Shown: piece by piece, positions 1 to 64,000 of the stretch | Layout: each line of letters starts with the position of its first letter | Position numbering within the stretch: position 1 is the first letter of the stretch | DNA from: an uncultured Candidatus Saccharibacteria bacterium | GTDB taxonomy: Bacteria > Patescibacteriota > JAQUNI01 | DNA: 64,000 bases | Assembly (NCBI GenBank): GCA_964555185.1 | Contig: CAZKRD010000001.1 | Span: 124,265 to 188,264, forward strand | Direction: 5' to 3' | Notes under the pieces: generated by a model | The model's input: only the letters and a program-made list of their open reading frames with translations | Told to the model about the DNA's origin: nothing | The model's database searches: none | Made by a program: the position numbers and the translations under genes

Positions 1-313
1 TAGTCACCTCATAGATATCCATATAGAAAGCATCAAGATAGACTGTGTGCACAGGCAGTTCATCAGGATCTCCTCCTGAGAATGCATCGCCCAATGCATT
101 GCCCATCTCGAATTCACCCTGTGGGATTAACACCATTCCTTTCTGGCTACCGATATCTACCCCTTCTACCAATTCATCTTTTGGGTCCATGCCGCTCTGT
201 TTCTGTATATCAACGTTGCTGGTATTGCCGCCCGGCGTGGTTGGGTTGTCACTGCCACAGCTGATTATTAAAAAAGCCAACAACATAGTCAAAACTACTA
301 TTATCCTTTTCAT
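1..313 (-). CDS. N-terminal part (gene runs off the window start) of a lipoprotein with an FGE-sulfatase/SUMF1-type domain
   Basis: Reverse-strand translation from ATG at 313: MKRIIVVLTMLLAFLIISCGSDNPTT... (signal peptide plus lipobox ISCG), then LIPQGEFEMGN...DPDELPVHTVYLDAFYMDIYEVT. This matches the start of the formylglycine-generating-enzyme fold consensus (IP.G.F.MG...E.P.H.V.L..F.I...EVT). Confidence 0.6.
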   Translation of the reverse strand, partial: MKRIIVVLTMLLAFLIISCGSDNPTTPGGNTSNVDIQKQSGMDPKDELVEGVDIGSQKGMVLIPQGEFEMGNALGDAFSGGDPDELPVHTVYLDAFYMDIYEVT

Positions 314-407
314 CCAGATCACTCCTTTTCATTGCTATCAACTAGATTTTGCCATTCTGGAAACTCTTTTTCACTCTACAAGATAAACATTCAAAAGTCA
401 AGTAATG

Positions 408-565
408 TCATTGCGAGGAGCGACCAGAGGGAGCGACGCGGCAATCTCCAAACAGCAAGAATGAACCATTTTACTGGACAGAGATTGTCGCCAATACCGG
501 GTGACCACCCAAAGGGTGGCTTCGGTCATCTCTCGTCAAGCTCGGGTTTCCCTCGCAATCACAGA
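408..565. repeat. Family-A inverted-repeat miniature element (GTCATTGCGAGG...GCAATCTC / GAGATTG...CCTCGCAATCAC)
   Basis: Left arm 'gtcattgcgaggagcgaccagagggagcgacgcggcaatctc' and inverted right arm 'gagattgtcgcc...ccctcgcaatcac'. The same family flanks the GIY-YIG gene at 61654..62090. Confidence 0.6.
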
Positions 566-584
566 AAATAAAAAGCCAAAATGC

Positions 585-662
585 CTTTATCTAATTTGTC
601 AAAAAAGAATATTTTCTACCGCTTCCGGAAATTCATTTCCGCTATTTTGAAGGTTCTTTAAA
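585..662 (+). pseudogene. Truncated duplicate of the 5' end of the giant surface-protein gene (26 codons, then stop)
   Basis: MPLSNLSKKNIFYRFRKFISAILKVL* versus MPLSDLSKKNILYRFRKFISVLLLVGVF... at 2094. Same upstream sequence. Confidence 0.6.
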
Positions 663-750
663 ACTATCAATCCTTACATTTTGAAAAGTGAGGAATAAAA
701 AAAGCCCAAGAGAGCAAAGGTTAGGAAAAAATTGCTTTTGGGCTATTGGG

Positions 751-1827
751 CTACTTAATTTCATAATCAGCCAGGAGATAGAGGCGGGTTTTCCCGTCAT
801 CATATTCAGACTTGACAAATCCCACTCCATTTCCGAGCCAGACGCAAAAGTCGTGTCTTTTGAGCTTAATACATCTAAATGTACCCGCGGGTACAGTGAT
901 TTTTTCTGTGCCCATAAATTGGAAGTCATGATAAATTGGGTGACCATCATCCGGTCCGCTGGGAATGGACGCAGCTCGAATCAGGACGCCATTCCTATAC
1001 CCATAATATCTTGGTGCGTAACTGTTGTGATCTTCCCGATCCGACTTTTTGACCACAACATAGTAATCCTGACCTCCAAAGTTTAGGATTCGGGTAATAT
1101 TTTCGATGAAGGTTTCCCAAAGCCCACCGTCAACAAAGTGTTGTGTTTTCTTCCAATTACCTACACCAAGAGGAAAATAGATTTGCCAGTCAACATCCTC
1201 CATACATGTAGGTTCGTCGCTTGCTTCACTTTCGAGTTTGGGATCTGGATCTGTATGCTCCTGTCCACTTTGTTCTGTTGCATCTGTTGCTGAAGCGGGA
1301 TCGTCCAACCAAACTGCTTGGTCAATTTTCTCCTGCACTGGAATTTTAACATCATCATAAACTAGATATAATTTCCCTTGTTGATAATCTGGATTATAGG
1401 AGGTGAACAGGCCAACAGACGCGTTTTGCCCTGGTTCCAGGATAAGTTTCGGAGGGGCGCCGCCGCGCAGACTGGGCAGGTGGTAGGCTATCTGCCCGAA
1501 AGAAAATTTGTCAACCGTCGGATCAAGCATGACCATATCATTGTCGTGATGCACAAATGATCCCTTAATGTCCTGGAACGCGAAATCTGACTCATAGATC
1601 GTGATTGTATCTGACCTTCTATTGATTATCAGGACATAGAAGCATATATCCACTACAGGTATACCCAGAAAGCTTTCGCCATGCACAGACTCAACCTTCT
1701 CGATTTTTATCTCTACGCCACTTGTACTACTGCTTGCTGTTTCTGCCGGGTTTTCCTCACCGCAGCCAATGATTGTTAAAAAAAGAACTAACAACATAGT
1801 CAAAAATATCCTTTTCATCCAGATCAC
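751..1827 (-). CDS. Hypothetical lipoprotein (358 aa)
   Basis: Long ORF. N-terminus MKRIFLTMLLVLFLTIIGCGEENP has a signal peptide plus lipobox. Its 5' end and promoter region are duplicated at 270..340 (paralogous signal peptide of the FGE-like gene). Confidence 0.6.
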   Translation of the reverse strand: MIWMKRIFLTMLLVLFLTIIGCGEENPAETASSSTSGVEIKIEKVESVHGESFLGIPVVDICFYVLIINRRSDTITIYESDFAFQDIKGSFVHHDNDMVMLDPTVDKFSFGQIAYHLPSLRGGAPPKLILEPGQNASVGLFTSYNPDYQQGKLYLVYDDVKIPVQEKIDQAVWLDDPASATDATEQSGQEHTDPDPKLESEASDEPTCMEDVDWQIYFPLGVGNWKKTQHFVDGGLWETFIENITRILNFGGQDYYVVVKKSDREDHNSYAPRYYGYRNGVLIRAASIPSGPDDGHPIYHDFQFMGTEKITVPAGTFRCIKLKRHDFCVWLGNGVGFVKSEYDDGKTRLYLLADYEIK

Positions 1828-2172
1828 TCCTTTTCATTATTATCATTAGATTCAACAGATTCAACCTATCTATAAACTCATTTTCACTCTACAAGATAAA
1901 CATTCAAAAGTCAAGTAATGTCATTGCGAGGAGCGACCAGAGGGAGCGACGCGGCAATCTCCAAACAGCAAGAATGAACCATTTTACTGGACAGAGATTG
2001 TCGCCAATACCGGGTGACCACCCAAAGGGTGGCTTCGGTCATCTCTCGTCAAGCTCGGGTTTCCCTCGCAATCACAGAAAATAAAAAGCCAAAATGCCTT
2101 TATCTGATTTGTCAAAAAAGAATATTCTCTATCGCTTCCGGAAATTCATTTCCGTTCTTTTGTTAGTAGGTG
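1782..2172. repeat. Copy 2 of the tandem-duplicated cassette; contains the intact start of the giant gene
   Basis: See 270..662. Confidence 0.85.
1917..2074. repeat. Family-A IR miniature element (second copy)
   Basis: Identical to 408..565. Confidence 0.6.
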
Positions 2173-5100
2173 TTTTTGCTCTTTCTATTGGTTTTCATCC
2201 CTTGCAGGTTAGCGCAGATAGTGATGACGCAATAAATAAGCGCATTGAAGAGGGCGGGTCTATAGGGACTTCTAGTTTATTTCAAGATTTAGTTGTGGGT
2301 CCGATTAGTTCGTTCGGCTCTATGCTTCAGAATTTCAAATACGGCGATGTGATTAACCTTATTCTAAAAAACACCCTAAACAAGATTATTGATCGTTTCT
2401 ATGATAAGGTGATTAAAGAATTTGAGGATAAATATCGGGTTAAAGACACTCTAACCCAATGGTGGCTGCCTTATGTTAATGCTCGGTTTGATAAGTTTCA
2501 CGGCTGGGTAGGCGAGCAAGTGGGAGGCGGGATGGAAGGGCCTCTCTTAGAGGTGTTTTTAGCTTTAGAGAATACAGTCTATAAAGGGGTGGTGGATACG
2601 GGCCATTATTTAGAAAACAGGCTTTTTAAGACATTAGAGCTTCTTTTAAAAGGAACCGGCGCGATTGTCGCCAAGGAAGTCGGTATGCAGGTGGGTACTT
2701 CTAATTATTTTAATTATGGATTCAGGTCTTTGGGCACGGATGCTTTAACCATGTTTTGGAAGGGAGAGGCAAAGGTCTTAGAGATGACGCAAGAGGCAGA
2801 AAGAGACGCTTCTCTTGATTACCTTACTTCTGATGCTTTAACCAGAGGCGATCAGGTGATGAACCAGCCAGAGGGCGGATTAAATCTGGCTAAAGAGCGT
2901 GAGATCAGGAAAAATTCAAAATATAATTTTAAGGAAATAGAAGATCAGATGAGCGAATGGGCGTATGAAAACGCTGGCGTTGGCAACGATCCAGCGCGTA
3001 AATGCGCGTATGCTTTTGAGGACGGATCTGTTTATAGAGTTACTGTGGGTTCAGATAAGCTTGATGGCGGAGATTTTGGATACAGCCATGTTCCTAATGT
3101 TCAAGGACCGGGGCAATGGGACATATTTCCCTATTCAGAAAAATCAAACTGGAATGTTTTGCGAATTTGGTCTTTATTTGATGATGGTTTAGCTGATCTT
3201 GTTTATGATGAAAGCGGAAAATTCCAAAAGATATTTTATTATGGCAGTACTGGTGCCCCCCAAGAGGTTCAAAGTTATGCTATCTATAATAAAGCAGGTT
3301 TAATCAAAATCTGGTCTTGTCGTCTTAGCGGCCCAGCGCATATTAAATACAAAGATGCTGGCTTGATTGAGAATATTAATTATTACGCGGACCCTAAAGC
3401 TACCCCGCGTTCAATCACGACATTCTCTTTTTCTTCCCGTTCTGGCTCGGTAACGGGCTGGACTGGCCTGATCGAGCGTCCTGGCCAGGCAGTGAAAAAT
3501 TATTTACAGGAATTAATTAACAGTCGTTTTGAGCGGGCAAATGATGAGAGCTCTAGTTTAACCGGTTTGGGCAAGGTGATGTATGATTTGATGGACGGGT
3601 TCACGGACGCGATTCAATTTGAAACAATCATTGAAGAAAGAGAGGGCCACCCAATGTATGGCTGTCCGGTTGGTTTTGATACGAATATTGACGATCTCTG
3701 GCAGGAGATGCGGCCTTTTGGCGACAAAGAGAATCCTTCGAGTTTTGACTGTTTGATGCGGGCGGTTGGCCAGATTGGCTGGGACATCTTTCCGACTATT
3801 GCCAAATACATTGGCTGTTTAGCGGAAAAATTGCTTTGCTGGATTTTCAATATAGATTCCAAGAGCGCGGAATCGCAGACTGTTCAATATGATTATGAGA
3901 CAGAGGTTAAGGAAGAAGGAGAGTGGGGCGAGAACCGCGCTGTCGCTCTTGATGAAGCGGGAGAGCCAATCAAAAAGAGAAATACTGGCCGCTTTACGAC
4001 AGAGAGTTTTTTAAGGTTTGCTGCCCAATATTTGATTTATGTTAAGTTGATTAAGCCCCACATGCCGGATGTGAGCGGGCTCGCGGGTAGTTTTTGGGAG
4101 TGGGTTAAAAATCAAGATTGGTTCCCTGAGTGGGGTAAAAGTCTTGGTGATGCCTTAAGCACCATTCTTGAACTTGCTGATGATTTTCTTGAATCCTGGG
4201 CCTGGGGAAAGGTGATAGCCTTTGCTTTGAAATTGCTGGGATTTTGCGATGATCGGTGCGAGGACAGGGAAAGTACGCCTGTGCCCAAAAAGCCAAAGCT
4301 TAGTTGTGAAGAGATATGCCAGGAATATCCTGATTCGGTTGTTTATACGGGCAACCATTCTATTTGGCACGAAGATCCTAATAAATCCGGCACTTTTTTA
4401 CGAGACGCGATTGGCGCGGACGGAAAGGAACTGGGCCTCGAGGAAAACAAGAATGGCGCTTTAATGGCCGGGACAGATAACTATTTAGGTATTGAGATGT
4501 GTAATTGTACAGAGGATACAGCGGCTTTAGGCTGGAAGTTTTCTCTCCAGTCTGATCAGAAGGATTTTGAAAATAGTTTGGATCCTGAATACAGAGTAAC
4601 ATCTGACCCTAAAAATGAGGTCCTATTAGAAAATAGTACAATGATGGATGGGAGTACTTCTTCCTGCCAGCGGAACAATCACTGTTTGATTCCCCGTGTT
4701 GTTTCCGCGGATTCGAAAAAGGGCTGGCGAAAATTCAAAATTGAGGTGGGCGAAAAGGCAAGAACCCGCGAGGTTATTTTTTCTTTGGTTACGCATCAGA
4801 TGGCGAATTTACATGATGATCAGGGAATTTTTGAGAATATTTATTATCAAACCGTAAAAACAGACGATGAAGGAAGGGTTATTTTCAATACAAACACTAA
4901 ACTTCCTGAAATAGACTTCAAAAAGCTTGATGATCAAGAAATCAGCTTCACTCTTCCAGTTAGAACAGAGACCCTTTTCGATATTATGGCTCCGCTATAT
5001 GACAGCGATGATGAGAACAAAGGAGACCTGCCTCTTCAGAAAATTTACAGAACTGATTTAGATGAACCGCCAGTCCTTGTCTCTTATGGGCCTGATACTG

Positions 5101-8024
5101 ACTTTTACCGGCCAGGCGCGGATTATACCTGGCAGTTATATTTGCGTAATAAAATCCAAGGCGCGGCTTGGGGCAATTTACCATCGCCGCAGGCAGAGGT
5201 TGATTCTGCCTCTCAAAGGGTTTTGCAGTCTAGTCCGAGTCCGAGTCCGACTCCTACTCCTGATACCCTCCCCAGCTGTACACTTTCTGCTAATCCTTCA
5301 AGACCAGAACCTGATCATATTGTGAATTTTTCAGCTAGAGTGACGGATGAAAACAATCATATCACTGATTGGATATTTGATTATGACGATGGCGCGTGGA
5401 CAAGTGGCGAGGGCAGTCCCGGGGCCGAGGCATCCTTTAGCCATACTTACACTGTGCCGGGAGGCAGTTATACTCCTGCCTTAATACTCAATCTTGATAC
5501 TGGTCCGGGTACGGTTGGTTGTATTACAGCAGTTGATGTTATTGGCCATGGCGCCGAATACGATAGCTTATATGGCAAATTAGAAGCAGTGCCCTACGGT
5601 ACAGAGAGTCAGGAAATGATTGATCGCTGTGTTCAGGGGATTAGCGTGGAGGATGCTCCTTTTCCAGATGATTATCCTGACAGGATTATGTTTATGCATA
5701 TGGGCAGGTATCAGCCTTCCGGCGCCGCTAATGCTATGATGCATGAAATCAGAGCTTATCAAGAAGAATGGCTAGAGAATTATAGGTATGAACATCCGCC
5801 AACAATGGCGCAGTATATGTTTAAGGCTAATTTAAAACTCAACGCGTTAGGACCGAATGTTGCTTTCCCGGGTATGCGCGATGAAATTTTTGAGGAGCTT
5901 GACACCGAATTTGGATATGGACCCACAGAAAATGTAATGAAGACCCAAGAATGGAAAGACTCTGTATATCAAGCATGGGAAGAAACCCTTACGGTTTATA
6001 GGATAACAGCAGGCGGCAGTCTGACCCCGATTACCAGGGACGAATTTGACTATATTCTTTCGATGATGACTGGCGATGTGGCTATGGGAGTGGTAACGGG
6101 CATTGGCCTTTTTCGCCCCAACATTGGTCAGGCCCTAGGGGCGATTCAGCTGCTTGGAAGGGGCTTAAAGTGGGTAATAAATAAGGTTGGAGGGGATTCT
6201 ACGAGCAGGCTTAGTTCGGAAATAGGAAAGGCCGGCCCTAGACAGCAAGTTTTAGATTTTGATCACAGTCAAAACCTTAATATTAACACGCATCGGGGCA
6301 AGTTTAAGATTGAGCTTAAGAACGATGACGATGAATTCTGCAACGGTAAGGTTATTCCTTTTATGCTTTATTTGTATAAAAATAAAGAGAAACGCCCGAT
6401 CAGCGCTCTTCCCTATAACTGGCTAATCGGCGAGCCGGAAGAGCCGACCCCAACTCCGACCCCATCCCCATCCCCAACTCCATCCCCATCCCCAACTCCG
6501 ACCCCATCCCCAACCCCTCCAAGCAATCCACTTGAGTTTGTGAAGTGTGAGGTTTATAAGGACGAGTGCCATCCTGACCGTGCATTAGAAGGTATTTGCA
6601 CAAATAATAATGGCATGATTGAGCCGGCAGAGACAGTTACTCTCAAGGTATATCTTAAAAATAAAACTGGAGGGTTTATAGAAAGCGAGGTGACTTTTAC
6701 TTCTATGAATCTCCCTAGTGAAGTTTGCGTGGGCATTTCACCTGGTGATGGCTCTTGTCCTGGCTTTTTGAACCAAACTTATTATCTTGACGGCGGCGCG
6801 ATTTTTGGTCATCGCTATCCATTTGCTGTTTCGAAATATTATAGCAAATCCTACTTGACTTTTCGTTTGCTCGGTGATATTGAAGGCAGCGGCGGCCAGC
6901 GCGCGATTGATGAGCAATTTATTGTAAATTTATATAGATCAGACAATGTCTGTGTATGGGGCCCTGATCCATCGCCAACACCGACGCCAACACCGACGCC
7001 AACCCCTCCTTCAGGGTACCCTGATTTAGTCGTGAAGCCTGGCGAGGAGTTTGGGTATAGGATGAAAAATGACAAAGATGGCAGTGGCGGAGTAACTGTT
7101 GGCGACGAAGTTGAGGTGTGGTTTAGGGTTACAAATCAAGGAACAGAGGATATGGACTCAGGAGATAAATGGGATATAAAACTGTATTCGCGTTATGGCA
7201 GTGGTAATTTTGATCATTTTAGGACATATACGGACCAGAGTCCGCTTGATGCTCCTAGCGGGAGCAGCTGGGATACTGTAGTAGTTTATTACTTCCCTAT
7301 TTTCGAGATCAGAGAGTCAAAAGATGTTTGTTTTGCCTTAAAAATAGATTCTGGTGATGATGTTGACGAGGGTTCTAGTGGAGAGAGAAATAATGAACCT
7401 GGCTTTAGCTCGCCTTATTACTGCATTCCGGTAGGCAGTACTCCGACTCCGACTCCTCCGGAGGTGAAGAAGGATGCTAAGATGAAAGAGGTGAACCTTG
7501 ATTCCGTAAAGGAGTCATCTCAAGGGGGTTCCTACACCTTTGATGCCGACTATACAATTGTCAATAATAGCCAGCCTCCGGATACGGCGATCGGCGGCGG
7601 AAGTGATGACTTTTACCGCAAGCCTACTTTAATGAAAGTGGATATTGGTAGAAAAGCCAGTGATTATAGTAAGACTGGGTGCTTCAAAGAGCTTGAGAAG
7701 CTTACTAATTATTCGAATAATAATAGAATAACGCGTTTGGATGAAAACGGCGATACCCAGTTTGTAAACTTTAATGATCAAGTTTATGGGCCTTGGGAAA
7801 GTGCTAGTTACCAAGTGAAGGCCGAGGTGTGGCACAAGTATGATGGAGATGATGATACCAGTAATAATATTTTATGTTCTGATCCGTTGAATATTTATAT
7901 AGGACCGTTACCGGCAGCCAATCCAGACAGTGAGCAGTCTATTGCCGGCGTAGCTCAAGAATTAACTTTAAGACAAAGAATCAAGCGGGTGTGGGATTAT
8001 GTTATAGACAAAGTCAAAAGATAA
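2094..8024 (+). CDS. Giant secreted or surface protein (1976 aa) with Pro-Thr/Pro-Ser linkers and PKD-like/CARDB-like segments
   Basis: Uninterrupted 5.9 kb ORF with an N-terminal hydrophobic anchor (ISVLLLVGVFALSIGF). Low-complexity linkers PSPSPTPTP, PTPTPSPSPTPSPSPTPTPSPTP, PSPTPTPTPTP. A PKD-like stretch (VNFSARVTDENNHITDWIFDYDDGAWTSGEG...SFSHTYTVPGGSYTPALILN) and a CARDB-like stretch (PDLVVKPGE...GDEVEVWFRVTNQGTEDM). Confidence 0.8.
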   Translation: MPLSDLSKKNILYRFRKFISVLLLVGVFALSIGFHPLQVSADSDDAINKRIEEGGSIGTSSLFQDLVVGPISSFGSMLQNFKYGDVINLILKNTLNKIIDRFYDKVIKEFEDKYRVKDTLTQWWLPYVNARFDKFHGWVGEQVGGGMEGPLLEVFLALENTVYKGVVDTGHYLENRLFKTLELLLKGTGAIVAKEVGMQVGTSNYFNYGFRSLGTDALTMFWKGEAKVLEMTQEAERDASLDYLTSDALTRGDQVMNQPEGGLNLAKEREIRKNSKYNFKEIEDQMSEWAYENAGVGNDPARKCAYAFEDGSVYRVTVGSDKLDGGDFGYSHVPNVQGPGQWDIFPYSEKSNWNVLRIWSLFDDGLADLVYDESGKFQKIFYYGSTGAPQEVQSYAIYNKAGLIKIWSCRLSGPAHIKYKDAGLIENINYYADPKATPRSITTFSFSSRSGSVTGWTGLIERPGQAVKNYLQELINSRFERANDESSSLTGLGKVMYDLMDGFTDAIQFETIIEEREGHPMYGCPVGFDTNIDDLWQEMRPFGDKENPSSFDCLMRAVGQIGWDIFPTIAKYIGCLAEKLLCWIFNIDSKSAESQTVQYDYETEVKEEGEWGENRAVALDEAGEPIKKRNTGRFTTESFLRFAAQYLIYVKLIKPHMPDVSGLAGSFWEWVKNQDWFPEWGKSLGDALSTILELADDFLESWAWGKVIAFALKLLGFCDDRCEDRESTPVPKKPKLSCEEICQEYPDSVVYTGNHSIWHEDPNKSGTFLRDAIGADGKELGLEENKNGALMAGTDNYLGIEMCNCTEDTAALGWKFSLQSDQKDFENSLDPEYRVTSDPKNEVLLENSTMMDGSTSSCQRNNHCLIPRVVSADSKKGWRKFKIEVGEKARTREVIFSLVTHQMANLHDDQGIFENIYYQTVKTDDEGRVIFNTNTKLPEIDFKKLDDQEISFTLPVRTETLFDIMAPLYDSDDENKGDLPLQKIYRTDLDEPPVLVSYGPDTDFYRPGADYTWQLYLRNKIQGAAWGNLPSPQAEVDSASQRVLQSSPSPSPTPTPDTLPSCTLSANPSRPEPDHIVNFSARVTDENNHITDWIFDYDDGAWTSGEGSPGAEASFSHTYTVPGGSYTPALILNLDTGPGTVGCITAVDVIGHGAEYDSLYGKLEAVPYGTESQEMIDRCVQGISVEDAPFPDDYPDRIMFMHMGRYQPSGAANAMMHEIRAYQEEWLENYRYEHPPTMAQYMFKANLKLNALGPNVAFPGMRDEIFEELDTEFGYGPTENVMKTQEWKDSVYQAWEETLTVYRITAGGSLTPITRDEFDYILSMMTGDVAMGVVTGIGLFRPNIGQALGAIQLLGRGLKWVINKVGGDSTSRLSSEIGKAGPRQQVLDFDHSQNLNINTHRGKFKIELKNDDDEFCNGKVIPFMLYLYKNKEKRPISALPYNWLIGEPEEPTPTPTPSPSPTPSPSPTPTPSPTPPSNPLEFVKCEVYKDECHPDRALEGICTNNNGMIEPAETVTLKVYLKNKTGGFIESEVTFTSMNLPSEVCVGISPGDGSCPGFLNQTYYLDGGAIFGHRYPFAVSKYYSKSYLTFRLLGDIEGSGGQRAIDEQFIVNLYRSDNVCVWGPDPSPTPTPTPTPTPPSGYPDLVVKPGEEFGYRMKNDKDGSGGVTVGDEVEVWFRVTNQGTEDMDSGDKWDIKLYSRYGSGNFDHFRTYTDQSPLDAPSGSSWDTVVVYYFPIFEIRESKDVCFALKIDSGDDVDEGSSGERNNEPGFSSPYYCIPVGSTPTPTPPEVKKDAKMKEVNLDSVKESSQGGSYTFDADYTIVNNSQPPDTAIGGGSDDFYRKPTLMKVDIGRKASDYSKTGCFKELEKLTNYSNNNRITRLDENGDTQFVNFNDQVYGPWESASYQVKAEVWHKYDGDDDTSNNILCSDPLNIYIGPLPAANPDSEQSIAGVAQELTLRQRIKRVWDYVIDKVKR

Positions 8025-8258
8025 ATATCAAAGCAGATTTACTTTTTTTCTTTTGCGATTTGATTTTAATTGACTTTGTGGATAAATTAAGCAACTCTTC
8101 TTGGCAGGGGTTGTTTTTTTATGGTATAGTAAATATGAGATTGTGATCCATTTCGGAGTGAAAATAAACAAGAATTAAAAAAAGGAAAAGAAATACCCCT
8201 TTTGCTTTTGGATTAGAAAAGCAGGGAGGGAAATTTTGGGTATTCAAGATAATTCTGT

Positions 8259-8806
8259 ATGCAAGGAAAGTTATGTCGTCGTCGTTCCATTAGATTGCCA
8301 GCATATAATTATTCTCAAGCCGGATATTATTTTGTGACGATTTGCACCCAGAATTTTTGGTGTTGTTTGGGAGAAGTTATTGCTGGGGAGATGAAACTAT
8401 CCGAAGCAGGGCATATGATTGATCAGAAATGGCAGGGATTAAAGAATAAATTTAAAAACATCAGGTTAGATCGATATCAGATTATGCCAAATCATTTCCA
8501 TGGGATTATTGTCATTACCCGTACAAAAATCGTCCCAGACTAGGTGATATTATTGGTGCATTTAAATCGATAACAACCTATAGATATATCCAAAATGTCA
8601 AAAGTAAAAACTGGCCTCGGTTTCACAAGCGTTTCTGGCAGCGCAACTATTACGAACACATCATCAAAACCGAAGAGTCCCTAAACCAATTCCGTGAATA
8701 TATTAAGAAGAACCCAGTACATTGGGAGAGTGACAGGAATAATCCTGATAATGTTAAGGTGAAATATTCCGCAAAAATTAAAACACAATGCGTAAAAATA
8801 AGTTAA
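8259..8806 (+). pseudogene. REP-associated tyrosine transposase (RAYT / IS200-IS605 TnpA family), frameshifted
   Basis: Part 1 (8259..8543): RRRSIRLPAYNYSQAGYYFVTICT...QIMPNHFHGIIVI (HxH motif). Part 2 is in another frame to 8806: RLGDIIGAFKSITTYRYIQ...RFWQRNYYEHIIKTEESL..YIKKNPVHWESD (catalytic Tyr region). The frames switch at the A5 run 8525-8529; six A's would restore one ORF of about 185 aa. Confidence 0.7.
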
Positions 8807-11800
8807 AAATATTTGCTCTGCTCGCTTTTATCCTGATCGGCGTGTTTTGGGGTGTGGGAAGGGTCGCGAAGGTTCAGGCGGAGAATCTGGTGGAGTGCAA
8901 ACGGAAAGCCTCTGTAGCAGCAACAGCATCATATTGGACAAAGGGTGATGTAAAGTGTGATTTAGATCAGAATCAGATTTGTGCCTACTATTCGGAATGG
9001 GGTAGCTTGGGATGGTATCCTAAAGAGATATGTAAAAAATTAGTTGAGGCCCGACATTGCTTAGGAGAAGACCCTGACTGTAATACAGATTTTGAAGGCG
9101 CTTTATTTGGAGGCGATGTAGAGAATGTTAAAATGAGAGAAGGGATTGAAACTGTGCCAGCTTATTATATGAGTGATAAGGATTATAAAATTGGCTGTCA
9201 GCAAGGGTTTTCGCCTGCTTCAACTGGCGATCATGAGAGGGCAATAGGTGTTGGTTTGGGGAGGAGGTCTGCTGAAATCTATCAATGCTTAGAGGAAACC
9301 GACCCCGGGGTTTATCAGGATGCTTGCGGCGATGGCAGAGGCGTACATAAAGAAGGGGATCAAATCATACCCACGGCTTGTGTAAGCTCTGATAAGCAAT
9401 GCGTGCCTCAGACCAAAGACGGACAATATGTATTCTTCGCGATTGCTAATAGAACGCTAACGCGCGAACAGGAATGGGTTGATGTTGGTAATCCATCGAG
9501 AGTCGTTATAAAACCAGGAAGCAAGGCTTATTGTTATGATACTTATCAAGAGATAGATTCTGCTAATTGTTATTTAGAAGCAGATAAAGACTTAATAGAT
9601 AAAGATTCTCCTGGCAGAAAGATTACCCCTAGCATAAACGCTGTTTATGGCGCAATAGTTGGTCAGAACGTTAAAGAATATTTTAGGCCGCATTATGAAT
9701 GTGAAGAAGGGGGCAGTGCATTTTGGCAGATATTCAACAGCACAATCGGCGTAGCATTGACCACGATTTTTGGCCTTATTGCCTCGGTTATTATTTTTAT
9801 TCTTGGCGCTGTGTTTTGGCTCGTTACCGCTTTTTTGGAATGGGTAATGGGGATTAGTAAGATAGAGGTAGGGATTATTGATATTGTTTGGGAGTTTTTG
9901 CGTGATTTTTCCAATATGTTCTTTATTATCATCCTGCTCTATATTGCTTTCTGTACGGTTTTGCGCATCCAGAGCCAGAATATTAAAAAAGCCCTGCCCT
10001 GGTTTATGTTTTCTGTCATCCTGATCAATTTTTCTCAAGTGATTTGTCAGATAGTGCTTGATTTTTCCCAGATTTTGATTGACGGCATTTATTACTTAAT
10101 GCCCGGGAACTGGTGGGGGCGGGTAAATTTTGTTTTGCATGCCGGGGGCATGGATGAATGGATGAATGTCAGGACTGTTTTTGGCAGTAGAAAGTTAAAT
10201 GATTTTGTCGGCGTAATCGGGGCGCAGGGTTTGAGTATTCTTTATATGGTGGCGTCCGTGATTGTTTTTGGCGCGACTGCTTTTCTTTTGGCAATCCGGA
10301 TTGTGGTTTTGTGGATTATGACCGCGATTTCGCCGCTTATTTATGTCGCGATGGCTGTTGGCAACAAGGGCATTGTCAAAAAGTACTGGATCAGTTTCTT
10401 GCGCACAGCCTTTTTCGCGCCAGTAATGATTTTTTGTATTGTCATCTCCATTGTTATTTTAAGCTATGATTTGGATGATTATTTAAAGTCAGAAGTGGGT
10501 ACAGTAGAACAGGTTTTAAGTGAAGAAGCAACTCAAGGAAATATTGTCACCGAAGCCGGCTCATTCCAGAATTTTATCCAACTGATTTTCGCCCTTGCTT
10601 TTATGTGTACTGGGCTTGTTGTCGCGCGCAAAGGCAGTGTGATCGGCGCTGACGGGGTAGTTAAAGGGGCGATGAAGCTTGGCAAGATGACTGCGCCCTG
10701 GATCACGGGTGTTAAACCGGCTGGCCATGGCGTGAAAGCGCTGGCTGGCTATGGCTGGCGTCAGGCCTTGAAGAGCCGGGCCGGGAAATATTTGAAGGTT
10801 GTCAGTCCCACGGTTTGGAAAAGAGCAACCAAGGCGCGCCGCGAGCGCGTGATGGAAGAAACTTTTGTCCCGCGCGCTGCCGAACTACAGCCAAGGCTCG
10901 CCGGCTGGCATGCTTTTTGGCACGGCGGCGGTCCTGCCTATGAGATGGAGAAGAAGAGAGCGGATAGTGCTAAAAGGAAATTAGCCAAAGATGAAGGCGA
11001 TAGGTTGACTCAGACTGATGAGCCATCAGAGTCTTTTATTGGCGTAATGAAAGTAGCCTTAGATCAAGCTAAGGAGCGGGGTGATCTTGGTTCGATTCGT
11101 GCGCTAACCCCTCTTGTTGAAGGAGCGCTCCGCACGGCGGGAATAGCGCGCGGCGACTGGAATGATGTCTTAAAGAGTAAATTTCTTAAAGAATCGGGAT
11201 ATGGCATTCAAAGAGCGACAACCGGCGCTGATGTTAGGATGTTTAAACAGCTTTTCGGCGATGACCCAGAGGCAATTCAAGTTTTAAACAGTTTGGCCGA
11301 GTCTTCCAAATCCAAATACACCCACCTTGCTTACGCTACCTATTTTGATGAAGAACAAGGCAAGCTGATCTATGGTATTGATAGAAAGGCGACAAGGTCG
11401 GAGATGAAAAGTGAGTTAGAAAAGTTAAATAAAAGAAGATTGAAAGCAGGCGAACAGGAGATGGAATTTGATGATTTCTATGAAGAGATTATTGAAAACT
11501 TAGGACAGGTTGACTCAACTGTTCGAGAAAATAAGCGGCTTCAGCAATTAGGTATGGCCGATGAGGTAGCCAATATAATCAAATTCTATAATAATGACCG
11601 CTCTAAAACAATTCTGGGTGAATTGGCGAAGAAAAGCCCTAAGGATAAATGGACAGTTAATCCAGGCGCGTTTGCCGCGGAAATCGGTGGGGGCTACACA
11701 GACCCTGAGACTGGTGAGTGGCATAAATATTATGGCGAGACAGCTTCAACAGAAGCCTATGTTGAAAGTGCAACCATGGCCGACGCAACAAGAATCGACA

Positions 11801-12159
11801 GCTGGGCTCCTCCGCGCATGCGCAAGGCCATTCTTGGTAATGAAAAAATGGTGAATAAAGTTCTTGAAGGGATAGAAACAAAGAGAAGAAAGGAGAAAAA
11901 AGATGAACTTGAGCAAGCAAAGGCTGTAGGTAACAGAGAAGAAGTAGAGAGAATTGAAAATTATATTACGGAACAAAGAGTAGTTTGGAACGCATTGTAT
12001 AGGAAGCTTAAGATAAAAGAGAAAACTGTTGTTGATGGAACCAAAAAGCAAACTGTTGTTGATGGAACCGAGGACGAGACAACAAGAACAGAGGAAGACG
12101 AAGCAGATGCTGCTGAAGATGCAGCTGCAGCTGCTGAAGAGGAAACAGAAGGAACTTAA
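8788..12159 (+). CDS. VirB6/TrbL-like polytopic membrane protein with Cys-rich N-terminal ectodomain and a ~400-aa C-terminal module (1123 aa)
   Basis: Signal/TM (IFALLAFILIGVFWGV), a Cys-rich region, then 6-8 predicted TM helices at aa 300-620 (IGVALTTIFGLIASVIIFILGAVFWLV..., ILYMVASVIVFGATAFLLAIRIVVLWIMTAISPLIYVAMAV...). It lies immediately upstream of the VirB3-like/VirB4 genes. The C-terminal part (nt ~10944..12156) is paralogous to 13434..14618. Confidence 0.5.
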   Translation: MRKNKLKIFALLAFILIGVFWGVGRVAKVQAENLVECKRKASVAATASYWTKGDVKCDLDQNQICAYYSEWGSLGWYPKEICKKLVEARHCLGEDPDCNTDFEGALFGGDVENVKMREGIETVPAYYMSDKDYKIGCQQGFSPASTGDHERAIGVGLGRRSAEIYQCLEETDPGVYQDACGDGRGVHKEGDQIIPTACVSSDKQCVPQTKDGQYVFFAIANRTLTREQEWVDVGNPSRVVIKPGSKAYCYDTYQEIDSANCYLEADKDLIDKDSPGRKITPSINAVYGAIVGQNVKEYFRPHYECEEGGSAFWQIFNSTIGVALTTIFGLIASVIIFILGAVFWLVTAFLEWVMGISKIEVGIIDIVWEFLRDFSNMFFIIILLYIAFCTVLRIQSQNIKKALPWFMFSVILINFSQVICQIVLDFSQILIDGIYYLMPGNWWGRVNFVLHAGGMDEWMNVRTVFGSRKLNDFVGVIGAQGLSILYMVASVIVFGATAFLLAIRIVVLWIMTAISPLIYVAMAVGNKGIVKKYWISFLRTAFFAPVMIFCIVISIVILSYDLDDYLKSEVGTVEQVLSEEATQGNIVTEAGSFQNFIQLIFALAFMCTGLVVARKGSVIGADGVVKGAMKLGKMTAPWITGVKPAGHGVKALAGYGWRQALKSRAGKYLKVVSPTVWKRATKARRERVMEETFVPRAAELQPRLAGWHAFWHGGGPAYEMEKKRADSAKRKLAKDEGDRLTQTDEPSESFIGVMKVALDQAKERGDLGSIRALTPLVEGALRTAGIARGDWNDVLKSKFLKESGYGIQRATTGADVRMFKQLFGDDPEAIQVLNSLAESSKSKYTHLAYATYFDEEQGKLIYGIDRKATRSEMKSELEKLNKRRLKAGEQEMEFDDFYEEIIENLGQVDSTVRENKRLQQLGMADEVANIIKFYNNDRSKTILGELAKKSPKDKWTVNPGAFAAEIGGGYTDPETGEWHKYYGETASTEAYVESATMADATRIDSWAPPRMRKAILGNEKMVNKVLEGIETKRRKEKKDELEQAKAVGNREEVERIENYITEQRVVWNALYRKLKIKEKTVVDGTKKQTVVDGTEDETTRTEEDEADAAEDAAAAAEEETEGT

Positions 12160-12186
12160 AAATTTAAGACAAATATAATTTGATCC

Positions 12187-13374
12187 ATGGATCAGGATTT
12201 AAATAATTTAAAAGTACAAGATTTAAGCCGGCAAGAGGTAGTGAACAAGATTCAAGCCAAGGTTAGTTTTATTATCCGCTTTGCTGACGATGATCAGGCT
12301 TGGCCTCTTTCTTTGGCTTTAAGGAGGATTCGCAAACAGAAGGATAAGGCCTTAACCCCCGAGCTTTTAGAGCGGCTAAAGCTGTGGTCAGTTTTAGTGG
12401 ATTATGTTTGTTTTCCGGCGCAAACCGAAGAGAGGACAATCGAAATCTTCCGAGATCATATGAAGGAAGTGTTGAGTTTGGAGCGGGACACGGTTATGGG
12501 CGGTTTGGAAAGCAAGCTGTGGGCTGATCCTGCCGGCCCTCGCGAGGAGCTGGGCGTCAAGCTGATTGGGGCTTTGAAGGCAAACAGGCAAAAGCTTGGA
12601 GATTTGACCTTGGGCGAATGGATTGCCACTTTTATCCATAGTTACCCCAATGTTCCTAATCTGGCTGATTTTGAAGAACGGAATTTTTTGAACAAAAACA
12701 AACAAGCGCGCGCTCTTGACCCCAAAGGCAGAGAGATTCTAGCTAAGCTTTTAAAGGTTTATGATCTCTTGCGTCCTTTAGAGGCGGGCAATTATTATTT
12801 CCAAGCGCTGGCGCAAGGCAAAGACTTGTTCGTCGAAGAAGAAAAGCAGGTAAGACTGGGTCGGGCCTTAGGCAGGACAGCGCGGCTCCAAGACGGTAGA
12901 GCTGGAGTGCGGAGTTTTCAGGATATTCGGACCCAGGGCAAGAGTCCGCGCGTTCCTCCCAGGGCGCCGCGGGGAGTGGGACAAGGAAGCAGGCCCGTTC
13001 CGCTCGGGCAAGGCCAAGGCCAAGTCTCCCCAAGGGCGGCGACTACCCAAGGGATTAATCCGCCGCCAAGGGTTCCAGTTTTGCCCCCTGATTTTAAGAT
13101 TAAGCCCCGGCTGGAAATCGAAAAACCAACCAAGCCTTCTTTTCAAAATCAAATATCTCCTAAATCCGAGCAGGTTCCGAGTCCTTCAAGCCAAGTTGAA
13201 CCAGAAACCCCTCGGGAAGCGGGCGCTTTGACTGTTGGCGAGCTGGAGAGAGCGGCCCAGAGAGGCGATCCGGTCGAAGAAGAGAGGCTGCGGAAAATGA
13301 TCCGTCAGGGTTTTAACAAGCTCTCGCCAGAAGCGCGCCAATATGTTAGCAACAGTCCCTTTTGGGCAGAGTAG
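12187..13374 (+). CDS. Hypothetical protein with Pro/Gly/Gln-rich low-complexity region
   Basis: 395-aa ORF, no recognisable motif. Contains PRVPPRAPRGVGQGSRPVPLGQGQGQVSPR. Confidence 0.55.
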   Translation: MDQDLNNLKVQDLSRQEVVNKIQAKVSFIIRFADDDQAWPLSLALRRIRKQKDKALTPELLERLKLWSVLVDYVCFPAQTEERTIEIFRDHMKEVLSLERDTVMGGLESKLWADPAGPREELGVKLIGALKANRQKLGDLTLGEWIATFIHSYPNVPNLADFEERNFLNKNKQARALDPKGREILAKLLKVYDLLRPLEAGNYYFQALAQGKDLFVEEEKQVRLGRALGRTARLQDGRAGVRSFQDIRTQGKSPRVPPRAPRGVGQGSRPVPLGQGQGQVSPRAATTQGINPPPRVPVLPPDFKIKPRLEIEKPTKPSFQNQISPKSEQVPSPSSQVEPETPREAGALTVGELERAAQRGDPVEEERLRKMIRQGFNKLSPEARQYVSNSPFWAE

Positions 13375-14621
13375 TATTTATTTTAAAATTTCAAATGAGA
13401 AGAGAAAATTCAGGAAAAAATTTTGCTTATGGAATGGAACGGAAAAGAGCAGATGTTTCTAAAAGGCAGTTAGCAAAAAATGAAGCCAAAACACTGCTAG
13501 AATCAGATGAACCAACCGAGTCTATTGTTTATATTTTAAAACAGGAATTAGAACGGCTTGAAAAGAAAGGGCTTCTTGGCACAGACCAAGCTTTAACCCC
13601 TTTAGCAGAGGGAGCAATGCGTGCAGCGGCTTCCCGCGGGGATTGGAATAATGTTTTGAGAAGCGATCTTCTAAAAAGATACGACTATGGTACTCAAAAG
13701 GCAAGTACGGGCGCTGATGTTAGGATGTTTAAGAAACTTTTTGGCGATAGTTCAGAAGCAATTCAGGTTTTAAACAGTTTAGCTGAATCCTCTAAAGCCG
13801 AGTACACCCATTTGGCTTATGCCACTTATTATGATGGAGAAGAGAGTAGGTTAAAATACAGCATAGATAGAAAAGAATACTTAGATTCAATGGAAGAGCA
13901 AAGGGTGAAAATGAATAAAAAGAGAAGAAAAGCTGGACAAGAGGAGATTTCAAGGGATGATTTTTATAATCTAGTTATTGATAATTTAGGAGAAGTGGAC
14001 GCGGAGATTAGACAGAAGAATGAGTTAAAGAAGGAAAATGTTGCTGAAGGAATAGCTGAAGTGATTAAGCTTTATAATAAAGATCGGGGTGATGCGATTA
14101 TGGCTGAATTGGCAAAAAAGGATCCTAAAGCTAAATGGAAGGTTAACCCGGGCGTATTTGCCGCGGAAATTGGCGGCGGTTATTGGGAGTTGAATCCCGA
14201 AACAGGCAAAGAGGAATATGTTGCTAAATACTATGGCGAAACAGCATCATCTCGGGCTTATATTGAGAGCGCGACCACGGCGGACGCGGAAAGAATAGAC
14301 AGTTGGGCTTCTCCGCGCATGCGCAGAGCTATTCTTGATAATAGGAAAATGGTGAATAACATCCTTGAAAGAATAGAAAACGAGAAAAGAGAGGAAGCTA
14401 AGAAAGCAAGGATTTCGGGAAATGCAGAAGAAGTAAGGAGACTTGAAGACTATGCTAACAAAAAGAGGGTAATTTGGAATCGTATATATGAAAAACTTGA
14501 GATATCACAAAGCAAGGACGGTAATGCTGGTACTGGTTTCATCGATAGAGAGGGAAAAGCTCAAGTTGTGGCTGAAGATGATGAGGCCGCAGTAGCCAAA
14601 GAAGAAACAGGGGGGACTTAA
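13362..14621 (+). CDS. Stand-alone paralog of the C-terminal module of the VirB6-like protein
   Basis: MERKRADVSKRQLAKNE...STGADVRMFKKLFGDSSEAIQVLNSLAESSKAEYTHLAYATYYD...KWKVNPGVFAAEIGGGY...DSWASPRMRRAIL...EETGGT versus MEKKRADSAKRKLAKDE...TGADVRMFKQLFGDDPEAIQVLNSLAESSKSKYTHLAYATYFD...DSWAPPRMRKAIL...EETEGT. Nucleotide identity is high in blocks. The true start may be ATG 13434. Confidence 0.7.
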   Translation: MGRVVFILKFQMRRENSGKNFAYGMERKRADVSKRQLAKNEAKTLLESDEPTESIVYILKQELERLEKKGLLGTDQALTPLAEGAMRAAASRGDWNNVLRSDLLKRYDYGTQKASTGADVRMFKKLFGDSSEAIQVLNSLAESSKAEYTHLAYATYYDGEESRLKYSIDRKEYLDSMEEQRVKMNKKRRKAGQEEISRDDFYNLVIDNLGEVDAEIRQKNELKKENVAEGIAEVIKLYNKDRGDAIMAELAKKDPKAKWKVNPGVFAAEIGGGYWELNPETGKEEYVAKYYGETASSRAYIESATTADAERIDSWASPRMRRAILDNRKMVNNILERIENEKREEAKKARISGNAEEVRRLEDYANKKRVIWNRIYEKLEISQSKDGNAGTGFIDREGKAQVVAEDDEAAVAKEETGGT

Positions 14622-14632
14622 AAAATAATGGT

Positions 14633-15772
14633 ATGACTAATTTTTCTAAGAAAATTCTTCCAATTGCCGCTTCTCAAGAAACAGCGTCAAAGTTAGCTCA
14701 GATTGCTGAACGTTTTTCATTATCCCGCGAACAGCGGAATCTTCAGGCGCGGATTTTGAGTAAGCTTTTGACCGCGGAAATCGGCCCGGAAGACTTGGCG
14801 CGCGTTTTAAGGATTAATCTTAATTTGAATGAGCAAAAAGCCAATACTCTTGCGCGCGCCATCCAGAAAGAGGTATTGGCGGGTTTAGATACCGGCGGCG
14901 GTTCTAAAAGGAGAAAGAAAATAAGAAAAAATAGGCAAAGACCGAAAAAGACAAGACCGGAGAAAAAGGGAAAATCAGAGCAGGCAAAGTTTAGCGCTCA
15001 AGAATTAAGAGCATGGTTTGATCGTCTTGTCAGGGATTTCAATTTGAATTTATCAGAGCTTCAGACCTCTCGTTTAGAGAGCGCGGCTTTGACCTATCTC
15101 AAAGATGTCCGTGATGAGATCGAAACCGAAAATGTTTTGTACCGCTCCCAGAACGAAGGAGGAGTTGGTTTGGCTGTTCCAGAGGCCGTAAAGATTACCC
15201 GCCGTCTAATAGAAGACTTCCCGGAAGAGGAGAAAAACGGGATCCGCAAGTCTTTCCATCCCAGAAGATCCGCAAGAGAAAGGGAAAAGCCGCCAGAGAA
15301 GCCCTTCCCGCCAGAAAGTCTCCGAGCAACTCAACCAATCGAGAGACCAAAAGCTATCGCGCCAGAGGGAGCCCGCCTAATCTCTGATGTGATTGGAGCG
15401 CCGCCTCGCCTTTCCCAGAGACCAAAACAGAAAAAGAGGGGCTTGTCTATTTCTGATTTAAGCCAGATTGCTCAACTAAAAGATTTGAGCATTGAGGCCT
15501 TTAAGAGAAAGCGGGCCGCGCAAGTCGTCAGCGAATTTCAGAATAAAATTAACGCCCTGGTGGGCAAAGATGAAGCGAAAAGAATGCAGAGCATTGAGGC
15601 TTGGCGCCAGTGCGAACCTTATCAGCTATACATTATGATCGGCGAAGAAAGCATTGGCCAGGGCAAGACCGTAGCCGAAGTAGCCCGCGAGAGAGCAAGA
15701 CAGAACAAGCCTTATTTAACCGAGGAGGAATTCAATGCGGTCGCGGATGTGAGCCGCGAGTTTCAATACTAA
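14633..15772 (+). CDS. Hypothetical soluble basic protein (379 aa)
   Basis: ORF tightly packed after 13362..14621 (11-bp gap). Lys/Arg-rich tract GGGSKRRKKIRKNRQRPKKTRPEKKGK. No TM. Confidence 0.55.
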   Translation: MTNFSKKILPIAASQETASKLAQIAERFSLSREQRNLQARILSKLLTAEIGPEDLARVLRINLNLNEQKANTLARAIQKEVLAGLDTGGGSKRRKKIRKNRQRPKKTRPEKKGKSEQAKFSAQELRAWFDRLVRDFNLNLSELQTSRLESAALTYLKDVRDEIETENVLYRSQNEGGVGLAVPEAVKITRRLIEDFPEEEKNGIRKSFHPRRSAREREKPPEKPFPPESLRATQPIERPKAIAPEGARLISDVIGAPPRLSQRPKQKKRGLSISDLSQIAQLKDLSIEAFKRKRAAQVVSEFQNKINALVGKDEAKRMQSIEAWRQCEPYQLYIMIGEESIGQGKTVAEVARERARQNKPYLTEEEFNAVADVSREFQY

Positions 15773-15788
15773 TTTTGATACTAAAATT

Positions 15789-16205
15789 ATGCAAGCAGTC
15801 GTACCCCAATTTATTGAAGTTGAAGACAGAATCATTGGCCCTTTAACCTTAAAACAGTTTCTTTATTTTTTAGCAGCCGGCGGCATAGAGCTTGTCTATT
15901 GGTTTTTCTTTGATTTTTCTTTATTTATTTTAATCAGTATTCCGACCGTAGCGATCGCCTTCGCCTTCGCCTTCTTTAAGATTAACGATCGGCCTTTTAT
16001 CTATTTTGTTTTAGCGGTCATTGGGTTTTATCTAAAACCAGTGGTCAGGGTTTGGCATCGCCGCGGCAGTAAATTAACGGCGCGGGATATTATTGCTGTT
16101 TCTTTCCTTGAAGAAACTGAAGGTGTGGGGCACAAGGATTTGCTTAAAGCGCATATGAAGCGGGGACGGCTAGCCCACATCGAGAAAGCGCTTGAAACAG
16201 CGTAG
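15789..16205 (+). CDS. Small two-TM membrane protein, VirB3/PrgI-like by position and topology
   Basis: 138 aa with a hydrophobic hairpin (FLYFLAAGGIELVYWFFF...ILISIPTVAIAFAFAFF...FVLAVIGFYL). It lies directly upstream of the VirB4 N-domain ORF, as virB3 does in T4SS loci. Confidence 0.4.
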   Translation: MQAVVPQFIEVEDRIIGPLTLKQFLYFLAAGGIELVYWFFFDFSLFILISIPTVAIAFAFAFFKINDRPFIYFVLAVIGFYLKPVVRVWHRRGSKLTARDIIAVSFLEETEGVGHKDLLKAHMKRGRLAHIEKALETA

Positions 16206-16334
16206 AGTTTAGTTTAAAATTCAAAATGCAAAGTTAAAAGTTGCAATTAGAAGTTTAAAGTTATGGAAAATAAGGAGTTGAAAGGACAGCTAGTTAGGTT
16301 CCTATATCTATCGCTACTTTAATAAATTTGATAA

Positions 16335-16395
16335 AGAAAAGAAAACTTTAAATTTTGGATTCAATTTTGAACTTTGAACTTTGAACTTTTAACTA
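16335..16395. repeat. Family-B 8-bp periodic repeat upstream of the VirB4 N-domain ORF
   Basis: 'ttcaattttgaactttgaactttgaacttttaact'. Confidence 0.65.
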
Positions 16396-16402
16396 TATAC
16401 CT

Positions 16403-17155
16403 ATGCCCCCCAAACAAAAACCTAAAAATAAAACTAATCCCAAGGAGAATAAGAAGTCCAAAGGCCGTTTTTTCAGTCTCCATTCCAAAAAGCTGACCGC
16501 GGGCAAGCCCAAGAAAACCACCCAGCAATTTTTGGATATTGTTGGGATCAGGGATAATACAGTGGTGCTTCGCGACGGCACTCTGCGCGCGATTATCATG
16601 GTTTCCAGTATGAATTTTTCTTTGAAGGGCCAAGAAGAGCAGAACTCCATTATCTATAGTTATCAAAGTCTTTTGAATGCTCTGAATTTTCCTATCCAGT
16701 TTGTGATTCAGTCTCGAGAATTGAATATTGAGTCCTATCTTAAAAATTTGGAAGAGCTAGAAGCAAAGCAAACGAATGAGCTTTTAAGGATTCAGACCAT
16801 AGAATACCGCGAGTACGTGAGCGAACTTGTTGAGTGGGGCCAGATTATGCGCAAACGTTTTTACATAGTCGTATCCTATGCTTTGGTGGAAGCCAAGGAA
16901 GAAAGTATGCTGTCCAAATTCAGAGCGATTGTGCGGCCGGCGGAGATTGTGCGGCAAAAGGAAAAAGACTTCTTAAGATACAAAAGTCTTTTGGATCAGA
17001 GAGTGGCGCGTATGGACGGTCTCCTAAATTCAATCGGCTTAAAGAGCGTACGTTTGAATACACAGGAATTAATTGAGCTGTTCTATAACGTCTACAATCC
17101 GTTTGTTTCTAGAACTCAGCCCTTAGCTGATGTTAAGAAACTTAATATTGTCTAG
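16403..17155 (+). CDS. VirB4/TraE-family N-terminal domain encoded as a separate ORF
   Basis: QFLDIVGIRDNTVVLRDGTLRAIIMVSSMNFSLKGQEEQNSIIYSYQSLLNALNFPIQFVIQS...RFYIVVSY matches the pattern of the extreme N-terminus of Gram-positive-type VirB4 proteins. Same frame as 17177..19117, separated by TAG (17153-5) and TAA (17159-61). Confidence 0.5.
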   Translation: MPPKQKPKNKTNPKENKKSKGRFFSLHSKKLTAGKPKKTTQQFLDIVGIRDNTVVLRDGTLRAIIMVSSMNFSLKGQEEQNSIIYSYQSLLNALNFPIQFVIQSRELNIESYLKNLEELEAKQTNELLRIQTIEYREYVSELVEWGQIMRKRFYIVVSYALVEAKEESMLSKFRAIVRPAEIVRQKEKDFLRYKSLLDQRVARMDGLLNSIGLKSVRLNTQELIELFYNVYNPFVSRTQPLADVKKLNIV

Positions 17156-17176
17156 CCCTAAATCAGAAATAAATCA

Positions 17177-19117
17177 ATGCCTAATCCAAAAAACAACAAA
17201 GCCAAAAAAGAGTCAAGGGGTAAGCCCATTTTAGAAATTGTTGGTCCTGGCGCGTCCTCCAGGCTGGGTTTAACCCAAGAAGAGAAGGTAAGAGTTCTTG
17301 AGGCGCAGAAAGATTATTTAGAAGGCATCGCCACAATCAGAGACTTAATCGCGCCAGCGGCGATGAAGATTGACTCCCGTTATGTGCAGATTGGAGACTA
17401 TTTTGCGCGCACTCTTTTTATCTTCACTTATCCGCGTTATCTGCATACCGATTGGTTCTCGCCCGTGATTAATATGGACGCGGTTTTTGATGTAGCGATG
17501 TTTGTTTATCCTCAAAGTTCAGCTTCAGTTTTAAAGCGCCTGACTAAAAGCGCGGCCCAAATTTCTTCCTCTATTTCAATGGAGCGGGAAAAAGGCAAGG
17601 TCAGAAGCCCGATGCTTGAGACCGCGCATAGGGATGTTGAGTCATTACGAGATGCCTTGCAGCAGGGTACAGAGCGATTATTTAAATTCGCTCTCTATAT
17701 AACCATTTATGGGACTTCCTTAAAACATCTCGACAAAAATACAAAAAGGGTGGAAGTCTTGCTGGGCACTCGCTTGATCTATGCTAAGCATGCTATTTTC
17801 CAAAGCGAGCAGGGATTTAACTCTACTCTGCCGCTTGCCAATGACGAGCTTTTTATTGTTAACAATTTGAATACTTCGCCTTTGTCCACCAGCTTCCCTT
17901 TTGTTTCTTATGAGCTTTCTTCTAATGAAGGAATTCTTTACGGTGTTAATCGCCATAATAACAGCTTGATTCTTTTTGACCGTTTTTCTTTGGAAAATGC
18001 TAATAGCGTGGTTTTTGGCAAATCAGGCGCGGGTAAGAGCTATGCGATTAAGCTTGAAATTTTGCGGAGCTTAATGTTGGGAACCGATGTTTTGGTGATT
18101 GATCCGGAGAATGAGTATAAGCACCTGGCCAGCGCGGTAGGGGGGGCCTTTTTGCAGATTTCTCTGTCCTCACCCCATCGGATTAATCCTTTTGATTTGA
18201 CCTTGGTCTCGCGCGCATCCAAGCCCGAGGACATTTTAAGAGAGGCAGTGATAAGTCTAAAGGGGCTTTTGAGATTAATTTTAAGCGGAGTTAGTCCAGA
18301 GGAAGACGCACTTTTAGATGAAGCGGTGATGCAGACCTATGCTTCCAAAGGGATTACCCCTGAAACTTCCTGGGAGGGCCGGGCAATGCCCACGATGGAT
18401 GACTTTGAACGGATCCTGCAGAGTATGGAAGGGACCGACAGTATGGTCCAGATTTTAAGCAAGTTTACCAAAGGAACCTTTGCCGGCATCTTTAATCAGC
18501 CGACTAATCTTACTATGGATAGGCAGTTCGTGGTTTTCAGTATTCGTGATTTGGAGGATGAGCTCCGGCCGATCGGGATGTATGTGGTTTTAAATTACAT
18601 TTGGAATATCGTTCGCGCGGAATTAAAGAGAAGGGTTTTGGTGGTGGACGAGGCCTGGTGGATGATGGAGCACGAGGACTCGGCCCAGTTCCTGTTTTCA
18701 ATCGCGAAAAGGGCGCGCAAGTATTATTTAGGATTGACTACGATCAGCCAGGATGTTAATGACTTCTTGGCTTCTCGCCACGGCCAGGCGATCGTGACCA
18801 ACTCTTCAATTCAGCTCCTTCTGCGCCAGTCTCCGGCCTCGATTGATCTAGTCGCTTCCGTTTTTCACCTCACCCAGGAGGAAAAGTATCTGCTTTTGGC
18901 TTCGGACGTGGGAGAGGGAATTTTCTTCGCCGGCAATAAGCACGTGGCGATCAAGATTGTCGCTTCTTATTCTGAAGACCAGATCATTACCTCTGATCCC
19001 AAGCAGCTGATTGAGATCGCGAAAGCGAAAGAGGAGTTTGCGAGAGTGAACAATCAAGAAAACGAGGCAGCGGAAGAGAGAGACGATTCAGAGCAAGGGG
19101 CAAGTAACACTATTTGA
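17177..19117 (+). CDS. virB4: VirB4/TraC/CagE-family T4SS ATPase (646 aa)
   Basis: LIAPAAMKIDSRYVQIGDYFARTLFIFTYPRY... then YGVNRHNNSLILFDRFSLENANSVVFGKSGAGKSYAIK (Walker A), VLVIDPENEYKHLASAVGG, and VLVVDEAWWMM (Walker B, DEAW). Confidence 0.85.
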   Translation: MPNPKNNKAKKESRGKPILEIVGPGASSRLGLTQEEKVRVLEAQKDYLEGIATIRDLIAPAAMKIDSRYVQIGDYFARTLFIFTYPRYLHTDWFSPVINMDAVFDVAMFVYPQSSASVLKRLTKSAAQISSSISMEREKGKVRSPMLETAHRDVESLRDALQQGTERLFKFALYITIYGTSLKHLDKNTKRVEVLLGTRLIYAKHAIFQSEQGFNSTLPLANDELFIVNNLNTSPLSTSFPFVSYELSSNEGILYGVNRHNNSLILFDRFSLENANSVVFGKSGAGKSYAIKLEILRSLMLGTDVLVIDPENEYKHLASAVGGAFLQISLSSPHRINPFDLTLVSRASKPEDILREAVISLKGLLRLILSGVSPEEDALLDEAVMQTYASKGITPETSWEGRAMPTMDDFERILQSMEGTDSMVQILSKFTKGTFAGIFNQPTNLTMDRQFVVFSIRDLEDELRPIGMYVVLNYIWNIVRAELKRRVLVVDEAWWMMEHEDSAQFLFSIAKRARKYYLGLTTISQDVNDFLASRHGQAIVTNSSIQLLLRQSPASIDLVASVFHLTQEEKYLLLASDVGEGIFFAGNKHVAIKIVASYSEDQIITSDPKQLIEIAKAKEEFARVNNQENEAAEERDDSEQGASNTI

Positions 19118-19173
19118 TTAAAAGTAAAACCGTTGCCAAGGTAGGGTAGAAGTGGACTAATTCTACACTTACC

Positions 19174-19788
19174 TTGCCGGTGGTTAATAAAATTATGTTT
19201 TACAGCAATAAAAAAACAATCGTGATTTCCCTGATCCTTTGTTTGGGTCTAATCGTGATGACGGGCTTGGGCTGTAAGAGAAGCGGAGAAAAGGAAGATC
19301 TAGAGATCCTCGAACCTGAACTTGAAACTCCCTCTCTTGAAGCTCCGGTCCCGGGAACGCCTTCCCTGCCTACATCCGAGGTTCCAGGTTCAGAGAAAAC
19401 AAGCATCACCGAAAGAAAACTAAAGTCTTTGGCCGAGGATTTTGCCGCGGTTTGGGGCACTTATTCTTCGGAAAGCAATTGTCAGAATATTAGGGAGCTT
19501 CTGGATTATATGACCGCGGATTTTCGCGAGAATATGGAGGACTATCTTGAATATGAATGCACGGGAGAGATAGGAGGCGCTGACTTCACATGGGAGACAG
19601 AAGTTTTAGATAGTGTAATTTTAAATAACGACGTTACAGAGGCTGATATCCTGGTGGTGACCAGGCGCTGGAGAGATGGTGACTATGTGATAAGTTCTTA
19701 TTCTAATCTAATTCTGGATTTGAGAGTGGAAACAAACGCTCAAGGCGAGGATGAATGGAAGATTGATTATGCCTATTGGGCAGAGTGA
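19174..19788 (+). CDS. Hypothetical lipoprotein
   Basis: LILCLGLIVMTGLGCKRSGEKE (signal plus lipobox), followed by an acidic secreted domain. Confidence 0.55.
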   Translation: MPVVNKIMFYSNKKTIVISLILCLGLIVMTGLGCKRSGEKEDLEILEPELETPSLEAPVPGTPSLPTSEVPGSEKTSITERKLKSLAEDFAAVWGTYSSESNCQNIRELLDYMTADFRENMEDYLEYECTGEIGGADFTWETEVLDSVILNNDVTEADILVVTRRWRDGDYVISSYSNLILDLRVETNAQGEDEWKIDYAYWAE

Positions 19789-19794
19789 CTGATA

Positions 19795-19862
19795 ATTTAA
19801 AGTTCAAAGTTCAAAGTGACACTTCAAGTGTCATCCTGAAGGCGCTTTAGCGCCGAAGGATC
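19795..19862. terminator. Paired hairpins after the lipoprotein gene (family-B variant)
   Basis: 'aagttcaaagttcaaagtgacacttcaagtgtcat' + 'ggcgctttagcgcc'. Confidence 0.4.
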
Positions 19863-19910
19863 CCGTGAATATTCCTTGGGGCTCTTCATTATTCGTTTCA
19901 GGACAGAAGA

Positions 19911-20825
19911 TTGAATTTTGACTTTCGAAATATGGCCGCAAAACAAAGCAAAAAAGTAAAACCAGGAGATGAGGCTTCTTTCGATGTTAGACCTGGCCGT
20001 AAGAGTAAAAAGCCCGAGGAAGAGCTAGAGGCAATAGAGGGGGCGATAGAACTGACTCCATATGAAACCAAAACGGCAACTTTCAAGAAAGATAATATTA
20101 GAAGAAAAGGCAAAGCAAGACAGGAACAGGATTTTCAAGAACAATGGGAACAGCTGAAAGCGCAAAGGAGGATGATCCGGCCCCGAAGAACAGTCTCCAG
20201 AGGAGCAACAGAGTATGCTCGCCGTAAAAGAGAAAGAGAAGAAAGGACCAGGTTGAGAGAGAGAGGATACAAACCTTCTTTGGGACGGGAGATAGGGAAG
20301 GCGGGAGGAGAGAGACTTGGACAAACCGTTCCAGATGAAGAGGAAGAAAGGGAGGCGCCGCAAGAGCAAGAGGCGCAGAGAGAGCCGCAAAGAGAGGAAG
20401 AAAGGGAGACAAGAGAGGATCGTTTCCAAAAAGAGCTGCGTAAAAGAATGGGAGAGAGAGCAAAGGAGAAGGTCAAACAGAAGGTCAAACAGAAAGTGAA
20501 AGGACGGGCTAAACAGGAAGTAAAGAAAGTAGCGAAGAAAGCGGCCAAAGAAACAGCAAAGAAAGCAGCAAAAGCAGCAAGTAAGGCGCTTAAAAAGGCT
20601 GCCGCAGCAGCAATCAAAAAATTGGTTTCTCAAGTGATTGCTGGGATAGTTGCCCTTATTGGTGCGATCGGCTGGGTTGGCGTTCTCATTATTTTGGCTA
20701 TCTTAGTGATTATTATGGTTTTGGCCTATATCTATAGTTTTTGTAATGATAGCGCTCTAAATCATATTTTATGCAAGGTTTTGGGGTTTGGCGATGAACT
20801 CGATCAAATTATTCCCGCTAAATAA
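19911..20825 (+). CDS. Highly charged (K/E/R-rich) protein with C-terminal transmembrane anchor
   Basis: 304 aa. Repetitive charged region (KEKVKQKVKQKVKGRAKQEVKKVAKKAAKETAKKAAKAASKALKK), then IAGIVALIGAIGWVGVLIILAILVIIMVLAYIY. The overlapping minus-strand ORFs are low-complexity artefacts. Confidence 0.5.
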   Translation: MNFDFRNMAAKQSKKVKPGDEASFDVRPGRKSKKPEEELEAIEGAIELTPYETKTATFKKDNIRRKGKARQEQDFQEQWEQLKAQRRMIRPRRTVSRGATEYARRKREREERTRLRERGYKPSLGREIGKAGGERLGQTVPDEEEEREAPQEQEAQREPQREEERETREDRFQKELRKRMGERAKEKVKQKVKQKVKGRAKQEVKKVAKKAAKETAKKAAKAASKALKKAAAAAIKKLVSQVIAGIVALIGAIGWVGVLIILAILVIIMVLAYIYSFCNDSALNHILCKVLGFGDELDQIIPAK

Positions 20826-20837
20826 AGGAAGAGTATT

Positions 20838-22076
20838 ATGAAAAAAACTTTTTTTTTGATAGTTTGTTTAGCGCTTTTATTAGCCCCTGGAATTATTAGA
20901 GCAAGTGAGAATGATTGCCAGGGGACCTGGGTTAAGGTGCCAATCCCAATTGTTTTTGACCCAGAGATTAGAAGTCCAGGTGGTGGCGATGAAAAATTGA
21001 GCGTAATTACGCAAAATGGCCGCTGTATCCCCAACCCGGCGATTTTGATGTTTATGCTTTTTTACCTTGCTTTGGTTTTCATGGCTTTGGTCGCGATTTT
21101 TATGATCACGCTCGGCGGGTATAATTATCTTACTGCCTTTGGCAATGCCGAACGCGCCAAAGGGGGCAAGTCAATGATACTCGCCGCGATCGGCGGCTTG
21201 GTCGTAGGGCTTTTATCTTATGTGCTTTTGAATTTTATCAATCCGGATTTAACCAGTTTTGATTGGAGCACTAATAAGCTTAGTCAGGAAATAGGGAAAT
21301 CAATGGAAAAGATCGCGGAAGAAGAGAAGAAAGAGGAAAATTTATGCCCTAATAAAGCAGGGCCTTGTTATAAGAAGCCGATAGACGAAACTTGTGAAGT
21401 CAGTGGTGAAATTGGTTATTGTCGGATGAATGTTAATGTCAAAATGTGTACATGTGATGCTGATGAATGCGCTGATAACTGCGCTGGTGGTGATCTTAAG
21501 TGCGTAGGCAAGAAGTGTAAGGATGAGGATGAGGATGCTCAGATTTCTGATGGTCAGTGCCTGCTTAGTTCTGGATCTGCAATCTGCATGGACATTGAAG
21601 GTGCCTGTGGGAATGATTGCGGCGAAACCGGTAGCGCGTACTGGCAAGGTGATCTTAATTGTTGGGGAGGTTATGACTGCGATGTTGACGGGGTTTCCGG
21701 TCTTTGTTTAGGAGGCGATAGTTACAGCGGAGCAGGGAAGGAGTTATGTTTGTCTTGGGAAGATGTATGTGAGCAGGGTGAGTGTGGTGATAGTTATTCA
21801 GGCGAGACCGCCCAGAAAGTGGAAGATGAGTGTCATACGAATTATACATGTGATAATGAAAATGGAGCTTGTTTTAATGGCAGCTGTTGGCCGGGCTCTC
21901 CGTATGGGCTTGAGCCTTGCAGTAATGCTTGTGATGCTTGCCTCTATGACAGGGCAGGGAGTGGCCAGAAATTCGGGATATGTAAAGAGATTTATTCTGA
22001 TACCTTCCAATGCACATCTTACGAAGACGCTTTTCCATGTAGTGGTCTTCCTGATATTTCAGATCCAATAGATTAG
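20838..22076 (+). CDS. VirB2/TrbC-like double-TM N-terminal region fused to a ~240-aa domain with 37 cysteines
   Basis: Signal peptide (FFLIVCLALLLAPGIIRA). Two hydrophobic helices separated by a short polar loop (ILMFMLFYLALVFMALVAIFMITLGG-YNYLTAFGNAERAKGGKSM-ILAAIGGLVVGLLSYVLLNFINP), which is pilin-like topology. The C-terminal region has 37 Cys (CTCDADECADNCAGGDLKCVGKKCKDEDED...). Confidence 0.45.
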   Translation: MKKTFFLIVCLALLLAPGIIRASENDCQGTWVKVPIPIVFDPEIRSPGGGDEKLSVITQNGRCIPNPAILMFMLFYLALVFMALVAIFMITLGGYNYLTAFGNAERAKGGKSMILAAIGGLVVGLLSYVLLNFINPDLTSFDWSTNKLSQEIGKSMEKIAEEEKKEENLCPNKAGPCYKKPIDETCEVSGEIGYCRMNVNVKMCTCDADECADNCAGGDLKCVGKKCKDEDEDAQISDGQCLLSSGSAICMDIEGACGNDCGETGSAYWQGDLNCWGGYDCDVDGVSGLCLGGDSYSGAGKELCLSWEDVCEQGECGDSYSGETAQKVEDECHTNYTCDNENGACFNGSCWPGSPYGLEPCSNACDACLYDRAGSGQKFGICKEIYSDTFQCTSYEDAFPCSGLPDISDPID

Positions 22077-22084
22077 TTCTTATT

Positions 22085-22215
22085 TTGTACTTCAACTTTT
22101 AACTTGTATTTTTGCCTGCCCGCCGAAGCCTTGGCGTAGACGGGCCTGCCCACAACGCTTCACTTGCGAGGCGGGTGGGAGATTTAACTTTTAACTTTGC
22201 ACTTTTAACTTTTAA
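22085..22215. repeat. Family-B repeat (GC hairpin plus AACTTTTAACTTT periodic tract) between the Cys-rich pilin-like gene and the PD40 gene
   Basis: 'acttcaacttttaacttg...gcctgcccgccgaagccttggcgtagacgggcctgccc...gcgaggcgggtgggagatttaacttttaactttgcacttttaacttttaacttttc'. Confidence 0.7.
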
Positions 22216-22224
22216 CTTTTCTCC

Positions 22225-23349
22225 GTGTCCCGCAAAATTTTTTTTATCATTGTTATTATTTTGATTCTAATCATTGCAGGCGCTCTGCTCTATCTTTTTA
22301 TTTTCTCTGAAAAAACGCCAGAACCGCCCCCGAGCTCTCCTCCTTCCCTCCCTATTTCTGACACAACGCCCAGTACGACCAATGTGCCGGTTGCCGTGCC
22401 GGAGGTAGCAAAAGTTACGCAAGTGATTGAAAATCGGGTTTTAAGCTTTGCCTTAAAGGGTAATGAAATGATCTATTATGATCAGGATCTAGGCGCTTTT
22501 TTTAAGATGGGTCAAAGAGGATTAACCCCTGAAAGCTACAGCGCCTCTCGCTTTAGCAATGTAGAGGAAGTGATTTGGTCGCCGGATAAAAGCGAGGCGA
22601 TTATGGTTTTTACAGACGGTGATTATTATCATTTTGATATTGCATCCAATCAGTCAGAGAAGTTAATGCCGAATATTGATCAGCTTTCTTGGCTCCCTGA
22701 TGGAAAAAAGATTGTTTTCGAGTGGCGTGAGAGAGAGAATGAGCCGCGGTTGATTATTAGCGAACCCAACGGTGATGACTGGGAAAAGATTAAGGATTTG
22801 GGTTATGCCAAGATCCTTTTAACAGCCTCTCCAGAGTTTGGCGGCCCGGTTGTTTATCTGCAGAATTATTCTTACGGCGCGGGCCGCAATATCTATCCGG
22901 TTTATGAGGATGGTTCAGCCGGAGAGGTCAATCAGATTGAAGGTTACGGCGAGAAAGCAAAATGGAGTCGAGACGGCCGCCGGATTCTTTTTGAGGCTGT
23001 AGATTCAGAGGATTTTGAACAGTATCTCTGGGTGGTTGATGTTACGGGCACAAATCAGTATAATTTAGGGGTCAAGGGTTTTATTGAGAAATGCGTTTGG
23101 AATAAGACCAATAAGAAACTCTTCTGTGCCGTGCCTTCTGAAGCGTTAGAATTCGGGACTTTGGTTACGGATGAAAGCATTGATAATTTTTGGGAGATTA
23201 ATACCAAAACCGGAGAAAAGAGCAAGCTCTATGACGAATCAGAATCAGACACCAAATTTGACGCTGATAACCTTTGGCTCAATGGCAATGAAGACAGGCT
23301 CTATTTTACGGATGAGAATGGAGGGGTTTATGTATTAAGGTTAGATTGA
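22225..23349 (+). CDS. Membrane-anchored TolB-like (PD40) beta-propeller repeat protein
   Basis: GTG start. N-terminal TM (IFFIIVIILILIIAGALLYLFIF), a Pro-rich linker, then repeats WSPDKSEAIMVF / WLPDGKKIVFEW / WSRDGRRILFEA typical of PD40 blades. Confidence 0.6.
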   Translation: MSRKIFFIIVIILILIIAGALLYLFIFSEKTPEPPPSSPPSLPISDTTPSTTNVPVAVPEVAKVTQVIENRVLSFALKGNEMIYYDQDLGAFFKMGQRGLTPESYSASRFSNVEEVIWSPDKSEAIMVFTDGDYYHFDIASNQSEKLMPNIDQLSWLPDGKKIVFEWRERENEPRLIISEPNGDDWEKIKDLGYAKILLTASPEFGGPVVYLQNYSYGAGRNIYPVYEDGSAGEVNQIEGYGEKAKWSRDGRRILFEAVDSEDFEQYLWVVDVTGTNQYNLGVKGFIEKCVWNKTNKKLFCAVPSEALEFGTLVTDESIDNFWEINTKTGEKSKLYDESESDTKFDADNLWLNGNEDRLYFTDENGGVYVLRLD

Positions 23350-23429
23350 GAAATTGGGGGTAGATAATTTCCAATTTCCAATTATTTAGGTCGCGTTAAG
23401 AGGTCGAACAAGATTCATTTAATACAGCC

Positions 23430-24272
23430 ATGGAAAAACTCGGTCGTTTTGAAAAAATAATTATTCTAATCCTTATCCTGATCGCGATTTCAGGTGTTTT
23501 GATTTTTTTTCGGAAAACAAGAGATCGTGAGCTTGCTTTTTTGAAAATAGAGGCACAAAGCAAAGACGCTTCCTTTAGAGAAGAGAGTAATCCTGTTGGT
23601 GGTAATGTAGAAGAAGGAATCTTTGCTTATGACGAGATGGGGCTTAAGAGCCAATCAAGAGAAGGTGATTATCTTGCAAAGGAAAAGGACTCCTCTCTGG
23701 AAGAAGAGTTTGGAACAGAAAATCCACAATCAATGGTCGCGAGCACTCATTCCTTGAGTTTGGCAACAGAGGATGATCCTGCTTGGGGCCCGGAGAACGC
23801 CCAAGTCGTGATTGTCGAGTTTTCTGATTTTTTGTGTCCGTATTGCGCTGAATTTTCTTTAAAGATTTTGCCTCAAATAAGATCTCAATACGGCAGTAGA
23901 GTAAGATTTGTTTTTAAAGATTTGCCGGTTGAGTCCCTGCATCCTGGCTCGGGCAAGGTGCACGAAGCAGGGGAATGCGCGCATGAGCAGGGCCGCTTCT
24001 GGCAGATGCACGATTTGATTTTTGCTAATAATGCCGCTTTATCTGAAAGCAAACTCGCGGCTTTGGCCGAGGCGGCTGGCTTGGATACAGATGCCTTTAA
24101 TCTTTGTTTAGAAAGTGGTCAGAAGATGGTGGAAGTTGCAGGCGACCTAGAGAGCGGTTTCAGCGCGGGCATCCAAGTAACACCGACTTTGTTTATTAAT
24201 GACCGCAAAATTGAGGGAGCGGTTTCGTTTGTAGAGATCAGCAGAGTTATTGAGGAGGAATTGGCTTACTAG
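23430..24272 (+). CDS. dsbA: Thiol:disulfide oxidoreductase, DsbA family (membrane-anchored)
   Basis: N-terminal TM, then VIVEFSDFLCPYCAEF (CPYC active site) in a thioredoxin fold (...IQVTPTLFINDRKIEG). Confidence 0.8.
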   Translation: MEKLGRFEKIIILILILIAISGVLIFFRKTRDRELAFLKIEAQSKDASFREESNPVGGNVEEGIFAYDEMGLKSQSREGDYLAKEKDSSLEEEFGTENPQSMVASTHSLSLATEDDPAWGPENAQVVIVEFSDFLCPYCAEFSLKILPQIRSQYGSRVRFVFKDLPVESLHPGSGKVHEAGECAHEQGRFWQMHDLIFANNAALSESKLAALAEAAGLDTDAFNLCLESGQKMVEVAGDLESGFSAGIQVTPTLFINDRKIEGAVSFVEISRVIEEELAY

Positions 24273-24277
24273 TGTAA

Positions 24278-25639
24278 TTGATAATTTTTTTACGATCAAT
24301 GTCAAAATTAAAAACTGTTTATATCTGCAGCAAGTGCGGCTCTGACTTTCCTGCCTGGCAGGGCAAGTGCGGTATGTGCGGAGAGTGGAATAGTTTGGTT
24401 GCCGAGGTAACAGCGGGCAAGAAGGAGACTAAATCCGCGGTAGCAGCAGGGGAGATTGAAAGCTTGAGCGATATCCAGGGCACGGATTTTTCCCGGATCT
24501 CAACCGGAATTTCAGAGTTTAATCGCGTTCTAGGCGGAGGGATCGTTTCAGGATCCCTTGTTTTATTAGGCGGCGAACCCGGGATCGGCAAGTCCACTTT
24601 AGTTTTGCAGACAGCGGATAATTTGAGTCGGGGAAAGATAAGGGTCTTGTATGTTTCCGGCGAAGAATCAGCTTCTCAAATCAAACTGCGCGCCGAGCGG
24701 CTTAATTTGAGTTTGCAAAATTTGGATTTTTTGAGTGAACGGAATATTGACGTGGTCGTCGCGACGATCGAGAAGTTAAAGCCAAAGCTTGTGATTATTG
24801 ATTCGATTCAGACCGTTTTTTCAGATGAGTTTCCTTCCGAAGCCGGGAGCGTGACCCAGGTCCGTTTATGCACCCAAAAACTTCAGGAGACAGCCAAGAG
24901 CATGGATATTTCTATTTTTTTGATCGGTCATGTGACTAAAGAAGGGAATGTGGCCGGCCCGAAAACTTTAGAACACCTGGTTGATACCGTGCTCTATTTA
25001 GAAGGAGAACGTTATCACACTTTCCGTCTTTTGCGCGGAATCAAGAACCGTTTTGGCGCGACCGACGAAACCGGTGTTTTAGAGATGACTCAAAAAGGAC
25101 TTTTAGAAGTCAAGAATCCCTCCGAGCTTTTCTTGGAAGAGCGCAAATTAAATCTCCCGGGTTCCTGCGTCACCGCGACAATCGAAGGGATGCGCGCTTT
25201 TTTGGTGGAAGTGCAGGCCTTGTGTTCAACCACGGTTTTTGGCTATCCCAAAAGGACTGCTTCGGGTTTGAGCTTGAACCGGCTGCAGTTGATCGTCGCG
25301 GTTTTAAAAAAGAGAGCGCGCCTGCGTCTTGCTAATCAAGATATTTATGTCAGCGTAGCGGGCGGCTTTCGGGTGGCAGAACCAGCAATTGATTTAGTTT
25401 TGGCCCTGGCTATTTTTTCGGCATTTTCTGATAAACCCCTAGACCCTAGCTTAGTTGCTTTGGGCGAGATTGGTCTCTCTGGTGAATTGCGCCGGGTTAG
25501 TCAAATTGAGAAGAGAGTGAGAGAGGCAAAGAATTTAGGGTTTAAAAAAATAATCCTGCCCGAAGGAAGCAAGATTAAAGAAACAGGTTTAGAAATAATC
25601 AGAGCGAGCACAATCAAAGAGGCGATTGCAAAAGTTTAA
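24278..25639 (+). CDS. radA: DNA repair protein RadA/Sms
   Basis: Zinc finger CSKCGSDFPAWQGKCGMCGEWNS, Walker A GGEPGIGKSTL, the KNRFG motif, and a Lon-like C-terminal domain. The likely true start is the internal ATG at MSKLKT. Confidence 0.95.
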   Translation: MIIFLRSMSKLKTVYICSKCGSDFPAWQGKCGMCGEWNSLVAEVTAGKKETKSAVAAGEIESLSDIQGTDFSRISTGISEFNRVLGGGIVSGSLVLLGGEPGIGKSTLVLQTADNLSRGKIRVLYVSGEESASQIKLRAERLNLSLQNLDFLSERNIDVVVATIEKLKPKLVIIDSIQTVFSDEFPSEAGSVTQVRLCTQKLQETAKSMDISIFLIGHVTKEGNVAGPKTLEHLVDTVLYLEGERYHTFRLLRGIKNRFGATDETGVLEMTQKGLLEVKNPSELFLEERKLNLPGSCVTATIEGMRAFLVEVQALCSTTVFGYPKRTASGLSLNRLQLIVAVLKKRARLRLANQDIYVSVAGGFRVAEPAIDLVLALAIFSAFSDKPLDPSLVALGEIGLSGELRRVSQIEKRVREAKNLGFKKIILPEGSKIKETGLEIIRASTIKEAIAKV

Positions 25640-25641
25640 CT

Positions 25642-25764
25642 GTCATTGCGAGGGAGCCCGCCCTTCAGGGCGAGGCGACCGAAGCAATCTCGTGAAACTA
25701 GATATTACTGCTTGACTTGACGAGATTGCTTCGTCATTCGCTTCACTCATTCCTCGCAATGACA
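25642..25764. repeat. Family-A IR miniature element without cargo
   Basis: 'gtcattgcgagggagcccgcccttcagggcgaggcgaccgaagcaatctc' ... inverted 'gagattgcttcgtcattcgcttcactcattcctcgcaatgacat'. Confidence 0.6.
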
Positions 25765-26120
25765 TTTTATTTTTTTAGAATAAAAAATGCCATACTCTTA
25801 GTGTATCTTCTGTTATCGAGTATGGCATATGGCAGGGAGCTGGGAGTTACTTCTCAAATTCCATCGAGTTTAGCCGGACACAGTAACTCTCTGCCTCACT
25901 ATGGCCAACTCTTGCAATAGAAGGACAAGACCCGTAGCTTCTGTCGATGTCTGTCTCCCTAAGATCGTTCCAGGTGATATCACCCCCGTTTCCGTCGGTG
26001 ATTTTCGATTTTTTCGTCACTCCCTCTAGGGGAATCACTTGCCACGTATTAACCATTTTACATTCTCCTCAATATTTAATAAATCTTTAAAATCCAGTGA
26101 TTTAGAGAACATTAAATGGC

Positions 26121-26495
26121 TTAGGGAGGTTTTTGTTGACGTCTAGCGTCTTGGCAAGGGTCACAGAAGAAAGAGTGAAAATCCACAATTCTTCTTAAGG
26201 GTAATCCATTTTGACACATCAAACATCTACCGGCCTCAAAAGTTTCTTGACAGTCTGCACACAAAAGAGGATTGTGTTCTAGTCTGTTGGTAGATATCTC
26301 TCTATTACAGTGAGCACACATTTCAGAACTTTGCTTCATATTAGCCAACCAACTCATAACATATTGATCATGATGAATATTGGCCATGGAAACGGTGACT
26401 TCTATAGAAACAGGGATGTTACCGTGTATCTCTCCTTCAAGTTGTATATGCCTTGCGGCTTGTCTGCCTCCACTTATATGTATTCCTCGCCCCAT
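26121..26495 (-). CDS. Hypothetical Cys-rich (zinc-ribbon-like) small protein
   Basis: 124-aa ORF with CAHCNREI...CADCQE...CLMCQNG...CDPCQD. It sits in a low-coding-density segment and has no homology anchor. Confidence 0.3.
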   Translation of the reverse strand: MGRGIHISGGRQAARHIQLEGEIHGNIPVSIEVTVSMANIHHDQYVMSWLANMKQSSEMCAHCNREISTNRLEHNPLLCADCQETFEAGRCLMCQNGLPLRRIVDFHSFFCDPCQDARRQQKPP

Positions 26496-26903
26496 TTTTT
26501 ATACTTCCTTTTCTAGAGTTTGCTTTGTTTTATTGCCCCAGATTATCTAGAAAGGAAGTGTACTACGGGGGGTGTTTAGTACGACAGCATCTATATTTTT
26601 TTAGCATTTTAGATACCTCCTTTATCTGATGCTGAATTGAAAAGAACCTCTTCTGAAATCTTTACTACCCCCTTAATTACTCACCACTAATATTTTTCTG
26701 TTACTTATATTATAATGGATTATCGTATTTTAAGTCAAGGTCTTGACATTTATAATGTATATGATATGTTATGTTTGCATGAGGAGATGATTGTCCTATG
26801 TTTCTGTTCGGCGCGCGCTCACTTGGCTGTCCCAGAAAGTAGCCCCAGACTGCTTTGTTGCCAAGAGTATTTTTTAGGACTTTCTTCCTCCTCATGCACT
26901 TTT

Positions 26904-28907
26904 TTACTCCAAACTGATTTTGTTAAGTTTGGTCTGAATTTTCCGCTTAAGTAAGGGATATTGAGAAAGATTTTTAACTATAGCTTCCGCTTCTGTGCGG
27001 GCTTTTTTGATTAAGGCATAGTCTAAAAGCGAGCCGATTTTAAGGTCTAAATATCCTGATTGCTTAGTGCCATAAATTTCTCCTGGACCGCGTGATTTGA
27101 GATCATATTCAGCCAATTCAAACCCATTCTCTGAAGAAACAAGGGCGCGCAATCTTCGTAATGTATTAGAACTTTTAGAATCAGTAAAAAGGAAACAATA
27201 AGACTGCTTTTTTTCTCTTCCCACCCGGCCCCGGAACTGATGGAGGGAAGCGAGGCCAAAACGTTCCGTTCCCTCAATCATCATTATTGTCGCGTTCGGG
27301 ATGTCAATTCCGACTTCCACGACTGCGGTTGAAACCAGGATTTGAATCTTATTTTTTTTGAAAGCGGCCATTACTCTGTCTTTTTCATTTGTTTTCAGTC
27401 GGCCGTGGAGAAGGCCGATTTCGTATTGTGGGAATACTTTTGTTTTTAGTTTTTCGTATTCTTTGGTCGCGGCGGCAACTCCAAGCTTGTCAGATTCTTC
27501 AATTAAAGGGCAGATCACAAAGACCTGTTCTTTTTTTTCGATTCTTTGTTGGATGAATTCGTAGGCCTTTGCTCTTTTTTGGGGCGGGACAACCCGGGTA
27601 ATGATTTTTTTTCGGCCTGGCGGCATTTGGCGGATCAGAGAGATATCAAGGTCGCCATAAAGAGTCAAAGCCAGAGAGCGGGGGATTGGCGTGGCGGTCA
27701 TTGAAAGGAAGTGCGGTGAGAGCTTGCCGCTTTTAGATTTTAGCTGGGTCCTCTGTCTGACCCCGAAACGGTGCTGTTCATCGACGACCACCAGACCAAG
27801 CTTAGGAAATTTAATTTTGTCTTGAATTAAGGCGTGGGTGCCGATCAAAATTTGGCCTTGAGGATTAATTTGTTTGGAGCGGGTTATAAGGCCTGCTTTT
27901 GTTTTAAAGCCCTTTAATAATTCAGATATTTTTTTGAAATGCTGTTGGGCTAAAATTTCGGTAGGCGCCATTAAAACCGCCTGATAGCCCGCATCTGCTG
28001 TTTCCAACATAGCCAGAGTTGCTACCACGGTTTTACCTGATCCGACATCGCCTTCTAAAAGCCGATTTGCCGGCTTGTCTTTTGCCAGATCTTTTAATAT
28101 TTCCCAGGCAGTAACTCGCTGATCGCCAGTGAGTTTAAAGGGAAGGCTTTTTGTAAACCTTTGCGCCAATTTAACATTGAGAGGAATTAGAGGCGCTTTT
28201 TCGCTTTGGATTTTTCTTTTGATTTGCAGAGCGGCAAGCTGCAATAGAAAAAATTCATCGAAAGCAAGCCGCTTCCGCGCTTTTTTCATTCTGTTAAGAC
28301 TTGTAGGGAAGTGGATTTCTTCCAAGGCTTGGTTTAAAGGGAGAAGATGATGTTTTTGTCTGATTGCAATTGGGAGATAATCATTTATTTTTTTGCTTGC
28401 GGGGAGCGCGGAGGAAACAAGGTAGCGCAACCATTTAGGCGTTAGGCCAGCAGTTGTGTTATAGACAGGGATAATCCTGGCTGTATGCGTGGTTTGCGGT
28501 TTATAGATTTCGTATTCAGGACTGCGCATAAGGTGATAAGGTGAACCAGAATCAACCCGGCCGCTTAGGTAGATATTCTGTCCTTTTTTCAAAGTATTTC
28601 TTAGATAGGGCTGGTTAAACCAGACACTTTCTAAGGTGCCTGTCTTATCCGAGACTTCTGCTCGGGTTAATATCATTCTTCTGCGCGGAGTGCGGATTGT
28701 TTTGATTCTTTTGATTTCCCCTAAGATTGTAAGAGTTTGACCGGGTTCTATTTTGTCAATTGGAACGATTTTGCTGAAGTCATTGTAGCGAAAAGGGAAA
28801 TAAAAAATCAGGTCACGGATCGTCTTGAGACCTAATTTTTTTAACGCTTTTTGTTTGGTCGGCCCTACGCCATAGAGCTTGCTAAGAGGAGTTTTAAGGG
28901 AGAGCAT
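26904..28907 (-). CDS. recG: ATP-dependent DNA helicase RecG
   Basis: Wedge/OB N-terminus. Helicase motifs GDVGSGKT, DEQHRFGV, MTATPIPRSL. 667 aa. Confidence 0.95.
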   Translation of the reverse strand: MLSLKTPLSKLYGVGPTKQKALKKLGLKTIRDLIFYFPFRYNDFSKIVPIDKIEPGQTLTILGEIKRIKTIRTPRRRMILTRAEVSDKTGTLESVWFNQPYLRNTLKKGQNIYLSGRVDSGSPYHLMRSPEYEIYKPQTTHTARIIPVYNTTAGLTPKWLRYLVSSALPASKKINDYLPIAIRQKHHLLPLNQALEEIHFPTSLNRMKKARKRLAFDEFFLLQLAALQIKRKIQSEKAPLIPLNVKLAQRFTKSLPFKLTGDQRVTAWEILKDLAKDKPANRLLEGDVGSGKTVVATLAMLETADAGYQAVLMAPTEILAQQHFKKISELLKGFKTKAGLITRSKQINPQGQILIGTHALIQDKIKFPKLGLVVVDEQHRFGVRQRTQLKSKSGKLSPHFLSMTATPIPRSLALTLYGDLDISLIRQMPPGRKKIITRVVPPQKRAKAYEFIQQRIEKKEQVFVICPLIEESDKLGVAAATKEYEKLKTKVFPQYEIGLLHGRLKTNEKDRVMAAFKKNKIQILVSTAVVEVGIDIPNATIMMIEGTERFGLASLHQFRGRVGREKKQSYCFLFTDSKSSNTLRRLRALVSSENGFELAEYDLKSRGPGEIYGTKQSGYLDLKIGSLLDYALIKKARTEAEAIVKNLSQYPLLKRKIQTKLNKISLE

Positions 28908-29012
28908 ATCAGTTTAAAGTTCAAAGTTTAAAGTTCAAGATTGAATTTAAAGTTAAAAGTTGCAGATTTTGAGTTATAACTTTGAATTTTGAACTTTGAA
29001 TTTTTAACTGTC
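28908..29012. repeat. Family-B promoter-proximal 8-bp periodic AT-rich tandem repeats (AAGTTCAAAGTT / AACTTTGAA)
   Basis: 'cagtttaaagttcaaagtttaaagttcaagattgaatttaaagttaaaagttgcag...aactttgaattttgaactttgaatttttaactg', directly upstream of recG (minus strand). Confidence 0.7.
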
Positions 29013-29017
29013 TAAAG

Positions 29018-29091
29018 CGCCCTTGGCAGGATTTGAACCTGCGACCTTGAGCTCCGCAAGCTCACGCTCTATCCAACTGAGCTACAAGGGC
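29018..29091 (-). tRNA. tRNA-Arg (anticodon GCG)
   Basis: RC reads GCCCTTGTAGCTCAGTTGGATAGAGCGTGAGCTTGCGGAGCTCAAGGTCGCAGGTTCAAATCCTGCCAAGGGCG. 7-bp acceptor, D/anticodon/T arms fold, loop TTGCGGA. No encoded CCA. Confidence 0.75.
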
Positions 29092-29156
29092 AGATGTTTA
29101 ATGCAAATTCCAATTATATCAATGAATGACCAATAATCAATTCATTATTAGTAATT

Positions 29157-29678
29157 CTATATTTTCAATCTTCTTGCCAATCTCTCTCCATTTGTTTCCT
29201 CGGTTTTTTCTCCGTCTTCCTCGATGTAATCTAAAAGGAGATCGCGGATCCTCAAGGGGTCTTGGTCTTGGATTTGAAGAGAGACCTGGGGGAACAGGGT
29301 GCTTGTGGTTTTGAGATTTAAGGTCTTTGCCGGGGGGTCGTAGATAATCCAGAAATTCTCTATGTTTTTATAGGGATAGAATTTTTTTCCAAATCTGATT
29401 CCTTTTTCCGTGAGCTTGATTTTTAAAACCAAGGGCTCTTTCTTGTGGAGAGTGTAGATCACAATAGCAAAGAGGACAACAATAATGATTAAAAGATAAT
29501 TGCGCATCCAGATACTCGCTCCAATCAAGAGAGCGGCGATGATCCCAGCGCCAATAAACCAGCCGCGGCTTTTCTCCTGTTGTTCGTATTCCGGCGCTCG
29601 CCAGGACATTAAGGCTTTGCCGTCGTCTGTTTGGGAAGGATTTTGGTTTAAGGGTTCAAAGTTTTGTTTCTGATCCAT
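29157..29678 (-). CDS. Hypothetical membrane protein (two TM, PH-like C-terminal region)
   Basis: 173 aa. GWFIGAGIIAALLIGASIWMRNYLLIIIVVLFAIVIY. Confidence 0.5.
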   Translation of the reverse strand: MDQKQNFEPLNQNPSQTDDGKALMSWRAPEYEQQEKSRGWFIGAGIIAALLIGASIWMRNYLLIIIVVLFAIVIYTLHKKEPLVLKIKLTEKGIRFGKKFYPYKNIENFWIIYDPPAKTLNLKTTSTLFPQVSLQIQDQDPLRIRDLLLDYIEEDGEKTEETNGERLARRLKI

Positions 29679-29704
29679 AATTTTGTTGGTTTTTAGAGCT
29701 AATT

Positions 29705-30013
29705 TTAGATAAAAAACAATAAGCTGATTATTGCTGTTATTAGATTGGCAATAAAGGATAGAAGCAGCGCTTTTCTGTATTTTATTCCTAAAAGCAGCAT
29801 TAGCAAAATACTTTCAACAAGGAAGATAATAAGTTCAATCGCGATAAGGTTGGGCCAGAGATTCTGATAGAGATAAAGAGCAGGGGGGTGGGTCGCGAGA
29901 TTAATCAGGAAAGTATAAAGGAGGAGTTTCTGTGGTTTTTGGCGGACAAAGATCCAGAGGATAGCAAATTCCAAGATCACAGTGAGGATAAAGGCAATAA
30001 GATAAGAAGACAC
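29705..30013 (-). CDS. Small integral membrane protein
   Basis: 102 aa, three hydrophobic segments, 4 bp from the next ORF. Confidence 0.4.
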   Translation of the reverse strand: MSSYLIAFILTVILEFAILWIFVRQKPQKLLLYTFLINLATHPPALYLYQNLWPNLIAIELIIFLVESILLMLLLGIKYRKALLLSFIANLITAIISLLFFI

Positions 30014-30017
30014 GGAA

Positions 30018-30638
30018 TTATTTTTTTCTCTTTTTTAAGACAATAATCACGATGATGATTACGGCAATAAGCGGGAGGCCAAAAATCAGAATAAAGGAGA
30101 GCCATGATTTTGTTTTTTTCTGAGAGGGAGGAGGCAGATTGCCGTCTGCGTCAGCTTGTTTTTCTTCGGTCGTACCGTCTTTGTAGGTATAGATTACTTT
30201 AGTTTTTCTAATTTCCAGCTGTTCGTTATTGACTCCCTTGATTTCCCAGACAATCTCGACTTCTGTTAATGAGCTTCCAGAAGAGATTGGGCTGTAAGGG
30301 TTCAGTTCGGCGCCAGATGGGATCAGTTTGGGATTTTCTTGGAAATAGAGGTCTGCTTCTGTTTCTAATTCGCTTTGATCAAAATCTTCTTTTGCTACCG
30401 CGTAAACCGTGTTTTGGCTTAGCTTATAGAAGCTTAAGCAATCATCAGGTTTTAAGATGCCAAAACCAGTAACCGGCCGGCCATAGAAAAGAAAGACATA
30501 GTCTGGATAGTCGTTGAGATTGGCAACGCGGTGGCAGGAGCTGACGCTTTTTTGTCCCGGCACCATAACATCAGCAAGGACCAGGGAGGGGACGAAAATC
30601 GCGGTCAAAACAGCGAGGATGATAATTTTGTTTTTCAT
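30018..30638 (-). CDS. Secreted protein with C-terminal membrane anchor
   Basis: Signal peptide MKNKIIILAVLTAIFVPSLVLA. C-terminal LSFILIFGLPLIAVIIIVIIVLKKRKK. Confidence 0.55.
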   Translation of the reverse strand: MKNKIIILAVLTAIFVPSLVLADVMVPGQKSVSSCHRVANLNDYPDYVFLFYGRPVTGFGILKPDDCLSFYKLSQNTVYAVAKEDFDQSELETEADLYFQENPKLIPSGAELNPYSPISSGSSLTEVEIVWEIKGVNNEQLEIRKTKVIYTYKDGTTEEKQADADGNLPPPSQKKTKSWLSFILIFGLPLIAVIIIVIIVLKKRKK

Positions 30639-30657
30639 AAATTTTTGTTTTAGTGTA

Positions 30658-30751
30658 TGGCGAAGAGGGAGGGATTCGAACCCTCGAAAGGACTATTAAG
30701 CCCTTTAACGGCTTAGCAAGCCGCCGCTTTCAGCCACTCAGCCACCTCTTC
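30658..30751 (-). tRNA. tRNA-Ser (anticodon GCT), with encoded CCA
   Basis: RC reads GAAGAGGTGGCTGAGTGGCTGAAAGCGGCGGCTTGCTAAGCCGTTAAAGGGCTTAATAGTCCTTTCGAGGGTTCGAATCCCTCCCTCTTCGCCA. Long variable arm, anticodon loop TTGCTAA. Confidence 0.85.
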
Positions 30752-30772
30752 TTCTAAGGTATTGAGATCAAA

Positions 30773-31795
30773 TTAAGCATACTTTGTTTTGCCGGTGTTG
30801 ACAATGAGTATTTTTTTGTCACGGGGGAGTTTGTTTTTTAATTGCAGCAGGAGAGCAAGGCCGGCAATGCCTGATGGTTCACATTCTATTTTTTGTGAAT
30901 TAGCGAATTTTATTGCCTGATCTAGGTATTTTTCTTTGACAATCTGGACATTAGATTCCGGGCCGCAGAAGGAAGCTTGGCGGTAGAATCTGATCCATTG
31001 CTCGTCAAAATGGACAAAAGGGAGGTGAGGCGAATAGAGCTTGTCTGCTTTGGATTTGGGGTCGTTTGTTGTAGCACCAATAAAATTACATTTCCTTAGA
31101 ATTCCGATATCGCCTTGAAACCGTGGATCGTGTTTTTCACTAACAACTTCTTTTTTATTGATGTTCAGAATATTTTCATAAAGATTGCCCGTGCCAAAAG
31201 GGATAAAACAGTATTCCGGAGAATTGTTAATGATTTCATAGCTTAACCAGTCATAAAAGCGGGTAGCAGGATCCAAAGCCATATTTGAGGTGATGTCATA
31301 GCCGTTTGGATTTTTGGTTAGCTTTAAAATTTTTTTCCAGTTTAATGCTTTTTTGCTTAAATCAGTTTTGTAAATTTCACAGTCGATTTTTTTTAGATAG
31401 GTTAAAATTTTTGGATTCAAATTAAAATCAACCAAAACCTTTAGGGCGGGGAGTTGGTATTTTGTAAGTTGAGTTTGAATCGCGATTGCGGCTGAACCAG
31501 AGGAGATTAAAGACATTGGAGGCAGGGGATCATCCACTAGCCCCTTCTTTTTTGCGAGCAAGAAATCGCGGTAAGTAACAACTATTTCCCAAGCCATCCG
31601 GTCTTTGTGCGTGCCGGTCGGATTTTTACTTTCATCTTTTAGCCAAACATTAGAAAAACCAGCGACTTTGATTTCGTAAGTAGGGGTAGCAGGGAATTTT
31701 GGATTGTCTGCAGGAAACTCGGGTTTTTCCGGATCATTCTCCGAGGCAACTTTAATTGATTCTAAGATTTTTTGTTCTTTGGAAGATAGAAGCAT
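30773..31795 (-). CDS. PLP-dependent fold-type II enzyme (threonine synthase / cysteine synthase superfamily)
   Basis: KDESKNPTGTHKDR matches the PLP-lysine motif of the Trp-synthase-beta superfamily. C-terminal Gly-rich region NTGKTKYA. Confidence 0.65.
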   Translation of the reverse strand: MLLSSKEQKILESIKVASENDPEKPEFPADNPKFPATPTYEIKVAGFSNVWLKDESKNPTGTHKDRMAWEIVVTYRDFLLAKKKGLVDDPLPPMSLISSGSAAIAIQTQLTKYQLPALKVLVDFNLNPKILTYLKKIDCEIYKTDLSKKALNWKKILKLTKNPNGYDITSNMALDPATRFYDWLSYEIINNSPEYCFIPFGTGNLYENILNINKKEVVSEKHDPRFQGDIGILRKCNFIGATTNDPKSKADKLYSPHLPFVHFDEQWIRFYRQASFCGPESNVQIVKEKYLDQAIKFANSQKIECEPSGIAGLALLLQLKNKLPRDKKILIVNTGKTKYA

Positions 31796-31852
31796 TTATC
31801 GTTGATCTATAATTTTAATATTATTGACCGTGAATCCGGAAATACTCTCTGT

Positions 31853-32011
31853 CTATTAGCGAGGAGCGACCAGAGGGAGCGACAAAGCAATCTCATAAAC
31901 AGCAAAAATAAGCCATTTTTATTTCTTGGAGATTGCCTGCCTGCCGCCTGCCTGCCGGTAGGCAGGGTGGGCAGGCTTCGGTCGAGCAGTAGCCCTCTCT
32001 CGCAATGACAT
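31853..32011. repeat. Family-A IR miniature element without cargo (degenerate left end)
   Basis: 'tattagcgaggagcgaccagagggagcgacaaagcaatctc ... gagattgcctgcctgccgcctgcctgccggtaggcagggtgggcaggcttcggtcgagcagtagccctctctcgcaatgacat'. Confidence 0.55.
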
Positions 32012-32150
32012 TTTGCGAATTTTCGAATTCACGATATTGAGGCTTGCTTTTTTGAATCAGTTTAGTATAATACAGAGAAGTTCTTTTTGACAAAATATGT
32101 TTAGATTTTTAATTATCTTTGTAGTGGTTCTTCTACAAAAGGAGGTTGTG

Positions 32151-32474
32151 ATGCCAAAAGCATTAGCGCGATATCAACCTGGCTTAGAGGTTGAGATGAG
32201 TTGCTATCAATCTGGATGTGAAGATGTGTCGATTCCTGTGACTCTGGGCGGCGAATTCCCAGTTCATCCAGATTTTGTAGTCACATATAGCCTTGGAAGC
32301 ATGCATCGGGATGAGGGGACGGCAGCGAAGGGTTTCTCACTGAGTGAGCGTTTTGGCGGTTCGGGCTACTGCAAGTGCCCAGGATGTAATACTTTGTTTG
32401 GAGCAGTCGTGATCATTTCCAATGGGAGCGGCAAACCGGCTTCAATCTTTGGTTATAGTCCGGAGCCCGCATAA
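32151..32474 (+). CDS. Hypothetical small protein (107 aa)
   Basis: Strong RBS 'aaaggagg' 7 nt before ATG 32151: MPKALARYQPGLEVEMSCYQSGCEDV...CKCPGCNTLFG. No known motif. Confidence 0.4.
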   Translation: MPKALARYQPGLEVEMSCYQSGCEDVSIPVTLGGEFPVHPDFVVTYSLGSMHRDEGTAAKGFSLSERFGGSGYCKCPGCNTLFGAVVIISNGSGKPASIFGYSPEPA

Positions 32475-32690
32475 TGAACATTCCGCGAGATTGTTCACCA
32501 GTGGATTTATTGTAATATCACTGGTTTTTTTATTCGAGCAAAAAGCATTTTAAAAGTATAATAACTGACGAAGGCGGTGGGTGCAGGATTCCCACCCTAC
32601 AGGTGGTCATCCAGAAAGGGTGAGAATCTGTTGTGTGTTGCGGCGCCTTTTGGTTAAAATTCGAACCTATTTTCAGGAAAATTCCGATAC

Positions 32691-32731
32691 CGATTTTTAA
32701 TCTACCCGCCCGCCTTCGGCGGGCGGGTAGA
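32691..32731. terminator. Strong GC hairpin (13-bp perfect stem), terminator-like
   Basis: 'ctacccgcccgcc ttc ggcgggcgggtag' lies just downstream (minus-strand sense) of serS and inside the island's left end. Confidence 0.4.
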
Positions 32732-32881
32732 AAATCCGTTTCAAAAATTCGCTTCGCGGATTTCCGTCTCGGCAAAAAATTTTGTTAAGATAAAATTGTT
32801 TAAAAGCAATTTTGGAAATTTCAAAAATCTTTTGATATTTCTTTCCAAATTTCATTTTTCGTAAACAAAAATATCACCACT

Positions 32882-34177
32882 TCAAAAATTGACTTTTGGG
32901 GGATTGCTCAAAATGATTTTGGGTAAACTCGGCATATATTTTCGTAAAACCTCTGGAACTTTTACGCTTCCATCCTCCTGTTGGTTATTTTCAATTATTG
33001 AAATTAAAAGTCTAGGTACGGCAAAAGCTGTTCCGTTTACAGTATGAACAAAGTTTAATTTACCCAATCTGTTTCTACAGCGAATATTTAATCTTCTTGC
33101 TTGAAAATCAGTACAATTTGAAGTTGAATGGGTCTCACGATATCTATTTTGAGATGGTATCCATGTTTCGATATCATATTGGCTAGCCGTAGGCAATGCC
33201 ATATCTCCACTACATATTTTAATTACACGATAAGGAAGTTTTAATGCTTCCATTAACTTTTCTTCTATTTCTAGAAATAACCAGTGCTCTTTTTTTGAAT
33301 CCTCCGGTTTGCAAAAGCTAAACATCTCAATTTTATCAAATTGGTGAACCCTAAAAATCCCTCTTGTATCTTTTCCATAAGAGCCACTTTCTCTGCGAAA
33401 ACAAGTGGAAAAACCTAAATATCTCTTAGGAAGTTCTTCATTATCAAAAACCTCGTTGGAGTGCATTGCACCTATAGAATGTTCTGCTGTGGCCACTAAA
33501 TATAAATCATCTTGAGGTAGATAATATGCCTCCTCTTTACCAGAATGTTCTAAATATCCCATTCCTCTTTCCATTTCTGATTTTAACATTGCCGGTGGAA
33601 TAATTGGAATAAATTTAAATTCTTTAATTAAAATATCATAAGCCAATTTTATTAAAGCAAATTCCAATAAAACTGCTTCCTTCTTCAAAAAACTAAATCT
33701 TGTCCCAGAAATCTTTGCTGCTCTTTTAACATCAATTATGTCTAATTTTTCACCAATCTCTAAATGGTCTTTTGGTTTGAAATCAAATTTTGGCCTCTCT
33801 CCCACCTCTCTTAAAACTACATTCTCTCTCTCATTTTTTCCTATTGGAACATCCTCTTGAGGTAAATTTGGGACTTGAAGTATTAAGTTATTAATTTTTT
33901 TTTCAAGAATTTTTAGAGTTTTATTTAATCTATCACTGTTTTTATCTAATTCTCTCATTTCTAAGATTATTTTTTGTTTTTCTTTCTCATCTTTTATTTC
34001 GGAAATTTTTTTTGAAGCTTTATTTTTTTGAGCCCGCGTGTCTTCCAAGGTTGGAATTATTTTCCGTCTTTTTTTATCAAATTCTAAAAGTTGATCAATA
34101 TCAACCATAACCTGCTTCTGTTGACAAGCACTTTTTACTTTATCGAGATTCTGACAAATAAATCTAATATCTAACAT
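32882..34177 (-). CDS. serS: Seryl-tRNA synthetase (bacterial type, class II)
   Basis: N-terminal coiled coil. Class II motifs FRRESGSYGKDTRGIFRVHQFDKIE, TSNCTDFQARRL, GTAFAVPRLLISIIENNQ. 431 aa. Confidence 0.9.
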   Translation of the reverse strand: MLDIRFICQNLDKVKSACQQKQVMVDIDQLLEFDKKRRKIIPTLEDTRAQKNKASKKISEIKDEKEKQKIILEMRELDKNSDRLNKTLKILEKKINNLILQVPNLPQEDVPIGKNERENVVLREVGERPKFDFKPKDHLEIGEKLDIIDVKRAAKISGTRFSFLKKEAVLLEFALIKLAYDILIKEFKFIPIIPPAMLKSEMERGMGYLEHSGKEEAYYLPQDDLYLVATAEHSIGAMHSNEVFDNEELPKRYLGFSTCFRRESGSYGKDTRGIFRVHQFDKIEMFSFCKPEDSKKEHWLFLEIEEKLMEALKLPYRVIKICSGDMALPTASQYDIETWIPSQNRYRETHSTSNCTDFQARRLNIRCRNRLGKLNFVHTVNGTAFAVPRLLISIIENNQQEDGSVKVPEVLRKYMPSLPKIILSNPPKVNF

Positions 34178-34243
34178 AAATTAATAATAACAAAAATAAT
34201 GAAATAAGAGTAGTCCCCTTAATTATTTGTCATTGTTGTATTT

Positions 34244-35248
34244 TTAGGAATAAAATTTTTCTTTTATATACTTAGGTAGTATTCCAAATCTCCAAAAATC
34301 ATAATATTTTTGCTTATGACAAAAACCGGTATAATTTCTGTTTAATTTTTCTAAAACTATTTCTTTCATTAATTTCTTTCTTTCTTTTAGGGTTTTATTC
34401 CTAAAATCCCTCACGTATTCTAATCTAATAGCACAATTAGACACAAGTCCTTCTGGGTTCACACGAATTTTTGTACATTTTTCTCGGTCACAACGATAAT
34501 TTGCAGAATAATTTGGGTTAACTCCGTATATTCCTTTTAATCCAGAAATTCGAAAATATAAGGATTTAGGGACATTTCCTTTATTCTCAAGGGGAATTAA
34601 ATCTCCGTATTTTTTAAGACAGTTTAATATTTCATATATCGAAACAAAATTTTTCTCAAAAATTGTAATATCTTCATCATATATCTGACCACAAGGAACA
34701 AGTTCTAAAAATCTAACTGTTAATTTTCCCTGAAATTCTTCAGTAAATTTAACAAAATCATCAATCGTACTAAAATTATTTTTAGTTATAACACAATTAA
34801 TTTTAGTATTACTGTATAATTCTGTGGCTTTTTTTATAGAGTCTATAACATAGTTGAATCCGTCAACGCCACAAATATTTTTATATTGATTTCTATCTAA
34901 AATATCTAAACTCAAATTCACCCTTGTAATGCCAGCTTCTTTTAATTTATCAGCCATTTTATAATATAAGATTCCATTTGTCGTTAGGTGCTGTTGTCTA
35001 ACGCCTAAAGCTTTCACATTTTTAACAAGGTTTATAAATCCTTCTCTAACCGTCGGTTCCCCACCAGTCCATATTACTCTTTTAATTTCTGTCGAAGCCC
35101 CCGCTTCTACAATTTTTAATAGATCTTTATCAGATAATATATTGGGGTTAGGATTCCTTTTGGGGTTACAATAATTACAATTTAGATTGCAAGCGCTAGT
35201 CGCAGAAATCCTTAACGTATAGTTATTCTGTAGTTTAGTTTTATTCAC
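34244..35248 (-). CDS. Radical SAM enzyme, MoaA-like (GTP 3',8-cyclase family fold)
   Basis: LRISATSACNLNCNYC (CxxxCxxC), WTGGEPTVR, HLTTNGILY, RVNLSLDILD, FLELVPCG. The collinear MoaA signature. Confidence 0.8.
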   Translation of the reverse strand: MNKTKLQNNYTLRISATSACNLNCNYCNPKRNPNPNILSDKDLLKIVEAGASTEIKRVIWTGGEPTVREGFINLVKNVKALGVRQQHLTTNGILYYKMADKLKEAGITRVNLSLDILDRNQYKNICGVDGFNYVIDSIKKATELYSNTKINCVITKNNFSTIDDFVKFTEEFQGKLTVRFLELVPCGQIYDEDITIFEKNFVSIYEILNCLKKYGDLIPLENKGNVPKSLYFRISGLKGIYGVNPNYSANYRCDREKCTKIRVNPEGLVSNCAIRLEYVRDFRNKTLKERKKLMKEIVLEKLNRNYTGFCHKQKYYDFWRFGILPKYIKEKFYS

Positions 35249-35264
35249 AAATAGTCTTAAGTGA

Positions 35265-36470
35265 TCAAAATTTATTATTAAGAATCATATTAGTGAATTT
35301 TGTATAATTTGAATCCGGCACCATCCAAAAAAGATTCTCAAATTCCTTTAAAATAATTAATCGAATGGTTTCTTTGTTTTCTTCGTTCATTTCCTTACAA
35401 GTATTAATGCTCACGATTTCCGGCATACTGATTGGATTACCCAGTCGGCTTAATATACTAACTTCTACTGATAATTTATTATTAAATCTCTTAGCTATCT
35501 TTTTAGCTAAATAAAAGGCTAACAAATTATATAATTTCCCAGTATTATAGACTGGATTTTTTCCATAAATCACCTCAAAACTTGTTGGCCTGTAAAAACT
35601 AATTAGCCCCGACACTCTATTTCCTCGGCCGACAGAACCTTTATCATGCTCTGCTGCTGTTCCTGTTAATGTTAAATAAACTTTTTTTTCTTTTTTATTG
35701 TCTGCAGCGTTAATAACTAGTTCAACTTGCTGCTTAATTTTCTTTCTAACTAAAGCTAATAGTTTTTCTTTAATTTTTTCTTTCAGTAAAAAATATTCAT
35801 TTATATTCTTTATTTTCTCCCCTAAAAAAGCGATGCTGATAATAATCTGAATTTTCCTTTCGCTATCTTTTTTTACTACCATCACCTTTGTATCTTTACC
35901 GATTGGAAATTCTTTTATTAATTTTTGGGAAAGATTTTTCTCAATATCTAATGTTAAATTTTCTACTAATGTATATGGATAAAAACCAATTCCAATAGCA
36001 GTGTCTTCGGAGATTGGTAACTCTCTGCTTTCAAAAAACTTCTTATTTCTTATAGAATATATTCCAATATTAGATTTTATCTTAAAGACCCTTAAAATTT
36101 TATTGTTAAAAATACTAGTAAGTAATTTTTTAGTTGAGCTAACAGCTATTTTATTGATTTTTTTACATTCTTCTTGTGAAATACAAGAGGCTTTTCCGGA
36201 TATTGTAATCTCTCCTGGCTTTATAATTTGACCTTTGCCAAAATTAATTTTGATTTCTCCACCATTTATTTCAACTTGGTCAACATTGAAACGATATATA
36301 GCTCTATATTTATTCTTGTAATAATTACAAATATTTCGGCAGGTGAATTCGGCAATTTGGTCCGCCAAAGAATCAGGGTGACCTATTCCTTTCTTTTCTA
36401 CAATCTCGATTTTCTTTTGAGATAAAGATGAACTTACGGTATTTATAATAATATCAAATGGATACTCCAT
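35265..36470 (-). CDS. S-adenosylmethionine synthetase, archaeal type (MAT)
   Basis: VEKKGIGHPDSLADQIAE...RFNVDQVEINGG resembles the archaeal MAT N-terminus (ERKG-GHPDS-CD-IAE...NTDQVEL-GG). ~400 aa. Confidence 0.75.
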   Translation of the reverse strand: MEYPFDIIINTVSSSLSQKKIEIVEKKGIGHPDSLADQIAEFTCRNICNYYKNKYRAIYRFNVDQVEINGGEIKINFGKGQIIKPGEITISGKASCISQEECKKINKIAVSSTKKLLTSIFNNKILRVFKIKSNIGIYSIRNKKFFESRELPISEDTAIGIGFYPYTLVENLTLDIEKNLSQKLIKEFPIGKDTKVMVVKKDSERKIQIIISIAFLGEKIKNINEYFLLKEKIKEKLLALVRKKIKQQVELVINAADNKKEKKVYLTLTGTAAEHDKGSVGRGNRVSGLISFYRPTSFEVIYGKNPVYNTGKLYNLLAFYLAKKIAKRFNNKLSVEVSILSRLGNPISMPEIVSINTCKEMNEENKETIRLIILKEFENLFWMVPDSNYTKFTNMILNNKF

Positions 36471-36475
36471 AAAAT

Positions 36476-37351
36476 TTAACCTAAAAACTCATTATAAATT
36501 CTCTCGAAGTCCTGAATTAAATAGGCTGATTTTTTTAATCTTGATATACTATGAGCATCACTACCAATTGAAATTTTATTTCCGCCCATTTTTATATACT
36601 CATTAATTATACCCACAGAAGGATAAGTTTCACCCGTATCTTTAATCCCAGATAGATTAATCTCTAAACCAATGTTATTTTTTATTAACTCTCTCAAAAT
36701 AGGTCGTATATATATTATAGCTTTATCAAAATGATAATTCTTAAATTTTTTCTTTAAAAAGTCTAGGTGAGCAATATAATTAAACATCCCCGATTTTATT
36801 GCGGATAAAATATTTTCAAAATATGCCGAATATAATTTTTGCTCGCCATATTTATTAATGAATGGCTGTAATTGATTTATAAAACCTACGTGTATATATC
36901 TGTTTGATTCTGGTAATGCCGAACCGCAAACATAGTGACAACTTCCTAAAATAATATCTATTTTATATTTTGTAATACACTCTTTGATTTCATCTTCGTA
37001 TTCTGTAAAATAATCTACTTCTAATCCCTTTAATATTCTTACTCGAAATTTTTCTTGCAATACCTCTATATGTTTAAAATAAGTTTTTAAATCTATTGTT
37101 TTCCTACCATCTTTAGGGATTAAACTTTCTTCGGGAAATAAGGTATCATGATCTTTCTCACTAATTGGTTTAGGATACTTTATTAATGGCCAAATAAAGT
37201 GTTCAGTAATTGCTATTTCCTTAAATCCAATATTCTCAGCCGCAGCTATTATTGATTCCAAATCATCTTTTGTATGATCCAGAAATCCAGAATGTATATG
37301 ATAATCCTTCTTCATGGATTTTATTATAAATAATAATCTCCCAAAAGTCAA
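36476..37351 (-). CDS. PHP-family metal-dependent phosphoesterase (histidinol-phosphatase-like)
   Basis: DYHIHSGF (start), ITEHF, ...SDAHS. The likely true start is ATG at MKKDYHIHS (~37315). Confidence 0.7.
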   Translation of the reverse strand: MTFGRLLFIIKSMKKDYHIHSGFLDHTKDDLESIIAAAENIGFKEIAITEHFIWPLIKYPKPISEKDHDTLFPEESLIPKDGRKTIDLKTYFKHIEVLQEKFRVRILKGLEVDYFTEYEDEIKECITKYKIDIILGSCHYVCGSALPESNRYIHVGFINQLQPFINKYGEQKLYSAYFENILSAIKSGMFNYIAHLDFLKKKFKNYHFDKAIIYIRPILRELIKNNIGLEINLSGIKDTGETYPSVGIINEYIKMGGNKISIGSDAHSISRLKKSAYLIQDFERIYNEFLG

Positions 37352-37384
37352 TTTTTGAAGTGGTGATATTTTTGTTTACGAAAA

Positions 37385-38650
37385 ATGAAATTTGGAAAGA
37401 AATATCAAAAGTTTTTTCTCTATGCGAGAAAATCAACGGACACGGAAGAAAGGCAAATTCGAAGTCTTGACGACCAAATAGCTGAATTGAAAGAACTTGC
37501 GAAAAAGGAAAATATAGAAATCGTGAAAATTTTCATTGAAAAACAAACTGCCAAAGAGCCGGGCAGACCAATTTTTAACGAAATGTTATCTCGTATAGAG
37601 AAGAATGAAGCTGAAGGAATTTTAACGTGGCATCCAGATCGCCTTGCCAGAAATTCTGTTGACGGCGGAAAAATAATTTGGCTTTTGGATATTGAAAAAC
37701 TAAAAGAGCTAAAATTCCCGACTTTTTGGTTTGAAAATACGCCGCCGGGAAAATTTATGCTTCAGATTGCCTTCGGCCAGTCAAAATACTATATTGATAA
37801 TCTTTCGGAAAATATCAAAAGAGGAATAAGGCAGAAATTAAAAAACGGGCTTTGGCCGCAAATGGCCCCGCTTGGATATTTGAACGACAAAAACACAAAA
37901 TCAATCGTTGTTGATCAAAATAAAACCCGCTTCATCAAAAAATCTTTTGAATTGTATTCAACCGGAAAATTTTCCCTGCGGCGCTTGTGCGAGACAATCA
38001 ATAATCTGGGATTGATCGGAAGAAAAAATAAAATGTTGAGTATCTCAAATTACCAATATTTTCTCAAAAACCCGTTTTATTGCGGACTAATCAGATATAA
38101 CGGGGAATTATACGAAGGAAAACACGAACCAATTATTGCAAAGAAACTTTTTGATAAAACGCAGGAAATAATGAAAGGGAAAAGCAAACCGAACAAGAAG
38201 AAGTTAAAGTATTTTGTTTTTCGCGGGTTTATCCGTTGCGGGGAGTGTGGTTGTTTAATTACCGCCGAGAATCAAAAAGGGCATAATTATTACCATTGCA
38301 CCAAACGAAAAACAAAATGCTTTCAAAAATATGTCCGCGAGGAAAATTTAACAAAACAAATAAACGAGCATATTCAAAAAGTTTCTTTGCCTGATGACTG
38401 GGCAAACAATATACTTGCCGAGATAGACAAAGAAAAAGAGCAAGCGAGAGAAGAAACGAAAGTTTTTATTCAAAATCTCCAAACTCAAAAAGTGGAAATT
38501 GAAAGCAAGGCCGAGAACCTGCTTGATTTGTTTATCGGTGGCAAAGGCATTGAGCCAGAAGAATACCAAGCAAAAAAACAAAAACTGCTTAACAAGAAGC
38601 AGGATATTTTAGGAAAAATAAAAATGATTGAAAAAAAAGGCAATACTTAG
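37385..38650 (+). CDS. Large serine recombinase / integrase
   Basis: Resolvase catalytic domain (FFLYARKSTD..QIRSLDDQ...HPDRLARN), recombinase domain, and Zn ribbon (FIRCGECGCLITAENQKGHNYYHCTKRKTKC). 421 aa. Confidence 0.85.
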   Translation: MKFGKKYQKFFLYARKSTDTEERQIRSLDDQIAELKELAKKENIEIVKIFIEKQTAKEPGRPIFNEMLSRIEKNEAEGILTWHPDRLARNSVDGGKIIWLLDIEKLKELKFPTFWFENTPPGKFMLQIAFGQSKYYIDNLSENIKRGIRQKLKNGLWPQMAPLGYLNDKNTKSIVVDQNKTRFIKKSFELYSTGKFSLRRLCETINNLGLIGRKNKMLSISNYQYFLKNPFYCGLIRYNGELYEGKHEPIIAKKLFDKTQEIMKGKSKPNKKKLKYFVFRGFIRCGECGCLITAENQKGHNYYHCTKRKTKCFQKYVREENLTKQINEHIQKVSLPDDWANNILAEIDKEKEQAREETKVFIQNLQTQKVEIESKAENLLDLFIGGKGIEPEEYQAKKQKLLNKKQDILGKIKMIEKKGNT

Positions 38651-38848
38651 CTTGAACAGATGAAAGACATGATTTTAGCCAGTAGCCAAGCCAAAATTCT
38701 TTTGTCGCAGAGCGACAATCAAAAAATCCGAGCATTCCTAAAAAATATCGGCTCGAACTTCATTTTGAAAGATAAAAAATTCCAATTTGCGCTTAAAATT
38801 GGCTGGCGAGCGCTCGCAGAAGGCGAGCTAACAAAAACATTTCCCGAT

Positions 38849-38939
38849 TGGCGGTGGGTGCAGGATTCGAACCTGCGGTCCCCAAAAAGGAGACTCTGGT
38901 TTTCAAAACCAGTGCATTCGACCACTCTGCCAACCCACC
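38849..38939 (-). tRNA. tRNA-Ser (anticodon TGA), with encoded CCA
   Basis: RC reads GGTGGGTTGGCAGAGTGGTCGAATGCACTGGTTTTGAAAACCAGAGTCTCCTTTTTGGGGACCGCAGGTTCGAATCCTGCACCCACCGCCA. Long variable arm, anticodon loop TTTGAAA. Confidence 0.85.
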
Positions 38940-38950
38940 ATTTGAGTAAT

Positions 38951-39625
38951 TCATCCTTTCGCTACCACCAAGCCCCAGATTTCCCGCGGTTTGTTGCGGG
39001 CAAGGATCGCCTGGGCTGCTGCTTCCAAGGTAGCGCCGCTGGTTGTGACATCATCAACTAAGATGATTGTTTTGCTCTTTAAAGATAAGTCTTTTTTTGC
39101 CCGGAAGGCGGATTTGATATTCTTCTTGCGCTCTGTGAGAGCGACTTTGACTTGAGGCGGGGTGTGGCGGCAACGGACCAGGAGATCATTTCTCAATTTG
39201 ACTTTAAGCTTCTGACTCAAGTTTCGCGCGAGGAGCTCTGCTTGATTAAAGCCGCGGAAGCGCAATCTTTTCTTGTGTAAAGGCATGGGGATTAAGACAA
39301 ATTTTTTAAGATCAGTATCTCCAAGATAAGGAGAAAGTTTCTTTAACAAAAAGTCAGCCAGTGTCTTGCTGATCTCACTGACAAAATGATATTTATAAAC
39401 AGAAATTAATTTTTTGATCAGGGGATGGTGATAATCAAAAACCGCAATCAGACGGTCAAGGTTTTTGGATTCTAACTTTGCTTTTGGCGAGGGCAGGGAT
39501 TCTGTTTTAACAAAACACTTTTTGCAAAGCCACTGACCTTCTTTTCTACAAGATAAGCATTTAATTGGGAAGATCAGATCAAGGAGAAATGTTAGCGGTT
39601 TAAAATTTTTGATTTCAAATCGCAA
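38951..39625 (-). CDS. comFC: ComFC-family phosphoribosyltransferase-domain competence protein
   Basis: N-terminal Cys pairs (CLSCRKEGQWLCKKC) and the PRTase motif IILVDDVTTSGATL. Confidence 0.8.
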   Translation of the reverse strand: MRFEIKNFKPLTFLLDLIFPIKCLSCRKEGQWLCKKCFVKTESLPSPKAKLESKNLDRLIAVFDYHHPLIKKLISVYKYHFVSEISKTLADFLLKKLSPYLGDTDLKKFVLIPMPLHKKRLRFRGFNQAELLARNLSQKLKVKLRNDLLVRCRHTPPQVKVALTERKKNIKSAFRAKKDLSLKSKTIILVDDVTTSGATLEAAAQAILARNKPREIWGLVVAKG

Positions 39626-39636
39626 ATTTTGGTTTT

Positions 39637-42156
39637 TTAGTTTGTTTTGGCCAGTTTAATTTTTCCTTTGTCCATACCGATCCTGACGCGGTCGCCAGCC
39701 TTTATTTTCTCGGCAAGCACCAGAGAAGCCAGGGGGTCTTCCACGAGTTCGGTTGTTAATCGTCTTAAGGGCCGAGCGCCTCTTAAGGGGTTCCAAGCCT
39801 TCTCGGCCAAAAAGCGGGCCGCTTCGGATTGGAGCGTGAACGAGAGGTCTTGTTCTTTTAGTCTTGTTTGCAGCTCCTGGATATTTAATTTAACGATTTG
39901 GGTGAGTTCTTTGACACCCAAGGATTTGAAGACAATGACTTTATCAACGCGATTTAGAAGTTCAGGTCTGAAATTCTTTTCAAGTTCGGCTAAAACTTCT
40001 TTCTTAATCTCTTTATACTGCAAGGCCGAATTTTCTGCTTTTGGGGAGCTTTTTTCTCTAGGACCGTTCTTTTTGAATCCCCAGGTTTCCATACTCGCGA
40101 CAAGCTTTTCCGAACCGATATTAGAGGTCATTACAATAATCGTGTTTTTGAAATTCACCTCCCGGCCTTGGGCGTCGGTTAAGATCCCGTTTTCCAGAAT
40201 TTGCAGGAGGAGGTTTAAAGCTTCTGGATGAGCTTTTTCAATTTCGTCAAAGAGGACGACCGAGTAAGGCTGGTGGCGGATTTTCTCAGTCAGTTTTCCT
40301 CCTTCTTCATAGCCGACATAGCCTGCCGGGGCGCCCACTAGCCTTGCGACATTAAAACTCTGATGGAATTCAGACATATCTAGATTGACCAGGTTCTTTT
40401 CACTGCCGAACACTTCCAGGGCTAGGTTTTTTGCTAAATAAGTTTTGCCCACGCCAGAGGGGCCCAGGAAAATAAAGGAGCCCAGAGGGCGATTAGGGTC
40501 AGAAAGGCCTGCCCGGGCGCGGCGGATGCACTGGGCAATCTTTTGAATCGCCTCTGATTGTCCGATCACCTTGCTTGCCAGAGACTTCTCCAGATTCTGA
40601 AGTTTGGTTTTTTCAGAAGTAGTTAAAGATTCTAGAGGGACGGCCGTAATTTCACTGACAATTTTTTTGATCTCTCGGGCAGTGATTTTACCCCTTAATC
40701 TGCGCGGCAGTTTCTCAACTTTTTTTCTTAAACCTACTATTTCCTGGGAGAGTTTCATCTCTTTTCTTTTAAACCGGCTTGCTTCTTGATAGTTTTCATT
40801 TTTTACCGCGTCCACTTTGGCTTGTTTGATTTCGCGGATTTTGACTTCCGCGTTTTGGAGCGCGGTGACTATTTTAGGTTCACAGAGCCCGACTTTTTCA
40901 CGGGAGGCCGCTTCGTCAATGAGGTCGATTGCCTTGTCTGGCAAGAGGCGGTCGGGGATAAAGCGGGCGGAAAGGTAGGTGGCGCTTTCAATTGCTTGAT
41001 CCGTGATTTCGATTTGGTGATATTTCTCGTAATTCTCTTTGATCCCTTTTAGGATCTGGATCGTTTCTTGGGCTGTCGCTTCTTTGATCATCACTGGTTG
41101 GAACCGGCGTTCCAGGGCGCGGTCTTTTTCGATATGTTTTTGGTATTCAGAGAGCGTGGTTGCGCCGATACAGCGCAAAAGCCCGCGGGCCAAAGCAGGC
41201 TTTAAGATATTAGCGGTGTCTAGGCTTCCGGCGGCAGAGCCAGTACCAATTATGGTATGAAGTTCATCAATAAAGAGAATCAGGTTGGGGTCAGACTCAA
41301 TCTTTTTCAAGATTTTTTTAAGCCGCGCTTCAAATTCGCCTCGAAACATCGTCCCGGCGACAAGAGAGGTGAGGTCTAAAAGGAGGATTTTTTTATTTTG
41401 GAGCATGGGAGGCACTTCTCCTTTGACGATTTTGTAAGCCAGGCCTTCTGCGATCGCTGTTTTGCCCACGCCGGCGTCACCGATTAAAATCGGGTTATTT
41501 TTCGCGCGGCGGCCCAAGATGTTAATGATTCTTTGGATTTCTTTTTCGCGGCCAATTACCGGATCAACTCCGCCCGATCGCGCTTTTTCGTTCAAATCAA
41601 CGCTGAAGTAGCCCAAAAAGGAGTTTGGTTTTTGACCACTATTTTTTTTGGGTCTTTGCTTGAAAGGACGAGTGAGATGAGAGAATTTAGACGCGTTATC
41701 AAGGAGCATATTCAGGTGTTTTTCCAGGTCATTAAAATTAAACCCTTTTTCTTTTAAGTAGATTTGGGCTTGGTTTTTTCTGGTTTTGATCAAGGCGGCA
41801 AGCAGGTGTTCTGTGCCCACAAAACAGTGTTGCTTTCGAAAAGCGAGAGCTGTTGCTTTTTCAATAACTTTTTGGGCTTTTTTCGAAAATTTGTAATCGG
41901 TTAGTTTGAAGTTTATTGTTCGTTTACTCAAAGCGGACGTTAAAACGTGATTCTGGTTAAAATATCTTGGCCGAGGAGATTTTTTCCTGTCAAATATTTC
42001 ATAATTCAAAACCTTCCAGGCCAGGCTGCCCTTTTGGGCAAGGAGTGAGAAGAGAAGATTTGAAGTTGTAATCCGTTTGTTTTTGCGTTTTAACGCATTC
42101 ACTCCTGCTAGGATTAGGGCTTCTTTGAAGTTTTTAGTGAATTTATTGTTGATCAT
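39637..42156 (-). CDS. clpC: ClpC/ClpB-type AAA+ chaperone ATPase (two AAA modules, Clp_N domain)
   Basis: Clp_N repeats. GDAGVGKTAIAEGLA (Walker A, D1). GPSGVGKTYLAKNLA (Walker A, D2). Sensor motifs. The ORF track begins at a TTG at 42213, but ATG 42156 (MINNKF) is preceded by a TATTATACAAT -10-like box. Confidence 0.9.
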   Translation of the reverse strand: MINNKFTKNFKEALILAGVNALKRKNKRITTSNLLFSLLAQKGSLAWKVLNYEIFDRKKSPRPRYFNQNHVLTSALSKRTINFKLTDYKFSKKAQKVIEKATALAFRKQHCFVGTEHLLAALIKTRKNQAQIYLKEKGFNFNDLEKHLNMLLDNASKFSHLTRPFKQRPKKNSGQKPNSFLGYFSVDLNEKARSGGVDPVIGREKEIQRIINILGRRAKNNPILIGDAGVGKTAIAEGLAYKIVKGEVPPMLQNKKILLLDLTSLVAGTMFRGEFEARLKKILKKIESDPNLILFIDELHTIIGTGSAAGSLDTANILKPALARGLLRCIGATTLSEYQKHIEKDRALERRFQPVMIKEATAQETIQILKGIKENYEKYHQIEITDQAIESATYLSARFIPDRLLPDKAIDLIDEAASREKVGLCEPKIVTALQNAEVKIREIKQAKVDAVKNENYQEASRFKRKEMKLSQEIVGLRKKVEKLPRRLRGKITAREIKKIVSEITAVPLESLTTSEKTKLQNLEKSLASKVIGQSEAIQKIAQCIRRARAGLSDPNRPLGSFIFLGPSGVGKTYLAKNLALEVFGSEKNLVNLDMSEFHQSFNVARLVGAPAGYVGYEEGGKLTEKIRHQPYSVVLFDEIEKAHPEALNLLLQILENGILTDAQGREVNFKNTIIVMTSNIGSEKLVASMETWGFKKNGPREKSSPKAENSALQYKEIKKEVLAELEKNFRPELLNRVDKVIVFKSLGVKELTQIVKLNIQELQTRLKEQDLSFTLQSEAARFLAEKAWNPLRGARPLRRLTTELVEDPLASLVLAEKIKAGDRVRIGMDKGKIKLAKTN

Positions 42157-42491
42157 AGTTTTAATTTGGACAATCGGTAGATTTATTGTATAATAAAGTT
42201 GTGTTTTTAGCAACAGAGTGCGATTGAGATCTTCGACTTTTTAATTGTTTTGGATTTTGGCTTGCTGTTTTAGGTTTTTCAGGTGTCCACACACTAATGT
42301 TGTCAAGATATTGCTGTTTGTGTTAAAATTAAGTCAGATCTTGAGCTTATTATTTCAGGGATTTGTTAAATAAATACAAACACTGATTTTAAATTTAAAA
42401 CTCTAATCTCTAGCTTTGCTGGTGTTATTTGAGATTTGGGATTTTTTGCGACTTATCTAAAATACAAACCAAACAGCAAGGGAGTATAAAT

Positions 42492-42570
42492 TGGGGTCCC
42501 CGCAAAATCGAAGTTTTTGTGGGGTATAATATAAACTGAGGTCCCCGCAAAATCGAAGTTTTTGTGGGGT
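42492..42570. promoter_or_regulatory. Two tandem copies of a ~33-bp imperfect palindrome, overlapping a TATAAT box, upstream of pilM
   Basis: 'ggtccccgcaaaatcgaagtttttgtggggtaTAATataaactgag' + 'gtccccgcaaaatcgaagtttttgtggggtaaaaaaatgg'. Each unit is ccccgcaaaa...tttttgtgggg. Confidence 0.35.
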
Positions 42571-43662
42571 AAAAAAATGGGATCATTCGGCAAAAAGTTT
42601 AAAGGAAGATGTCTTGGCGTAGATATTGGCACCTCCAACTTAAAGGTGATTGAATTGAACAGTCTGGCCGGCCAGCCGAATTTGGCAACTTATGGATCAA
42701 TCGGTGTAGGATATGATCTGATCAGGAGTGAGTCAAAGGAAGTGCAGGAAAAGATATTTAAAAGTTTAAAAAAAATCATTAAGGAAAGCGGAGTGAAAAG
42801 TGTCCGTGCGATTGCTTCCTTGCCGGGCTTCTCGGTTTTTACTACGGTTTTGAATTTGCCGAAGATGAAGGAGAAAGAGCTGGCGTCAGCGATTAAATGG
42901 GAGGCGAAACGTTATATTCCTTTTCCAATTGAGGAGATAATTTTAGACTGGGAAATTTTGGGGAGCAAGAATGTGCCGATAGACCTTGCTGACGGGCAGA
43001 TAGCAGAGAGCAAGGAGGAATTAGAAGTGTTTTTGACGGCCGTGCCTAAAAATATTGTCGGGAGGTACAGTGACATTTTTAAAAGTGCTGATTTGAAATT
43101 GATCGGCCTTGAGCCTGAAGCAATGGCGCTGAGCCGCGCTTTGGTCGGAAGAGCAAAGGGGCGGGCAATGATTGTGGATCTTGGCGCCACGGCTACAGAG
43201 ATTTGTATTGTTGAGGATGGGCACCCTAAACTTAATTTGAGTGTGGACACAGGGGGCAACGCTTTAACCAAAGCGATCGCCCAGAGTCTCCAGGTTTCTT
43301 TTAACCGCGCAGAGCAGTTTAAAAGAGACTTCGGTGTTTCCAGAAGAAAGTTGGGCGGCGAGATACCTCGAGCGATCAGGCCAGTGATCGACATTATTGT
43401 CGAGAAGATCCAACATTGTTTAGGTCTTTTTTACAACCGCGGGGGAGGAAAAATTTCTAGGATCATTCTTTCGGGAGGTTCGGCCAGACTGCCGGAATTT
43501 GTCAGCTATTTATCTTTATTTCTAAAAGAGGAGAAGATAGAGATTTCTAATCCTTGGCAGTATGTTCTTTACCCCAAGGAATTGGATCGGGTCTTGCAGG
43601 AATTGGGTCCTGGTTTTGATGTGGCTGTTGGTTTAGCCTTGAGTGAGTTTATAGTCAGATGA
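42562..43662 (+). CDS. pilM: Type IV pilus assembly protein PilM (actin-like ATPase)
   Basis: CLGVDIGTSNLKVIEL..., ...ILSGGSARLPEF. Conserved position upstream of pilB. Confidence 0.85.
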   Translation: MWGKKMGSFGKKFKGRCLGVDIGTSNLKVIELNSLAGQPNLATYGSIGVGYDLIRSESKEVQEKIFKSLKKIIKESGVKSVRAIASLPGFSVFTTVLNLPKMKEKELASAIKWEAKRYIPFPIEEIILDWEILGSKNVPIDLADGQIAESKEELEVFLTAVPKNIVGRYSDIFKSADLKLIGLEPEAMALSRALVGRAKGRAMIVDLGATATEICIVEDGHPKLNLSVDTGGNALTKAIAQSLQVSFNRAEQFKRDFGVSRRKLGGEIPRAIRPVIDIIVEKIQHCLGLFYNRGGGKISRIILSGGSARLPEFVSYLSLFLKEEKIEISNPWQYVLYPKELDRVLQELGPGFDVAVGLALSEFIVR

Positions 43663-43687
43663 TTTTAAATACCTTCTCTTTATTTAT

Positions 43688-45505
43688 ATGAATATGAACG
43701 AAAAACAGAAGTTGAAAAACAAGTCAGAAACTCCCACCCAGAAAGTCCTTCAGAAAATAAAGAAGATTAAAGGGAAGAAGAACTTGCTCGATCTTTTGGA
43801 GGAGAAGGACTTGATTGATCAGGAGGGGAGAAAGTTAGTTGAAGAGGAGGTCAAAAAGACTAATTTAAGTGTCGAGAGAGTTATTAAAGAGAAGGGGTTG
43901 GTGACGGAAAGGGCTCTGGCCCAGGCCTTGGGTGAATTTTTGGGGGTGGAATATATTGAATTAGAGTCGCGGGCAATCTATCCCAATATTTTGAGGTTGA
44001 TCCCCCATGAGGTTGCTGTTTATTACCAGATGATCGCTTTTGACCGCGAGGGGAGTAAGCTTAGGGTAGCAATGGTTGACCCTGAAAATTTTAAAGCCCT
44101 GGAGGCCTTAGAGTTTGCAACAGCGCGTCAGGGTTTGAATACAGAGATTTATATTGTCACTGAACCTGGTTTAGAACAGGCTTTGCGCCAATACGACAAG
44201 AGCTTAAAGGAGGAAGTAAGCAAAGCTTTGGAAAGAGTGGCCAAGGTTCCGCCCAAGGAAAAGAAAGTGCTTGAAGAGAGGGAGAAAGAGATCCGCAAGC
44301 TTGTGGAAGCGGCCCCGATTTCTAAAATCGTACAGGTGATTATTAGGCACGCCGTGGAAGGAGGGGCTTCTGACATCCATATTGAGCCCAGGGAGGATAT
44401 GGTGCGGGTCCGTTATCGGATTGACGGTATTCTACGCACAATCTTAAGTTTACCGGCCAAAATTAAAGAGAGCATCGTTTCGCGGGTCAAGATAATGTCT
44501 GATTTGCAGATAGACGAAACCCGGATTCCCCAGGACGGCCGGATCCGGCTTGAGATCAAGGGGCAGCCAATTGATTTTCGGGTTTCCACCCTGCCGACGG
44601 TTAATGGCGAAAAGGTCGTGATGAGGATTTTGAAGACGGGGACTAAGATTTTCAGCCTGGAGGAGCTTGGTTTGTCTGGATTGCGATTACAGCACGTTCA
44701 AGAGGAGATAAAAAAATCCAACGGTATGCTCTTGGTTACTGGCCCGACCGGCAGTGGTAAGTCCACCACGCTTTATTCAATTTTAGGAATCTTAAATCAG
44801 GAAGGTGTGAATATTGTTACCCTAGAAGACCCTGTTGAATATTTCATTCCCGGCGTTGCCCAGTCCCAGGTTCATCCAAAAGTGGGCTTGACTTTTGCCA
44901 CGGGCTTGCGTTCGATCTTACGGCAAGACCCGGACATTATTATGGTCGGCGAGATCAGAGACGAGGAAACAGCAGAGATGGCCGTCCACGCTTCTTTGAC
45001 CGGGCATGTGGTTTTATCCACCCTGCATACTAACAGCGCTGTCGGCGCTGTGCCTCGTTTGATAGATATGGGTGTCCAGCCTTTCTTAATCACGGCTTCG
45101 GTCAATATTGTGATTGCCCAGAGACTGGTGCGTAAGATTTGCGAGCGCTGCCGGGAAGCAATCGAGGTCTCTCCAGAGACCAAAAAGCTTATCTTAGAAG
45201 AGTGGCAGAAAATTCCTGATTCTGAAAAGAAGGGGATTGATCTTTTAGAAGAGAAGATTTTAATTTACCGAGGCAAGGGCTGTAAGCATTGCAGCGGCGA
45301 GGGCTACAAAGGGAGAATAGGCATTTTTGAGGCCGTGCCGGTTAGCGCTGACTTTCAGGAGATGATTTTATCAAAACCTTCAGAGTCCAAAATCAGAACT
45401 TTTGTTAGGGAGCAAGGGTTTATTAATATGAAACAGGACGGCGTTCTTAAAGCATTGCAGGGCATGACTACTTTAGAAGAAGTGTTCCGGGTGACCAAGA
45501 ATTAG
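43688..45505 (+). CDS. pilB: Type IV pilus assembly ATPase PilB (GspE family)
   Basis: N-terminal GSPII_E_N domain, Walker A GPTGSGKSTTLYS, Asp box, His box, and tetracysteine CKHCSGEGY. Confidence 0.95.
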   Translation: MNMNEKQKLKNKSETPTQKVLQKIKKIKGKKNLLDLLEEKDLIDQEGRKLVEEEVKKTNLSVERVIKEKGLVTERALAQALGEFLGVEYIELESRAIYPNILRLIPHEVAVYYQMIAFDREGSKLRVAMVDPENFKALEALEFATARQGLNTEIYIVTEPGLEQALRQYDKSLKEEVSKALERVAKVPPKEKKVLEEREKEIRKLVEAAPISKIVQVIIRHAVEGGASDIHIEPREDMVRVRYRIDGILRTILSLPAKIKESIVSRVKIMSDLQIDETRIPQDGRIRLEIKGQPIDFRVSTLPTVNGEKVVMRILKTGTKIFSLEELGLSGLRLQHVQEEIKKSNGMLLVTGPTGSGKSTTLYSILGILNQEGVNIVTLEDPVEYFIPGVAQSQVHPKVGLTFATGLRSILRQDPDIIMVGEIRDEETAEMAVHASLTGHVVLSTLHTNSAVGAVPRLIDMGVQPFLITASVNIVIAQRLVRKICERCREAIEVSPETKKLILEEWQKIPDSEKKGIDLLEEKILIYRGKGCKHCSGEGYKGRIGIFEAVPVSADFQEMILSKPSESKIRTFVREQGFINMKQDGVLKALQGMTTLEEVFRVTKN

Positions 45506-45529
45506 TTTTAATATTTATTTTTTACTTTT

Positions 45530-46606
45530 ATGGCCGCGTACGATAGTACCCAACTGGCGATCAATCGTCTGCTTTTGGCAACAGCGGAGAGGGGAGCTTC
45601 TGATTTGCATATTTCGGTCGGTCGTTATCCGACATTGAGGATTGACGGTGATCTCGTGCTTATGAAGGAGGAGAAAGTTTTGACACCCGCTGTCTGCGAG
45701 AGGCTTTGTTTGGGACTTTTGACCGAAGAGCAGGCGAAACGTCTGAAGGCGGAGAAATCAATAGATTTGCGTTATGAGTTTCAGGATAAAGCGCGCTTCC
45801 GGGTGAATGTTTTCCACCAGCGGGGTTTTTTAAGCGCTGCCCTCCGTTTAATTCCGACAAAAATTCGGACGTTGGAAGAGTTGAACCTGCCGCCAGTTTT
45901 GAGAAACTTTGCTGAATTAGCTCAAGGCCTGGTGCTTTTTGTCGGGCCGTCAGGCCATGGCAAATCTACAACCTTGGCCGCGCTTTTGAATATTATTAAC
46001 CACGAGAGAACAGAGCATATCATCACGATTGAAGATCCGATTGAATACCTCTTTACCCAGGATAAGTGCATCATTGATCAAAGAGAGTTGTATCGCGATA
46101 CCAATTCTTTTCCCAGAGCTCTCCGCTCTACTTTGCGTGAGGATCCGAATGTGGTGATGGTGGGAGAGATGCGTGATTTGGATACGATTGCCACGGCCGT
46201 GACCGTGGCGGAAACCGGCCATCTGGTTTTTTCCACTGTCCATACCAATAATGCCGCCCAGACCGTGGACAGGGTTATTGATGTCTTTCCCGCTCATCAG
46301 CAGAATCAGATCCGCTATCAGCTGGCCAATATTCTGATGGGGATTGTTTCTCAAAGATTGCTTCCCCGGATCGGAGGAGGAAGGGTAGCTGCTTGTGAGA
46401 TCATGATAGTTACGCCGGCGGTGCGAAACATTATCCGTGAGAAGAAGACGCACCAACTGCCGAGTGTTATCCAAACCGGGGCAGGGGAGGGAATGATTCC
46501 CCTAGATAAAGCTTTGGGTACGCTTGCCAAGGGCGGCCAGATTGAGCTGGCTCAAGCCCTGATATATGCCGAGGATCAGAAGGCTCTCCAGGCATTTGTC
46601 CGTTAG
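45530..46606 (+). CDS. pilT: Type IV pilus retraction ATPase PilT
   Basis: GASDLHI, GPSGHGKSTTLAALLN, IEDPIEY, AETGHLVFSTVHTNNAAQTVDR. 358 aa. Confidence 0.9.
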   Translation: MAAYDSTQLAINRLLLATAERGASDLHISVGRYPTLRIDGDLVLMKEEKVLTPAVCERLCLGLLTEEQAKRLKAEKSIDLRYEFQDKARFRVNVFHQRGFLSAALRLIPTKIRTLEELNLPPVLRNFAELAQGLVLFVGPSGHGKSTTLAALLNIINHERTEHIITIEDPIEYLFTQDKCIIDQRELYRDTNSFPRALRSTLREDPNVVMVGEMRDLDTIATAVTVAETGHLVFSTVHTNNAAQTVDRVIDVFPAHQQNQIRYQLANILMGIVSQRLLPRIGGGRVAACEIMIVTPAVRNIIREKKTHQLPSVIQTGAGEGMIPLDKALGTLAKGGQIELAQALIYAEDQKALQAFVR

Positions 46607-46672
46607 TTTGAAATTTACTCAAGAGCCCTTTTTGCATTTTGAATTGTATTTTTAACTTTTGAGATTTGATTT

Positions 46673-47896
46673 TTGATTTTTAAAAATATGCCCATATTTG
46701 CCTATAAAGCGCGCACAGACCAAGGTGAGTTACAGAGAGGGACGGTTGAAGCTTCAAACAAAACTCTTGCCGAACAGACTCTCCACCAGCAGGGCTTGAT
46801 CGTGGTTTCCTTGGAACCCGAGGAAAAACCCGCTTTATTTGAGAGTCCTTTGGATTTTTTCAATCCAATCAGAGCCAAAAATAAAGTCCTTTTCTTTCGT
46901 CAGCTGGCGACGATGATTGAAGCTACCTTGCCGATTGTTCAGGCCCTGAAGATTTTGGCCAAACAGGCCAAGAACAAGAAATTTCAAAGAGCTATCAATA
47001 ATATCGTCAGAGAGGTTGAAGGCGGCTCTTCTTTGTCCGCGGCTTTTTCCCAGCACTCTAATATCTTTTCAGAATTCAAGATTGGTATGATTAGATCAGG
47101 CGAGATGAGCGGCAACCTAGACAAGACCTTGATCTATTTAGCCGATCAGATGGAGAAGGATTATGATTTGACTTCTAAAGTAAAGGGGGCAATGATTTAT
47201 CCTGCTTTTATCGTGGTTGGGATCATTGTTGTCGGTTTCTTGATGATGGTCTATGTCATTCCCCAGTTAACCAGTGTTTTAGAGGAATCAGGCCAAGAAC
47301 TGCCGATAACGACCCGGATTTTGATTGCGACCAGCAAGGCAATGAAGAATTATTGGTGGGCGGTTATAGGCGGAGCAGTGGCTTTCGCGGTGGGTCTCCG
47401 TTTTTTTGGAAAGCGGCCTAGAGGCAAATATTTGTTTGATCTATTGAAGATCAAGGTGCCGGTTGTAAGCATACTTTATAAAAAGCTGTATCTGGTGCGG
47501 CTTACCCGCAATTTAGGCACTCTTCTAGCCGGCGGACTGCCGATTGGCGAGGCCTTGCGGATTGTGAGCGGCGTTATGGATAACGGGATTTATCAAGAGG
47601 CCTGTTTGAGAGTCAAGCAGGGCGTGGAGAGTGGAGAGTCTCTAACTCGTATTTTCAGGCGAGAGACTATTTTTCCTACGATTATTTCCCAGATGGTGCA
47701 TGTAGGAGAACGTACCGGCAGGTTAGTGGACGTGCTGCAAAAATTGGCCCAGTTTTATGATCGGGAAGTGACCATCGCGATGAAGAGCTTGGTTTCTCTA
47801 ATCGAGCCAACAATTATGGTCATAATGGGCATCGCGGTCGCGATTATGGTTTCCGCTATCTTGATGCCGATTTACAATATGGCGAATGCGGTTTAA
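46673..47896 (+). CDS. pilC: Type IV pilus inner-membrane platform protein PilC (two T2SS-F domains)
   Basis: Duplicated GspF-like domains, 3 TM. 407 aa. Confidence 0.9.
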   Translation: MIFKNMPIFAYKARTDQGELQRGTVEASNKTLAEQTLHQQGLIVVSLEPEEKPALFESPLDFFNPIRAKNKVLFFRQLATMIEATLPIVQALKILAKQAKNKKFQRAINNIVREVEGGSSLSAAFSQHSNIFSEFKIGMIRSGEMSGNLDKTLIYLADQMEKDYDLTSKVKGAMIYPAFIVVGIIVVGFLMMVYVIPQLTSVLEESGQELPITTRILIATSKAMKNYWWAVIGGAVAFAVGLRFFGKRPRGKYLFDLLKIKVPVVSILYKKLYLVRLTRNLGTLLAGGLPIGEALRIVSGVMDNGIYQEACLRVKQGVESGESLTRIFRRETIFPTIISQMVHVGERTGRLVDVLQKLAQFYDREVTIAMKSLVSLIEPTIMVIMGIAVAIMVSAILMPIYNMANAV

Positions 47897-47967
47897 TCGA
47901 TTAACGGATTGCGGGTTGTTAGCTATTTTTCATTTACTCGTTTAAGTTCATTAACCTATCAAAAACA

Positions 47968-48405
47968 ATGTTCAAAAAAGGGGATAGAGGCTTTACTCTG
48001 GTTGAACTTTTGGTTGTGATTGCGATTATTGGTTTGTTAGCGGTAATTGTTTTGGTCAGCTTTAATCTCACCCGGGCTAAATCGAGGGACGCGCAGAGAG
48101 TGGCGGAGATTAAAAATCTCAAATTGGCTTTGGGGCTTTATGATAATGATTATGGGCAATATGTTGTTGCCGGAGACTGCGACGCTGATTCTTGGATTGT
48201 AATTAATGGTGCCAGTGATGCGGTTTCAACTGCCTTAATCGGGATGGGTCTTTTTTCGGCAGGATCAGCCCCGCGTGATCCAATGTCTCCTAGCCAGGAA
48301 TATGAATATTGTTATTTGGCGAGCACAGACAGCTATCAGTTCAGGTATGTTTTGGAAGTTAATTCCAGCGCTGGTTTGGAAGGCGTGCATGTGATAGGAC
48401 CATGA
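47968..48405 (+). CDS. Type IV pilin (prepilin with class III signal)
   Basis: MFKKGDRG-FTLVELLVVIAIIGLLAVIVLVS. G/F cleavage site, E+5. Confidence 0.85.
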   Translation: MFKKGDRGFTLVELLVVIAIIGLLAVIVLVSFNLTRAKSRDAQRVAEIKNLKLALGLYDNDYGQYVVAGDCDADSWIVINGASDAVSTALIGMGLFSAGSAPRDPMSPSQEYEYCYLASTDSYQFRYVLEVNSSAGLEGVHVIGP

Positions 48406-48490
48406 ATTTCCAATTTCCAATTTTTAATTTTCAATTTTCAATTTTCCCGCCTGCGCCAAGGCTTCGGCGGGCAGGCAATTTCCAAATAAT
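48406..48490. repeat. Family-B repeat: 8-bp periodic ATTTTCAA tandem repeats plus GC hairpin
   Basis: 'ttccaatttccaatttttaattttcaattttcaattttcccgcctgcgccaaggcttcggcgggcaggc'. Confidence 0.7.
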
Positions 48491-48555
48491 TTTCAATGAA
48501 GAGTTTGCTATTTTGAAATTAGAAATAAAAATCTAACAGAAAGGAGGTGAATTAA

Positions 48556-48918
48556 ATGCGAAAGCTTTTAGGCAAAAGAGGTTTTACTTTGATTGAGCTT
48601 TTGGTCGTGATTGCGATTATCGGTATCTTGGCAGCCGTGGTTTTGGTTTCCCTAAATTCGGCTCGGGGCAAAGCGCGTAACGCGCAGAGACAGAGCGACA
48701 TCGTCAACATAAGTTTAGCTCTTGAGATGTATTATGATGATCAGGATCCGCCAGCTTATCCTGCCACGTTGGCTTCGTTAGCCGCGCAGTATTTCCCTTC
48801 TGGTATTCCGACCGATCCGACTGGCACCGCTTACACCTATACGCCGGCCGGTACTCCGTTAAGCTCTTACACGGCTTGCGCCACTCTAGAGGATTCTAGC
48901 ACTTTCTGTAAACCTTAA
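48556..48918 (+). CDS. Type IV pilin (second major-pilin-like gene)
   Basis: RBS aaaggaggtga. MRKLLGKRG-FTLIELLVVIAIIGILAAVVLVSL. Confidence 0.85.
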   Translation: MRKLLGKRGFTLIELLVVIAIIGILAAVVLVSLNSARGKARNAQRQSDIVNISLALEMYYDDQDPPAYPATLASLAAQYFPSGIPTDPTGTAYTYTPAGTPLSSYTACATLEDSSTFCKP

Positions 48919-49084
48919 GCCTAACACTGAATTGGTGGGGTGGTTTTCAAGTCCTGAATCAGTTTCTTTATTTCTCAAAGAGACTCATAAAGCTCGGGAT
49001 CCCGGTTGGGTCTTGCTACCCCACCAGGGATTTGGATTTCAAATTTTTTTGAGATCCAGATCTTTGGTTAATACTAAATATTGT

Positions 49085-49325
49085 CACAGGGTCTGCGTTT
49101 TAATTTTCAATTTTTAAATCCCAATGTTCAATCAAATCATAATTTTCAATGATTTAATTTTCAAACCTGCGAAAATGGTTTTGTTTGAAAATTTATTCAT
49201 TGGTTATTGAAAATTGATTAGTAAACCCTTCGGCAAGCTCAAGGTGGTGAGTATAGTCGAACCATTGAAAATTAAAACATTGAGAATTCATTGAAAATTG
49301 GTACTTGAAAATTGAAAATTAACCT
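49085..49325. repeat. Family-B-like AT-rich periodic repeats (TTGAAAATT / ATTTTCAA) upstream of pilD
   Basis: 'ttttcaatttttaaat...attttcaatgatttaattttcaaacc...ttgaaaattgattag...cattgaaaattaaaacattgagaattcattgaaaattggtacttgaaaattgaaaatt'. Confidence 0.6.
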
Positions 49326-49326
49326 C

Positions 49327-50082
49327 ATGCTTCCTTTGGCTATTTTTCTCCTCCTCGGCCTGTTCGTTGGCAGTTTTCTTAATGTTGTCATTTACAGATT
49401 TAAAATTGGAAGGTCAATTTTAAAGCCCAGATCGTTTTGTCCTAATTGTAAGCATATTCTGGCTTGGTATGATTTAATTCCTGTTTTGAGTTTTGTTTTG
49501 CTTTGCGGTAAATGCCGCTACTGCCGTAAGCGAATAAGCTGGCAATACCCTTTGGTTGAATTATCTGCGGGACTTTTGTTTATTCTCTTTTATTTGAAAT
49601 CTGGCAGTCTGGATTGGAGATTATTATTCAATTTGTTGTTTGTTAGTATCTTAGTTGTTGTTTTTGTTTATGACTTAAAGCATTATTTGATTTTGGATAA
49701 AGTGATTGTGTCAGGCGCGGTTTTGGCCGTGATTGCCAGCATTTTTTTGAGCAAACCAGAGTTTCTTTACGCGCTTTTAGGCAGTGCTGCGGCCGGAGGG
49801 TTCTTCGCTTTGCTTGTTCTGGTCTCTCGCGGCAAATGGATGGGTGGAGGCGATGTCAAACTTGGTTTCTTAATCGGTTTGATTGTTGGCTGGCCCTCTG
49901 TTTTGGTTTCTTTGTTTCTAGCTTTTGTCTTGGGGAGTATTGTTGGTGTTCTCTTGATCGTTTTTCACAAGAAAACCCTAAAGAGCGCGGTTCCTTTTGG
50001 CACCTTTTTAGCAGTGGCGACAGTTACGGTTATGCTTTATGGCGAGAAAATGTTGGATTGGTACTTGAGTCTCTTAGCTTGA
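49327..50082 (+). CDS. pilD: Prepilin peptidase PilD (A24 family)
   Basis: N-terminal Zn-binding CPNCKHILAWYDLIPVLSFVLLCGKCRYCRKRIS, multiple TM, and catalytic-Asp regions. The ORF track begins at a TTG at 49312. Confidence 0.85.
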   Translation: MLPLAIFLLLGLFVGSFLNVVIYRFKIGRSILKPRSFCPNCKHILAWYDLIPVLSFVLLCGKCRYCRKRISWQYPLVELSAGLLFILFYLKSGSLDWRLLFNLLFVSILVVVFVYDLKHYLILDKVIVSGAVLAVIASIFLSKPEFLYALLGSAAAGGFFALLVLVSRGKWMGGGDVKLGFLIGLIVGWPSVLVSLFLAFVLGSIVGVLLIVFHKKTLKSAVPFGTFLAVATVTVMLYGEKMLDWYLSLLA

Positions 50083-50143
50083 GGTGGTATAATTTAAAAA
50101 GAGAATTAGTCCTTTTTCTAAATTTTAATTTTAATCTATTTTT

Positions 50144-50773
50144 ATGAACAGAAAAAAGCAAAACAAAGCAGAACGTAAAACTATTCTAATCATTGATGAT
50201 GCCGAAGATTTGAGATTAATCTATGTCAAGAAGTTTCGTCAAGAAGGGTTCGAGGTTTTAGAGGGCAGGGATGGTTTGGATGGTTTAAATATTGCTTTTG
50301 ACAAAAAACCTGATTTGATTATCACCGGAATTATGATGCCCCGGGTTGACGGCTTTGAAGTGATCAACACCTTGAAAAAAGACGCCCAGACAAAGAAGAT
50401 TCCTGTACTGGTCTTTTCTCATTTAGGCCGGCAGGAGGATATTGACAAGGCGCTGTCTTTGGGGGCTGACGATTTTTTGATCCAGGCCACTTTTTCCCCT
50501 GATGATGTGGTGGAAAAGGTAAGAGCGCATCTTGGCCGACCCAGGTCCGTTGCGCCAGGAAGAGGAGAGGCTTTGGCCGGCCATTTTAATTTGAGACTAG
50601 ATTTGGACAAGGGCGATGCTGTGCGTTTGGCGAAGAGCATTGGTTTTGACCCCAAGTTTATTTGCCGACATTGTGGCGACATTTTAGTTCTAGATCTGGT
50701 CTCTGATCCAAAAAGAGAAGGAAAGTGGGTTACTGGTTTTTTCAAGTGCTTAAGATGCGGCAAAAAAGCCTGA
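50144..50773 (+). CDS. Receiver-domain protein (CheY-like) with C-terminal Cys4 zinc-ribbon; the phospho-acceptor Asp appears to be replaced
   Basis: ILIIDDAEDLRLIY...KPDLIITGIMMPRVDGFEV...KIPVLVFSH. By eye-alignment the residue 4 before the MP motif is Gly rather than Asp. C-terminus CRHCGD...CLRCGKK. Confidence 0.65.
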   Translation: MNRKKQNKAERKTILIIDDAEDLRLIYVKKFRQEGFEVLEGRDGLDGLNIAFDKKPDLIITGIMMPRVDGFEVINTLKKDAQTKKIPVLVFSHLGRQEDIDKALSLGADDFLIQATFSPDDVVEKVRAHLGRPRSVAPGRGEALAGHFNLRLDLDKGDAVRLAKSIGFDPKFICRHCGDILVLDLVSDPKREGKWVTGFFKCLRCGKKA

Positions 50774-50782
50774 ACATAGAGA

Positions 50783-51379
50783 TTGACGGTCAAAATACAA
50801 ATTAAGACAAAAACAAAAAATATTATGTTGAAGATGGATATGCTGCCGAAAGACCTAGAGCAAAGGCGGAAAGCGCGTTTCCGCAACATCAGTATTATTG
50901 TGCTGGTTTTGTTAATAATTTTGGTTGGCGGCGCCTACTGGGCGCTTTCTTATTACGGCGGAAATTTGGATTCAGAGCTTCAGAATATTGAACAGCAGTC
51001 CACGCGGATAGACGAGGAGACTGAACAGTACGAGGCGGATTTAGAGCAGGCTTTAATCGCCCAAAAGCGGCTTGATAATTTAGACCGTCTTTTAAACGAG
51101 AGGTTGTATTGGACCAATCTTTTTGGAGAGTTGGGACGGGTTACGATCCCAGATGTTTTTTATACTGGTTTTTCTTCTGATCTTGATACCCGCGGGATGA
51201 CTCTCCCGGCCAAGGCGCGTGATTATCAGTCTTTGGCGCGGCAATTAAAAGCCTGGGAAGGAGAGGGGATGTTAGAGTCGATTGAAGTCAGTTCAGCCAA
51301 CCTCGAGACGGACGAAGGCCAGGCCTTTATTTCCTTTACGAGCAACTTGTTTTTCAAAAAAGAAGCATGGCAGGATTAG
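50783..51379 (+). CDS. PilN-like bitopic pilus-assembly protein
   Basis: Short cytoplasmic N-terminus, one TM (ISIIVLVLLIILVGGAYWAL), a coiled-coil periplasmic part. Conserved position. Alternative start at MLKMDML (50825). Confidence 0.5.
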   Translation: MTVKIQIKTKTKNIMLKMDMLPKDLEQRRKARFRNISIIVLVLLIILVGGAYWALSYYGGNLDSELQNIEQQSTRIDEETEQYEADLEQALIAQKRLDNLDRLLNERLYWTNLFGELGRVTIPDVFYTGFSSDLDTRGMTLPAKARDYQSLARQLKAWEGEGMLESIEVSSANLETDEGQAFISFTSNLFFKKEAWQD

Positions 51380-51403
51380 TGTTCTAAAATTTTTTAATTT
51401 TTT

Positions 51404-52114
51404 ATGCATTTTAACATCAAGTCTATTCAAAAAAATCTCACCCTGATTATCAGCCTGCTCGTCCTAGTGGTTGCCAGCCTTGCTTTTTATATTTTAAAAC
51501 CCCAATATAACAAGATTAAACGGATTAAAGCGGAGATTTCGATAGCACAGTCCAATTTAACAACCCGCGAGCAGAAACTTCAGAACATCAAGATGCTGCT
51601 TAATAATTATAAAGGGGTAGAAGAACAGCTATATAACTTAAGCCTTTCTTTGCCTTTGAAAAAGGACATCCCCAATCTCTTGGTTCAGCTGGAAGCCCTG
51701 GCCGCCAAAAATGGGGTTCTGATGGAATCCGTAAGCTATGAAGAAGAAGGCGAAAAAGACGAGAAAAAAAAGGTCGCCAAAGAAGAGACCCCTCCAGATT
51801 TGAGCAGCCCAGAGGCGGTGGCAGAAGAAGGGGCCTTGACCTTCACAACAGGGACAGAGGAACCTGAAGGATCAAAGACAGATTATTCCATCTTGAATGT
51901 TGAATTAAGTCTCGCTGCTCATTATCACTCTTTTATGAAATACCTCGAGGATGTCCAGCGAAGCTTTCGTTTCTTGGACGTTACCGCTATTGATTTTACG
52001 ATCACAGATGCGAGTGATTCAGGCGGAAGCAGCGGGGAAGAGAAAGAGCCGGTTGATTTTCATGATCAAACCTTTGAATTTTTGATTAAATTAAAGACTT
52101 ATTATTTGGAATAG
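51404..52114 (+). CDS. PilO-like bitopic pilus-assembly protein
   Basis: TM (LTLIISLLVLVVASLAFYIL) followed by coiled coil. It follows the PilN-like gene. Confidence 0.5.
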   Translation: MHFNIKSIQKNLTLIISLLVLVVASLAFYILKPQYNKIKRIKAEISIAQSNLTTREQKLQNIKMLLNNYKGVEEQLYNLSLSLPLKKDIPNLLVQLEALAAKNGVLMESVSYEEEGEKDEKKKVAKEETPPDLSSPEAVAEEGALTFTTGTEEPEGSKTDYSILNVELSLAAHYHSFMKYLEDVQRSFRFLDVTAIDFTITDASDSGGSSGEEKEPVDFHDQTFEFLIKLKTYYLE

Positions 52115-52133
52115 AGAGGAATAAAGAGATTTT

Positions 52134-52571
52134 ATGACCAAAGAAAAAAGGAAAAAGACGATGTTGGCAGTAGCCTTGGTACTGATTCTTTTAGCAATCG
52201 CTTATTTAGTTTATACCAGTTTTTTGAGCAAGCCGGAGCTAGATGCCAGTTTAGATATTGTACCAGCGGAAGAGGATTCAGAGGTGCCAGGAGGTCCAGA
52301 GATAGAGCCGGGCATTCCTGTCGAGATTTCATCCCCCAAACTTAAGACCGATTTATTGACTGATCCTCGTTTCACAGACTTGGTGATTTTTGGTGATTTG
52401 CCCGTAGAGGTAGGAGAGGTAGGCCGGGAAAATCCTTTTATTCCTTTTGAAGGTTATGGCACCGGAGGCGGAGAAGAGGAAGAGGAAGGAGAAGGTGAGA
52501 GTGAAGAAGAGGGTGAAGGCGAGGAAGAAGAGGAAGAAGGAGCGGAGCCGCCAGAAATGACTGATCAATAG
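52134..52571 (+). CDS. Bitopic protein with Glu/Gly-rich acidic tail (PilP-position protein)
   Basis: TM (MLAVALVLILLAIAYLVY), then GTGGGEEEEEGEGESEEEGEGEEEEEEG. Confidence 0.35.
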   Translation: MTKEKRKKTMLAVALVLILLAIAYLVYTSFLSKPELDASLDIVPAEEDSEVPGGPEIEPGIPVEISSPKLKTDLLTDPRFTDLVIFGDLPVEVGEVGRENPFIPFEGYGTGGGEEEEEGEGESEEEGEGEEEEEEGAEPPEMTDQ

Positions 52572-52622
52572 TGAATTGCGGTAAATTTTTCACAGGCGCT
52601 ACACAAGTTGTACTTAATTTTT

Positions 52623-53156
52623 ATGTTCCAAAACAGAAACAAGGGTTTCACTCTTGTTGAACTATTGATCGTGATTGCGATTATCGGTATCCTGTCCGCT
52701 TTGGTGATTGCTGGTTTCAGAGCGGGTAACCGAGCATCCAATCTACGTTTTGCGAGCCAGAACTTAGTTAGCGTTTTCAAGCAGGCGCAAATCATGGCCT
52801 CTTCAGGCAAGATTCCAGCAGGCGAGAGTGATCCGCCCCCTGGAGGTTATGGTGTTTATGTTGATTCTTTAACCTCCTATATTCTTTTTGCGGACAATAA
52901 CGATTCTGGTGATTATGATGGAGGGGAAGAGGTGGAAAACATTAGCCTGCCGGAGAACGTTGAGTTTTTTGAAGGAGGCGCCCCCCCAAATCCTGTGATT
53001 GGCCTCAATGTTGTCTTTGATTCTCCTGACGGCAAGATGTCTATTTACCTTGGTTCAGAATTAACAGATAAGACCATTGTTTTAAGAGTAGGTTCATCTG
53101 ATTCGATAGAGGTATATCTCAATAGCACGTCTGGCTTAATTGAGGCCAGTGAATAA
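52623..53156 (+). CDS. Minor type IV pilin / pseudopilin
   Basis: MFQNRNKG-FTLVELLIVIAIIGILSALVIAGF. Confidence 0.75.
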   Translation: MFQNRNKGFTLVELLIVIAIIGILSALVIAGFRAGNRASNLRFASQNLVSVFKQAQIMASSGKIPAGESDPPPGGYGVYVDSLTSYILFADNNDSGDYDGGEEVENISLPENVEFFEGGAPPNPVIGLNVVFDSPDGKMSIYLGSELTDKTIVLRVGSSDSIEVYLNSTSGLIEASE

Positions 53157-53165
53157 GTTTCCATT

Positions 53166-53193
53166 GTCATTGCGAGCGAAGCGAAGCAATCTC
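53166..53193. repeat. Family-A solo repeat arm
   Basis: 'gtcattgcgagcgaagcgaagcaatctc'. Confidence 0.6.
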
Positions 53194-53242
53194 ATTTGCA
53201 AGTAGAATTCTAATTTTGATTGATTATTATGGTTTTACAAAA

Positions 53243-53740
53243 ATGCGGTTTAAACCACCCTCATTAATTTTCCAAAAAGGCTTTGGCCTCATCGAGACCG
53301 TGGTTGCAATTTTTATTATCACAGTTGGCTTAATTGGCGGGCTTTCTTTAGCTATATCTTCCACTACTGCTGCGAGAAACGTGAGAGAGAGGTTTGTCGC
53401 TTATGCTTTAGCACAAGAAGGTTTAGAATTAGTGCGTAATTACAGAGACAGCGTATGGCTTTTGGAACAAGACGGCTTTGCGCCTGGTCAAACAATGGAA
53501 AATGATGGCGACTATGCCCTAGATTACACGGGTTTCATTGAAGAGCGGGGCGCTTTAGGAGACTATGAGCTTCATTATGAGAACGGCCTTTATCGTCATG
53601 ACAGCGGTGCTGCCACTAAATATTCTCGTTTGATTACCCTGCAGACCCAAGGGAACAGCAAGGTAGTCATCAGTCAGGTTTCATGGGCTGATCATGAATT
53701 AAAGCTTGAAGTACATTTGTACAATTGGAGAGACTTTTAA
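53243..53740 (+). CDS. Minor pilin (prepilin-type N-terminus)
   Basis: MRFKPPSLIFQKG-FGLIETVVAIFIITVGLIGGLSLAI. Confidence 0.65.
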   Translation: MRFKPPSLIFQKGFGLIETVVAIFIITVGLIGGLSLAISSTTAARNVRERFVAYALAQEGLELVRNYRDSVWLLEQDGFAPGQTMENDGDYALDYTGFIEERGALGDYELHYENGLYRHDSGAATKYSRLITLQTQGNSKVVISQVSWADHELKLEVHLYNWRDF

Positions 53741-53790
53741 CCCCCCGCCAACATATTTTTTATTTGAACAGAGATTTATCTCAAGAGCCT

Positions 53791-54333
53791 ATGCTCTACA
53801 AAAAACAGAATCAATTAAATATTCGCGGTTTTACCTTAGTAGAGCTTTTGGTCGCAATGGCTGTTTTTGCTCTTGCGATCGTTGCGATCGCGGGGATATT
53901 TATTTCTATCACAAAAACACAGCGCAAATCCAGGATAGAGCAGAGGGTCCAGGCAGAAGCGCGTTATGCCTTAGATATGATCAGCCAAGAGATTCGAGAC
54001 GGCTATATTGATTACACCCAGCCGCTTAGCACAAGCGTTTTGTATCTTGAGCGGCCTGGCGGCCAAAAGGTTGCTTTTAATATAGTCGGCGGTACCCTCC
54101 AGATGACTGTTGACAGCGGCACGCCCACGGCAATCTCAAGCAGTAACGTGAAGATTGCGGACTTAAGATTTTATGTTACGCCGGGGACAGACCCTTTTAT
54201 CGAGGGCGGTCCCAACGAACAGCCCCGGGTTACTGTTTCTCTGACCATAGAAGATAAAGACGCGGCCAAAGCAGAGGAGCAAGCAGAGATAGAAGCCCAG
54301 ACCACGATTTCAAGCAGGCAGTATCGAAGATAG
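53791..54333 (+). CDS. Minor pilin (prepilin-type N-terminus)
   Basis: MLYKKQNQLNIRG-FTLVELLVAMAVFALAIVAIAGIFI. Overlaps the 3' end of the preceding ORF. Confidence 0.7.
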   Translation: MLYKKQNQLNIRGFTLVELLVAMAVFALAIVAIAGIFISITKTQRKSRIEQRVQAEARYALDMISQEIRDGYIDYTQPLSTSVLYLERPGGQKVAFNIVGGTLQMTVDSGTPTAISSSNVKIADLRFYVTPGTDPFIEGGPNEQPRVTVSLTIEDKDAAKAEEQAEIEAQTTISSRQYRR

Positions 54334-54337
54334 CAGG

Positions 54338-54392
54338 GTCATTGCGAGGAGCCCGCACCTTTTAGAAAAGGTGCGGGGGACGCGGCAATCTC
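54338..54392. repeat. Family-A solo repeat arm with internal hairpin
   Basis: 'gtcattgcgaggagcccgcaccttttagaaaaggtgcgggggacgcggcaatctc'. Confidence 0.6.
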
Positions 54393-54407
54393 ATAAAGCA
54401 AGTAATA

Positions 54408-55175
54408 TTGTTAAGTGTAATGATTAAAAATTTAGAATTAAAAATTAGAAATTATTCAAAGGGTGCTTCCTTGCTCTACGCGATTCTTGTTTTAGGCACG
54501 ATCGCTTTAATTAGTATAGCTGTTGCTGGCTTGATGATTAGGGGCTTAAAAACTAGCCGTGCAATTGGCAGGGGGATGGCCGCCTATTACGCGGCAGAAT
54601 CAGGAATGGAGGAGGCGCTCTACAAGGTCCGCGTTCTTGATGATAAAAGTGATGGCGCGGGCACTTTCTTAGAGATTAAAGGGAGCTGGGATTATGAGAT
54701 TGAGGATGTTTTTGATCCCGGGAATCCATATGCCCAGGGTTTACTGCGTAAGGACGAAACAATCGAATTTGATGATGTTAATGGCTCTAATCAGATGCGA
54801 ATAACTTGGTCACAGGATGATGATGGTGTGGATGCGTTTTTAGAAGTAACCTATATTGGCTGGGAAGCGGATTTTAGTAATTTTTTAGATTCTACTCGAG
54901 ATGTTGAAAAAGAGCTCCTAAGCTCTAACGCTAATATCGCTTTGGACCCAGGGCGAACATATTTAGTGCGCCTAAAACCGTTAAAAAGCGCTGTTGTCGA
55001 CCTTGAAGTTTCTTTTGCTGGTTTTACGATTGGCGATCATATCCGGATTGCCTCTGACGGCTTTCATGTTGGTCATAAAAAAGCCCTAGAATCGAATTAC
55101 AGTACTGATGATACAGGCGTGGTTAGTGGATTCTTTGACTATGTCATTTTTTCAGAAGAAGCTTTAGTTAAATAA
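54408..55175 (+). CDS. PilX-like minor pilin / pilus tip-associated protein
   Basis: KGASLLYAILVLGTIALISIAVAGLMIRG resembles the PilX N-terminal segment. Last gene of the pilin run. Confidence 0.5.
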   Translation: MLSVMIKNLELKIRNYSKGASLLYAILVLGTIALISIAVAGLMIRGLKTSRAIGRGMAAYYAAESGMEEALYKVRVLDDKSDGAGTFLEIKGSWDYEIEDVFDPGNPYAQGLLRKDETIEFDDVNGSNQMRITWSQDDDGVDAFLEVTYIGWEADFSNFLDSTRDVEKELLSSNANIALDPGRTYLVRLKPLKSAVVDLEVSFAGFTIGDHIRIASDGFHVGHKKALESNYSTDDTGVVSGFFDYVIFSEEALVK

Positions 55176-55184
55176 AAAACGTCT

Positions 55185-55220
55185 GTCATTGCGAGGGAGC
55201 GGAGCGACCGAAGCAATCTC
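55185..55220. repeat. Family-A solo repeat arm
   Basis: 'gtcattgcgagggagcggagcgaccgaagcaatctc'. Confidence 0.6.
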
Positions 55221-55297
55221 ATAGAGCAGCAGCAACTATTACTTAGATTCGTATTTCCTAGATTTATTAAGTTTTCATTATCATTAACCAGATACTT

Positions 55298-56095
55298 ATG
55301 AAATTAAAAAATAAAGAGAGCTGTTCTTCAAAAAAAAGCAGACTTTACGGCGCGGTGCCCTGGATTGTTTTACTTATCATCGCTCTAATTGTTGTCGGCG
55401 GCTTGGTGGCAGTTTATTACCTTTGGCCAAAAGAAGCCCCAGAAGCCGTTCCAGGCGAACAGGAAGTTAAGTCTTATGTCGGCACGATAACAGAGTTAGG
55501 CAAAGACAGCTTTAAACTTCAAGTAAAAGCAGAGAGGAATTATCTTAATGAAGACAGCGAGTTTATGGTCGAAGTTGATAAAGACACGCAGTATTCCAAA
55601 ACAGTAATGCCTGTGTCTGTTCCGGAAGAGGATACGGGAAGTTCGGTCCAGATTACACCTGCCGTGTTCTCTGATCTTAAAGTAGGTGATGAGGTTGTGG
55701 TTGCGAGCAATTCTGATATTGCCGGCAAGAGCAAATTCACGGCCGTCAGAGTTGAAATTCTGGATGTAACAGAGATCAAGTCTTATACGGGAAAAGTTAA
55801 ATCCATAGGCAATGAACAGATGGAGATTACTGCAGGAGCGCAACAAAACTATTTTAATGTGGATACGGTTTTGATTGTAAAAACAGACCCCAAAACAGAG
55901 TATTTCCAGATTTATTTTTCTAAAAATGTTTCTACTTCTGAAAACCTTGAGGGACAATTGGAAAGAGAGAAGATTAGTTTTGAAGATATAAAAGTAGGGG
56001 ATGATGTAGTTGTCGCAAGCAACCAGGACCTCAAAGGCCAAACCACCTTCTTCGCCCGAGAGATTTCAATCTTACCCAAATCAATTCAAGAATAG
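55298..56095 (+). CDS. Membrane-anchored protein with three internal ~70-aa repeats
   Basis: TM (IVLLIIALIVVGGLVAVYYLW). Repeats KSYVGTITELGKDSFKLQV.../KSYTGKVKSIGNEQMEITA.../IKVGDDVVVAS. Confidence 0.5.
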   Translation: MKLKNKESCSSKKSRLYGAVPWIVLLIIALIVVGGLVAVYYLWPKEAPEAVPGEQEVKSYVGTITELGKDSFKLQVKAERNYLNEDSEFMVEVDKDTQYSKTVMPVSVPEEDTGSSVQITPAVFSDLKVGDEVVVASNSDIAGKSKFTAVRVEILDVTEIKSYTGKVKSIGNEQMEITAGAQQNYFNVDTVLIVKTDPKTEYFQIYFSKNVSTSENLEGQLEREKISFEDIKVGDDVVVASNQDLKGQTTFFAREISILPKSIQE

Positions 56096-56258
56096 ATTTG
56101 TAGGGCCTGTCCGCCGAAGCTCGTGAGCGAAGGCGGAGCGACTCCATGCCCGCGAACCTTAAAAAACAAATAATAAAAAAAGACCACAGCAGTAAAGACA
56201 AATTGTTTCAAGTCTCTTGTGTGGTCGTGGTAAAAGAGCTGAAAGAACTATTAGGAGG

Positions 56259-56990
56259 CTATAGGAGACCCGCCCTTCTCTTTATTCCTCCCCATACAAC
56301 CGCTTTCTTGAGAGGCCGCGGTGGTGCAAGTCGGCTTTTTATTACTAAATCTAGAATATCCACGCGCCCGTCACCATTCAGGTCATCATCTTCTTCTTTT
56401 TGGTCCTGATGGCCGTTTAGAGTGATGACAATATCTCTAATATCTATTATCCCGTCATCATTAACATCTTCTAGAACATCTTCTAGTGTGGGTTTGTCGC
56501 CGACCCTTAGTTGCTTTCTGGTTTTCGCAGGAATGGTGCTTGACGGTTGTGTGGATACAGCATCTTCACAATTACCCGATCGTAGTTCACCGCAAAGGCG
56601 GTATATCGGGTATTCTGTACCGTTGATTTCAGTAGTTCCACAGTCAGTATCTTCTATCCAGAATGGTCCTAGACATACGGGTATTTCTACAGGTTCACCA
56701 TTACAAAAGAATATCATGCTGTTGTTAGACTGCTCATTAAAGCGTTCTTCTGTCCACCAAGCTTCTACTTCTTCTGTCCATGTAATTCGTAGACACGCCC
56801 TTGCACCTGACCACTCACAATTAAGAATATCGTCTTCTGTTAAGCAGTCGCCACATTGACTTCTGATAACATCAGCAGTGGTGATCAGGTCATCGCAGAT
56901 TTCTTGTCCGTCTTCAGCGGAGCTTAGGGTTAGAGGGTAAACCAAGATCATGATTGATATCATCATCAGGACATAACTTTTTTCTTTCAT
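56259..56990 (-). CDS. Secreted Cys-rich protein with C-terminal dockerin-like calcium-binding repeats
   Basis: Signal peptide. The N-terminal domain is shared with 57340..59457. DVNDDGIIDIRDIV...DLNGDGRVDILDLV matches the dockerin type-I repeat pattern. Confidence 0.6.
   Translation of the reverse strand: MKEKSYVLMMISIMILVYPLTLSSAEDGQEICDDLITTADVIRSQCGDCLTEDDILNCEWSGARACLRITWTEEVEAWWTEERFNEQSNNSMIFFCNGEPVEIPVCLGPFWIEDTDCGTTEINGTEYPIYRLCGELRSGNCEDAVSTQPSSTIPAKTRKQLRVGDKPTLEDVLEDVNDDGIIDIRDIVITLNGHQDQKEEDDDLNGDGRVDILDLVIKSRLAPPRPLKKAVVWGGIKRRAGLL
56545..56850. repeat. Left arm of an inverted duplication (core 195 bp, 100% identical to the reverse complement of 57537..57732)
   Basis: The RC of 56605..56800 equals 'cgaattacatggacagaagaagtagaagcttggtggacagaagaacgctttaatgagcag...aatacccgatata' in gene 57340..59457. 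Confidence 0.85.
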
Positions 56991-57339
56991 TTTTTATACC
57001 TCCTCAGATTAGAAAGGAACTGATTTTCATAACAGCTTTCAATAATCAAATCTCCATTTTGATATATTAACATATTAAGAAAATGATGTCAAATTTTTTT
57101 AAGTATATCAATTGTTGAGAACTTTGATTTGGCATGAAGATAAAATATAGTTAGTCTCATTGGGTTATTTTAGAAAAGATGTGTTCTGAAAATTAAATTT
57201 TGGAGCACTAGTTGTACTCAAAGAAAAGAGCGTAAGATTTTAATACAAGGGAGGTAAGTATGACTTTTTAAAACTATTGAAACTGAAATTCATTTGTTGT
57301 TTGTAGAATATATTTATATAAAATAAAACAAAAAAGTAT

Positions 57340-59457
57340 ATGTTAGCAAAAAAAAATTTATTTTGGATTTCTATTTTAATGCTGAATTTATGGTTAATTG
57401 GTGGTTTTTCAGTGAGAGAGGCGCAGGGAGTTTGTGATGATCCAGTCACTACTACCGAGGGAATCATAAGTCAATGTGGCGAATGCTCATCAGAAGGGGA
57501 TATTCTTAATTGTGAGTGGTCAGGCGAAAGAACATGTCTACGAATTACATGGACAGAAGAAGTAGAAGCTTGGTGGACAGAAGAACGCTTTAATGAGCAG
57601 TCTAACAACAGCATGATATTCTTTTGTAATGGTGAACCTGTAGAAATACCCGTATGTCTAGGACCATTCTGGATAGAAGATACTGACTGTGGAACTACTG
57701 AAATCAACGGTACAGAATACCCGATATACCACCTTTGCGGTGAACTACAATCGGGTAGTTGTGATGAAGGGGAACCTGGATCCACCTCCTGTTCCGTAGG
57801 ATATTGCCAAGAATTATGGCCGGGGACAGAGTATGCTGCTTGCAGTGAGACCACTGGGTGGGGTGATTATAGCTGTGGTCCGGACCGAGAGTATTATGGC
57901 GCGCGTGATACGGATGATTGTAACACAGATCCTGACAACTATTGCGTCTGTTGCGGAGATCCAGGCAGTAAATCACCCTCTTGTGATCTATCAGCCAATC
58001 CTGATAATGGTTTTGATCCTTTAAGTACTAATCTTAGCATGTCAGCTGAAGGGTCTAGTCTTGACAGCTGGCAATTAACTTATGGGGATGGAGCACAGGA
58101 ATGCAATCCTGGCCCTTGTTCTGGCAACCCTGATGGATTAACCCGCAATCATATTTACAATACAGGGGATTATACTGCAACAATGACCCTTTGGAATCAA
58201 GCAGGGGAGAGCGCTACTTGTGTTGATGATATTGAGGTTGGTATTGGAATACCCCAAAATCTGCACCACACAGCCAATACTCCTTATACTCTTGGTTGGG
58301 CTTGGGATCCTGTGGGTGGAGCGACTTCTTACAAGGCTTATGTTTATGATGGTATTGGTATCGGCGGTGCTTACTGGCTGCTTGGTACTGTTACAGAAAC
58401 CGAGTTTAGCCATTCTCAATATCCAGTATTTTTATTCTTTTTTCTTCTTTGGCTTCCAATTGGCGGTAATGGCATACCCTGGAATTGGCCTTATACGGTT
58501 GGCGTGTTAGCTTGTAATGGCGCTGTCTGTTCTCCGCCCGCTACTGCGACAGCAGCTACCTCAATCGAGTCCCCAACATTGATTACTAAAGTCGGCGAAA
58601 CTTTAAACGGTACGAACAGCAGTTTTACAATCAGAGTAGATTCTAATGAACGCTGGGGACTTGGTTTTTCCGCGTTAAATCAGGGTAATTCAGCTGTCAG
58701 AACAAGAATTAGAAGACTGCCTAGCGGCTTTCCAGAACAGACCATTGATTGGCGCAGTGGTCCTGGCCTTTATGGCCGGCCAGCAGACTTTGTTTTCTCC
58801 GGCCTCCTAGAAGGCAGTGAATATGAGGTCTGCGCTCAATCGAGGAATCGTGACGGGATTGCTGATGGTGTTGGCGATTATCGGCCCGGCCCGACTGCTT
58901 CAGATTGGAACTGTGAGAACATCTCTGTTGGTACTCTAGTTGTTTCTTGCACGCCAGACACAGATCAAGCCTGCTGTGAGAATCCACTGGCAAATGTAGA
59001 TTTAACAGCGACTAAGGGATTAGCTCCTGGCCTAATCTGTACAGGCGCGACTGGCAATACCTGCTGGGCTCCTGCGGGCGGGTTTGTTTTTCCTCCTGGT
59101 ATTCCTCAAGGTGGAGAGATGTATCAGTCTAACTGCTGTGGCGATGATTTAGGCGAGGCTTTTGACGGTGGCAATGTATCATGCGACGGCACCCATGCCT
59201 GTTGTCCTTTTGGTCTTTATGTTGAAGGCGGGAATTGTGTTAGTGATTGTTCTGTGAATCAACCTCCAGATCCGCCGATTATAGAGCCGCCGATTTCTTT
59301 TGAGGGCAGTATTGCTCCGAGTAAGACAGGCATTCATACAGCAAGCCAGTACGGCTCAAAGAAAGACACGGCTTTGAGTAAAAAGAAGACAAACTTTCTC
59401 GCCAAGCTTTCGGCTAATTTGTTTGATTTGATTATTCATAATATTTTTAAGAAGTAG
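57340..59457 (+). CDS. Large secreted Cys-rich protein (705 aa) with Ig/PKD/Fn3-like segments
   Basis: Signal peptide (LFWISILMLNLWLIGGFSV), shared N-terminal domain, many Cys, a PKD-like stretch (LSANPDNGFDPLSTNLSMSAEGS...YGDGA). Confidence 0.65.
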   Translation: MLAKKNLFWISILMLNLWLIGGFSVREAQGVCDDPVTTTEGIISQCGECSSEGDILNCEWSGERTCLRITWTEEVEAWWTEERFNEQSNNSMIFFCNGEPVEIPVCLGPFWIEDTDCGTTEINGTEYPIYHLCGELQSGSCDEGEPGSTSCSVGYCQELWPGTEYAACSETTGWGDYSCGPDREYYGARDTDDCNTDPDNYCVCCGDPGSKSPSCDLSANPDNGFDPLSTNLSMSAEGSSLDSWQLTYGDGAQECNPGPCSGNPDGLTRNHIYNTGDYTATMTLWNQAGESATCVDDIEVGIGIPQNLHHTANTPYTLGWAWDPVGGATSYKAYVYDGIGIGGAYWLLGTVTETEFSHSQYPVFLFFFLLWLPIGGNGIPWNWPYTVGVLACNGAVCSPPATATAATSIESPTLITKVGETLNGTNSSFTIRVDSNERWGLGFSALNQGNSAVRTRIRRLPSGFPEQTIDWRSGPGLYGRPADFVFSGLLEGSEYEVCAQSRNRDGIADGVGDYRPGPTASDWNCENISVGTLVVSCTPDTDQACCENPLANVDLTATKGLAPGLICTGATGNTCWAPAGGFVFPPGIPQGGEMYQSNCCGDDLGEAFDGGNVSCDGTHACCPFGLYVEGGNCVSDCSVNQPPDPPIIEPPISFEGSIAPSKTGIHTASQYGSKKDTALSKKKTNFLAKLSANLFDLIIHNIFKK
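57480..57790. repeat. Right arm of the inverted duplication
   Basis: See 56545..56850. Confidence 0.85.
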
Positions 59458-59469
59458 AAATTCAGAGTG

Positions 59470-59548
59470 CTCGGTTAAAATTTCAACTTTTAACTTTAAA
59501 CTTTGCCTGCCTGCCGGAGCCTTGGCGTAGGTAGGAATTTTGAACTTG
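59470..59548. repeat. Family-B repeat (AACTTTTAACTTTAAACTTT plus GC hairpin)
   Basis: 'aaatttcaacttttaactttaaactttgcctgcctgccggagccttggcgtaggtagg'. Confidence 0.65.
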
Positions 59549-59549
59549 A

Positions 59550-60086
59550 TTGATGTCTTCAAAAATCCTTTGGCTAGTTTTAATCGTTGCTGTTATTATT
59601 CTCGGAATCACGATCTACTTTGCCCACTTTTTTGAGATAGAAATAGAAAATACAGAGTTGCCAAAAAGAGGGGATCTTGATTTGTCGAGTGACACTTTGC
59701 CTGTACCGGACAATATCATTCCTCCTTCCCCTGATTATAATCCAGGGGGAGATGATAGTCCGGATGATCCTGGAGATGATCCTGGAGTAGAAAATCTTAA
59801 GATGAAGATAGTAAGTTATCGCGGCTTTATTACTAAGATAGGATCTTCTTCAATTGAGTTTGAACCAAGAGTAGAGGGAGGGTCGGAAAAGCTGGTTACT
59901 GCTTTTGTTGATGCTAATACTGAAATCACACAAGTGTTTCTTTCCGAAGAGACAGTAGAGGAATCAATTGAACTTTCCGATTTAAGGGTTGGCGATGAAG
60001 TAAGAGTGAATGGGTTAGCCCAAAATTATTTTGAGCCGATCCCGCATACTATTCAAATAGAAAGATTTTATTTAAGAAAAAAATGA
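59550..60086 (+). CDS. Membrane-anchored protein with Pro/Asp-rich linker
   Basis: TM (ILWLVLIVAVIILGITIYFAHFF). PPSPDYNPGGDDSPDDPGDDPG. Confidence 0.5.
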   Translation: MMSSKILWLVLIVAVIILGITIYFAHFFEIEIENTELPKRGDLDLSSDTLPVPDNIIPPSPDYNPGGDDSPDDPGDDPGVENLKMKIVSYRGFITKIGSSSIEFEPRVEGGSEKLVTAFVDANTEITQVFLSEETVEESIELSDLRVGDEVRVNGLAQNYFEPIPHTIQIERFYLRKK

Positions 60087-61639
60087 AAACAATTTATTCA
60101 ACAATCAAACATTGCCTTTTCCTTGCTGCCTTTTTGCTTGTTTGTCTTTATCCTATGGAGATAGAGGCGGCGCTAAGAACTGCTGGTGATTTTGAGTGTG
60201 ATGATTCCGGAGGAAGTTGGGCTTGTTTTAGTCGGCCGGGAGATACAATAGAGTTTCAGGTAAGGGCGCGTGATCCGGATAGCCAAGTCTATTTTTGGCT
60301 TTATTGGAATGATGTTCTACCAGACCCAGGAGAAAGGCAGCCTGCTGCCCCAGGATATGTAAATTCAGACACCTGGTTGCCGGTTTCCCATACATATTCT
60401 AATTCAGGTATCTATAATGTCTATGCTGAAGCTTGTGATGATCAGGATGTATGCCCTGGAGATCCATCAAACATTATTGATATATTTATTTCCAGGATCA
60501 CTAATTTTACAAAGAGTGTTGATAAAGCAACAGCGAGTGTGGGCGAACAGATTAATTATACTTTTAGTTTTGATCTTGTGGACGCACCAGCTAGGCGCCT
60601 AGGCATGACTGATCCAATTCCAGCTAACTCTAGTTATGTTAATGGTTCTGCTTCATATAATTGTCCTTCTGGTGCGGGAGCAGGAGCAAGAGTGGGGTCG
60701 GAAATAGTGTGGGATATGGGAGATCAAGCTATAGGCACTTGCGATCTGGGGATGGCGGTTATTGCCCAAGGCGGCGCTATTTTAAATAGCGCCGAAGCCT
60801 TTGCCAGGAACGCGGACCCGGTTCTTTCAAATGTGGTAGCCACCTCTGTTACCGAGGCTTGGCTTCAGACTGAATGGGGAGACGTACATAGCGACGTGGT
60901 GATTGCTAACAGTGATCAGGCAAGCGGAGAGGATAGTGCTACATATGTGGTGAGCGCGGATGGGAGTATTAGTGATTTTTACAGTGCACAAGGTTCTTCT
61001 TGGGTTTTTGAAGATTATGATAATTTACAAACCGTTTTTACGGCGATTGATATCCAAGGTTTGATTGACGGGGATTATGGTGAGCGGCAGAATACTAATC
61101 CCGCGGATTGGATGGGCAGTGATGATCCATTAATCACTGTGCCTTTATGGCGAGGTGATGATCCGACTAAAAATGTCTGGTATCGAGGTGTTAATTTGAA
61201 CATTGCGAATAATAATCAGGATTTGTATTTAGAGCGCGGCGGTACGATTGTCGTGGAGGGAGATTTGAGAATCAAGGGCAATGTCTATTACGACCCGAAT
61301 TTCAACTGCGCTGCTTTGCCCGGTGGGGTTGATTGCCGGGATGCCTTGCCCACGGTCGGCTTTGTAGTGATGGGCGATGTGATTATTGATCCTGATGTAA
61401 CTTATATTGCCGGCAATTTCTATGTCTTAGGCACGTTTTACACAGGAGATTCAAACAGTGATCAGCTGGTGATCGAGGGTTCGGTTGTTGCTAATGAGTT
61501 TGATCTAGAGAGAGAATATTCGGCTAGCGGAGATCCAGGAGAGATTTTTCGCTATGACGGCCGGGTTTTGGTCAACCCGCCGCCAGGATTTTCAGATCCG
61601 GCTGCTAAACTGCCGGGCGGGAGTCAGATAAGCCCGTGA
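60083..61639 (+). CDS. Secreted protein (518 aa), translationally coupled (ATGA overlap) to the upstream gene
   Basis: Signal peptide (LFLAAFLLVCLYPMEIEA). PKD-like and DUF11-like beta-rich segments. Confidence 0.6.
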   Translation: MKTIYSTIKHCLFLAAFLLVCLYPMEIEAALRTAGDFECDDSGGSWACFSRPGDTIEFQVRARDPDSQVYFWLYWNDVLPDPGERQPAAPGYVNSDTWLPVSHTYSNSGIYNVYAEACDDQDVCPGDPSNIIDIFISRITNFTKSVDKATASVGEQINYTFSFDLVDAPARRLGMTDPIPANSSYVNGSASYNCPSGAGAGARVGSEIVWDMGDQAIGTCDLGMAVIAQGGAILNSAEAFARNADPVLSNVVATSVTEAWLQTEWGDVHSDVVIANSDQASGEDSATYVVSADGSISDFYSAQGSSWVFEDYDNLQTVFTAIDIQGLIDGDYGERQNTNPADWMGSDDPLITVPLWRGDDPTKNVWYRGVNLNIANNNQDLYLERGGTIVVEGDLRIKGNVYYDPNFNCAALPGGVDCRDALPTVGFVVMGDVIIDPDVTYIAGNFYVLGTFYTGDSNSDQLVIEGSVVANEFDLEREYSASGDPGEIFRYDGRVLVNPPPGFSDPAAKLPGGSQISP

Positions 61640-61653
61640 GTGTATTTTTTATT

Positions 61654-62090
61654 GTCATTGCGAGGAAGGATCCTGAGCTTGCCGAAGGAGACTGACGAAG
61701 CAATCTCCAAGGAGCACCTGCCTATGCCATTTACTGAAAGGCAATATTATGTTTATATAATGACCAACAAATGGAACAATGTTTTGTATATTGGTGTCAC
61801 TAATAATTTAGAAAGAAGAGTATATGAGCACAAGAAGTATGTAAGTAAAGGATTTACGAGTAAGTATCACTTACATAAATTAGTCTACTATGAAACTTAC
61901 GGTAATATAGAGGAAGCTATCTTAAGAGAAAAACAGCTTAAAGGAGGCTCCAGGCAGAAGAAAATAGATTTAATTCAGGAAGATAACCCTGATTTTAAAG
62001 ATTTGACAGAAGGTTGGTATGAATAAACCTCCTTGCTTTATGGAGATTGCTTCGTCGTCCCGCCCTTCGGGCGGACTCCTCGCAATGACA
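61654..62090. mobile_element. Family-A inverted-repeat element carrying a GIY-YIG nuclease gene
   Basis: Left arm 'gtcattgcgaggaaggatcctgagcttgccgaaggagactgacgaagcaatctcc', inverted right arm 'ggagattgcttcgtcgtcccgcccttcgggcggactcctcgcaatgacat'. The same termini occur without cargo elsewhere in the window. Confidence 0.5.
61724..62026 (+). CDS. GIY-YIG domain nuclease (small, COG2827-like)
   Basis: YYVYIMTNKWNNVLYIGVTNNLERRVYEHK...LVYYE...REKQLKGGSRQKKIDLI. Classic GIY-YIG motifs. Confidence 0.8.
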   Translation: MPFTERQYYVYIMTNKWNNVLYIGVTNNLERRVYEHKKYVSKGFTSKYHLHKLVYYETYGNIEEAILREKQLKGGSRQKKIDLIQEDNPDFKDLTEGWYE

Positions 62091-62157
62091 TTCGGGTTTC
62101 GGTCGCCTTTTCAGGCGATTTTTTTAATGTTACAATAAAGGTAATAATTATTTCAAA

Positions 62158-64000
62158 ATGACCAAAATCGAGGCCAAAAAACGGATCGAGAAGTTAAAAA
62201 AAGAGATCAATCACCATCGTTACCTTTATCATGTTTTGGATAAATCCGAGATTTCAGATGCTGCTTCGGATTCGCTAAAACATGAGCTTTTTGAATTGGA
62301 GAAAAAATACCCGGAGTTTGTCACTCCGGATTCGTCAACACAAAGAGTTTCGGGCAAGGCCTTGGATAAATTTATCAAAGCGCGGCATCAGGCGAGACAG
62401 TGGTCGTTTAACGATGCTTTTTCGGAAAAAGAGATGCGAGAATGGGAGGAGCGGCTTCAAAAAATATTAAAAAGCAAGGATATGCCAGCGCGTTTAGATT
62501 ATGTTTGCGAACTTAAGATTGATGGGTTGCATATTGTTTTAACTTACAAAAAGGGAATCTTGGAGAGAGCGGCGACCCGGGGTGATGGAACCATTGGCGA
62601 GAATGTAACTCAGAATATTAAGACAATCGAGGCTGTGCCGTTAAAACTTCAAAAGGATGTAGATATTGTCTGCCAGGGAGAGGTCTGGATGGGAAAAAAA
62701 ATTTTAGCTTCCTTGAATCGCAAATTAGCAAGACAGAAAAAGCCCTTGCTTGCCAATCCCCGCAATGCGGCAGCCGGCGCGATCCGCCAGCTTGATCCCG
62801 AGATCGCTCGTTCGCGCAGGCTTGATGTTTATAATTACAAAATTGACCAGGCCTCTTTTTCTTTGCCCAAGACCCATCTTAAGGTTTTGGAAAAGCTGCG
62901 GGTTTTGGGCTTTAAAGTGAATCGTAATTATGCCCACTGCAAAAATTTAGAAGCAGTATTTGTTTATTACAAAAAATGGGAGGCGCGTCGAGACAAAGAA
63001 GATTTTTGGTTTGATGGTATTGTGGTTAAGGTCAACGATTATAATCAGCAAAAAGCCTTAGGCTATATTGGTAAAGGCCCGCGTTTTTTGATCGCCTATA
63101 AGTTTGCTGCCGAGGAAGCGACCACCAAGGTGTTAGAGATCCAAGTCCAGGTTGGCCGCACCGGCGCTTTGACGCCGGTTGCTGTTCTTTCGCCAGTACG
63201 ATTAGGCGGTTCCACTGTTTCCCGCGCCAGCCTGCATAATCAGGATGAAATTAGGAGGCTTCACCTTAAAGTCGGGGATACGGTGATTGTGCGCAAGGCA
63301 GGCGACATTATTCCCGAGGTGGTCAAGGTCTTGCCTAAACTGCGGACCGGCAAGGAAAAGGATTTCAAGATGCCCCGAAAATGTCCGATCTGCGGTACAA
63401 AAGTGATTAAGCCGAAAGGCGAGGTTGCTCTGCGCTGTCCCAATAAAACCTGCTGGGCCCAGGAACGGGAGCAATTAGTTCATTTTGTCGGTAAAAAAGG
63501 ATTGGATATTGAAGGTCTGGGTGAGAAGATTATAACCCAGCTGATGGACGAGGGTTTAGTCAGTACTCCTTCTGATATTTTTGAATTAAAAAAGGGTGAT
63601 CTAGAGCCCTTAGAGCGTTTTGCCGAAAAATCAGCGGATAATCTAGTTGCCGCAATTTCCCAAGCAAAAGAGGTAGATTTTCGTCGCTTTTTGTTCGCGC
63701 TTGGGATTCGTTATGTTGGAGAGGAAACAGCGGGTTTGGTGGCAAAATATTTGGCTTCCAAGATGAAGAAACTAGATATCAAAAACCTTTTATCTGTTAC
63801 TGTTCGGATGAATGTGGGGGAATGGCAGAAGATAGAAGGAGTGGGGGACAAGGTCGCTTTGAGTGTTGATCGTTATTTTCATACAAAGAGAAATATTAAG
63901 CTGTTGCGGGAATTGGCAGATTTAGGTCTTACGATTCGATATGAAAGGATCAAAAAACCGCAAAAGTTCGAGGGTTTGAATTTTGTTTTAACCGGAAGCT
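62158..64000 (+). CDS. ligA: NAD-dependent DNA ligase LigA (5' ~614 codons; continues past window end)
   Basis: Adenylation motif CELKIDGL. NPRNAAAGAIRQLDP. OB fold. Zn finger CPICGTKVIKPKGEVALRCPNKTC. HhH region. Open frame to position 64000. Confidence 0.9.
   Translation, partial: MTKIEAKKRIEKLKKEINHHRYLYHVLDKSEISDAASDSLKHELFELEKKYPEFVTPDSSTQRVSGKALDKFIKARHQARQWSFNDAFSEKEMREWEERLQKILKSKDMPARLDYVCELKIDGLHIVLTYKKGILERAATRGDGTIGENVTQNIKTIEAVPLKLQKDVDIVCQGEVWMGKKILASLNRKLARQKKPLLANPRNAAAGAIRQLDPEIARSRRLDVYNYKIDQASFSLPKTHLKVLEKLRVLGFKVNRNYAHCKNLEAVFVYYKKWEARRDKEDFWFDGIVVKVNDYNQQKALGYIGKGPRFLIAYKFAAEEATTKVLEIQVQVGRTGALTPVAVLSPVRLGGSTVSRASLHNQDEIRRLHLKVGDTVIVRKAGDIIPEVVKVLPKLRTGKEKDFKMPRKCPICGTKVIKPKGEVALRCPNKTCWAQEREQLVHFVGKKGLDIEGLGEKIITQLMDEGLVSTPSDIFELKKGDLEPLERFAEKSADNLVAAISQAKEVDFRRFLFALGIRYVGEETAGLVAKYLASKMKKLDIKNLLSVTVRMNVGEWQKIEGVGDKVALSVDRYFHTKRNIKLLRELADLGLTIRYERIKKPQKFEGLNFVLTGS

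Follow-up and report, generated by a model that had tools for sequence, protein, structure and literature searches.

Extended VirB6 proteins are VirB6/TrbL members that bear hydrophilic domains of large size (Alvarez-Martinez & Christie, 2009, as summarized in PMC12857230). By definition, they add at least one large hydrophilic domain, central or C-proximal, to a transmembrane (TM) core, and a 2025 review states that the function of these domains "is not yet known" (PMC12857230). In Patescibacteria, the T4SS (type IV secretion system) is essential to the epibiotic lifestyle, but neither its substrates nor its cytoplasmic machinery is known (PMC12102498). Here we describe a Patescibacteria T4SS locus in which the C-proximal domain of a VirB6-like channel subunit is also encoded as a free protein in the same operon. 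The locus lies in a 64,000-nt stretch of DNA (hereafter the window) from an uncultured Candidatus Saccharibacteria bacterium (GCA_964555185.1, contig CAZKRD010000001.1, positions 124,265–188,264, forward strand). The source organism is an ultra-small, uncultivated bacterium.

Architecture of the VirB6-like protein and its operon

The features of the locus, in window coordinates, are as follows:

8788..12159, + strand: extended VirB6-like T4SS channel subunit, 1123 aa, with signal peptide, Cys-rich ectodomain, polytopic core, basic linker and C-terminal module
8788..8877, + strand: N-terminal signal peptide or anchor, aa 1–30 (...VAKVQA followed by E); hydrophobic segment 4–30, then an AxA-like site
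8878..9729, + strand: Cys-rich extracellular domain, aa 31–314, 14 Cys, hypervariable between strains
9730..10638, + strand: polytopic membrane core, aa 315–617 (hydropathy, AF2 model), with conserved W..RD..NMFF and NFS motifs
10639..10923, + strand: basic linker, aa 618–712, 18 K/R versus 5 D/E, missing from the window's free copy
10924..12159, + strand: tethered module copy, aa 713–1123, acidic end ...AAEEETEGT, 54% identical to the free copy (BLASTP), no Cys
12187..13374, + strand: 395-aa soluble protein, conserved neighbour of the VirB6-like gene, N- and C-terminal conserved domains joined by a Pro-rich linker
13395..14621, + strand: free module copy, 408 aa (the longest possible ORF opens at TTG 13362), lacking TM segment, signal peptide and Cys
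14633..15772, + strand: 379-aa soluble protein, conserved neighbour, with orthologs in L003, L005, L007, L014 and, distantly, L016
15789..16205, + strand: PrgI/VirB3-like protein (Pfam PF12666, E=3.7e-8)
16403..17155, + strand: TrsD/TraC-like protein resembling the N-terminal part of VirB4 (NCBIfam TrsD, E=3.5e-7; PF26593 TraC-like)
17177..19117, + strand: VirB4 ATPase, CD1110 family (NCBIfam NF045971, E=1.1e-107; Pfam P-loop_TraG)

The VirB6-like protein itself has no Pfam match at E<=0.1, and its link to PF04610 (TrbL) is transitive only, through 4 of 43 phmmer-linked homologs (best E=3.6e-6); precomputed PF19590/PF04610 matches are on record for the homologs P0009, P0015 and P0038. Its membrane core is polytopic, with 6–7 hydrophobic segments in aa 315–617 by hydropathy (five or more helices being expected), and an AF2 model of this region contains six long helices at a pLDDT of ~85–90 and resembles the fold of a solved VirB6. 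W368, N376, M377, F379, N414, F415 and S416 are invariant in the core. The 284-aa N-terminal ectodomain and the 506-aa C-terminal hydrophilic region, which comprises linker and module, give the protein the make-up of an extended VirB6. Across the 43 homologs, the signal peptide region follows the consensus P...A.A, and the linker carries a mean net charge of +7.6 (aa 618–680) and +3.5 (aa 681–712). This linker can be aligned only among fused forms and part of the free copy of locus L014. The ectodomain is only 49% identical to that of the ortholog in locus L003 (dS 1.4).

The PrgI, TrsD-like and VirB4 genes lie 3.6–5 kb downstream on the same strand as the VirB6-like gene, and their order is repeated in L003, L005, L007, L016 and L017. 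Together with the VirB6-like protein and a VirB2-like candidate (weak T4SS_pilin match, E=0.0015), the monoderm-type VirB4, the separate TrsD, which also matches the N-terminal region of VirB4_plasma (E=1.5e-11), and the PrgI/VirB3 protein make this a Patescibacteria-type T4SS. No relaxase or VirD4/T4CP was found among the window ORFs scanned. From the VirB6-like gene to PrgI, the genes are separated by gaps of 11–27 nt in which we found no terminator-like sites, an arrangement that fits co-expression as structural parts. A scan for promoters and terminators gave counts no higher than chance, and no promoter signal exceeding chance was seen for the free copy itself. The 395-aa protein has orthologs in L003, L004, L005, L007, L010, L011 and L014 and no family match in Pfam/NCBIfam-type profile searches. 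Remote homology among the module, the 395-aa and the 379-aa proteins was ruled out by hhalign, with probabilities below 1% for every pair (0.2% for the module and the 395-aa protein). A DsbA-like gene is also present, and both exported domains of the locus are Cys-rich.

The C-terminal module is duplicated within the operon

A preliminary description of this DNA had proposed that the last ~400 residues of the VirB6-like protein and the 13362..14621 product are collinear homologs. Pairwise BLASTP bears this out: a single collinear match joins residues 713–1123 of the former to residues 18–419 of the latter, with 223 of 416 positions identical (54%), 71% positives and E=8e-142, and no other segment shared by the two proteins scores better than E=9.6. 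The peptide blocks listed there, TGADVRMFK.LFGD..EAIQVLNSLAESSK..YTHLAYATY.D, KW.VNPG.FAAEIGGGY, YYGETAS..AY.ESAT.ADA.RIDSWA.PRMR.AIL and the C-terminal EETEGT/EETGGT, all fall within this alignment. Similarity confined to low-complexity sequence can be dismissed, as the match is collinear over 416 residues with motifs throughout, covering helices and two beta-hairpins. At the DNA level the copies are likewise collinear, with 64% identity over aligned codons. Of the two nucleotide blocks said to be shared, the 23-nt GGCGCTGATGTTAGGATGTTTAA is the same in both copies, whereas the other carries a single mismatch, reading CAAGTTTTAAACAGTTT in the fused and CAGGTTTTAAACAGTTT in the free copy. The acidic tail (…EETEGT/…EETGGT) is kept between the window paralogs, though disordered and of low pLDDT.

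Two details of the preliminary description need correction. The module had been placed directly after the last TM helix; homology begins at about residue 713 (nt 10924), whereas the TM region ends near residue 617. In addition, the free gene had been started at TTG 13362. We take ATG 13395 (408 aa) as the likelier start, because public assemblies and orthologs call it and the TTG codon overlaps the upstream gene. The gene order (VirB6-like, 395-aa gene, free copy) agrees with the stand-alone paralog lying two genes downstream, and the module is a real duplicated domain, carried by the channel subunit and specified a second time, as a free protein, within one T4SS operon. An assembly or gene-calling artefact was ruled out, since independent assemblies (the window, L003 and L001) have the same layout; free copies of a second type on three further contigs also speak against one. 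On the evidence of the alignment, the gene at 13395..14621 is a paralog arising from duplication of the module alone, without membrane core and linker.

No family had been recognised for the module by eye, and searches of Pfam, NCBIfam, PHROGs and solved structures likewise returned no significant profile or fold match; the module alone gave only generic helical-hairpin matches to solved structures. It has neither the P-loop NTPase (Walker A/B) nor the FtsK/HerA-like fold of a coupling protein (VirD4/TcpA), and no nucleotide-binding or other recognisable motif was found in it. When the free copy was run in a word-indexed protein search, only this protein and a single ortholog came back and the fused copies were missed, so an exhaustive profile search was used in its place; in the tethered copy the profile match spans positions 1–453. 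DNA-pattern scans of genomes and metagenomes added one new locus only, L014. By sequence or fold, no relatives are detectable outside about 10 clusters. The AF2 model of the free copy (pLDDT 73.7, pTM 0.71) predicts a mostly helical fold. The module is thus a previously undescribed, mostly helical domain of about 330–400 residues.

Free copies arose repeatedly

The fused form is present in every lineage. Free copies fall into type A (the window, L003 and L001) and type B (L014, L011 and L010), and L005 and L007 have none. All free copies are soluble, cysteine-free proteins of 324–482 residues that retain all conserved residues; type-B copies are missing the last helix and the acidic tail. An alignment of 18 module family members contains 14 invariant and 20 near-invariant positions, all of them common to fused and free forms, and no column separates the two.

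In the module tree, the free copy of the window clade is the sister of its own fused copy, type-B free copies form their own clade, and a free copy in L009, around which no T4SS context is visible, clusters with the fused module of L011, each with 100% bootstrap. Type-B free copies are kept in lineages on either side of the VirB6-core tree. Judged from these sequences, the fused state came first, and different lineages produced free copies on at least two occasions. Recent gene conversion and concerted evolution are unsupported, as paralog identities within and between genomes are equal (0.55–0.57) and dS is saturated, and no clear conversion tract was found between the module copies. A mosaic origin of the window free copy from an old type-B lineage left no convincing window-level signal. 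Both copies are under purifying selection (paralog dS 1.7–2.7), with dN/dS against L003 of 0.24 for the tethered module and 0.40 for the free copy; the higher value could reflect relaxed or altered function.

Relatives are labelled Patescibacteria or Doudnabacteria. One label, "Hodarchaeota" for P0047, belongs to a 2.6-kb partial contig and was taken for a binning error. In three other Patescibacteria VirB6-like loci the tails are long but unrelated, and no paralog of the tail lies within 10 kb.

Topology of the module

The preliminary description had left the module "cytoplasmic or periplasmic"; of these placements, our analysis favours the cytoplasmic side. All 43 homologs of the VirB6-like protein have a positive-inside charge pattern, and the loop before the last TM segment is acidic in 81% of them. 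Fused modules contain no Cys, compared with 14–16 in the ectodomains, and free copies have no hydrophobic segment (top 19-residue hydropathy of the window copy, 0.38) and no signal peptide. What supports the placement is the charge bias, the Cys content and the nature of the free copies, not TM parity in the AF2 model, since the six core helices, taken literally, would put the C-terminus outside.

Possible roles of the free and tethered copies

The preliminary description suggested an adaptor domain that may act both bound to the channel subunit and apart from it. We tentatively propose, with somewhat less than even confidence, that the tethered modules form a cytoplasmic docking or assembly platform and that the free copy co-assembles with them as an untethered extra subunit. 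The tethered domains would hang below the VirB6 oligomer on the ~95-residue basic linker, and the platform would lie at the cytoplasmic face, beside VirB3, TrsD, VirB4 and the 395-aa and 379-aa proteins. The free copy, its conserved surface unchanged, would join this platform untethered, so that a channel would hold more modules than VirB6 protomers. Selection for extra module dosage would account for the repeated making and keeping of free copies. The free copy is not essential to the machine, because L005 and L007 manage without one, and the two forms are not necessarily equivalent, given the shortened type-B copies. Conserved charged and aromatic residues such as E131, K134, D147, Y227, E238, K241 and R308 (free-copy numbering) could equally form a ligand or catalytic site instead of an interface.

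Paralogous NG domains in SRP54/Ffh and FtsY offer an analog for a different arrangement, in which the free copy would bind cargo or a partner in the cytosol and pass it to the tethered copy by a homotypic, pseudo-symmetric contact, replacing a coupling protein, for which no gene lies near this T4SS. The lack of VirD4/T4CP and relaxase genes among the window ORFs scanned, the same conserved residues in both copies and the repeated gain of free copies are consistent with such a shuttle, as are reports that T4CP genes are rarely near virB4 in Patescibacteria and that T4CP is non-essential in S. epibionticum (PMC12102498). We nevertheless consider it unlikely, since the module has no recognisable motif, nothing marks a "cargo-binding" as opposed to a "receptor" version, and some lineages are missing the free copy. 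The fuller analogy, a soluble carrier and a channel-anchored receptor recruiting substrates in the manner of SRP54/FtsY to a T4SS without a dedicated coupling protein, seems improbable; if true, it would be a new substrate-selection principle for type IV secretion in one CPR lineage, reinforced by repeated "domain liberation". The free copy might instead compete with the tethered domain for a common partner, such as VirB4/TrsD or the 395-aa and 379-aa proteins, and so tune or gate the machine. The identical conserved surface, the higher dN/dS of the free copy and the lineages that do without it would suit such a decoy. Regulators are, however, not usually encoded midway through a structural operon, with short gaps and without an above-chance promoter signal to themselves, and the repeated independent gains are harder to account for if the free copy is an inhibitor; this reading is quite unlikely.

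That the free copy is itself a T4SS substrate or effector, or that the module is extracytoplasmic with the shared acidic tail as an export signal, we regard as highly doubtful. The extreme C-terminus is kept between the window paralogs despite its disorder, and the helix count of the AF2 core would suit an outside location; type-B free copies, however, are entirely without the tail, the positive-inside signal is strong, and the module has no Cys, while both exported domains are Cys-rich and a DsbA-like gene is present. We also know of no precedent for a channel subunit bearing a copy of its own substrate. Equally doubtful is that the duplicates are largely redundant and kept transiently, the free form having no specific role. 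L005 and L007 are missing it, its dN/dS appears relaxed and the L009 copy lies outside a visible T4SS context; yet the ORF is intact with every invariant residue kept despite saturated paralog dS, type-B copies are conserved on both sides of the VirB6-core tree, and small streamlined genomes (~0.7 Mb scaffold) rarely keep useless genes.

For the platform reading and its rivals alike, the free copies are a natural handle on the role of extended-VirB6 channel tails, although we infer function here for a very narrow, uncultivated lineage. As a construct, the repeatedly freed domain is ready to be expressed, to have its structure solved and to be mapped for interactions with VirB4, TrsD and both soluble neighbours, and types A and B against loci without a free copy provide a natural with/without comparison. 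Repeated freeing also argues that module dosage, or the untethered form, is selected.

Comparison with known systems

The locus resembles extended-VirB6 systems in combining, within a T4SS locus, a polytopic VirB6-like core with a large C-proximal hydrophilic domain. It differs in that this domain is without detectable relatives beyond about 10 clusters and has, within the operon, a paralogous gene to itself, for which we found no report on VirB6 in the T4SS literature searched. Gene set and order are those of the MPF-FATA-like T4SS of Patescibacteria (Quinonero-Coronel et al, 2025, PMC12102498; Wang et al, 2023, Tn-seq in S. epibionticum): VirB6-like, PrgI/VirB3, TrsD, VirB4 and a VirB2-like candidate are shared, as are a chromosomal location and the absence of a relaxase nearby. 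That survey (PMC12102498) describes neither the C-terminal module of VirB6 and the free paralog nor the soluble proteins of 395 and 379 aa. Among solved T4SS channel subunits, R388 TrwI/VirB6 and Legionella DotA, TrwI does not carry the C-terminal 400-aa cytoplasmic domain.

TcpH of Clostridium perfringens pCW3, a VirB6-like protein of a Gram-positive, monoderm T4SS, has many TM helices and, at its C-terminus, a cytoplasmic region of considerable size. None of our library searches detected homology between TcpH and the VirB6-like protein, and we know of no free paralog of the TcpH tail. In the sorting platform of type III secretion systems, the C-terminal domain of SctQ is also made free, as SctQ-C, and co-assembles with the full-length form at the cytoplasmic face (compare FliM/FliN). 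SctQ-C arises by internal translation initiation in the same gene and has a beta-rich SpoA fold, and SctQ is not a membrane protein. The free module, in contrast, is encoded by a separate gene 1.2 kb downstream and is predicted to be mostly helical, and the comparison with SctQ is therefore an analogy of logic only.

A C-terminal module shared by a VirB6-like protein and a separate gene

We show that a VirB6-like channel subunit carries a predicted cytoplasmic orphan domain, of which a conserved free paralog, generated repeatedly, is encoded in the same operon.

Features of the T4SS locus
2094-8024, upstream of the VirB6-like gene: Cys-rich surface protein, 1976 aa (weak, sub-threshold PKD match)
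8788..12159, + strand: VirB6-like ORF, 1123 aa
13362..14621, + strand (as the VirB6-like ORF): maximal ORF of the free copy, 419 aa
Downstream of the VirB6-like gene, same strand: PrgI/VirB3 (Pfam PF12666)
16403-17155, downstream, same strand: TrsD/TraC-like protein, similar to the N-terminal part of VirB4, 250 aa
17177-19117, downstream, same strand: VirB4 ATPase, CD1110 family, 646 aa (E=1.1e-107)

The preliminary description had proposed that the VirB6-like C-terminus and the stand-alone product are collinear homologs. Pairwise BLASTP bears this out: VirB6-like residues 713-1123 match residues 18-419 of the free ORF in one collinear alignment (54% identity, 71% positives, E=8e-142), with no second matching segment between the products better than E=9.6. 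The DNA is likewise collinear (aligned codons 64% identical). Every peptide block named earlier lies within the alignment; of the two nucleotide blocks quoted, one is the same in both copies and the other differs by one base. Compositional, low-complexity similarity, the case that would have undermined the proposal, is rejected, because the homology spans an ordered domain of mainly helices and two beta-hairpins and, over 18 family members, 14 invariant and 20 near-invariant positions.

Two details needed correction. An ORF does occupy 13362..14621, but public gene calls and orthologs place the start at ATG 13395 (408 aa); a start at TTG 13362 would overlap the 3′ end of the upstream gene. Nor does the module directly follow the last TM helix, which ends near residue 617, whereas homology begins at ~713, leaving ~95 residues between. 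The window's free copy lacks the basic linker that joins TM core and module.

As already supposed from reading by eye, the module belongs to no known family: Pfam, NCBIfam and PHROGs gave no significant match, and a profile built from eight modules found no PDB chain at E<=10. Searched exhaustively against 1.84 billion cluster representatives, this profile returned just 10 proteins, all below 1e-30, with no match between 1e-30 and 1e-3. Scanning 185,579 species-representative genomes and JGI metagenomes recovered the known loci plus a single new one, L014. The tails of other Patescibacteria VirB6-like proteins (189-725 aa) have 7-15% identity to the module and no meaningful alignment, and three such loci contained no module match at E<=10 and, within 10 kb, no free paralog of the local VirB6-like tail. 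We regard the module as a rare orphan domain with sharp boundaries. Relationships of the module to the neighbouring 395-aa or 379-aa protein, or of these two to each other, were rejected (hhalign probability below 1% in each case).

Membrane topology

From its N-terminus, which resembles a signal peptide, the VirB6-like protein runs through a 284-aa ectodomain containing 14 Cys and a hydrophobic core (aa 315-617) to the linker and, last, the module.

Mean net charge of VirB6-like segments in 43 homologs
392-401, loop: +1.5, positive in 84%, predicted inside
520-532, loop: +1.1, positive in 70%, predicted inside
560-592, loop ahead of last TM: -2.0, negative in 81%, predicted outside
618-680, tail past last TM: +7.6, positive in 100%, predicted inside

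The module had been considered either cytoplasmic or periplasmic. This charge pattern, the absence of Cys from every fused module (0 vs 14-16 in ectodomains) and the lack of any hydrophobic segment in free copies together favour the cytoplasm over the periplasm. The weakest link in this placement is the AF2 model, whose six long core helices, taken literally, would leave the C-terminus outside. Only one region causes this conflict, a hydrophobic stretch of 43 residues (315-357) that may span the membrane twice.

Distribution and origin of the free copies

In every module-bearing lineage the module is fused to a VirB6-like core (the window, loci L003, L004, L005, L007, L011 and L014, and proteins P0008, P0046 and P0052), and some T4SS loci also carry free copies. 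L005 and L007 have none, even by six-frame HMM scan.

Arrangements of free copies
Type A (window, L003, L001): VirB6-like, 395, free, 379
Type B (L014, L011, L010): VirB6-like, free, 395, 379
Lone copy (L009): free, the 4.8-kb contig showing no T4SS genes

In neighbour-joining trees (200 bootstraps), type-A free copies are sister to the fused modules of their own clade (100% bootstrap), type-B free copies form a clade of their own (100%), and the L009 copy clusters with the L011 fused module (100%, 73% identity). This implies at least two origins of free copies, and probably three. Loci of type B fall on either side of the VirB6-core tree, which makes that duplication an old one. One ancient duplication with later whole-length conversion is a less likely history: paralog identities within a genome equal those between genomes, paralog dS is saturated at 1.7-2.7, and the paralogs showed neither a clear conversion tract nor a mosaic segment. 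Free copies including the region share a start at profile position 44, except in L014, where part of the linker is kept. Type-B free copies stop earlier, without the last long helix and acidic tail.

The L009 copy (564-2012; P0050, 482 aa) adjoins an unrelated 605-aa membrane protein and comes from the same sample as L011; it could represent a third, dispersed copy. Small '23S_rRNA_IVP' genes (PF05635; L005 14900-15175, L008 12658-12870, L017 11840-12247) occupy differing intergenic positions in related T4SS loci, one of them the junction that holds the free copy in the window's clade; such junctions seem to tolerate insertions. A partial fused VirB6-like protein on a 2.6-kb contig (P0047, MFX0204180.1), labelled 'Candidatus Hodarchaeota archaeon' at NCBI, is most likely a mis-binned Patescibacteria fragment.

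The T4SS operon and its surroundings

Gaps from the VirB6-like gene to PrgI measure 11-27 nt and contain no terminator-like site, so these genes look like a single operon. A T4SS-pilin-like ORF (weak match) and a DsbA-like thioredoxin follow further downstream; the latter (23430-24272), inside the T4SS locus, fits the Cys-rich exported domains (the VirB6 ectodomain with 14 Cys, the 1976-aa giant protein with 28). VirB4 is split, the 646-aa protein after the TrsD/TraC-like one covering only positions 185-734 of the CD1110 model. The conserved 395-aa (12187-13374) and 379-aa (14633-15772) neighbours are soluble proteins, each with conserved terminal domains and a Pro/Lys-rich linker between them, and are distantly detectable in some other Patescibacteria T4SS loci (395 in L018, E=2.9e-7; 379 in L016, E=2.8e-18). 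A 94-aa ORF (8259-8543) between the giant protein and VirB6-like genes contains '...PNHFHGII...' and, on visual inspection, looks like a truncated Y1 transposase of the IS200/REP type; Pfam gave no match for this ORF at E<=0.001.

The window belongs to a 706,972-bp scaffold from a bacterium that has not been cultivated, and named relatives are Patescibacteria and Candidatus Doudnabacteria. About 20 kb downstream of the T4SS lies a type IV pilus cluster (42562-47896; PilM, PilB with MshEN domain, PilT-like, PilC). A low-GC stretch (~32000-38650; 0.29-0.36 vs ~0.43 elsewhere), ending in a large serine recombinase gene (37385-38650) that adjoins tRNA-Ser (38849-38939), may be an integrated element, although it also contains the seryl-tRNA synthetase gene (32882-34177).

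Proposed role of the free copy

No alignment column separates fused from free copies, all conserved residues being common to both. Given this shared surface and its position amid structural genes of the operon, the free copy most likely acts where the tethered domain acts. Tentatively, and with less than even confidence, we propose that it would be an extra, untethered subunit of a cytoplasmic platform under the channel, together with VirB3, TrsD, VirB4 and possibly the 395-aa and 379-aa proteins.

Several alternatives can be set beside this. The two copies might be a candidate carrier-receptor pair standing in for a coupling protein; of the window ORFs scanned, none was recognised as a T4CP or a relaxase. 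The free copy might be a candidate competitive regulator of its tethered counterpart. It might instead be a candidate secreted substrate, or the module might lie outside, a location at odds with the cytoplasmic placement. Near-neutral redundancy is a further candidate. Between window and L003, the free copy has a dN/dS of 0.40 and the fused module one of 0.24; the value for membrane core plus linker (aa 315-712) is 0.14, and that for VirB4 0.06. Both module copies are constrained, the free copy less strongly.

In the same comparison, identity is 92% for membrane core plus linker and 97% for VirB4, vs 49% (dS 1.4) for the VirB6-like ectodomain (8878-9729) and 60% for the giant surface protein. 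Such hypervariability among close relatives suggests that host-contact surfaces undergo diversifying selection or exchange alleles.

Comparison with known systems

The module family is tiny and restricted to uncultivated lineages, and its function is putative; yet T4SSs of this kind are essential in cultivated Patescibacteria, and the free copy, concrete and expressible, gives access to the role of extended-VirB6 domains, which is acknowledged to be an open question. Patescibacteria monoderm-type T4SSs comprise VirB4, TrsD, PrgI, VirB6 and VirB2-like proteins, usually lacking a relaxase and having the T4CP gene at another site (PMC12102498), and the window's gene layout agrees.

By architecture, locus and fold, the VirB6-like protein fits the extended-VirB6 class, and sequence links it to Pfam TrbL transitively only; its hydrophilic domain falls outside all described families. 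The T4SS literature examined contained no report of a tethered plus a separately encoded free copy for VirB6. Functionally, the closest parallel is SctQ/SctQ-C of type III secretion, which has the logic alone in common with the module pair and differs from it in fold and genetic mechanism.

What the first reader, a model, noticed from the sequence alone, without database searches (positions are those of the whole stretch)
16403..19117. VirB4 ATPase encoded as two ORFs in the same frame, separated by two stop codons (TAG 17153-5, TAA 17159-61)
ORF 16403..17155 carries what looks like the extreme N-terminal VirB4 segment (QFLDIVGIRDNTVVLRDGTLRAI...). ORF 17177..19117 starts in the same frame 21 nt later and carries the rest (…LIAPAAMKIDSRYVQIGDYFARTLFIF… through the ATPase core). 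Two in-frame stops 3 nt apart make a single sequencing error unlikely. This is either a genuine two-subunit VirB4 with a separate N-domain, a recent nonsense inactivation, or stop-codon readthrough. There is no sign of a non-standard code elsewhere in the window.
Basis: seen in the sequence. Interest (0 to 1): 0.6.

Follow-up and report, generated by a model that had tools for sequence, protein, structure and literature searches.

The report
Conserved two-gene VirB4 (TrsD plus ATPase)
The type IV secretion motor VirB4 really is encoded here as two adjacent genes, but this is the normal, conserved and already published arrangement (a TrsD-like protein plus a shortened VirB4) in Patescibacteria, not a broken gene or a case of stop-codon readthrough.

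Summary
ORF1 is 16403..17155 (250 aa, TAG stop). A second in-frame TAA lies at 17159-61. ORF2 is 17177..19117 (646 aa) in the same frame.

The split is old and conserved:
- All 80 related Patescibacteria loci keep a ~225-250 aa gene directly upstream of a ~630-650 aa virB4.
- Spacers run from -20 to +192 nt, and the frame relation looks random (27 same, 33 +1, 20 +2).
- The closest relatives have spacers of 21, 150 and 572 nt. The 572-nt spacer contains an inserted gene.
- ORF1 is under strong purifying selection (dN/dS about 0.05).
- An independent assembly has the identical sequence.

The shared frame and the double stop are therefore coincidental. Nonsense inactivation, readthrough and sequencing error are rejected.

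The arrangement is published. TrsD, a remote homologue of the VirB4 N-terminus, is the most abundant T4SS component in Patescibacteria and is usually encoded next to virB4 (PMC12102498). The same split occurs in pGO1/pSK41-type staphylococcal plasmids. Interest is low. What TrsD does is still unknown.

The parts
15789..16205 (+). prgI, a VirB3-like membrane protein, the first gene of the prgI / trsD-like / virB4 trio
   Evidence: Pfam PF12666 PrgI, E 3.7e-8, 34.2 bits against a cutoff of 27. A PrgI gene holds the same position upstream in L085, L087, L088 and L089 and directly upstream of the fused VirB4 in E. faecium.
16206..16402 (.). 197-nt intergenic region with an imperfect inverted repeat built from TTTGAAC-like heptamers (arms 16210-16258 and 16347-16395)
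   Evidence: the repeat finder pair I1: 49-nt arms, 73% complementary. RNA fold -43.8 kcal/mol, z = -3.56. The motif is enriched in the window, 25 matches against 2.2 expected. Function unknown; listed as context only.
16403..17155 (+). ORF1: TrsD-like protein (Pfam PF26593 'TraC-like'), equivalent to the first ~200 residues of the VirB4 N-terminal domain, encoded as a separate gene
17153..17161 (+). TAG stop of ORF1 (17153-5), a CCC codon, then a second in-frame TAA (17159-61)
   Evidence: Read directly. Identical in the independent assembly L086. The stop sits at the same codon position in relatives, but the codon differs: TAA in L087 and L088, TAG in L089.
17156..17176 (+). 21-nt intergenic spacer with no SD motif, promoter or terminator, as expected for genes co-transcribed in one operon
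   Evidence: In relatives the spacer ranges from -20 to +192 nt and reaches 572 nt in L088.
17177..19117 (+). ORF2: VirB4-family ATPase (CD1110-type) that lacks the extreme N-terminal segment
   Evidence: NCBIfam conju_CD1110, E 1.1e-107, 361 bits against a cutoff of 325, aligned from profile position 185 of 752. VirB4_plasma 292-893; TIGR00929 240-724; TraC 290-717. Pfam P-loop_TraG, AAA_10, DUF87 and CagE_TrbE_VirB positions 60-197. PDB 4ag5 VirB4 C-terminal domain, E 7.5e-48.
18017..18040 (+). Walker A motif GKSGAGKS (ORF2 residues 281-288)
   Evidence: Regex on the translation. It aligns with the P-loop of 4ag5.
18635..18652 (+). Walker B motif VLVVDE (ORF2 residues 487-492)
   Evidence: Regex on the translation. 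It aligns with VLVVDEAW of 4ag5.
20838..22076 (+). Candidate T4SS pilin-like protein with a Cys-rich C-terminal extension, from the same gene cluster
   Evidence: Pfam PF18895 T4SS_pilin, E 0.0015, 19 bits, below the cutoff of 26.6. This is weak evidence.

Best explanation
These are two separately translated, co-transcribed genes of the Patescibacteria type IV secretion system. ORF1 is a TrsD-like protein that is homologous to the first ~200 residues of the VirB4 N-terminal domain. ORF2 is a VirB4 ATPase that has the rest of that domain (the CagE_TrbE_VirB part) plus the P-loop C-terminal domain, and lacks exactly the segment ORF1 supplies. The split is ancient and under selection. The shared reading frame and the two stops in this genome are coincidence. 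By inference, not shown here, ORF1 binds ORF2 non-covalently and rebuilds a complete VirB4 N-terminal domain. In the R388 machine that domain carries the contacts with VirB3 (here PrgI, encoded just upstream), with the VirB8 tails and with the second VirB4 of the dimer. The pair would then act as the hexameric motor at the base of the T4SS.
For: Shown by tool results:
- Collinearity and complementarity. ORF1 matches VirB4_plasma positions 88-235 and ORF2 matches 292-893. ORF2 starts at position 185/752, 240/792 and 290/800 of three other full-length VirB4/TraC models. Against the fused E. faecium VirB4, ORF1 38-235 aligns to 37-209 (weak) and ORF2 50-587 aligns to 223-770 with E 3e-49. The Spiroplasma fused VirB4 gives the same order.
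- Conservation of the split. 80 of 80 loci carry ORF1-like followed by ORF2-like, with random frames (27/33/20) and gaps of -20 to +192 nt. The nearest relatives have gaps of 21, 150 and 572 nt, the last with an inserted gene. The stop position is conserved while the stop codon varies.
- Selection. dN/dS is 0.05, and there are 36 invariant columns across 22 homologues.
- Independent assembly identical.
- All three stop codons are used as terminators in the window. Most genes lack an SD motif.
- The same split occurs outside Patescibacteria: a Pontibacillus plasmid (hhalign prob 99.8, E 2e-27) and S. aureus traD followed by the VirB4-family ATPase gene (annotated there as a DUF87 protein; the TraE/TrsE position).

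From the literature: TrsD has remote homology to the VirB4 N-terminus, has 2,272 homologues in Patescibacteria of which 1,664 lie next to virB4, and is essential in Ca. Southlakia epibionticum (PMC12102498). The roles of the VirB4 N-terminal domain are described in PMC9259494.
Against: - Physical association of ORF1 with ORF2 was not tested.
- ORF1 scores far below the curated cutoffs of the TrsD (30 against 200 bits) and VirB4_plasma (43 against 590 bits) models, so the homology is remote.
- hhalign of the ORF1 profile against single fused VirB4 sequences is weak (E 0.063 and 0.0011).
- The ORF1 model has only moderate confidence (pLDDT 68.8). Foldseek E-values are about 2e-3 with TM about 0.3-0.4.
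- According to PMC12102498, TrsD genes in Gracilibacteria are mostly not adjacent to virB4. That would allow some functional independence.
Confidence: 0.8

Rival explanations
1. ORF1 is a VirB4-N-terminus homologue that works as an independent accessory factor (chaperone, adaptor or regulator of the T4SS) and not as an integral, stoichiometric piece of the VirB4 motor.
Against: ORF2 lacks exactly the segment ORF1 matches in four full-length VirB4/TraC models. Adjacency is strict in 80 of 80 loci. The best structural matches are VirB4 itself.
Confidence: 0.15
2. Recent nonsense mutation: a formerly single virB4 gene has been broken, and ORF1 or the whole locus is a pseudogene.
For: The two ORFs share a frame, are 21 nt apart, and are collinear with one protein.
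Against: The stop falls at the same codon position in relatives that are 85%, 73%, 70% and about 50% identical. 80 of 80 loci are split, with frames distributed at random. dN/dS is 0.05. No single-chain version appears among the 120 best ORF1 homologues. ORF2 has its own ATG, and its N-terminal head is seen in the 85% relative.
Confidence: 0.01
3. Programmed stop-codon readthrough or recoding yields a single ~900-aa VirB4 from the two in-frame ORFs.
For: The same frame is seen in this genome and in its closest relative L087.
Against: Two stops here, and three in L087, would each have to be read through. 53 of 80 relatives have the genes in different frames or overlapping. L088 has a 572-nt spacer with another gene in it. 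TAA, TAG and TGA all terminate genes in this window, 17, 16 and 11 times. Rfam finds no recoding element.
Confidence: 0.01
4. A sequencing or assembly artefact introduced the stops.
For: None beyond the general possibility.
Against: An independent Logan assembly of SRR8482191 is identical over 2715 nt. The same gene boundary is present in hundreds of genomes.
Confidence: 0.005
5. ORF1 is unrelated to VirB4, for example a VirB8-like or other T4SS component that merely sits upstream.
For: The local Pfam scan gave no family for ORF1. The PDB sequence search gave no hit. hhalign against single fused VirB4 sequences is weak.
Against: NCBIfam VirB4_plasma E 1.5e-11 at the collinear position. The precomputed Pfam annotation is PF26593 'TraC-like', with PF11130 TraC_F_IV on one homologue. 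Two structure-comparison methods rank TrwK/VirB4 first. The literature states the homology.
Confidence: 0.03

Closest known systems
TrsD-VirB4 pair of the Patescibacteria (CPR) type IV secretion system (Quinonero-Coronel et al. 2025, PMC12102498; essential in Ca. Southlakia epibionticum ML1 according to Wang et al. 2023 as cited there)
   Same: A ~230-250 aa TrsD-like protein is encoded directly upstream of virB4, with prgI/virB3 nearby, in a chromosomal cluster of a small Patescibacteria genome. ORF1's nearest homologues are from Doudnabacteria, Falkowbacteria, Parcubacteria and similar groups.
   Different: Nothing substantive. This locus is one more instance. The paper notes the remote homology of TrsD to the VirB4 N-terminus. 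The sections read here do not say that the partner VirB4 lacks that segment. That complementarity is documented here.
TrsD/TraD + TrsE/TraE of staphylococcal conjugative plasmids (pGO1/pSK41 class, MPF_FATA)
   Same: A 227-aa traD gene lies 20 nt upstream of a 670-aa VirB4-family ATPase. The NCBIfam TrsD/TraD model hits ORF1 at E 3.5e-7 over nearly the whole profile, positions 4-157 of 201. hhalign covers both proteins end to end.
   Different: Similarity is very remote: 30 bits against a cutoff of 200, and hhalign prob 79.5%. That system is a plasmid conjugation system, whereas this one is chromosomal and apparently not conjugative. No relaxase or coupling-protein gene turned up in the neighbouring genes scanned. 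The cluster was not surveyed for them specifically.
Single-chain VirB4 ATPases: TrwK of R388, the CD1110/PrgJ type of Bacillota, the Mbov_0397 type of Mollicutes
   Same: ORF1 plus ORF2 are collinear with them. They share the same P-loop C-terminal domain (4ag5, E 7.5e-48) and the same position after prgI/virB3.
   Different: Here the first ~200 residues are a separate polypeptide. The break maps to the linker at about residues 209-223 of the E. faecium protein, which is inside the N-terminal domain (TrwK 15-400) and not between the N- and C-terminal domains.
VirB3-VirB4 fusion proteins of some conjugative systems
   Same: They also show that domain boundaries at the N-terminal end of the VirB4 module shift through gene fusion and fission. 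The Spiroplasma VirB4 examined here has a hydrophobic stretch, presumably transmembrane, ahead of the ORF1-like segment.
   Different: That is the opposite event, fusion rather than fission. No VirB3-VirB4 fusion is present here or in Patescibacteria (PMC12102498).

Membership tests
VirB4/TraC/TrbE T4SS ATPase (ORF2) | Score above the curated family cutoff of a VirB4 model | tested here: met
   NCBIfam conju_CD1110: 361.2 bits against a cutoff of 325, E 1.1e-107.
VirB4/TraC/TrbE T4SS ATPase (ORF2) | P-loop NTPase C-terminal domain with Walker A and Walker B motifs | tested here: met
   GKSGAGKS at residues 281-288 and VLVVDE at 487-492. PDB 4ag5 VirB4 C-terminal domain, E 7.5e-48. Pfam P-loop_TraG, E 2.9e-26.
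VirB4/TraC/TrbE T4SS ATPase (ORF2) | Complete N-terminal domain within the same polypeptide | tested here: not met
   Alignments begin at profile position 185/752 (CD1110), 292/894 (VirB4_plasma), 240/792 (TIGR00929) and 290/800 (TraC). Pfam CagE_TrbE_VirB is matched only from position 60.
VirB4/TraC/TrbE T4SS ATPase (ORF2) | ATP hydrolysis, hexamer formation and T4SS dependence | not testable with these tools
   Requires biochemistry or genetics.
TrsD/TraD family (NCBIfam NF041427) (ORF1) | Score above the curated cutoff of 200 bits | tested here: not met
   30.3 bits, E 3.5e-7. ORF1 is a remote homologue, not a member of the staphylococcal subfamily in the strict sense.
TrsD/TraD family (NCBIfam NF041427) (ORF1) | Small (~200-250 aa) soluble protein encoded immediately upstream of a VirB4 gene that lacks its N-terminal segment | tested here: met
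   250 aa, 21 nt upstream of ORF2. The layout matches S. aureus traD followed by the VirB4-family ATPase gene (annotated as DUF87).
TrsD/TraD family (NCBIfam NF041427) (ORF1) | Direct profile-sequence similarity to a bona fide TraD | tested here: inconclusive
   hhalign of A1 against S. aureus TraD: prob 79.5%, E 1.5e-5, 187 columns end to end.
Pfam PF26593 'TraC-like' (ORF1) | Hit to the Pfam model | tested here: inconclusive
   Precomputed annotation lists PF26593 for ORF1 itself and for all 120 listed homologues. The local Pfam-A scan returned no family at E <= 0.1, most likely because that copy lacks the model.
VirB4 N-terminal domain (ORF1 as its first half) | Sequence collinearity with the N-terminus of single-chain VirB4 | tested here: met
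   VirB4_plasma positions 88-235, E 1.5e-11; PRK13853 positions 6-66, E 0.027. The order is preserved against the fused E. faecium and Spiroplasma proteins.
VirB4 N-terminal domain (ORF1 as its first half) | Fold similarity to the N-terminal domain of a solved VirB4 | tested here: met
   [not shown]
VirB4 N-terminal domain (ORF1 as its first half) | Physical assembly with the rest of VirB4 and with VirB3/PrgI | not testable with these tools
Patescibacteria MPF_FATA-like T4SS cluster | prgI/virB3, trsD and virB4 co-located | tested here: met
   15789..16205 PrgI, 16403..17155 TrsD-like, 17177..19117 VirB4. The order is the same in relatives.
Patescibacteria MPF_FATA-like T4SS cluster | VirB2-like pilin and VirB6 nearby | tested here: inconclusive
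   20838..22076 hits T4SS_pilin only weakly, E 0.0015, below the cutoff. No VirB6 family hit was found among the neighbours scanned.
Programmed stop-codon readthrough / recoding | Conserved in-frame arrangement of the two ORFs across relatives | tested here: not met
   27 same-frame, 33 +1 and 20 +2 among 80 loci. Some gene pairs overlap and some have long spacers.

The most novel reading that the evidence does not exclude
The split may be functional and not a neutral fission. As a separate polypeptide, the TrsD-like N-module could be loaded onto only a subset of VirB4 subunits, or exchanged during assembly. In R388, VirB4central contacts VirB3 and VirB4outside contacts the VirB8 tails, so selective loading would give monoderm and Patescibacteria T4SSs a dissociable adaptor that controls how the motor docks on PrgI and the membrane. 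[quoted passage not shown]
Probability: 0.15. Interest if true: 0.5.

Novelty: already known. Interest (0 to 1): 0.15.

Why it matters
For genome annotation, this pair should not be flagged as a frameshifted or pseudogenised virB4, nor merged into one gene. The shared frame and double stop could mislead automated pseudogene callers. Biologically, the T4SS is one of the few systems shown to be essential for the epibiotic lifestyle of Patescibacteria, and TrsD is its most widespread component with no assigned function. Treating TrsD as the detached first half of the VirB4 N-terminal domain, with the partner VirB4 lacking exactly that part, gives a concrete hypothesis that can be tested: non-covalent reconstitution of the VirB3-binding domain. 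The observation itself adds nothing new to what is published.

Tried and rejected
1. Structure prediction of an ORF1-ORF2 complex. No interface model was obtained.
2. The afdb50 fold library was not available.
3. hhalign of the ORF1 profile against single fused VirB4 sequences. E. faecium gave E 0.063 and prob 0.9%. Spiroplasma gave E 0.0011 and prob 20% over 70 columns. Both are collinear but not significant on their own. The family-model hit and the fold searches carry the homology claim.
4. The first Spiroplasma comparison failed because that genome uses code 4. It was redone with a table-4 translation.
5. The PDB sequence search with ORF1 gave no hit.
6. The local Pfam scan of ORF1 gave no hit, although precomputed annotation gives PF26593.
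7. The main text of Guglielmini et al. 2014 (PMC4027160) does not mention TrsD by name. The homology statement is therefore cited from PMC12102498.
8. A promoter and terminator scan found nothing between the two ORFs. An Rfam scan found only three tRNAs in the window.
9. Alternative genetic code, considered and rejected. All three stop codons terminate genes here.
Full report
**1. Observation.**
The sequence at the junction reads GTC TAG CCC TAA ATC AGA AAT AAA TCA ATG. ORF1 (16403..17155, 250 aa) ends with TAG at 17153-5. A second in-frame TAA follows at 17159-61. ORF2 (17177..19117, 646 aa) starts 21 nt after ORF1's stop, in the same frame. An independent Logan assembly of run SRR8482191 is identical over the whole 2715-nt stretch. 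The window itself comes from a 706,972-bp metagenomic scaffold, ENA ERZ23486238 / SAMN10404973.

**2. What the two ORFs are.**
- ORF2 is a VirB4-family ATPase. It scores E 1.1e-107 (361 bits, cutoff 325) against NCBIfam conju_CD1110. It also hits Pfam P-loop_TraG, AAA_10 and DUF87, and positions 60-197 of CagE_TrbE_VirB. It matches the crystal structure of the Thermoanaerobacter VirB4 C-terminal domain at E 7.5e-48. Walker A (GKSGAGKS, residues 281-288) and Walker B (VLVVDE, residues 487-492) are intact.
- ORF2 is N-terminally short against every full-length model. Its alignments begin at profile position 185/752 (CD1110), 292/894 (VirB4_plasma), 240/792 (TIGR00929) and 290/800 (TraC).
- ORF1 hits the same VirB4_plasma model at positions 88-235 (E 1.5e-11). 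That is the stretch just before ORF2's match begins.
- ORF1 also hits the TrsD/TraD family model (NF041427, E 3.5e-7) over positions 4-157 of 201.
- Against a single-chain E. faecium VirB4 of 799 aa, encoded directly after a prgI gene, ORF1 38-235 lines up with residues 37-209 (weak, E 0.063). ORF2 50-587 lines up with residues 223-770 (E 3e-49). A Spiroplasma single-chain VirB4 gives the same order.
- The two ORFs are therefore collinear and complementary with one VirB4. The break falls inside the N-terminal domain, not between the N- and C-terminal domains.

**3. Fold.**

**4. Is the split recent, read through, or conserved?**
- *Homologues.* ORF1 has 423 detectable homologues. All 120 listed are standalone proteins of 221-306 aa from Patescibacteria (Doudna-, Falkow-, Parcu-, Buchananbacteria and others). 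All carry the precomputed Pfam family PF26593, named 'TraC-like'.
- *Alignment.* The family alignment is conserved along its full length, with 36 invariant columns. Every member ends about 15 residues after the ELIELxYNxYNP motif.
- *Related loci.* In 80 of 80 related loci, an ORF1-like gene (mostly ~220-260 aa) is followed on the same strand by an ORF2-like virB4 of 609-673 aa, with one exception of 718 aa.
- *Frame and spacer.* The frame relation across those loci is 27 same, 33 +1 and 20 +2 (chi-square p = 0.20). The spacer ranges from a 20-nt overlap to 192 nt.
- *Closest relatives.* L087 (85% aa identity) has the same 21-nt gap, but uses TAA instead of TAG and has two further in-frame stops. 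L089 (70%) has a 150-nt gap. L088 (73%, Doudnabacteria) has a 572-nt gap containing a 70-aa 23S_rRNA_IVP gene.
- *Selection.* dN/dS for ORF1 against L087 is 0.078/1.44, about 0.05.
- *Genetic code.* In the window all three stop codons terminate genes: TAA 17, TAG 16 and TGA 11 times. 3 of 13 adjacent gene pairs in the operon happen to share a frame.
- *Translation signals.* The weak RBS before ORF2 is normal here, because most of the 44 genes examined lack an SD motif, ORF1 included. No promoter or terminator lies in the spacer.
- *Conclusion.* Recent nonsense inactivation, readthrough and sequencing error are rejected. The shared frame and the double stop are coincidence.

**5. Comparison with what is known.**
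- *Bacillota plasmids.* The same split exists there. In a pSK41/pGO1-type S. aureus plasmid, traD (227 aa) lies 20 nt upstream of a 670-aa VirB4. hhalign of the ORF1 profile to that TraD gives prob 79.5% and E 1.5e-5, end to end.
- *Closest plasmid relative of ORF2.* The plasmid VirB4 most similar to ORF2 (Pontibacillus, 37% identity) is also short, at 621 aa. It is preceded by a 274-aa protein that is clearly homologous to ORF1 (prob 99.8%, E 2e-27).
- *Published description.* Quinonero-Coronel et al. [quoted passage not shown] They count 2,272 homologues in 2,221 assemblies, 1,664 of them next to virB4. TrsD has no assigned function and is essential in Ca. Southlakia epibionticum ML1. The locus here is thus one more instance of a published arrangement.
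- *What this analysis adds.* The only small addition is explicit evidence that the partner VirB4 lacks exactly the TrsD-like segment, and that the frame relation and spacer vary freely.

**6. How it most likely works.**
*Shown:* there are two genes, in one operon after prgI, both under purifying selection. ORF2 has an intact P-loop. ORF1 has a fold like the VirB4 N-terminal domain.

*Established knowledge (Macé et al. 2022, PMC9259494):* in R388 the VirB4 N-terminal domain (residues 15-400) is wrapped by VirB3. It forms the whole VirB4central-VirB4outside dimer interface and binds the VirB8 tails.

*Inferred:* ORF1 binds ORF2 non-covalently and completes this domain. The complex then docks on PrgI (15789..16205) at the membrane as the T4SS motor.

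**7. Verdict.**
The feature is real, but it is ordinary for this lineage and already described. Interest is low (0.15). Novelty: already known.

Noticed in passing
window 16210-16258 / 16347-16395; also 19793-19815, 22090-22218, 28910-28939 / 28974-29010, 59481-59547: Intergenic tandem heptamers of the TTTGAAC type, mostly arranged as long imperfect inverted repeats. There are 25 matches to TTTGAACTTTGAACTT (up to 3 mismatches) against 2.2 expected. The copy between prgI and ORF1 folds at -43.8 kcal/mol, z = -3.56. Function unknown; it could be a terminator, a promoter or a REP-like element.
   Followed up: partly
L013 4741-4934, L063/L066 ~4666-4797, L055 4398-4504, L059 4413-4519, L025 4497-4574 (spacers between the TrsD-like and VirB4 genes): Related Patescibacteria genomes carry similar intergenic repeat hairpins, but each genome has its own repeat unit. 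Examples are (TAACGCA)x13 with inverted GCGTTAC in L013, and AATTACG/CGTAATT in L063. This points to a genome-specific family of heptamer-repeat elements across the phylum.
   Followed up: no
L088 3561-3773: In a Doudnabacteria relative, a 70-aa 23S_rRNA_IVP (PF05635, four-helix-bundle) gene is inserted between the TrsD-like gene and virB4.
   Followed up: no
window 20838-22076: A 412-aa protein with a weak T4SS_pilin-like N-terminal segment (PF18895, E 0.0015, residues 74-133). It is followed by a long, very Cys-rich C-terminal region. It may be a pilin with a disulfide-rich extension, and a DsbA-like thioredoxin gene lies nearby at 23430..24272.
   Followed up: no
window 2094-8024 and 8788-12159: Two very large ORFs (1976 aa and 1123 aa) lie at the head of the same-strand gene block that contains the T4SS genes. 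The first has only a weak PKD domain hit and the second has no Pfam hit. They may be surface or adhesin proteins.
   Followed up: no
window 16403-16510 and 17177-17240: ORF1 and ORF2 both begin with Lys-rich low-complexity heads (MPPKQKPKNKTNPKENKKSK... and MPNPKNNKAKKESRGK...), each followed by a similar short motif (FLDIVGI and ILEIVGP). The ORF1 head is variable in relatives and has pLDDT below 50 in the ORF1 model. The ORF2 head is variable in relatives but was not modelled.
   Followed up: no
whole window (44 gene starts): Only a handful of genes have a recognisable Shine-Dalgarno motif, and most starts are preceded by A/T-rich sequence. This suggests largely SD-independent initiation in this genome.
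   Followed up: partly
Genome-contig loci L004, L006, L011, L017 and others; L068: Many public MAG records that carry this typical Patescibacteria TrsD-VirB4 locus are titled 'uncultured Gammaproteobacteria bacterium', and one is titled 'Pirellulales bacterium'. These are probably mislabelled or placeholder taxonomy, or contaminated bins.
   Followed up: no
ORF1 (window 16403-17155): The local Pfam-A scan returns no family for ORF1. The precomputed annotations give PF26593 'TraC-like' for ORF1 and all its homologues, so the local Pfam copy appears to lack this recent model.
   Followed up: no
[not shown]
   Followed up: no

Follow-up and report, generated by a model that had tools for sequence, protein, structure and literature searches.

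The gene at 20838..22076 in the analysed stretch of DNA (64 kb; hereafter, the window) raises two questions: what kind of protein joins a pilin-like N-terminus to a domain crowded with cysteines, and whether the thioredoxin-fold protein encoded two genes downstream is its partner. All features described here between 8788 and 24272 lie on the + strand.

A VirB2-like pilin in a T4SS locus

The open reading frame encodes 412 aa and starts with ATG, preceded 8 nt upstream by a Shine–Dalgarno sequence (AGGAAG), which bears out the gene as initially annotated. An identical copy of the product is found on a 706,972-bp scaffold, and eight full-length orthologues share 29–74% identity with it. By hydropathy, the N-terminus (aa 1–22; 20838..20903) resembles a signal peptide, with MKK followed by a hydrophobic core and a putative cleavage site, placed by the −3/−1 rule between IRA and SE; equivalents are present in the orthologues. 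A short N-terminal ectodomain (aa 23–66; 20904..21035) with one Cys pair (C27 and C63) leads into two hydrophobic helices at residues ~67–99 and ~104–134, identified by hydropathy and placed at 67–99 and 104–134 by AF2. The loop between them, GNAERAKGGK, is short and basic (three K/R against one D/E), as had been proposed together with the signal peptide and the two helices. A charged linker follows (aa 135–169; 21240..21344), which is poorly conserved (mean identity of 24% among orthologues) and predicted to be helical at residues 145–167 with low confidence, and then the Cys-rich domain (aa 170–401; 21345..22040). The AF2 model is moderately confident overall (mean pLDDT of 58.6; 65–80 over residues 170–350).

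The helical hairpin, or pilin module (aa 67–134; 21036..21239), is pilin-like in more than topology. The T4SS_pilin profile PF18895 matches the product with an E value of 0.0015 and 19 bits over profile positions 12–70 of 71, short of the gathering threshold of 26.6 bits; it aligns near its full length in the product and in seven of the eight orthologues, each at 18–22 bits. Starting from the product, phmmer retrieved established PF18895 members (1e-28 and 1e-19), and an exhaustive search returned 4,722 relatives, nearly all matching residues ~70–145. Among the nearest 99, PF18895 matches 95 and TrbC/VirB2 matches 12. All of the family-consensus residues (GGxxYxTAxGN...AK...GL.L.L.SY.IL..INPxL) are retained, the hairpin has a mean identity of 53% among orthologues, and one orthologue carries the NCBI name 'pilin'. 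Homology thus places residues ~67–134 in the Patescibacterial T4SS_pilin (PF18895, VirB2-like) family, as a true but divergent member. Because the product falls below the Pfam threshold, with an E value just above the cut-off (E < 0.001) used in a published survey of Patescibacterial VirB2-like pilins, it was probably not counted there.

The pilin gene lies 1.7 kb downstream of virB4 (17177..19117), the product of which matches NCBIfam conju_CD1110 (1.1e-107; 361 bits, exceeding the cut-off of 325) as well as the Pfam TraG P-loop and CagE_TrbE_VirB families. Further upstream are genes for a TraC-like/TrsD-like component (16403..17155; NCBIfam TrsD, 3.5e-7; PF26593 TraC-like in precomputed annotation) and for the VirB3-like membrane protein PrgI (15789..16205; Pfam PrgI, 3.7e-8, 34.2 bits, gathering score 27). 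Two small genes between virB4 and the pilin gene (19174..20825) encode a 204-aa protein that resembles a lipoprotein (LGC lipobox) and one of 304 aa that is rich in Lys and Glu and has a hydrophobic hairpin at its C-terminus; neither has a Pfam or NCBIfam match above threshold, and in related loci their position is kept but their sequence is highly divergent. The locus is a T4SS of the ABY1/Doudnabacteria type. A six-frame HMM search found 20838..22076 to be the only pilin-domain ORF of the 64-kb window, and each related locus likewise has a single one; further pilin genes may lie elsewhere in the 707-kb genome.

A lineage-specific Cys-rich domain

The initial annotation counted 37 Cys in the C-terminal region. 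The whole protein has 33, one in the signal peptide (C10), two ahead of the first helix (C27 and C63) and 30 at residues 170–401; the enrichment itself stands, at 8.0% Cys compared with 1.2% in the other window ORFs of at least 100 aa (binomial P = 9e-17). The C-terminal domain also contains 31 Gly and a single His, and has a net charge of −29. It can be divided into about five modules of six Cys each; a relationship is demonstrable only between those at aa 254–307 and 308–353.

About 23 Cys of the domain are invariant across orthologues with 29–40% overall identity, and outside the Cys positions the domain averages ~22% identity, against the 53% of the hairpin. Between loci with VirB4 proteins that are 78–82% identical, the pilins share only 31–38%; judged by these comparisons, the pilin and its Cys-rich domain evolve fast. 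Despite gains and losses, every one of the nine orthologues has an even number of Cys in each ectodomain segment: the N-terminal one has 2, 2, 4, 2, 4, 4, 6, 6 and 6 Cys, with C27 invariant and C63 present in five of the nine. Ectodomain Cys range from 24 to 44 across the lineage, and the hairpin is Cys-free in eight of nine orthologues. Given these invariant Cys in an otherwise divergent domain, together with the even counts, we propose a disulfide scaffold with variable loops outside the cell. The N-out/C-out charge pattern and the acidic, His-poor composition also suggest this placement. Taken together, these features indicate that the domain is probably an extracytoplasmic scaffold with ~15 predicted disulfides, in line with the disulfide-stabilised exported domain first suggested.

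No homologue of this ~230-aa domain was detected beyond the eight orthologues, in all of which, as in the product (9/9), it is fused to the same pilin module and never stands alone. Fold and family searches gave no match that would assign it a function; membership of the EGF or knottin folds is unsupported, and the adhesive pilus or tip role once proposed is not established. A pilus-surface, tip or adhesive function may at most be suggested for the product.

The window encodes further Cys-rich proteins, as had been noted. The product of 8788..12159 is a 1,123-aa polytopic membrane protein (~8–9 hydrophobic segments by hydropathy) whose N-terminal ectodomain of ~290 aa contains 14 Cys; it has no Pfam or NCBIfam match, its orthologues occupy the equivalent position in three loci (L001, L005 and L010), and it is a candidate VirB6-like protein on topology and position only. 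The products of 56259..56990 (− strand) and 57340..59457 have 10 and 38 Cys, respectively. None of the three is related in sequence to the Cys-rich domain of the pilin.

The oxidoreductase two genes downstream

The predicted CPYC thioredoxin-fold protein is indeed encoded at 23430..24272. It has an N-terminal hydrophobic anchor, matches the Pfam families Thioredoxin_4 (4.4e-29) and DSBA (2.5e-15), and carries CPYC at aa 136–139, a TPT cis-Pro motif and a second Cys pair (C183/C226). Its closest solved structures are BdbD (3eu3; 3.5e-13) and 4pwp/4pwo, deposited as DsbA (~2e-12). Six orthologues all keep CPYC, the TPT loop and the membrane anchor unchanged, and we assign the protein, with its activity predicted, as a membrane-anchored BdbD/MdbA-type thiol–disulfide oxidoreductase. 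The gene between it and the pilin (22225..23349) encodes an N-terminal membrane anchor and a beta-propeller-like ectodomain, with weak PD40/TolB/DPPIV_N matches, all below threshold, and one conserved Cys pair (C290/C301); it is present in all syntenic loci, with 55–64% identity in four distant ones. A search for dsbB or vkor found no redox partner in the window plus ~8–10 kb on each side (~80 kb).

In each of the six loci long enough to show it, the oxidoreductase gene lies two genes downstream of the pilin gene, and is then followed by radA (5/5 loci extending far enough) and recG (3/3). This synteny is confined to a lineage that shares 78–82% identity in VirB4 and is likewise collinear at radA and recG. 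There was no pilin, VirB4 or propeller gene near 35 more distant DsbA-like loci (each at least 6 kb), although in two of them radA lies at a distance of ~6 kb; no pilin–oxidoreductase pairing was seen in the six further pilin loci analysed, and a Uhrbacteria locus with a Cys-rich pilin has no DsbA within 10 kb. Because the synteny is found only within one collinear lineage, it lends little weight to a dedicated partnership, and an oxidoreductase devoted to the pilin is not established.

We lean slightly towards a housekeeping enzyme that oxidises all exported Cys proteins and lies near the T4SS genes by coincidence, through chromosome collinearity. This concerns only the link between oxidoreductase and pilin, and is compatible with the explanation of the pilin that we favour below, so the two are not exclusive. 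The possible clients are several (type IV pilins, the VirB6-like ectodomain and large Cys-rich secreted proteins), and several further exported proteins encoded in the window contain Cys in even numbers. The collinear radA and recG genes and the pilin-free distant loci, including those with radA, point the same way; radA, recG and comF are common neighbours of ABY1 T4SS loci (PMC12102498), and an MdbA-like family enriched in CPR was proposed by Meheust et al. as a general pilin-folding factor (10.1101/335083). By contrast, the pilin, with ~16 predicted disulfides, would rank among the most demanding clients encoded nearby, and gaps of only ~20 nt separate the pilin, propeller and oxidoreductase genes of locus L009, consistent with co-transcription. 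Even a general role would still let the enzyme be required for the pilin.

Like BdbD of Bacillus subtilis (PDB 3eu3) and MdbA of Actinomyces and Corynebacterium, the oxidoreductase combines a thioredoxin/DsbA fold, CxxC, a cis-Pro loop and a single N-terminal anchor. If, as proposed, it oxidises pilus-type subunits exported by a monoderm, its role would match that of both enzymes. The client of BdbD is ComGC. The client of MdbA is the pilin FimA (10.1101/335083). These are type IV (pseudo)pilin or sortase pilin clients with one disulfide, whereas the proposed client here is a T4SS VirB2-like protein with ~16. In a further comparison, the CPR MdbA-like family 3.6k.fam00998, VKOR is the commonest neighbour (10.1101/335083), unlike here, where neither VKOR nor BdbC/DsbB occurs within ~80 kb.

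A predicted outer domain on a pilin module

VirB2-like pilins are widespread in Patescibacteria, are essential in one Saccharibacterium and form an essential six-gene array in Southlakia epibionticum (PMC12102498, PMC10633639, PMC12857230). Like other Patescibacterial PF18895 pilins, the product has the homologous two-helix hairpin, with consensus residues kept, behind a signal peptide, and its gene shares a chromosomal T4SS locus of monoderm type, lacking a relaxase, with nearby virB4, prgI and traC-like genes. It differs in having one gene where the others have arrays of 2–11 short paralogues, in its length (412 aa against ~100–150 aa) and in its lineage-specific ectodomain; the surveys of Patescibacterial VirB2-like pilins consulted here report no such ectodomain and do not discuss cysteines or disulfides of pilins, or DsbA. 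The closest systems also include the VirB2/TrbC/TraA conjugative pilins of Gram-negative T4SSs (PF04956) and an archaeal conjugation pilin (PDB 8dfu). In other T4SS_pilin-domain fusions from CPR metagenomes (with SLT, VanY, Peptidase_M15/C39 or PKD, besides tandem multi-pilins), the same hairpin carries an extracellular domain, but the appendages there can be recognised as enzymes or adhesion folds, whereas the Cys-rich domain matches nothing. P0011 and P0051 are examples of such fusion proteins. Cys make up at least 4% of 43 of the 158 pilin-family sequences compared; the lineage described here has the highest density of the set (7–9%), and the domain occurs only in this lineage. What is new is a lineage-specific, predicted disulfide-rich ectodomain on an already known family of VirB2-like pilins.

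The explanation that we favour, and consider reasonably probable, is that the product is a VirB2-like subunit of the Patescibacterial T4SS, with a disulfide-rich outer domain of ~230 residues gained in this lineage. The pilin would be exported by Sec and its signal peptide then removed, and the two helices would enter the membrane as a hairpin whose short basic loop faces the cytoplasm, leaving the N-terminal segment and the C-terminal domain both outside the membrane. There, ~16 disulfides (1 N-terminal and 15 C-terminal) would be introduced, most plausibly by the CPYC oxidoreductase, which probably serves other Cys-bearing exported proteins too. The result would be a rigid acidic scaffold with fast-evolving loops, displayed on the T4SS at the cell surface either along a pilus-like polymer or in a short membrane-proximal assembly.

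Size counts against a filament subunit: 412 aa is three to four times that of a canonical VirB2/T4SS pilin, and an appendage of ~25 kDa per subunit looks hard to pack in a VirB2-type filament. The hairpin might instead be only a membrane anchor or T4SS-docking module that forms no polymer and tethers a Cys-rich surface protein (adhesin, receptor-binding or structural), which we regard as possible but distinctly less likely. Such a protein would resemble the many family members that bear enzymes on the same module: among the 99 nearest relatives there are fusions to SLT transglycosylase (10), VanY (4), Peptidase_C39_2 (3), Peptidase_M15 (3) and PKD (1), so the module often carries extracellular domains. 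However, the gene is the sole pilin-domain ORF of the T4SS locus and of the window, short pilins occur in arrays in other CPR lineages, and the hairpin keeps every family-consensus residue. In conjugative pili, as in F-pilus structures, both pilin termini face the filament exterior, and a C-terminal appendage is therefore topologically allowed.

We consider it improbable that the Cys-rich domain is cleaved after the second helix and released as a disulfide-knotted toxin, bacteriocin or signalling protein, the hairpin then acting as a pro-region for export or tethering. Secreted proteins that are small and rich in disulfides are often toxins, and the fast evolution of the domain and the poorly conserved linker before it would fit; however, no protease site or family match points to processing, the domain is never found apart from the hairpin, and ~230 aa with 15 disulfides far exceeds typical knotted toxins. 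A cytoplasmic domain binding Zn or Fe–S clusters, suggested by the high Cys density and some CxxxC spacings, is very unlikely given the signal-peptide-like N-terminus, the positively charged inter-helix loop, the acidic domain with its single His, the even Cys counts, the lack of a match to any metal-binding Pfam family and the 0–1 Cys of the cytoplasmic T4SS proteins, set against mostly even counts in exported proteins elsewhere in the window.

As part of a VirB2-like T4SS subunit, the displayed domain would offer the host cell a surface for contact or recognition, making the Cys-rich outer domain of this pilin a plausible host-contact surface in an ultrasmall Patescibacteria/CPR bacterium.

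An extended, cysteine-rich member of the T4SS pilin family

The open reading frame at 20838..22076 (+) proposed in the initial annotation was borne out: it is preceded by a good ribosome-binding site and encodes a protein of 412 amino acids (hereafter, the pilin), an identical copy of which is found on a 706,972-bp metagenomic scaffold. The lineage is uncultivated and the evidence on the pilin is purely computational. A signal-peptide-like N-terminus (aa 1–22, ending in IRA, with SE following) leads into a segment of 44 residues, after which come two long hydrophobic helices (aa ~67–99 and ~104–134) with GNAERAKGGK as the loop between them, then a charged linker and a Cys-rich region that extends through aa 401. 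The hairpin of two hydrophobic helices around a short basic loop, which had been read from the sequence earlier, was recovered in both the Kyte–Doolittle profile and the helices modelled by AF2, and the loop holds three Lys/Arg against one Asp/Glu. The 37 cysteines originally reported had to be corrected to 33: one lies in the signal peptide (C10), two precede the first helix (C27 and C63) and 30 fall within aa 170–401. Cysteine thus makes up 8.0% of the pilin, compared with 1.2% of the rest of the window ORFs (P = 9e-17). With ~280 aa beyond the hairpin, the protein falls outside the size of small single-domain pilins (~100–150 aa); long multidomain proteins are frequent among members of the T4SS_pilin family.

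The Pfam model of this family, PF18895, aligned to pilin residues 74–133 (profile positions 12–70 of 71) with 19.0 bits and E = 0.0015, short of its gathering score of 26.6 bits. Seven of eight full-length orthologues scored similarly (18–22 bits) and one gave no match. When 1.84 billion representative sequences were searched exhaustively with phmmer (E ≤ 1e-3), 4,722 proteins were returned, nearly all aligned to residues ~70–145. Among these relatives, P0011 (E = 9.8e-28) and P0014 (E = 1.1e-19) themselves match PF18895 at 3e-15 and 3e-71, respectively, and, once the orthologues are set aside, PF18895 was detected at E ≤ 1e-3 in 95 of the 99 closest relatives, 12 of the 99 also matching TrbC/VirB2 (PF04956). 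The pilin carries the full set of T4SS_pilin consensus residues, and one orthologue is named 'pilin' by NCBI. Given the phmmer matches, the PF18895-positive relatives and the consensus residues, we regard homology of the N-terminal module to the T4SS_pilin family as established at the sequence level, despite the sub-threshold Pfam score.

The pilin is the only pilin-domain gene of its T4SS locus

The pilin gene shares its strand with virB4 and begins 1.7 kb downstream of it, and genes for PrgI and a TraC-like protein also precede it (PrgI/VirB3-like, 15789..16205; TraC-like/TrsD, 16403..17155; VirB4 of the CD1110 family, 17177..19117, 1e-107); this arrangement is alike in seven related loci. 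A six-frame HMM search identified it as the sole pilin-domain ORF of the 64-kb window, and a single one likewise in each related locus; other loci of Patescibacteria (CPR) carry arrays of 2–9 short pilins, in agreement with the literature. Around the T4SS locus, radA (24278..25639), recG (26904..28907, −) and comF (38951..39625, −) match the arrangement of the class ABY1, for which a T4SS with a radA/recG/comF neighbourhood is typical (Quinonero-Coronel et al., PMC12102498). These flanking recombination and competence genes raise the possibility that this T4SS handles DNA. The window bears the hallmarks of a Patescibacterial genome, namely a monoderm-type T4SS set, radA/recG/comF and a type IV pilus cluster, and, of the named relatives of the locus, a Candidatus Doudnabacteria MAG is the closest.

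Several other features of the region were recorded. The T4SS genes are headed by 8788..12159 (+), which encodes a polytopic membrane protein of 1,123 aa with a ~290-aa N-terminal ectodomain containing 14 cysteines; it is recognised by no Pfam or NCBIfam model and may be an 'extended VirB6'. A small 23S_rRNA_IVP gene (PF05635) lies among the T4SS genes of the related loci L005 (3872..4243) and L010 (5225..5437), with none in the window. The gene at 26121..26495 (−) encodes 124 aa with eight cysteines in zinc-ribbon-like spacings, weak zf-FPG_IleRS/PHF5 matches and no hydrophobic segment, and a gene of the same size occupies the equivalent position in the related locus L001. The type IV pilus gene cluster spans 42562..55175 (+) and includes class III prepilin-like N-termini at ORFs 47968 and 48556 (two cysteines each); its precomputed annotation lists PilO in one gene, the N_methyl (prepilin-type N-terminal) motif in two and a response regulator, and its PilM/PilB/PilT/PilC-like and prepilin-peptidase-like ORFs are putative, named from ORF size and sequence inspection. 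A low-GC stretch at 32000..38700 (0.29–0.36, compared with ~0.43), which encodes a seryl-tRNA synthetase, a radical-SAM protein, an archaeal-type AdoMet synthetase (PF01941) and a PHP-domain protein and has a large serine recombinase (37385..38650) at its border, may be an integrated island.

In the intergenic spacer downstream of the pilin gene (22077..22224), repeated ACTTTTAAC motifs flank a GC-rich core. This spacer is common to L001, loosely to L007 and L010, and is almost gone in L009 (all related loci); its length is not conserved. A structured RNA was rejected here, because the fold was no better than that of shuffled sequences (z = −1.58), and the best Rfam match to the spacer was RAGATH-30 (E = 0.17; 19.9 bits, gathering score 59.5). 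Promoter and terminator scans gave counts equal to the shuffle expectation.

A conserved cysteine framework with variable loops

The eight full-length orthologues are 385–531 aa long and 29–74% identical. Across the nine sequences, pilin included, about 23 cysteines of the C-terminal domain are invariant, as is C27, and the hairpin is essentially without cysteine. The number of cysteines is always even, both in the C-terminal domain (30, 30, 28, 26, 28, 44, 28, 28 and 24) and in the mature N-terminal segment (2, 2, 4, 2, 4, 4, 6, 6 and 6). Even counts that are kept through gains and losses of cysteines are the expectation from paired structural disulfides, and this parity, together with the invariance, provides new evidence for a predicted scaffold of ~16 disulfides. 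Mean identity between orthologues is 53% in the hairpin and 32% in the Cys-rich domain (22% without the Cys positions); at the level of loci, it is 31–38% for the pilin, 78–82% for VirB4, 66–72% for RadA and 47–51% for the neighbouring oxidoreductase. Judged by these alignments, the Cys-rich domain has the pattern of a conserved disulfide scaffold with fast-changing loops.

The EGF- or knottin-like fold suggested in the initial annotation found no support, nor did an LDL-A or TNFR-type fold: neither sequence nor structure matched a described Cys-rich domain family. The domain has no Pfam match, no match was obtained in a PDB sequence search with the pilin or a PDB profile search with the domain, and a Foldseek comparison of the pilin model with the PDB yielded nothing with E below 0.9. 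A word-index search of 5.8 billion proteins with the domain alone returned the same fusion proteins only. The AF2 model built from the single sequence was useless (pLDDT 47), and the one built from the nine sequences was moderate, at 58.6 overall and 65–80 over aa 170–350, and predicted short β-hairpins. Nor is the domain shared with the other Cys-rich exported proteins of the window, for phmmer showed it to be unrelated in sequence to the VirB6-like protein and to the products of 56259 and 57340. These last two are secreted proteins encoded by divergently oriented genes at 57340..59457 (+; 38 Cys in 705 aa) and 56259..56990 (−; 10 Cys in 243 aa), in which PKD, fn3 and dockerin domains are no more than faintly hinted at. 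No paralogue of either half of the pilin was detected by phmmer among the window ORFs.

A BLAST self-comparison of the domain revealed no internal repeats. About five six-Cys modules can be read by eye, of which only aa 254–307 and 308–353 are demonstrably related by hhalign (E = 6.7e-6; best of 25 reversed controls, 4e-4); a five-repeat reading is not established, because modules C and D alone exceed the reversed-sequence controls. A predicted ectodomain of 24–44 cysteines without homologues, fused to the single pilin gene of a T4SS locus, is new here.

A BdbD-like oxidoreductase is encoded nearby

The second gene downstream of the pilin, at 23430..24272 (+), encodes a CPYC protein of the thioredoxin fold, as had been proposed. 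It matches Thioredoxin_4 (4.4e-29; 102 bits against a cut-off of 23.2) and DSBA (2.5e-15), and its best solved relative is Bacillus subtilis BdbD (3eu3; 3.5e-13), with chains deposited as DsbA ranking next. Six orthologues that are 47–93% identical all retain the CPYC motif (aa 136–139), a TPT motif (aa 251–253) and a second pair of cysteines, and from its alignment position alone the proline of TPT would be the cis-proline. A single N-terminal hydrophobic segment (aa ~9–27) followed by a ~85-aa linker suggests an enzyme held outside the cytoplasm by a membrane anchor. A CPR-enriched MdbA-like family, with VKOR as its commonest neighbour, has been found and proposed to fold type IV pilins (Meheust et al., 10.1101/335083). 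Inspection of hydropathy and cysteines in the window ORFs, part of which were also Pfam-scanned, gave no VKOR/DsbB candidate, and no such family was listed among the precomputed Pfam assignments for the flanking sequence (~8 kb upstream, ~10 kb downstream).

The number of cysteines is even in 19 of the 22 exported proteins of the window, ten of which have none; examples are the ectodomain of the VirB6-like candidate (14), the two type IV pilins (2 each) and the products of 56259 (10) and 57340 (38). The cytoplasmic T4SS proteins contain 0–1 cysteine. Because counts are even in most exported proteins, the oxidoreductase probably serves many clients.

The gene between the pilin and the oxidoreductase, at 22225..23349 (+), encodes a conserved β-propeller-like protein with a membrane anchor, an ectodomain that gives sub-threshold PD40/TolB/DPPIV_N matches, and one invariant Cys pair; it always holds this position and is 55–64% identical in four distant loci. 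Helicobacter pylori DsbI is described as a DsbB-like protein fused to a β-propeller (PMC4597128). Unlike DsbI as presented there, the propeller-like protein has one hydrophobic segment only and is without a DsbB-like core.

The order pilin, membrane-anchored propeller-like protein, oxidoreductase was observed in all six loci that are long enough, with radA next in all five that reach it, and in L009 the three genes are almost contiguous. Scanning a genome collection with the pilin profile gave seven loci, in which the fusion and the oxidoreductase occurred together only on the Doudnabacteria contig, and scanning metagenomes with the oxidoreductase profile gave 80 loci, in which the pairing was seen only where the same three contigs came up again. 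In 35 more distant DsbA-like loci, each at least 6 kb long, neither a pilin nor a VirB4 or propeller gene is found nearby, and no DsbA lies within 10 kb of the pilin arrays of other CPR, including an Uhrbacteria locus with one 18-Cys pilin. The lineage is collinear overall and, given that the pairing is seen in one lineage only, synteny cannot tell functional coupling from lineage collinearity; it is compatible with functional coupling and no demonstration of it.

Proposed display of the outer domain and the alternatives

In the best-supported reading, the pilin would be exported by Sec as a VirB2-like T4SS subunit, its large outer domain would undergo oxidative folding beyond the membrane, with the adjacent BdbD/MdbA-type enzyme as the most plausible catalyst, and the folded domain would be presented on the T4SS, where it would form a stable contact surface that evolves fast. 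The hairpin would adopt the N-out/C-out arrangement of VirB2, which fits four features of the protein: a signal peptide, positive charge between the helices, acidic segments on either side of the hairpin and an even number of cysteines in each of these segments.

In the chief alternative, the hairpin acts as an anchor or docking module only and the pilin does not polymerise. This is plausible because many relatives bear other domains on the same module: among the 99 nearest, we counted fusions to SLT lytic transglycosylase (10), VanY (4), Peptidase_C39_2 (3), Peptidase_M15 (3) and PKD (1). Polymerisation into an extracellular pilus is reported for no Patescibacterial pilin in the literature consulted (PMC11665869, PMC12857230). 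Less likely than display of the folded domain is its cleavage and release. A cytoplasmic, metal-binding domain, also less likely, was rejected, because the region is rich in Gly/Asp/Glu, with a net charge of −29 and one His, which disfavours a metal cluster.

Some family members contain tandem pilin hairpins, with six PF18895 domains in P0014 and eight matched stretches in P0021, another relative of the pilin. Many metagenomic proteins with a T4SS_pilin domain are fusions, such as P0011 and P0051. The pilin module therefore looks like a general carrier of extracellular domains. Among 158 sequences, median Cys content is 2.9%, 43 have at least 4%, and the count is even in 117, including the four non-pilin proteins in the set, all of which are even. 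Also new here is how commonly members of the T4SS_pilin family carry Cys-rich or enzymatic extensions.

We speculate further, and tentatively, that display may serve to recognise a host. The sole VirB2-like subunit of the ABY1/Doudnabacteria T4SS could conceivably be a host-recognition device in which the hairpins polymerise or dock and the hypervariable, disulfide-knotted acidic domain shown by each subunit sets which host is bound; in more general terms, the CPR pilin module would be a display scaffold that presents domains for adhesion or for degrading cell walls (Cys-rich, SLT, VanY, peptidases), giving a 'decorated' secretion pilus without a classical counterpart.

Implications for Patescibacterial secretion systems

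In the single species in which this was tested, the T4SS of Patescibacteria is indispensable for epibiotic growth; its function has been called completely unknown, and the literature leaves open whether this monoderm system assembles a pilus (PMC11665869, PMC12857230). VirB2-like pilins in these loci (PMC10633639, PMC12102498, PMC12857230) and the CPR-enriched MdbA-like oxidoreductase (10.1101/335083) were already known; the Cys-rich pilin variant is what is new, and the Patescibacterial T4SS literature examined makes no mention of pilin cysteines, disulfides or DsbA. Divergent, extended pilins of this kind have probably been overlooked by threshold-based surveys. A pilin with a disulfide-braced outer domain offers a specific candidate for the host-contact surface that can be put to the test, and it constrains pilus models, because each subunit would have to fit a ~25-kDa appendage. 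Extracytoplasmic oxidative folding may, in these organisms, be a prerequisite for T4SS function.
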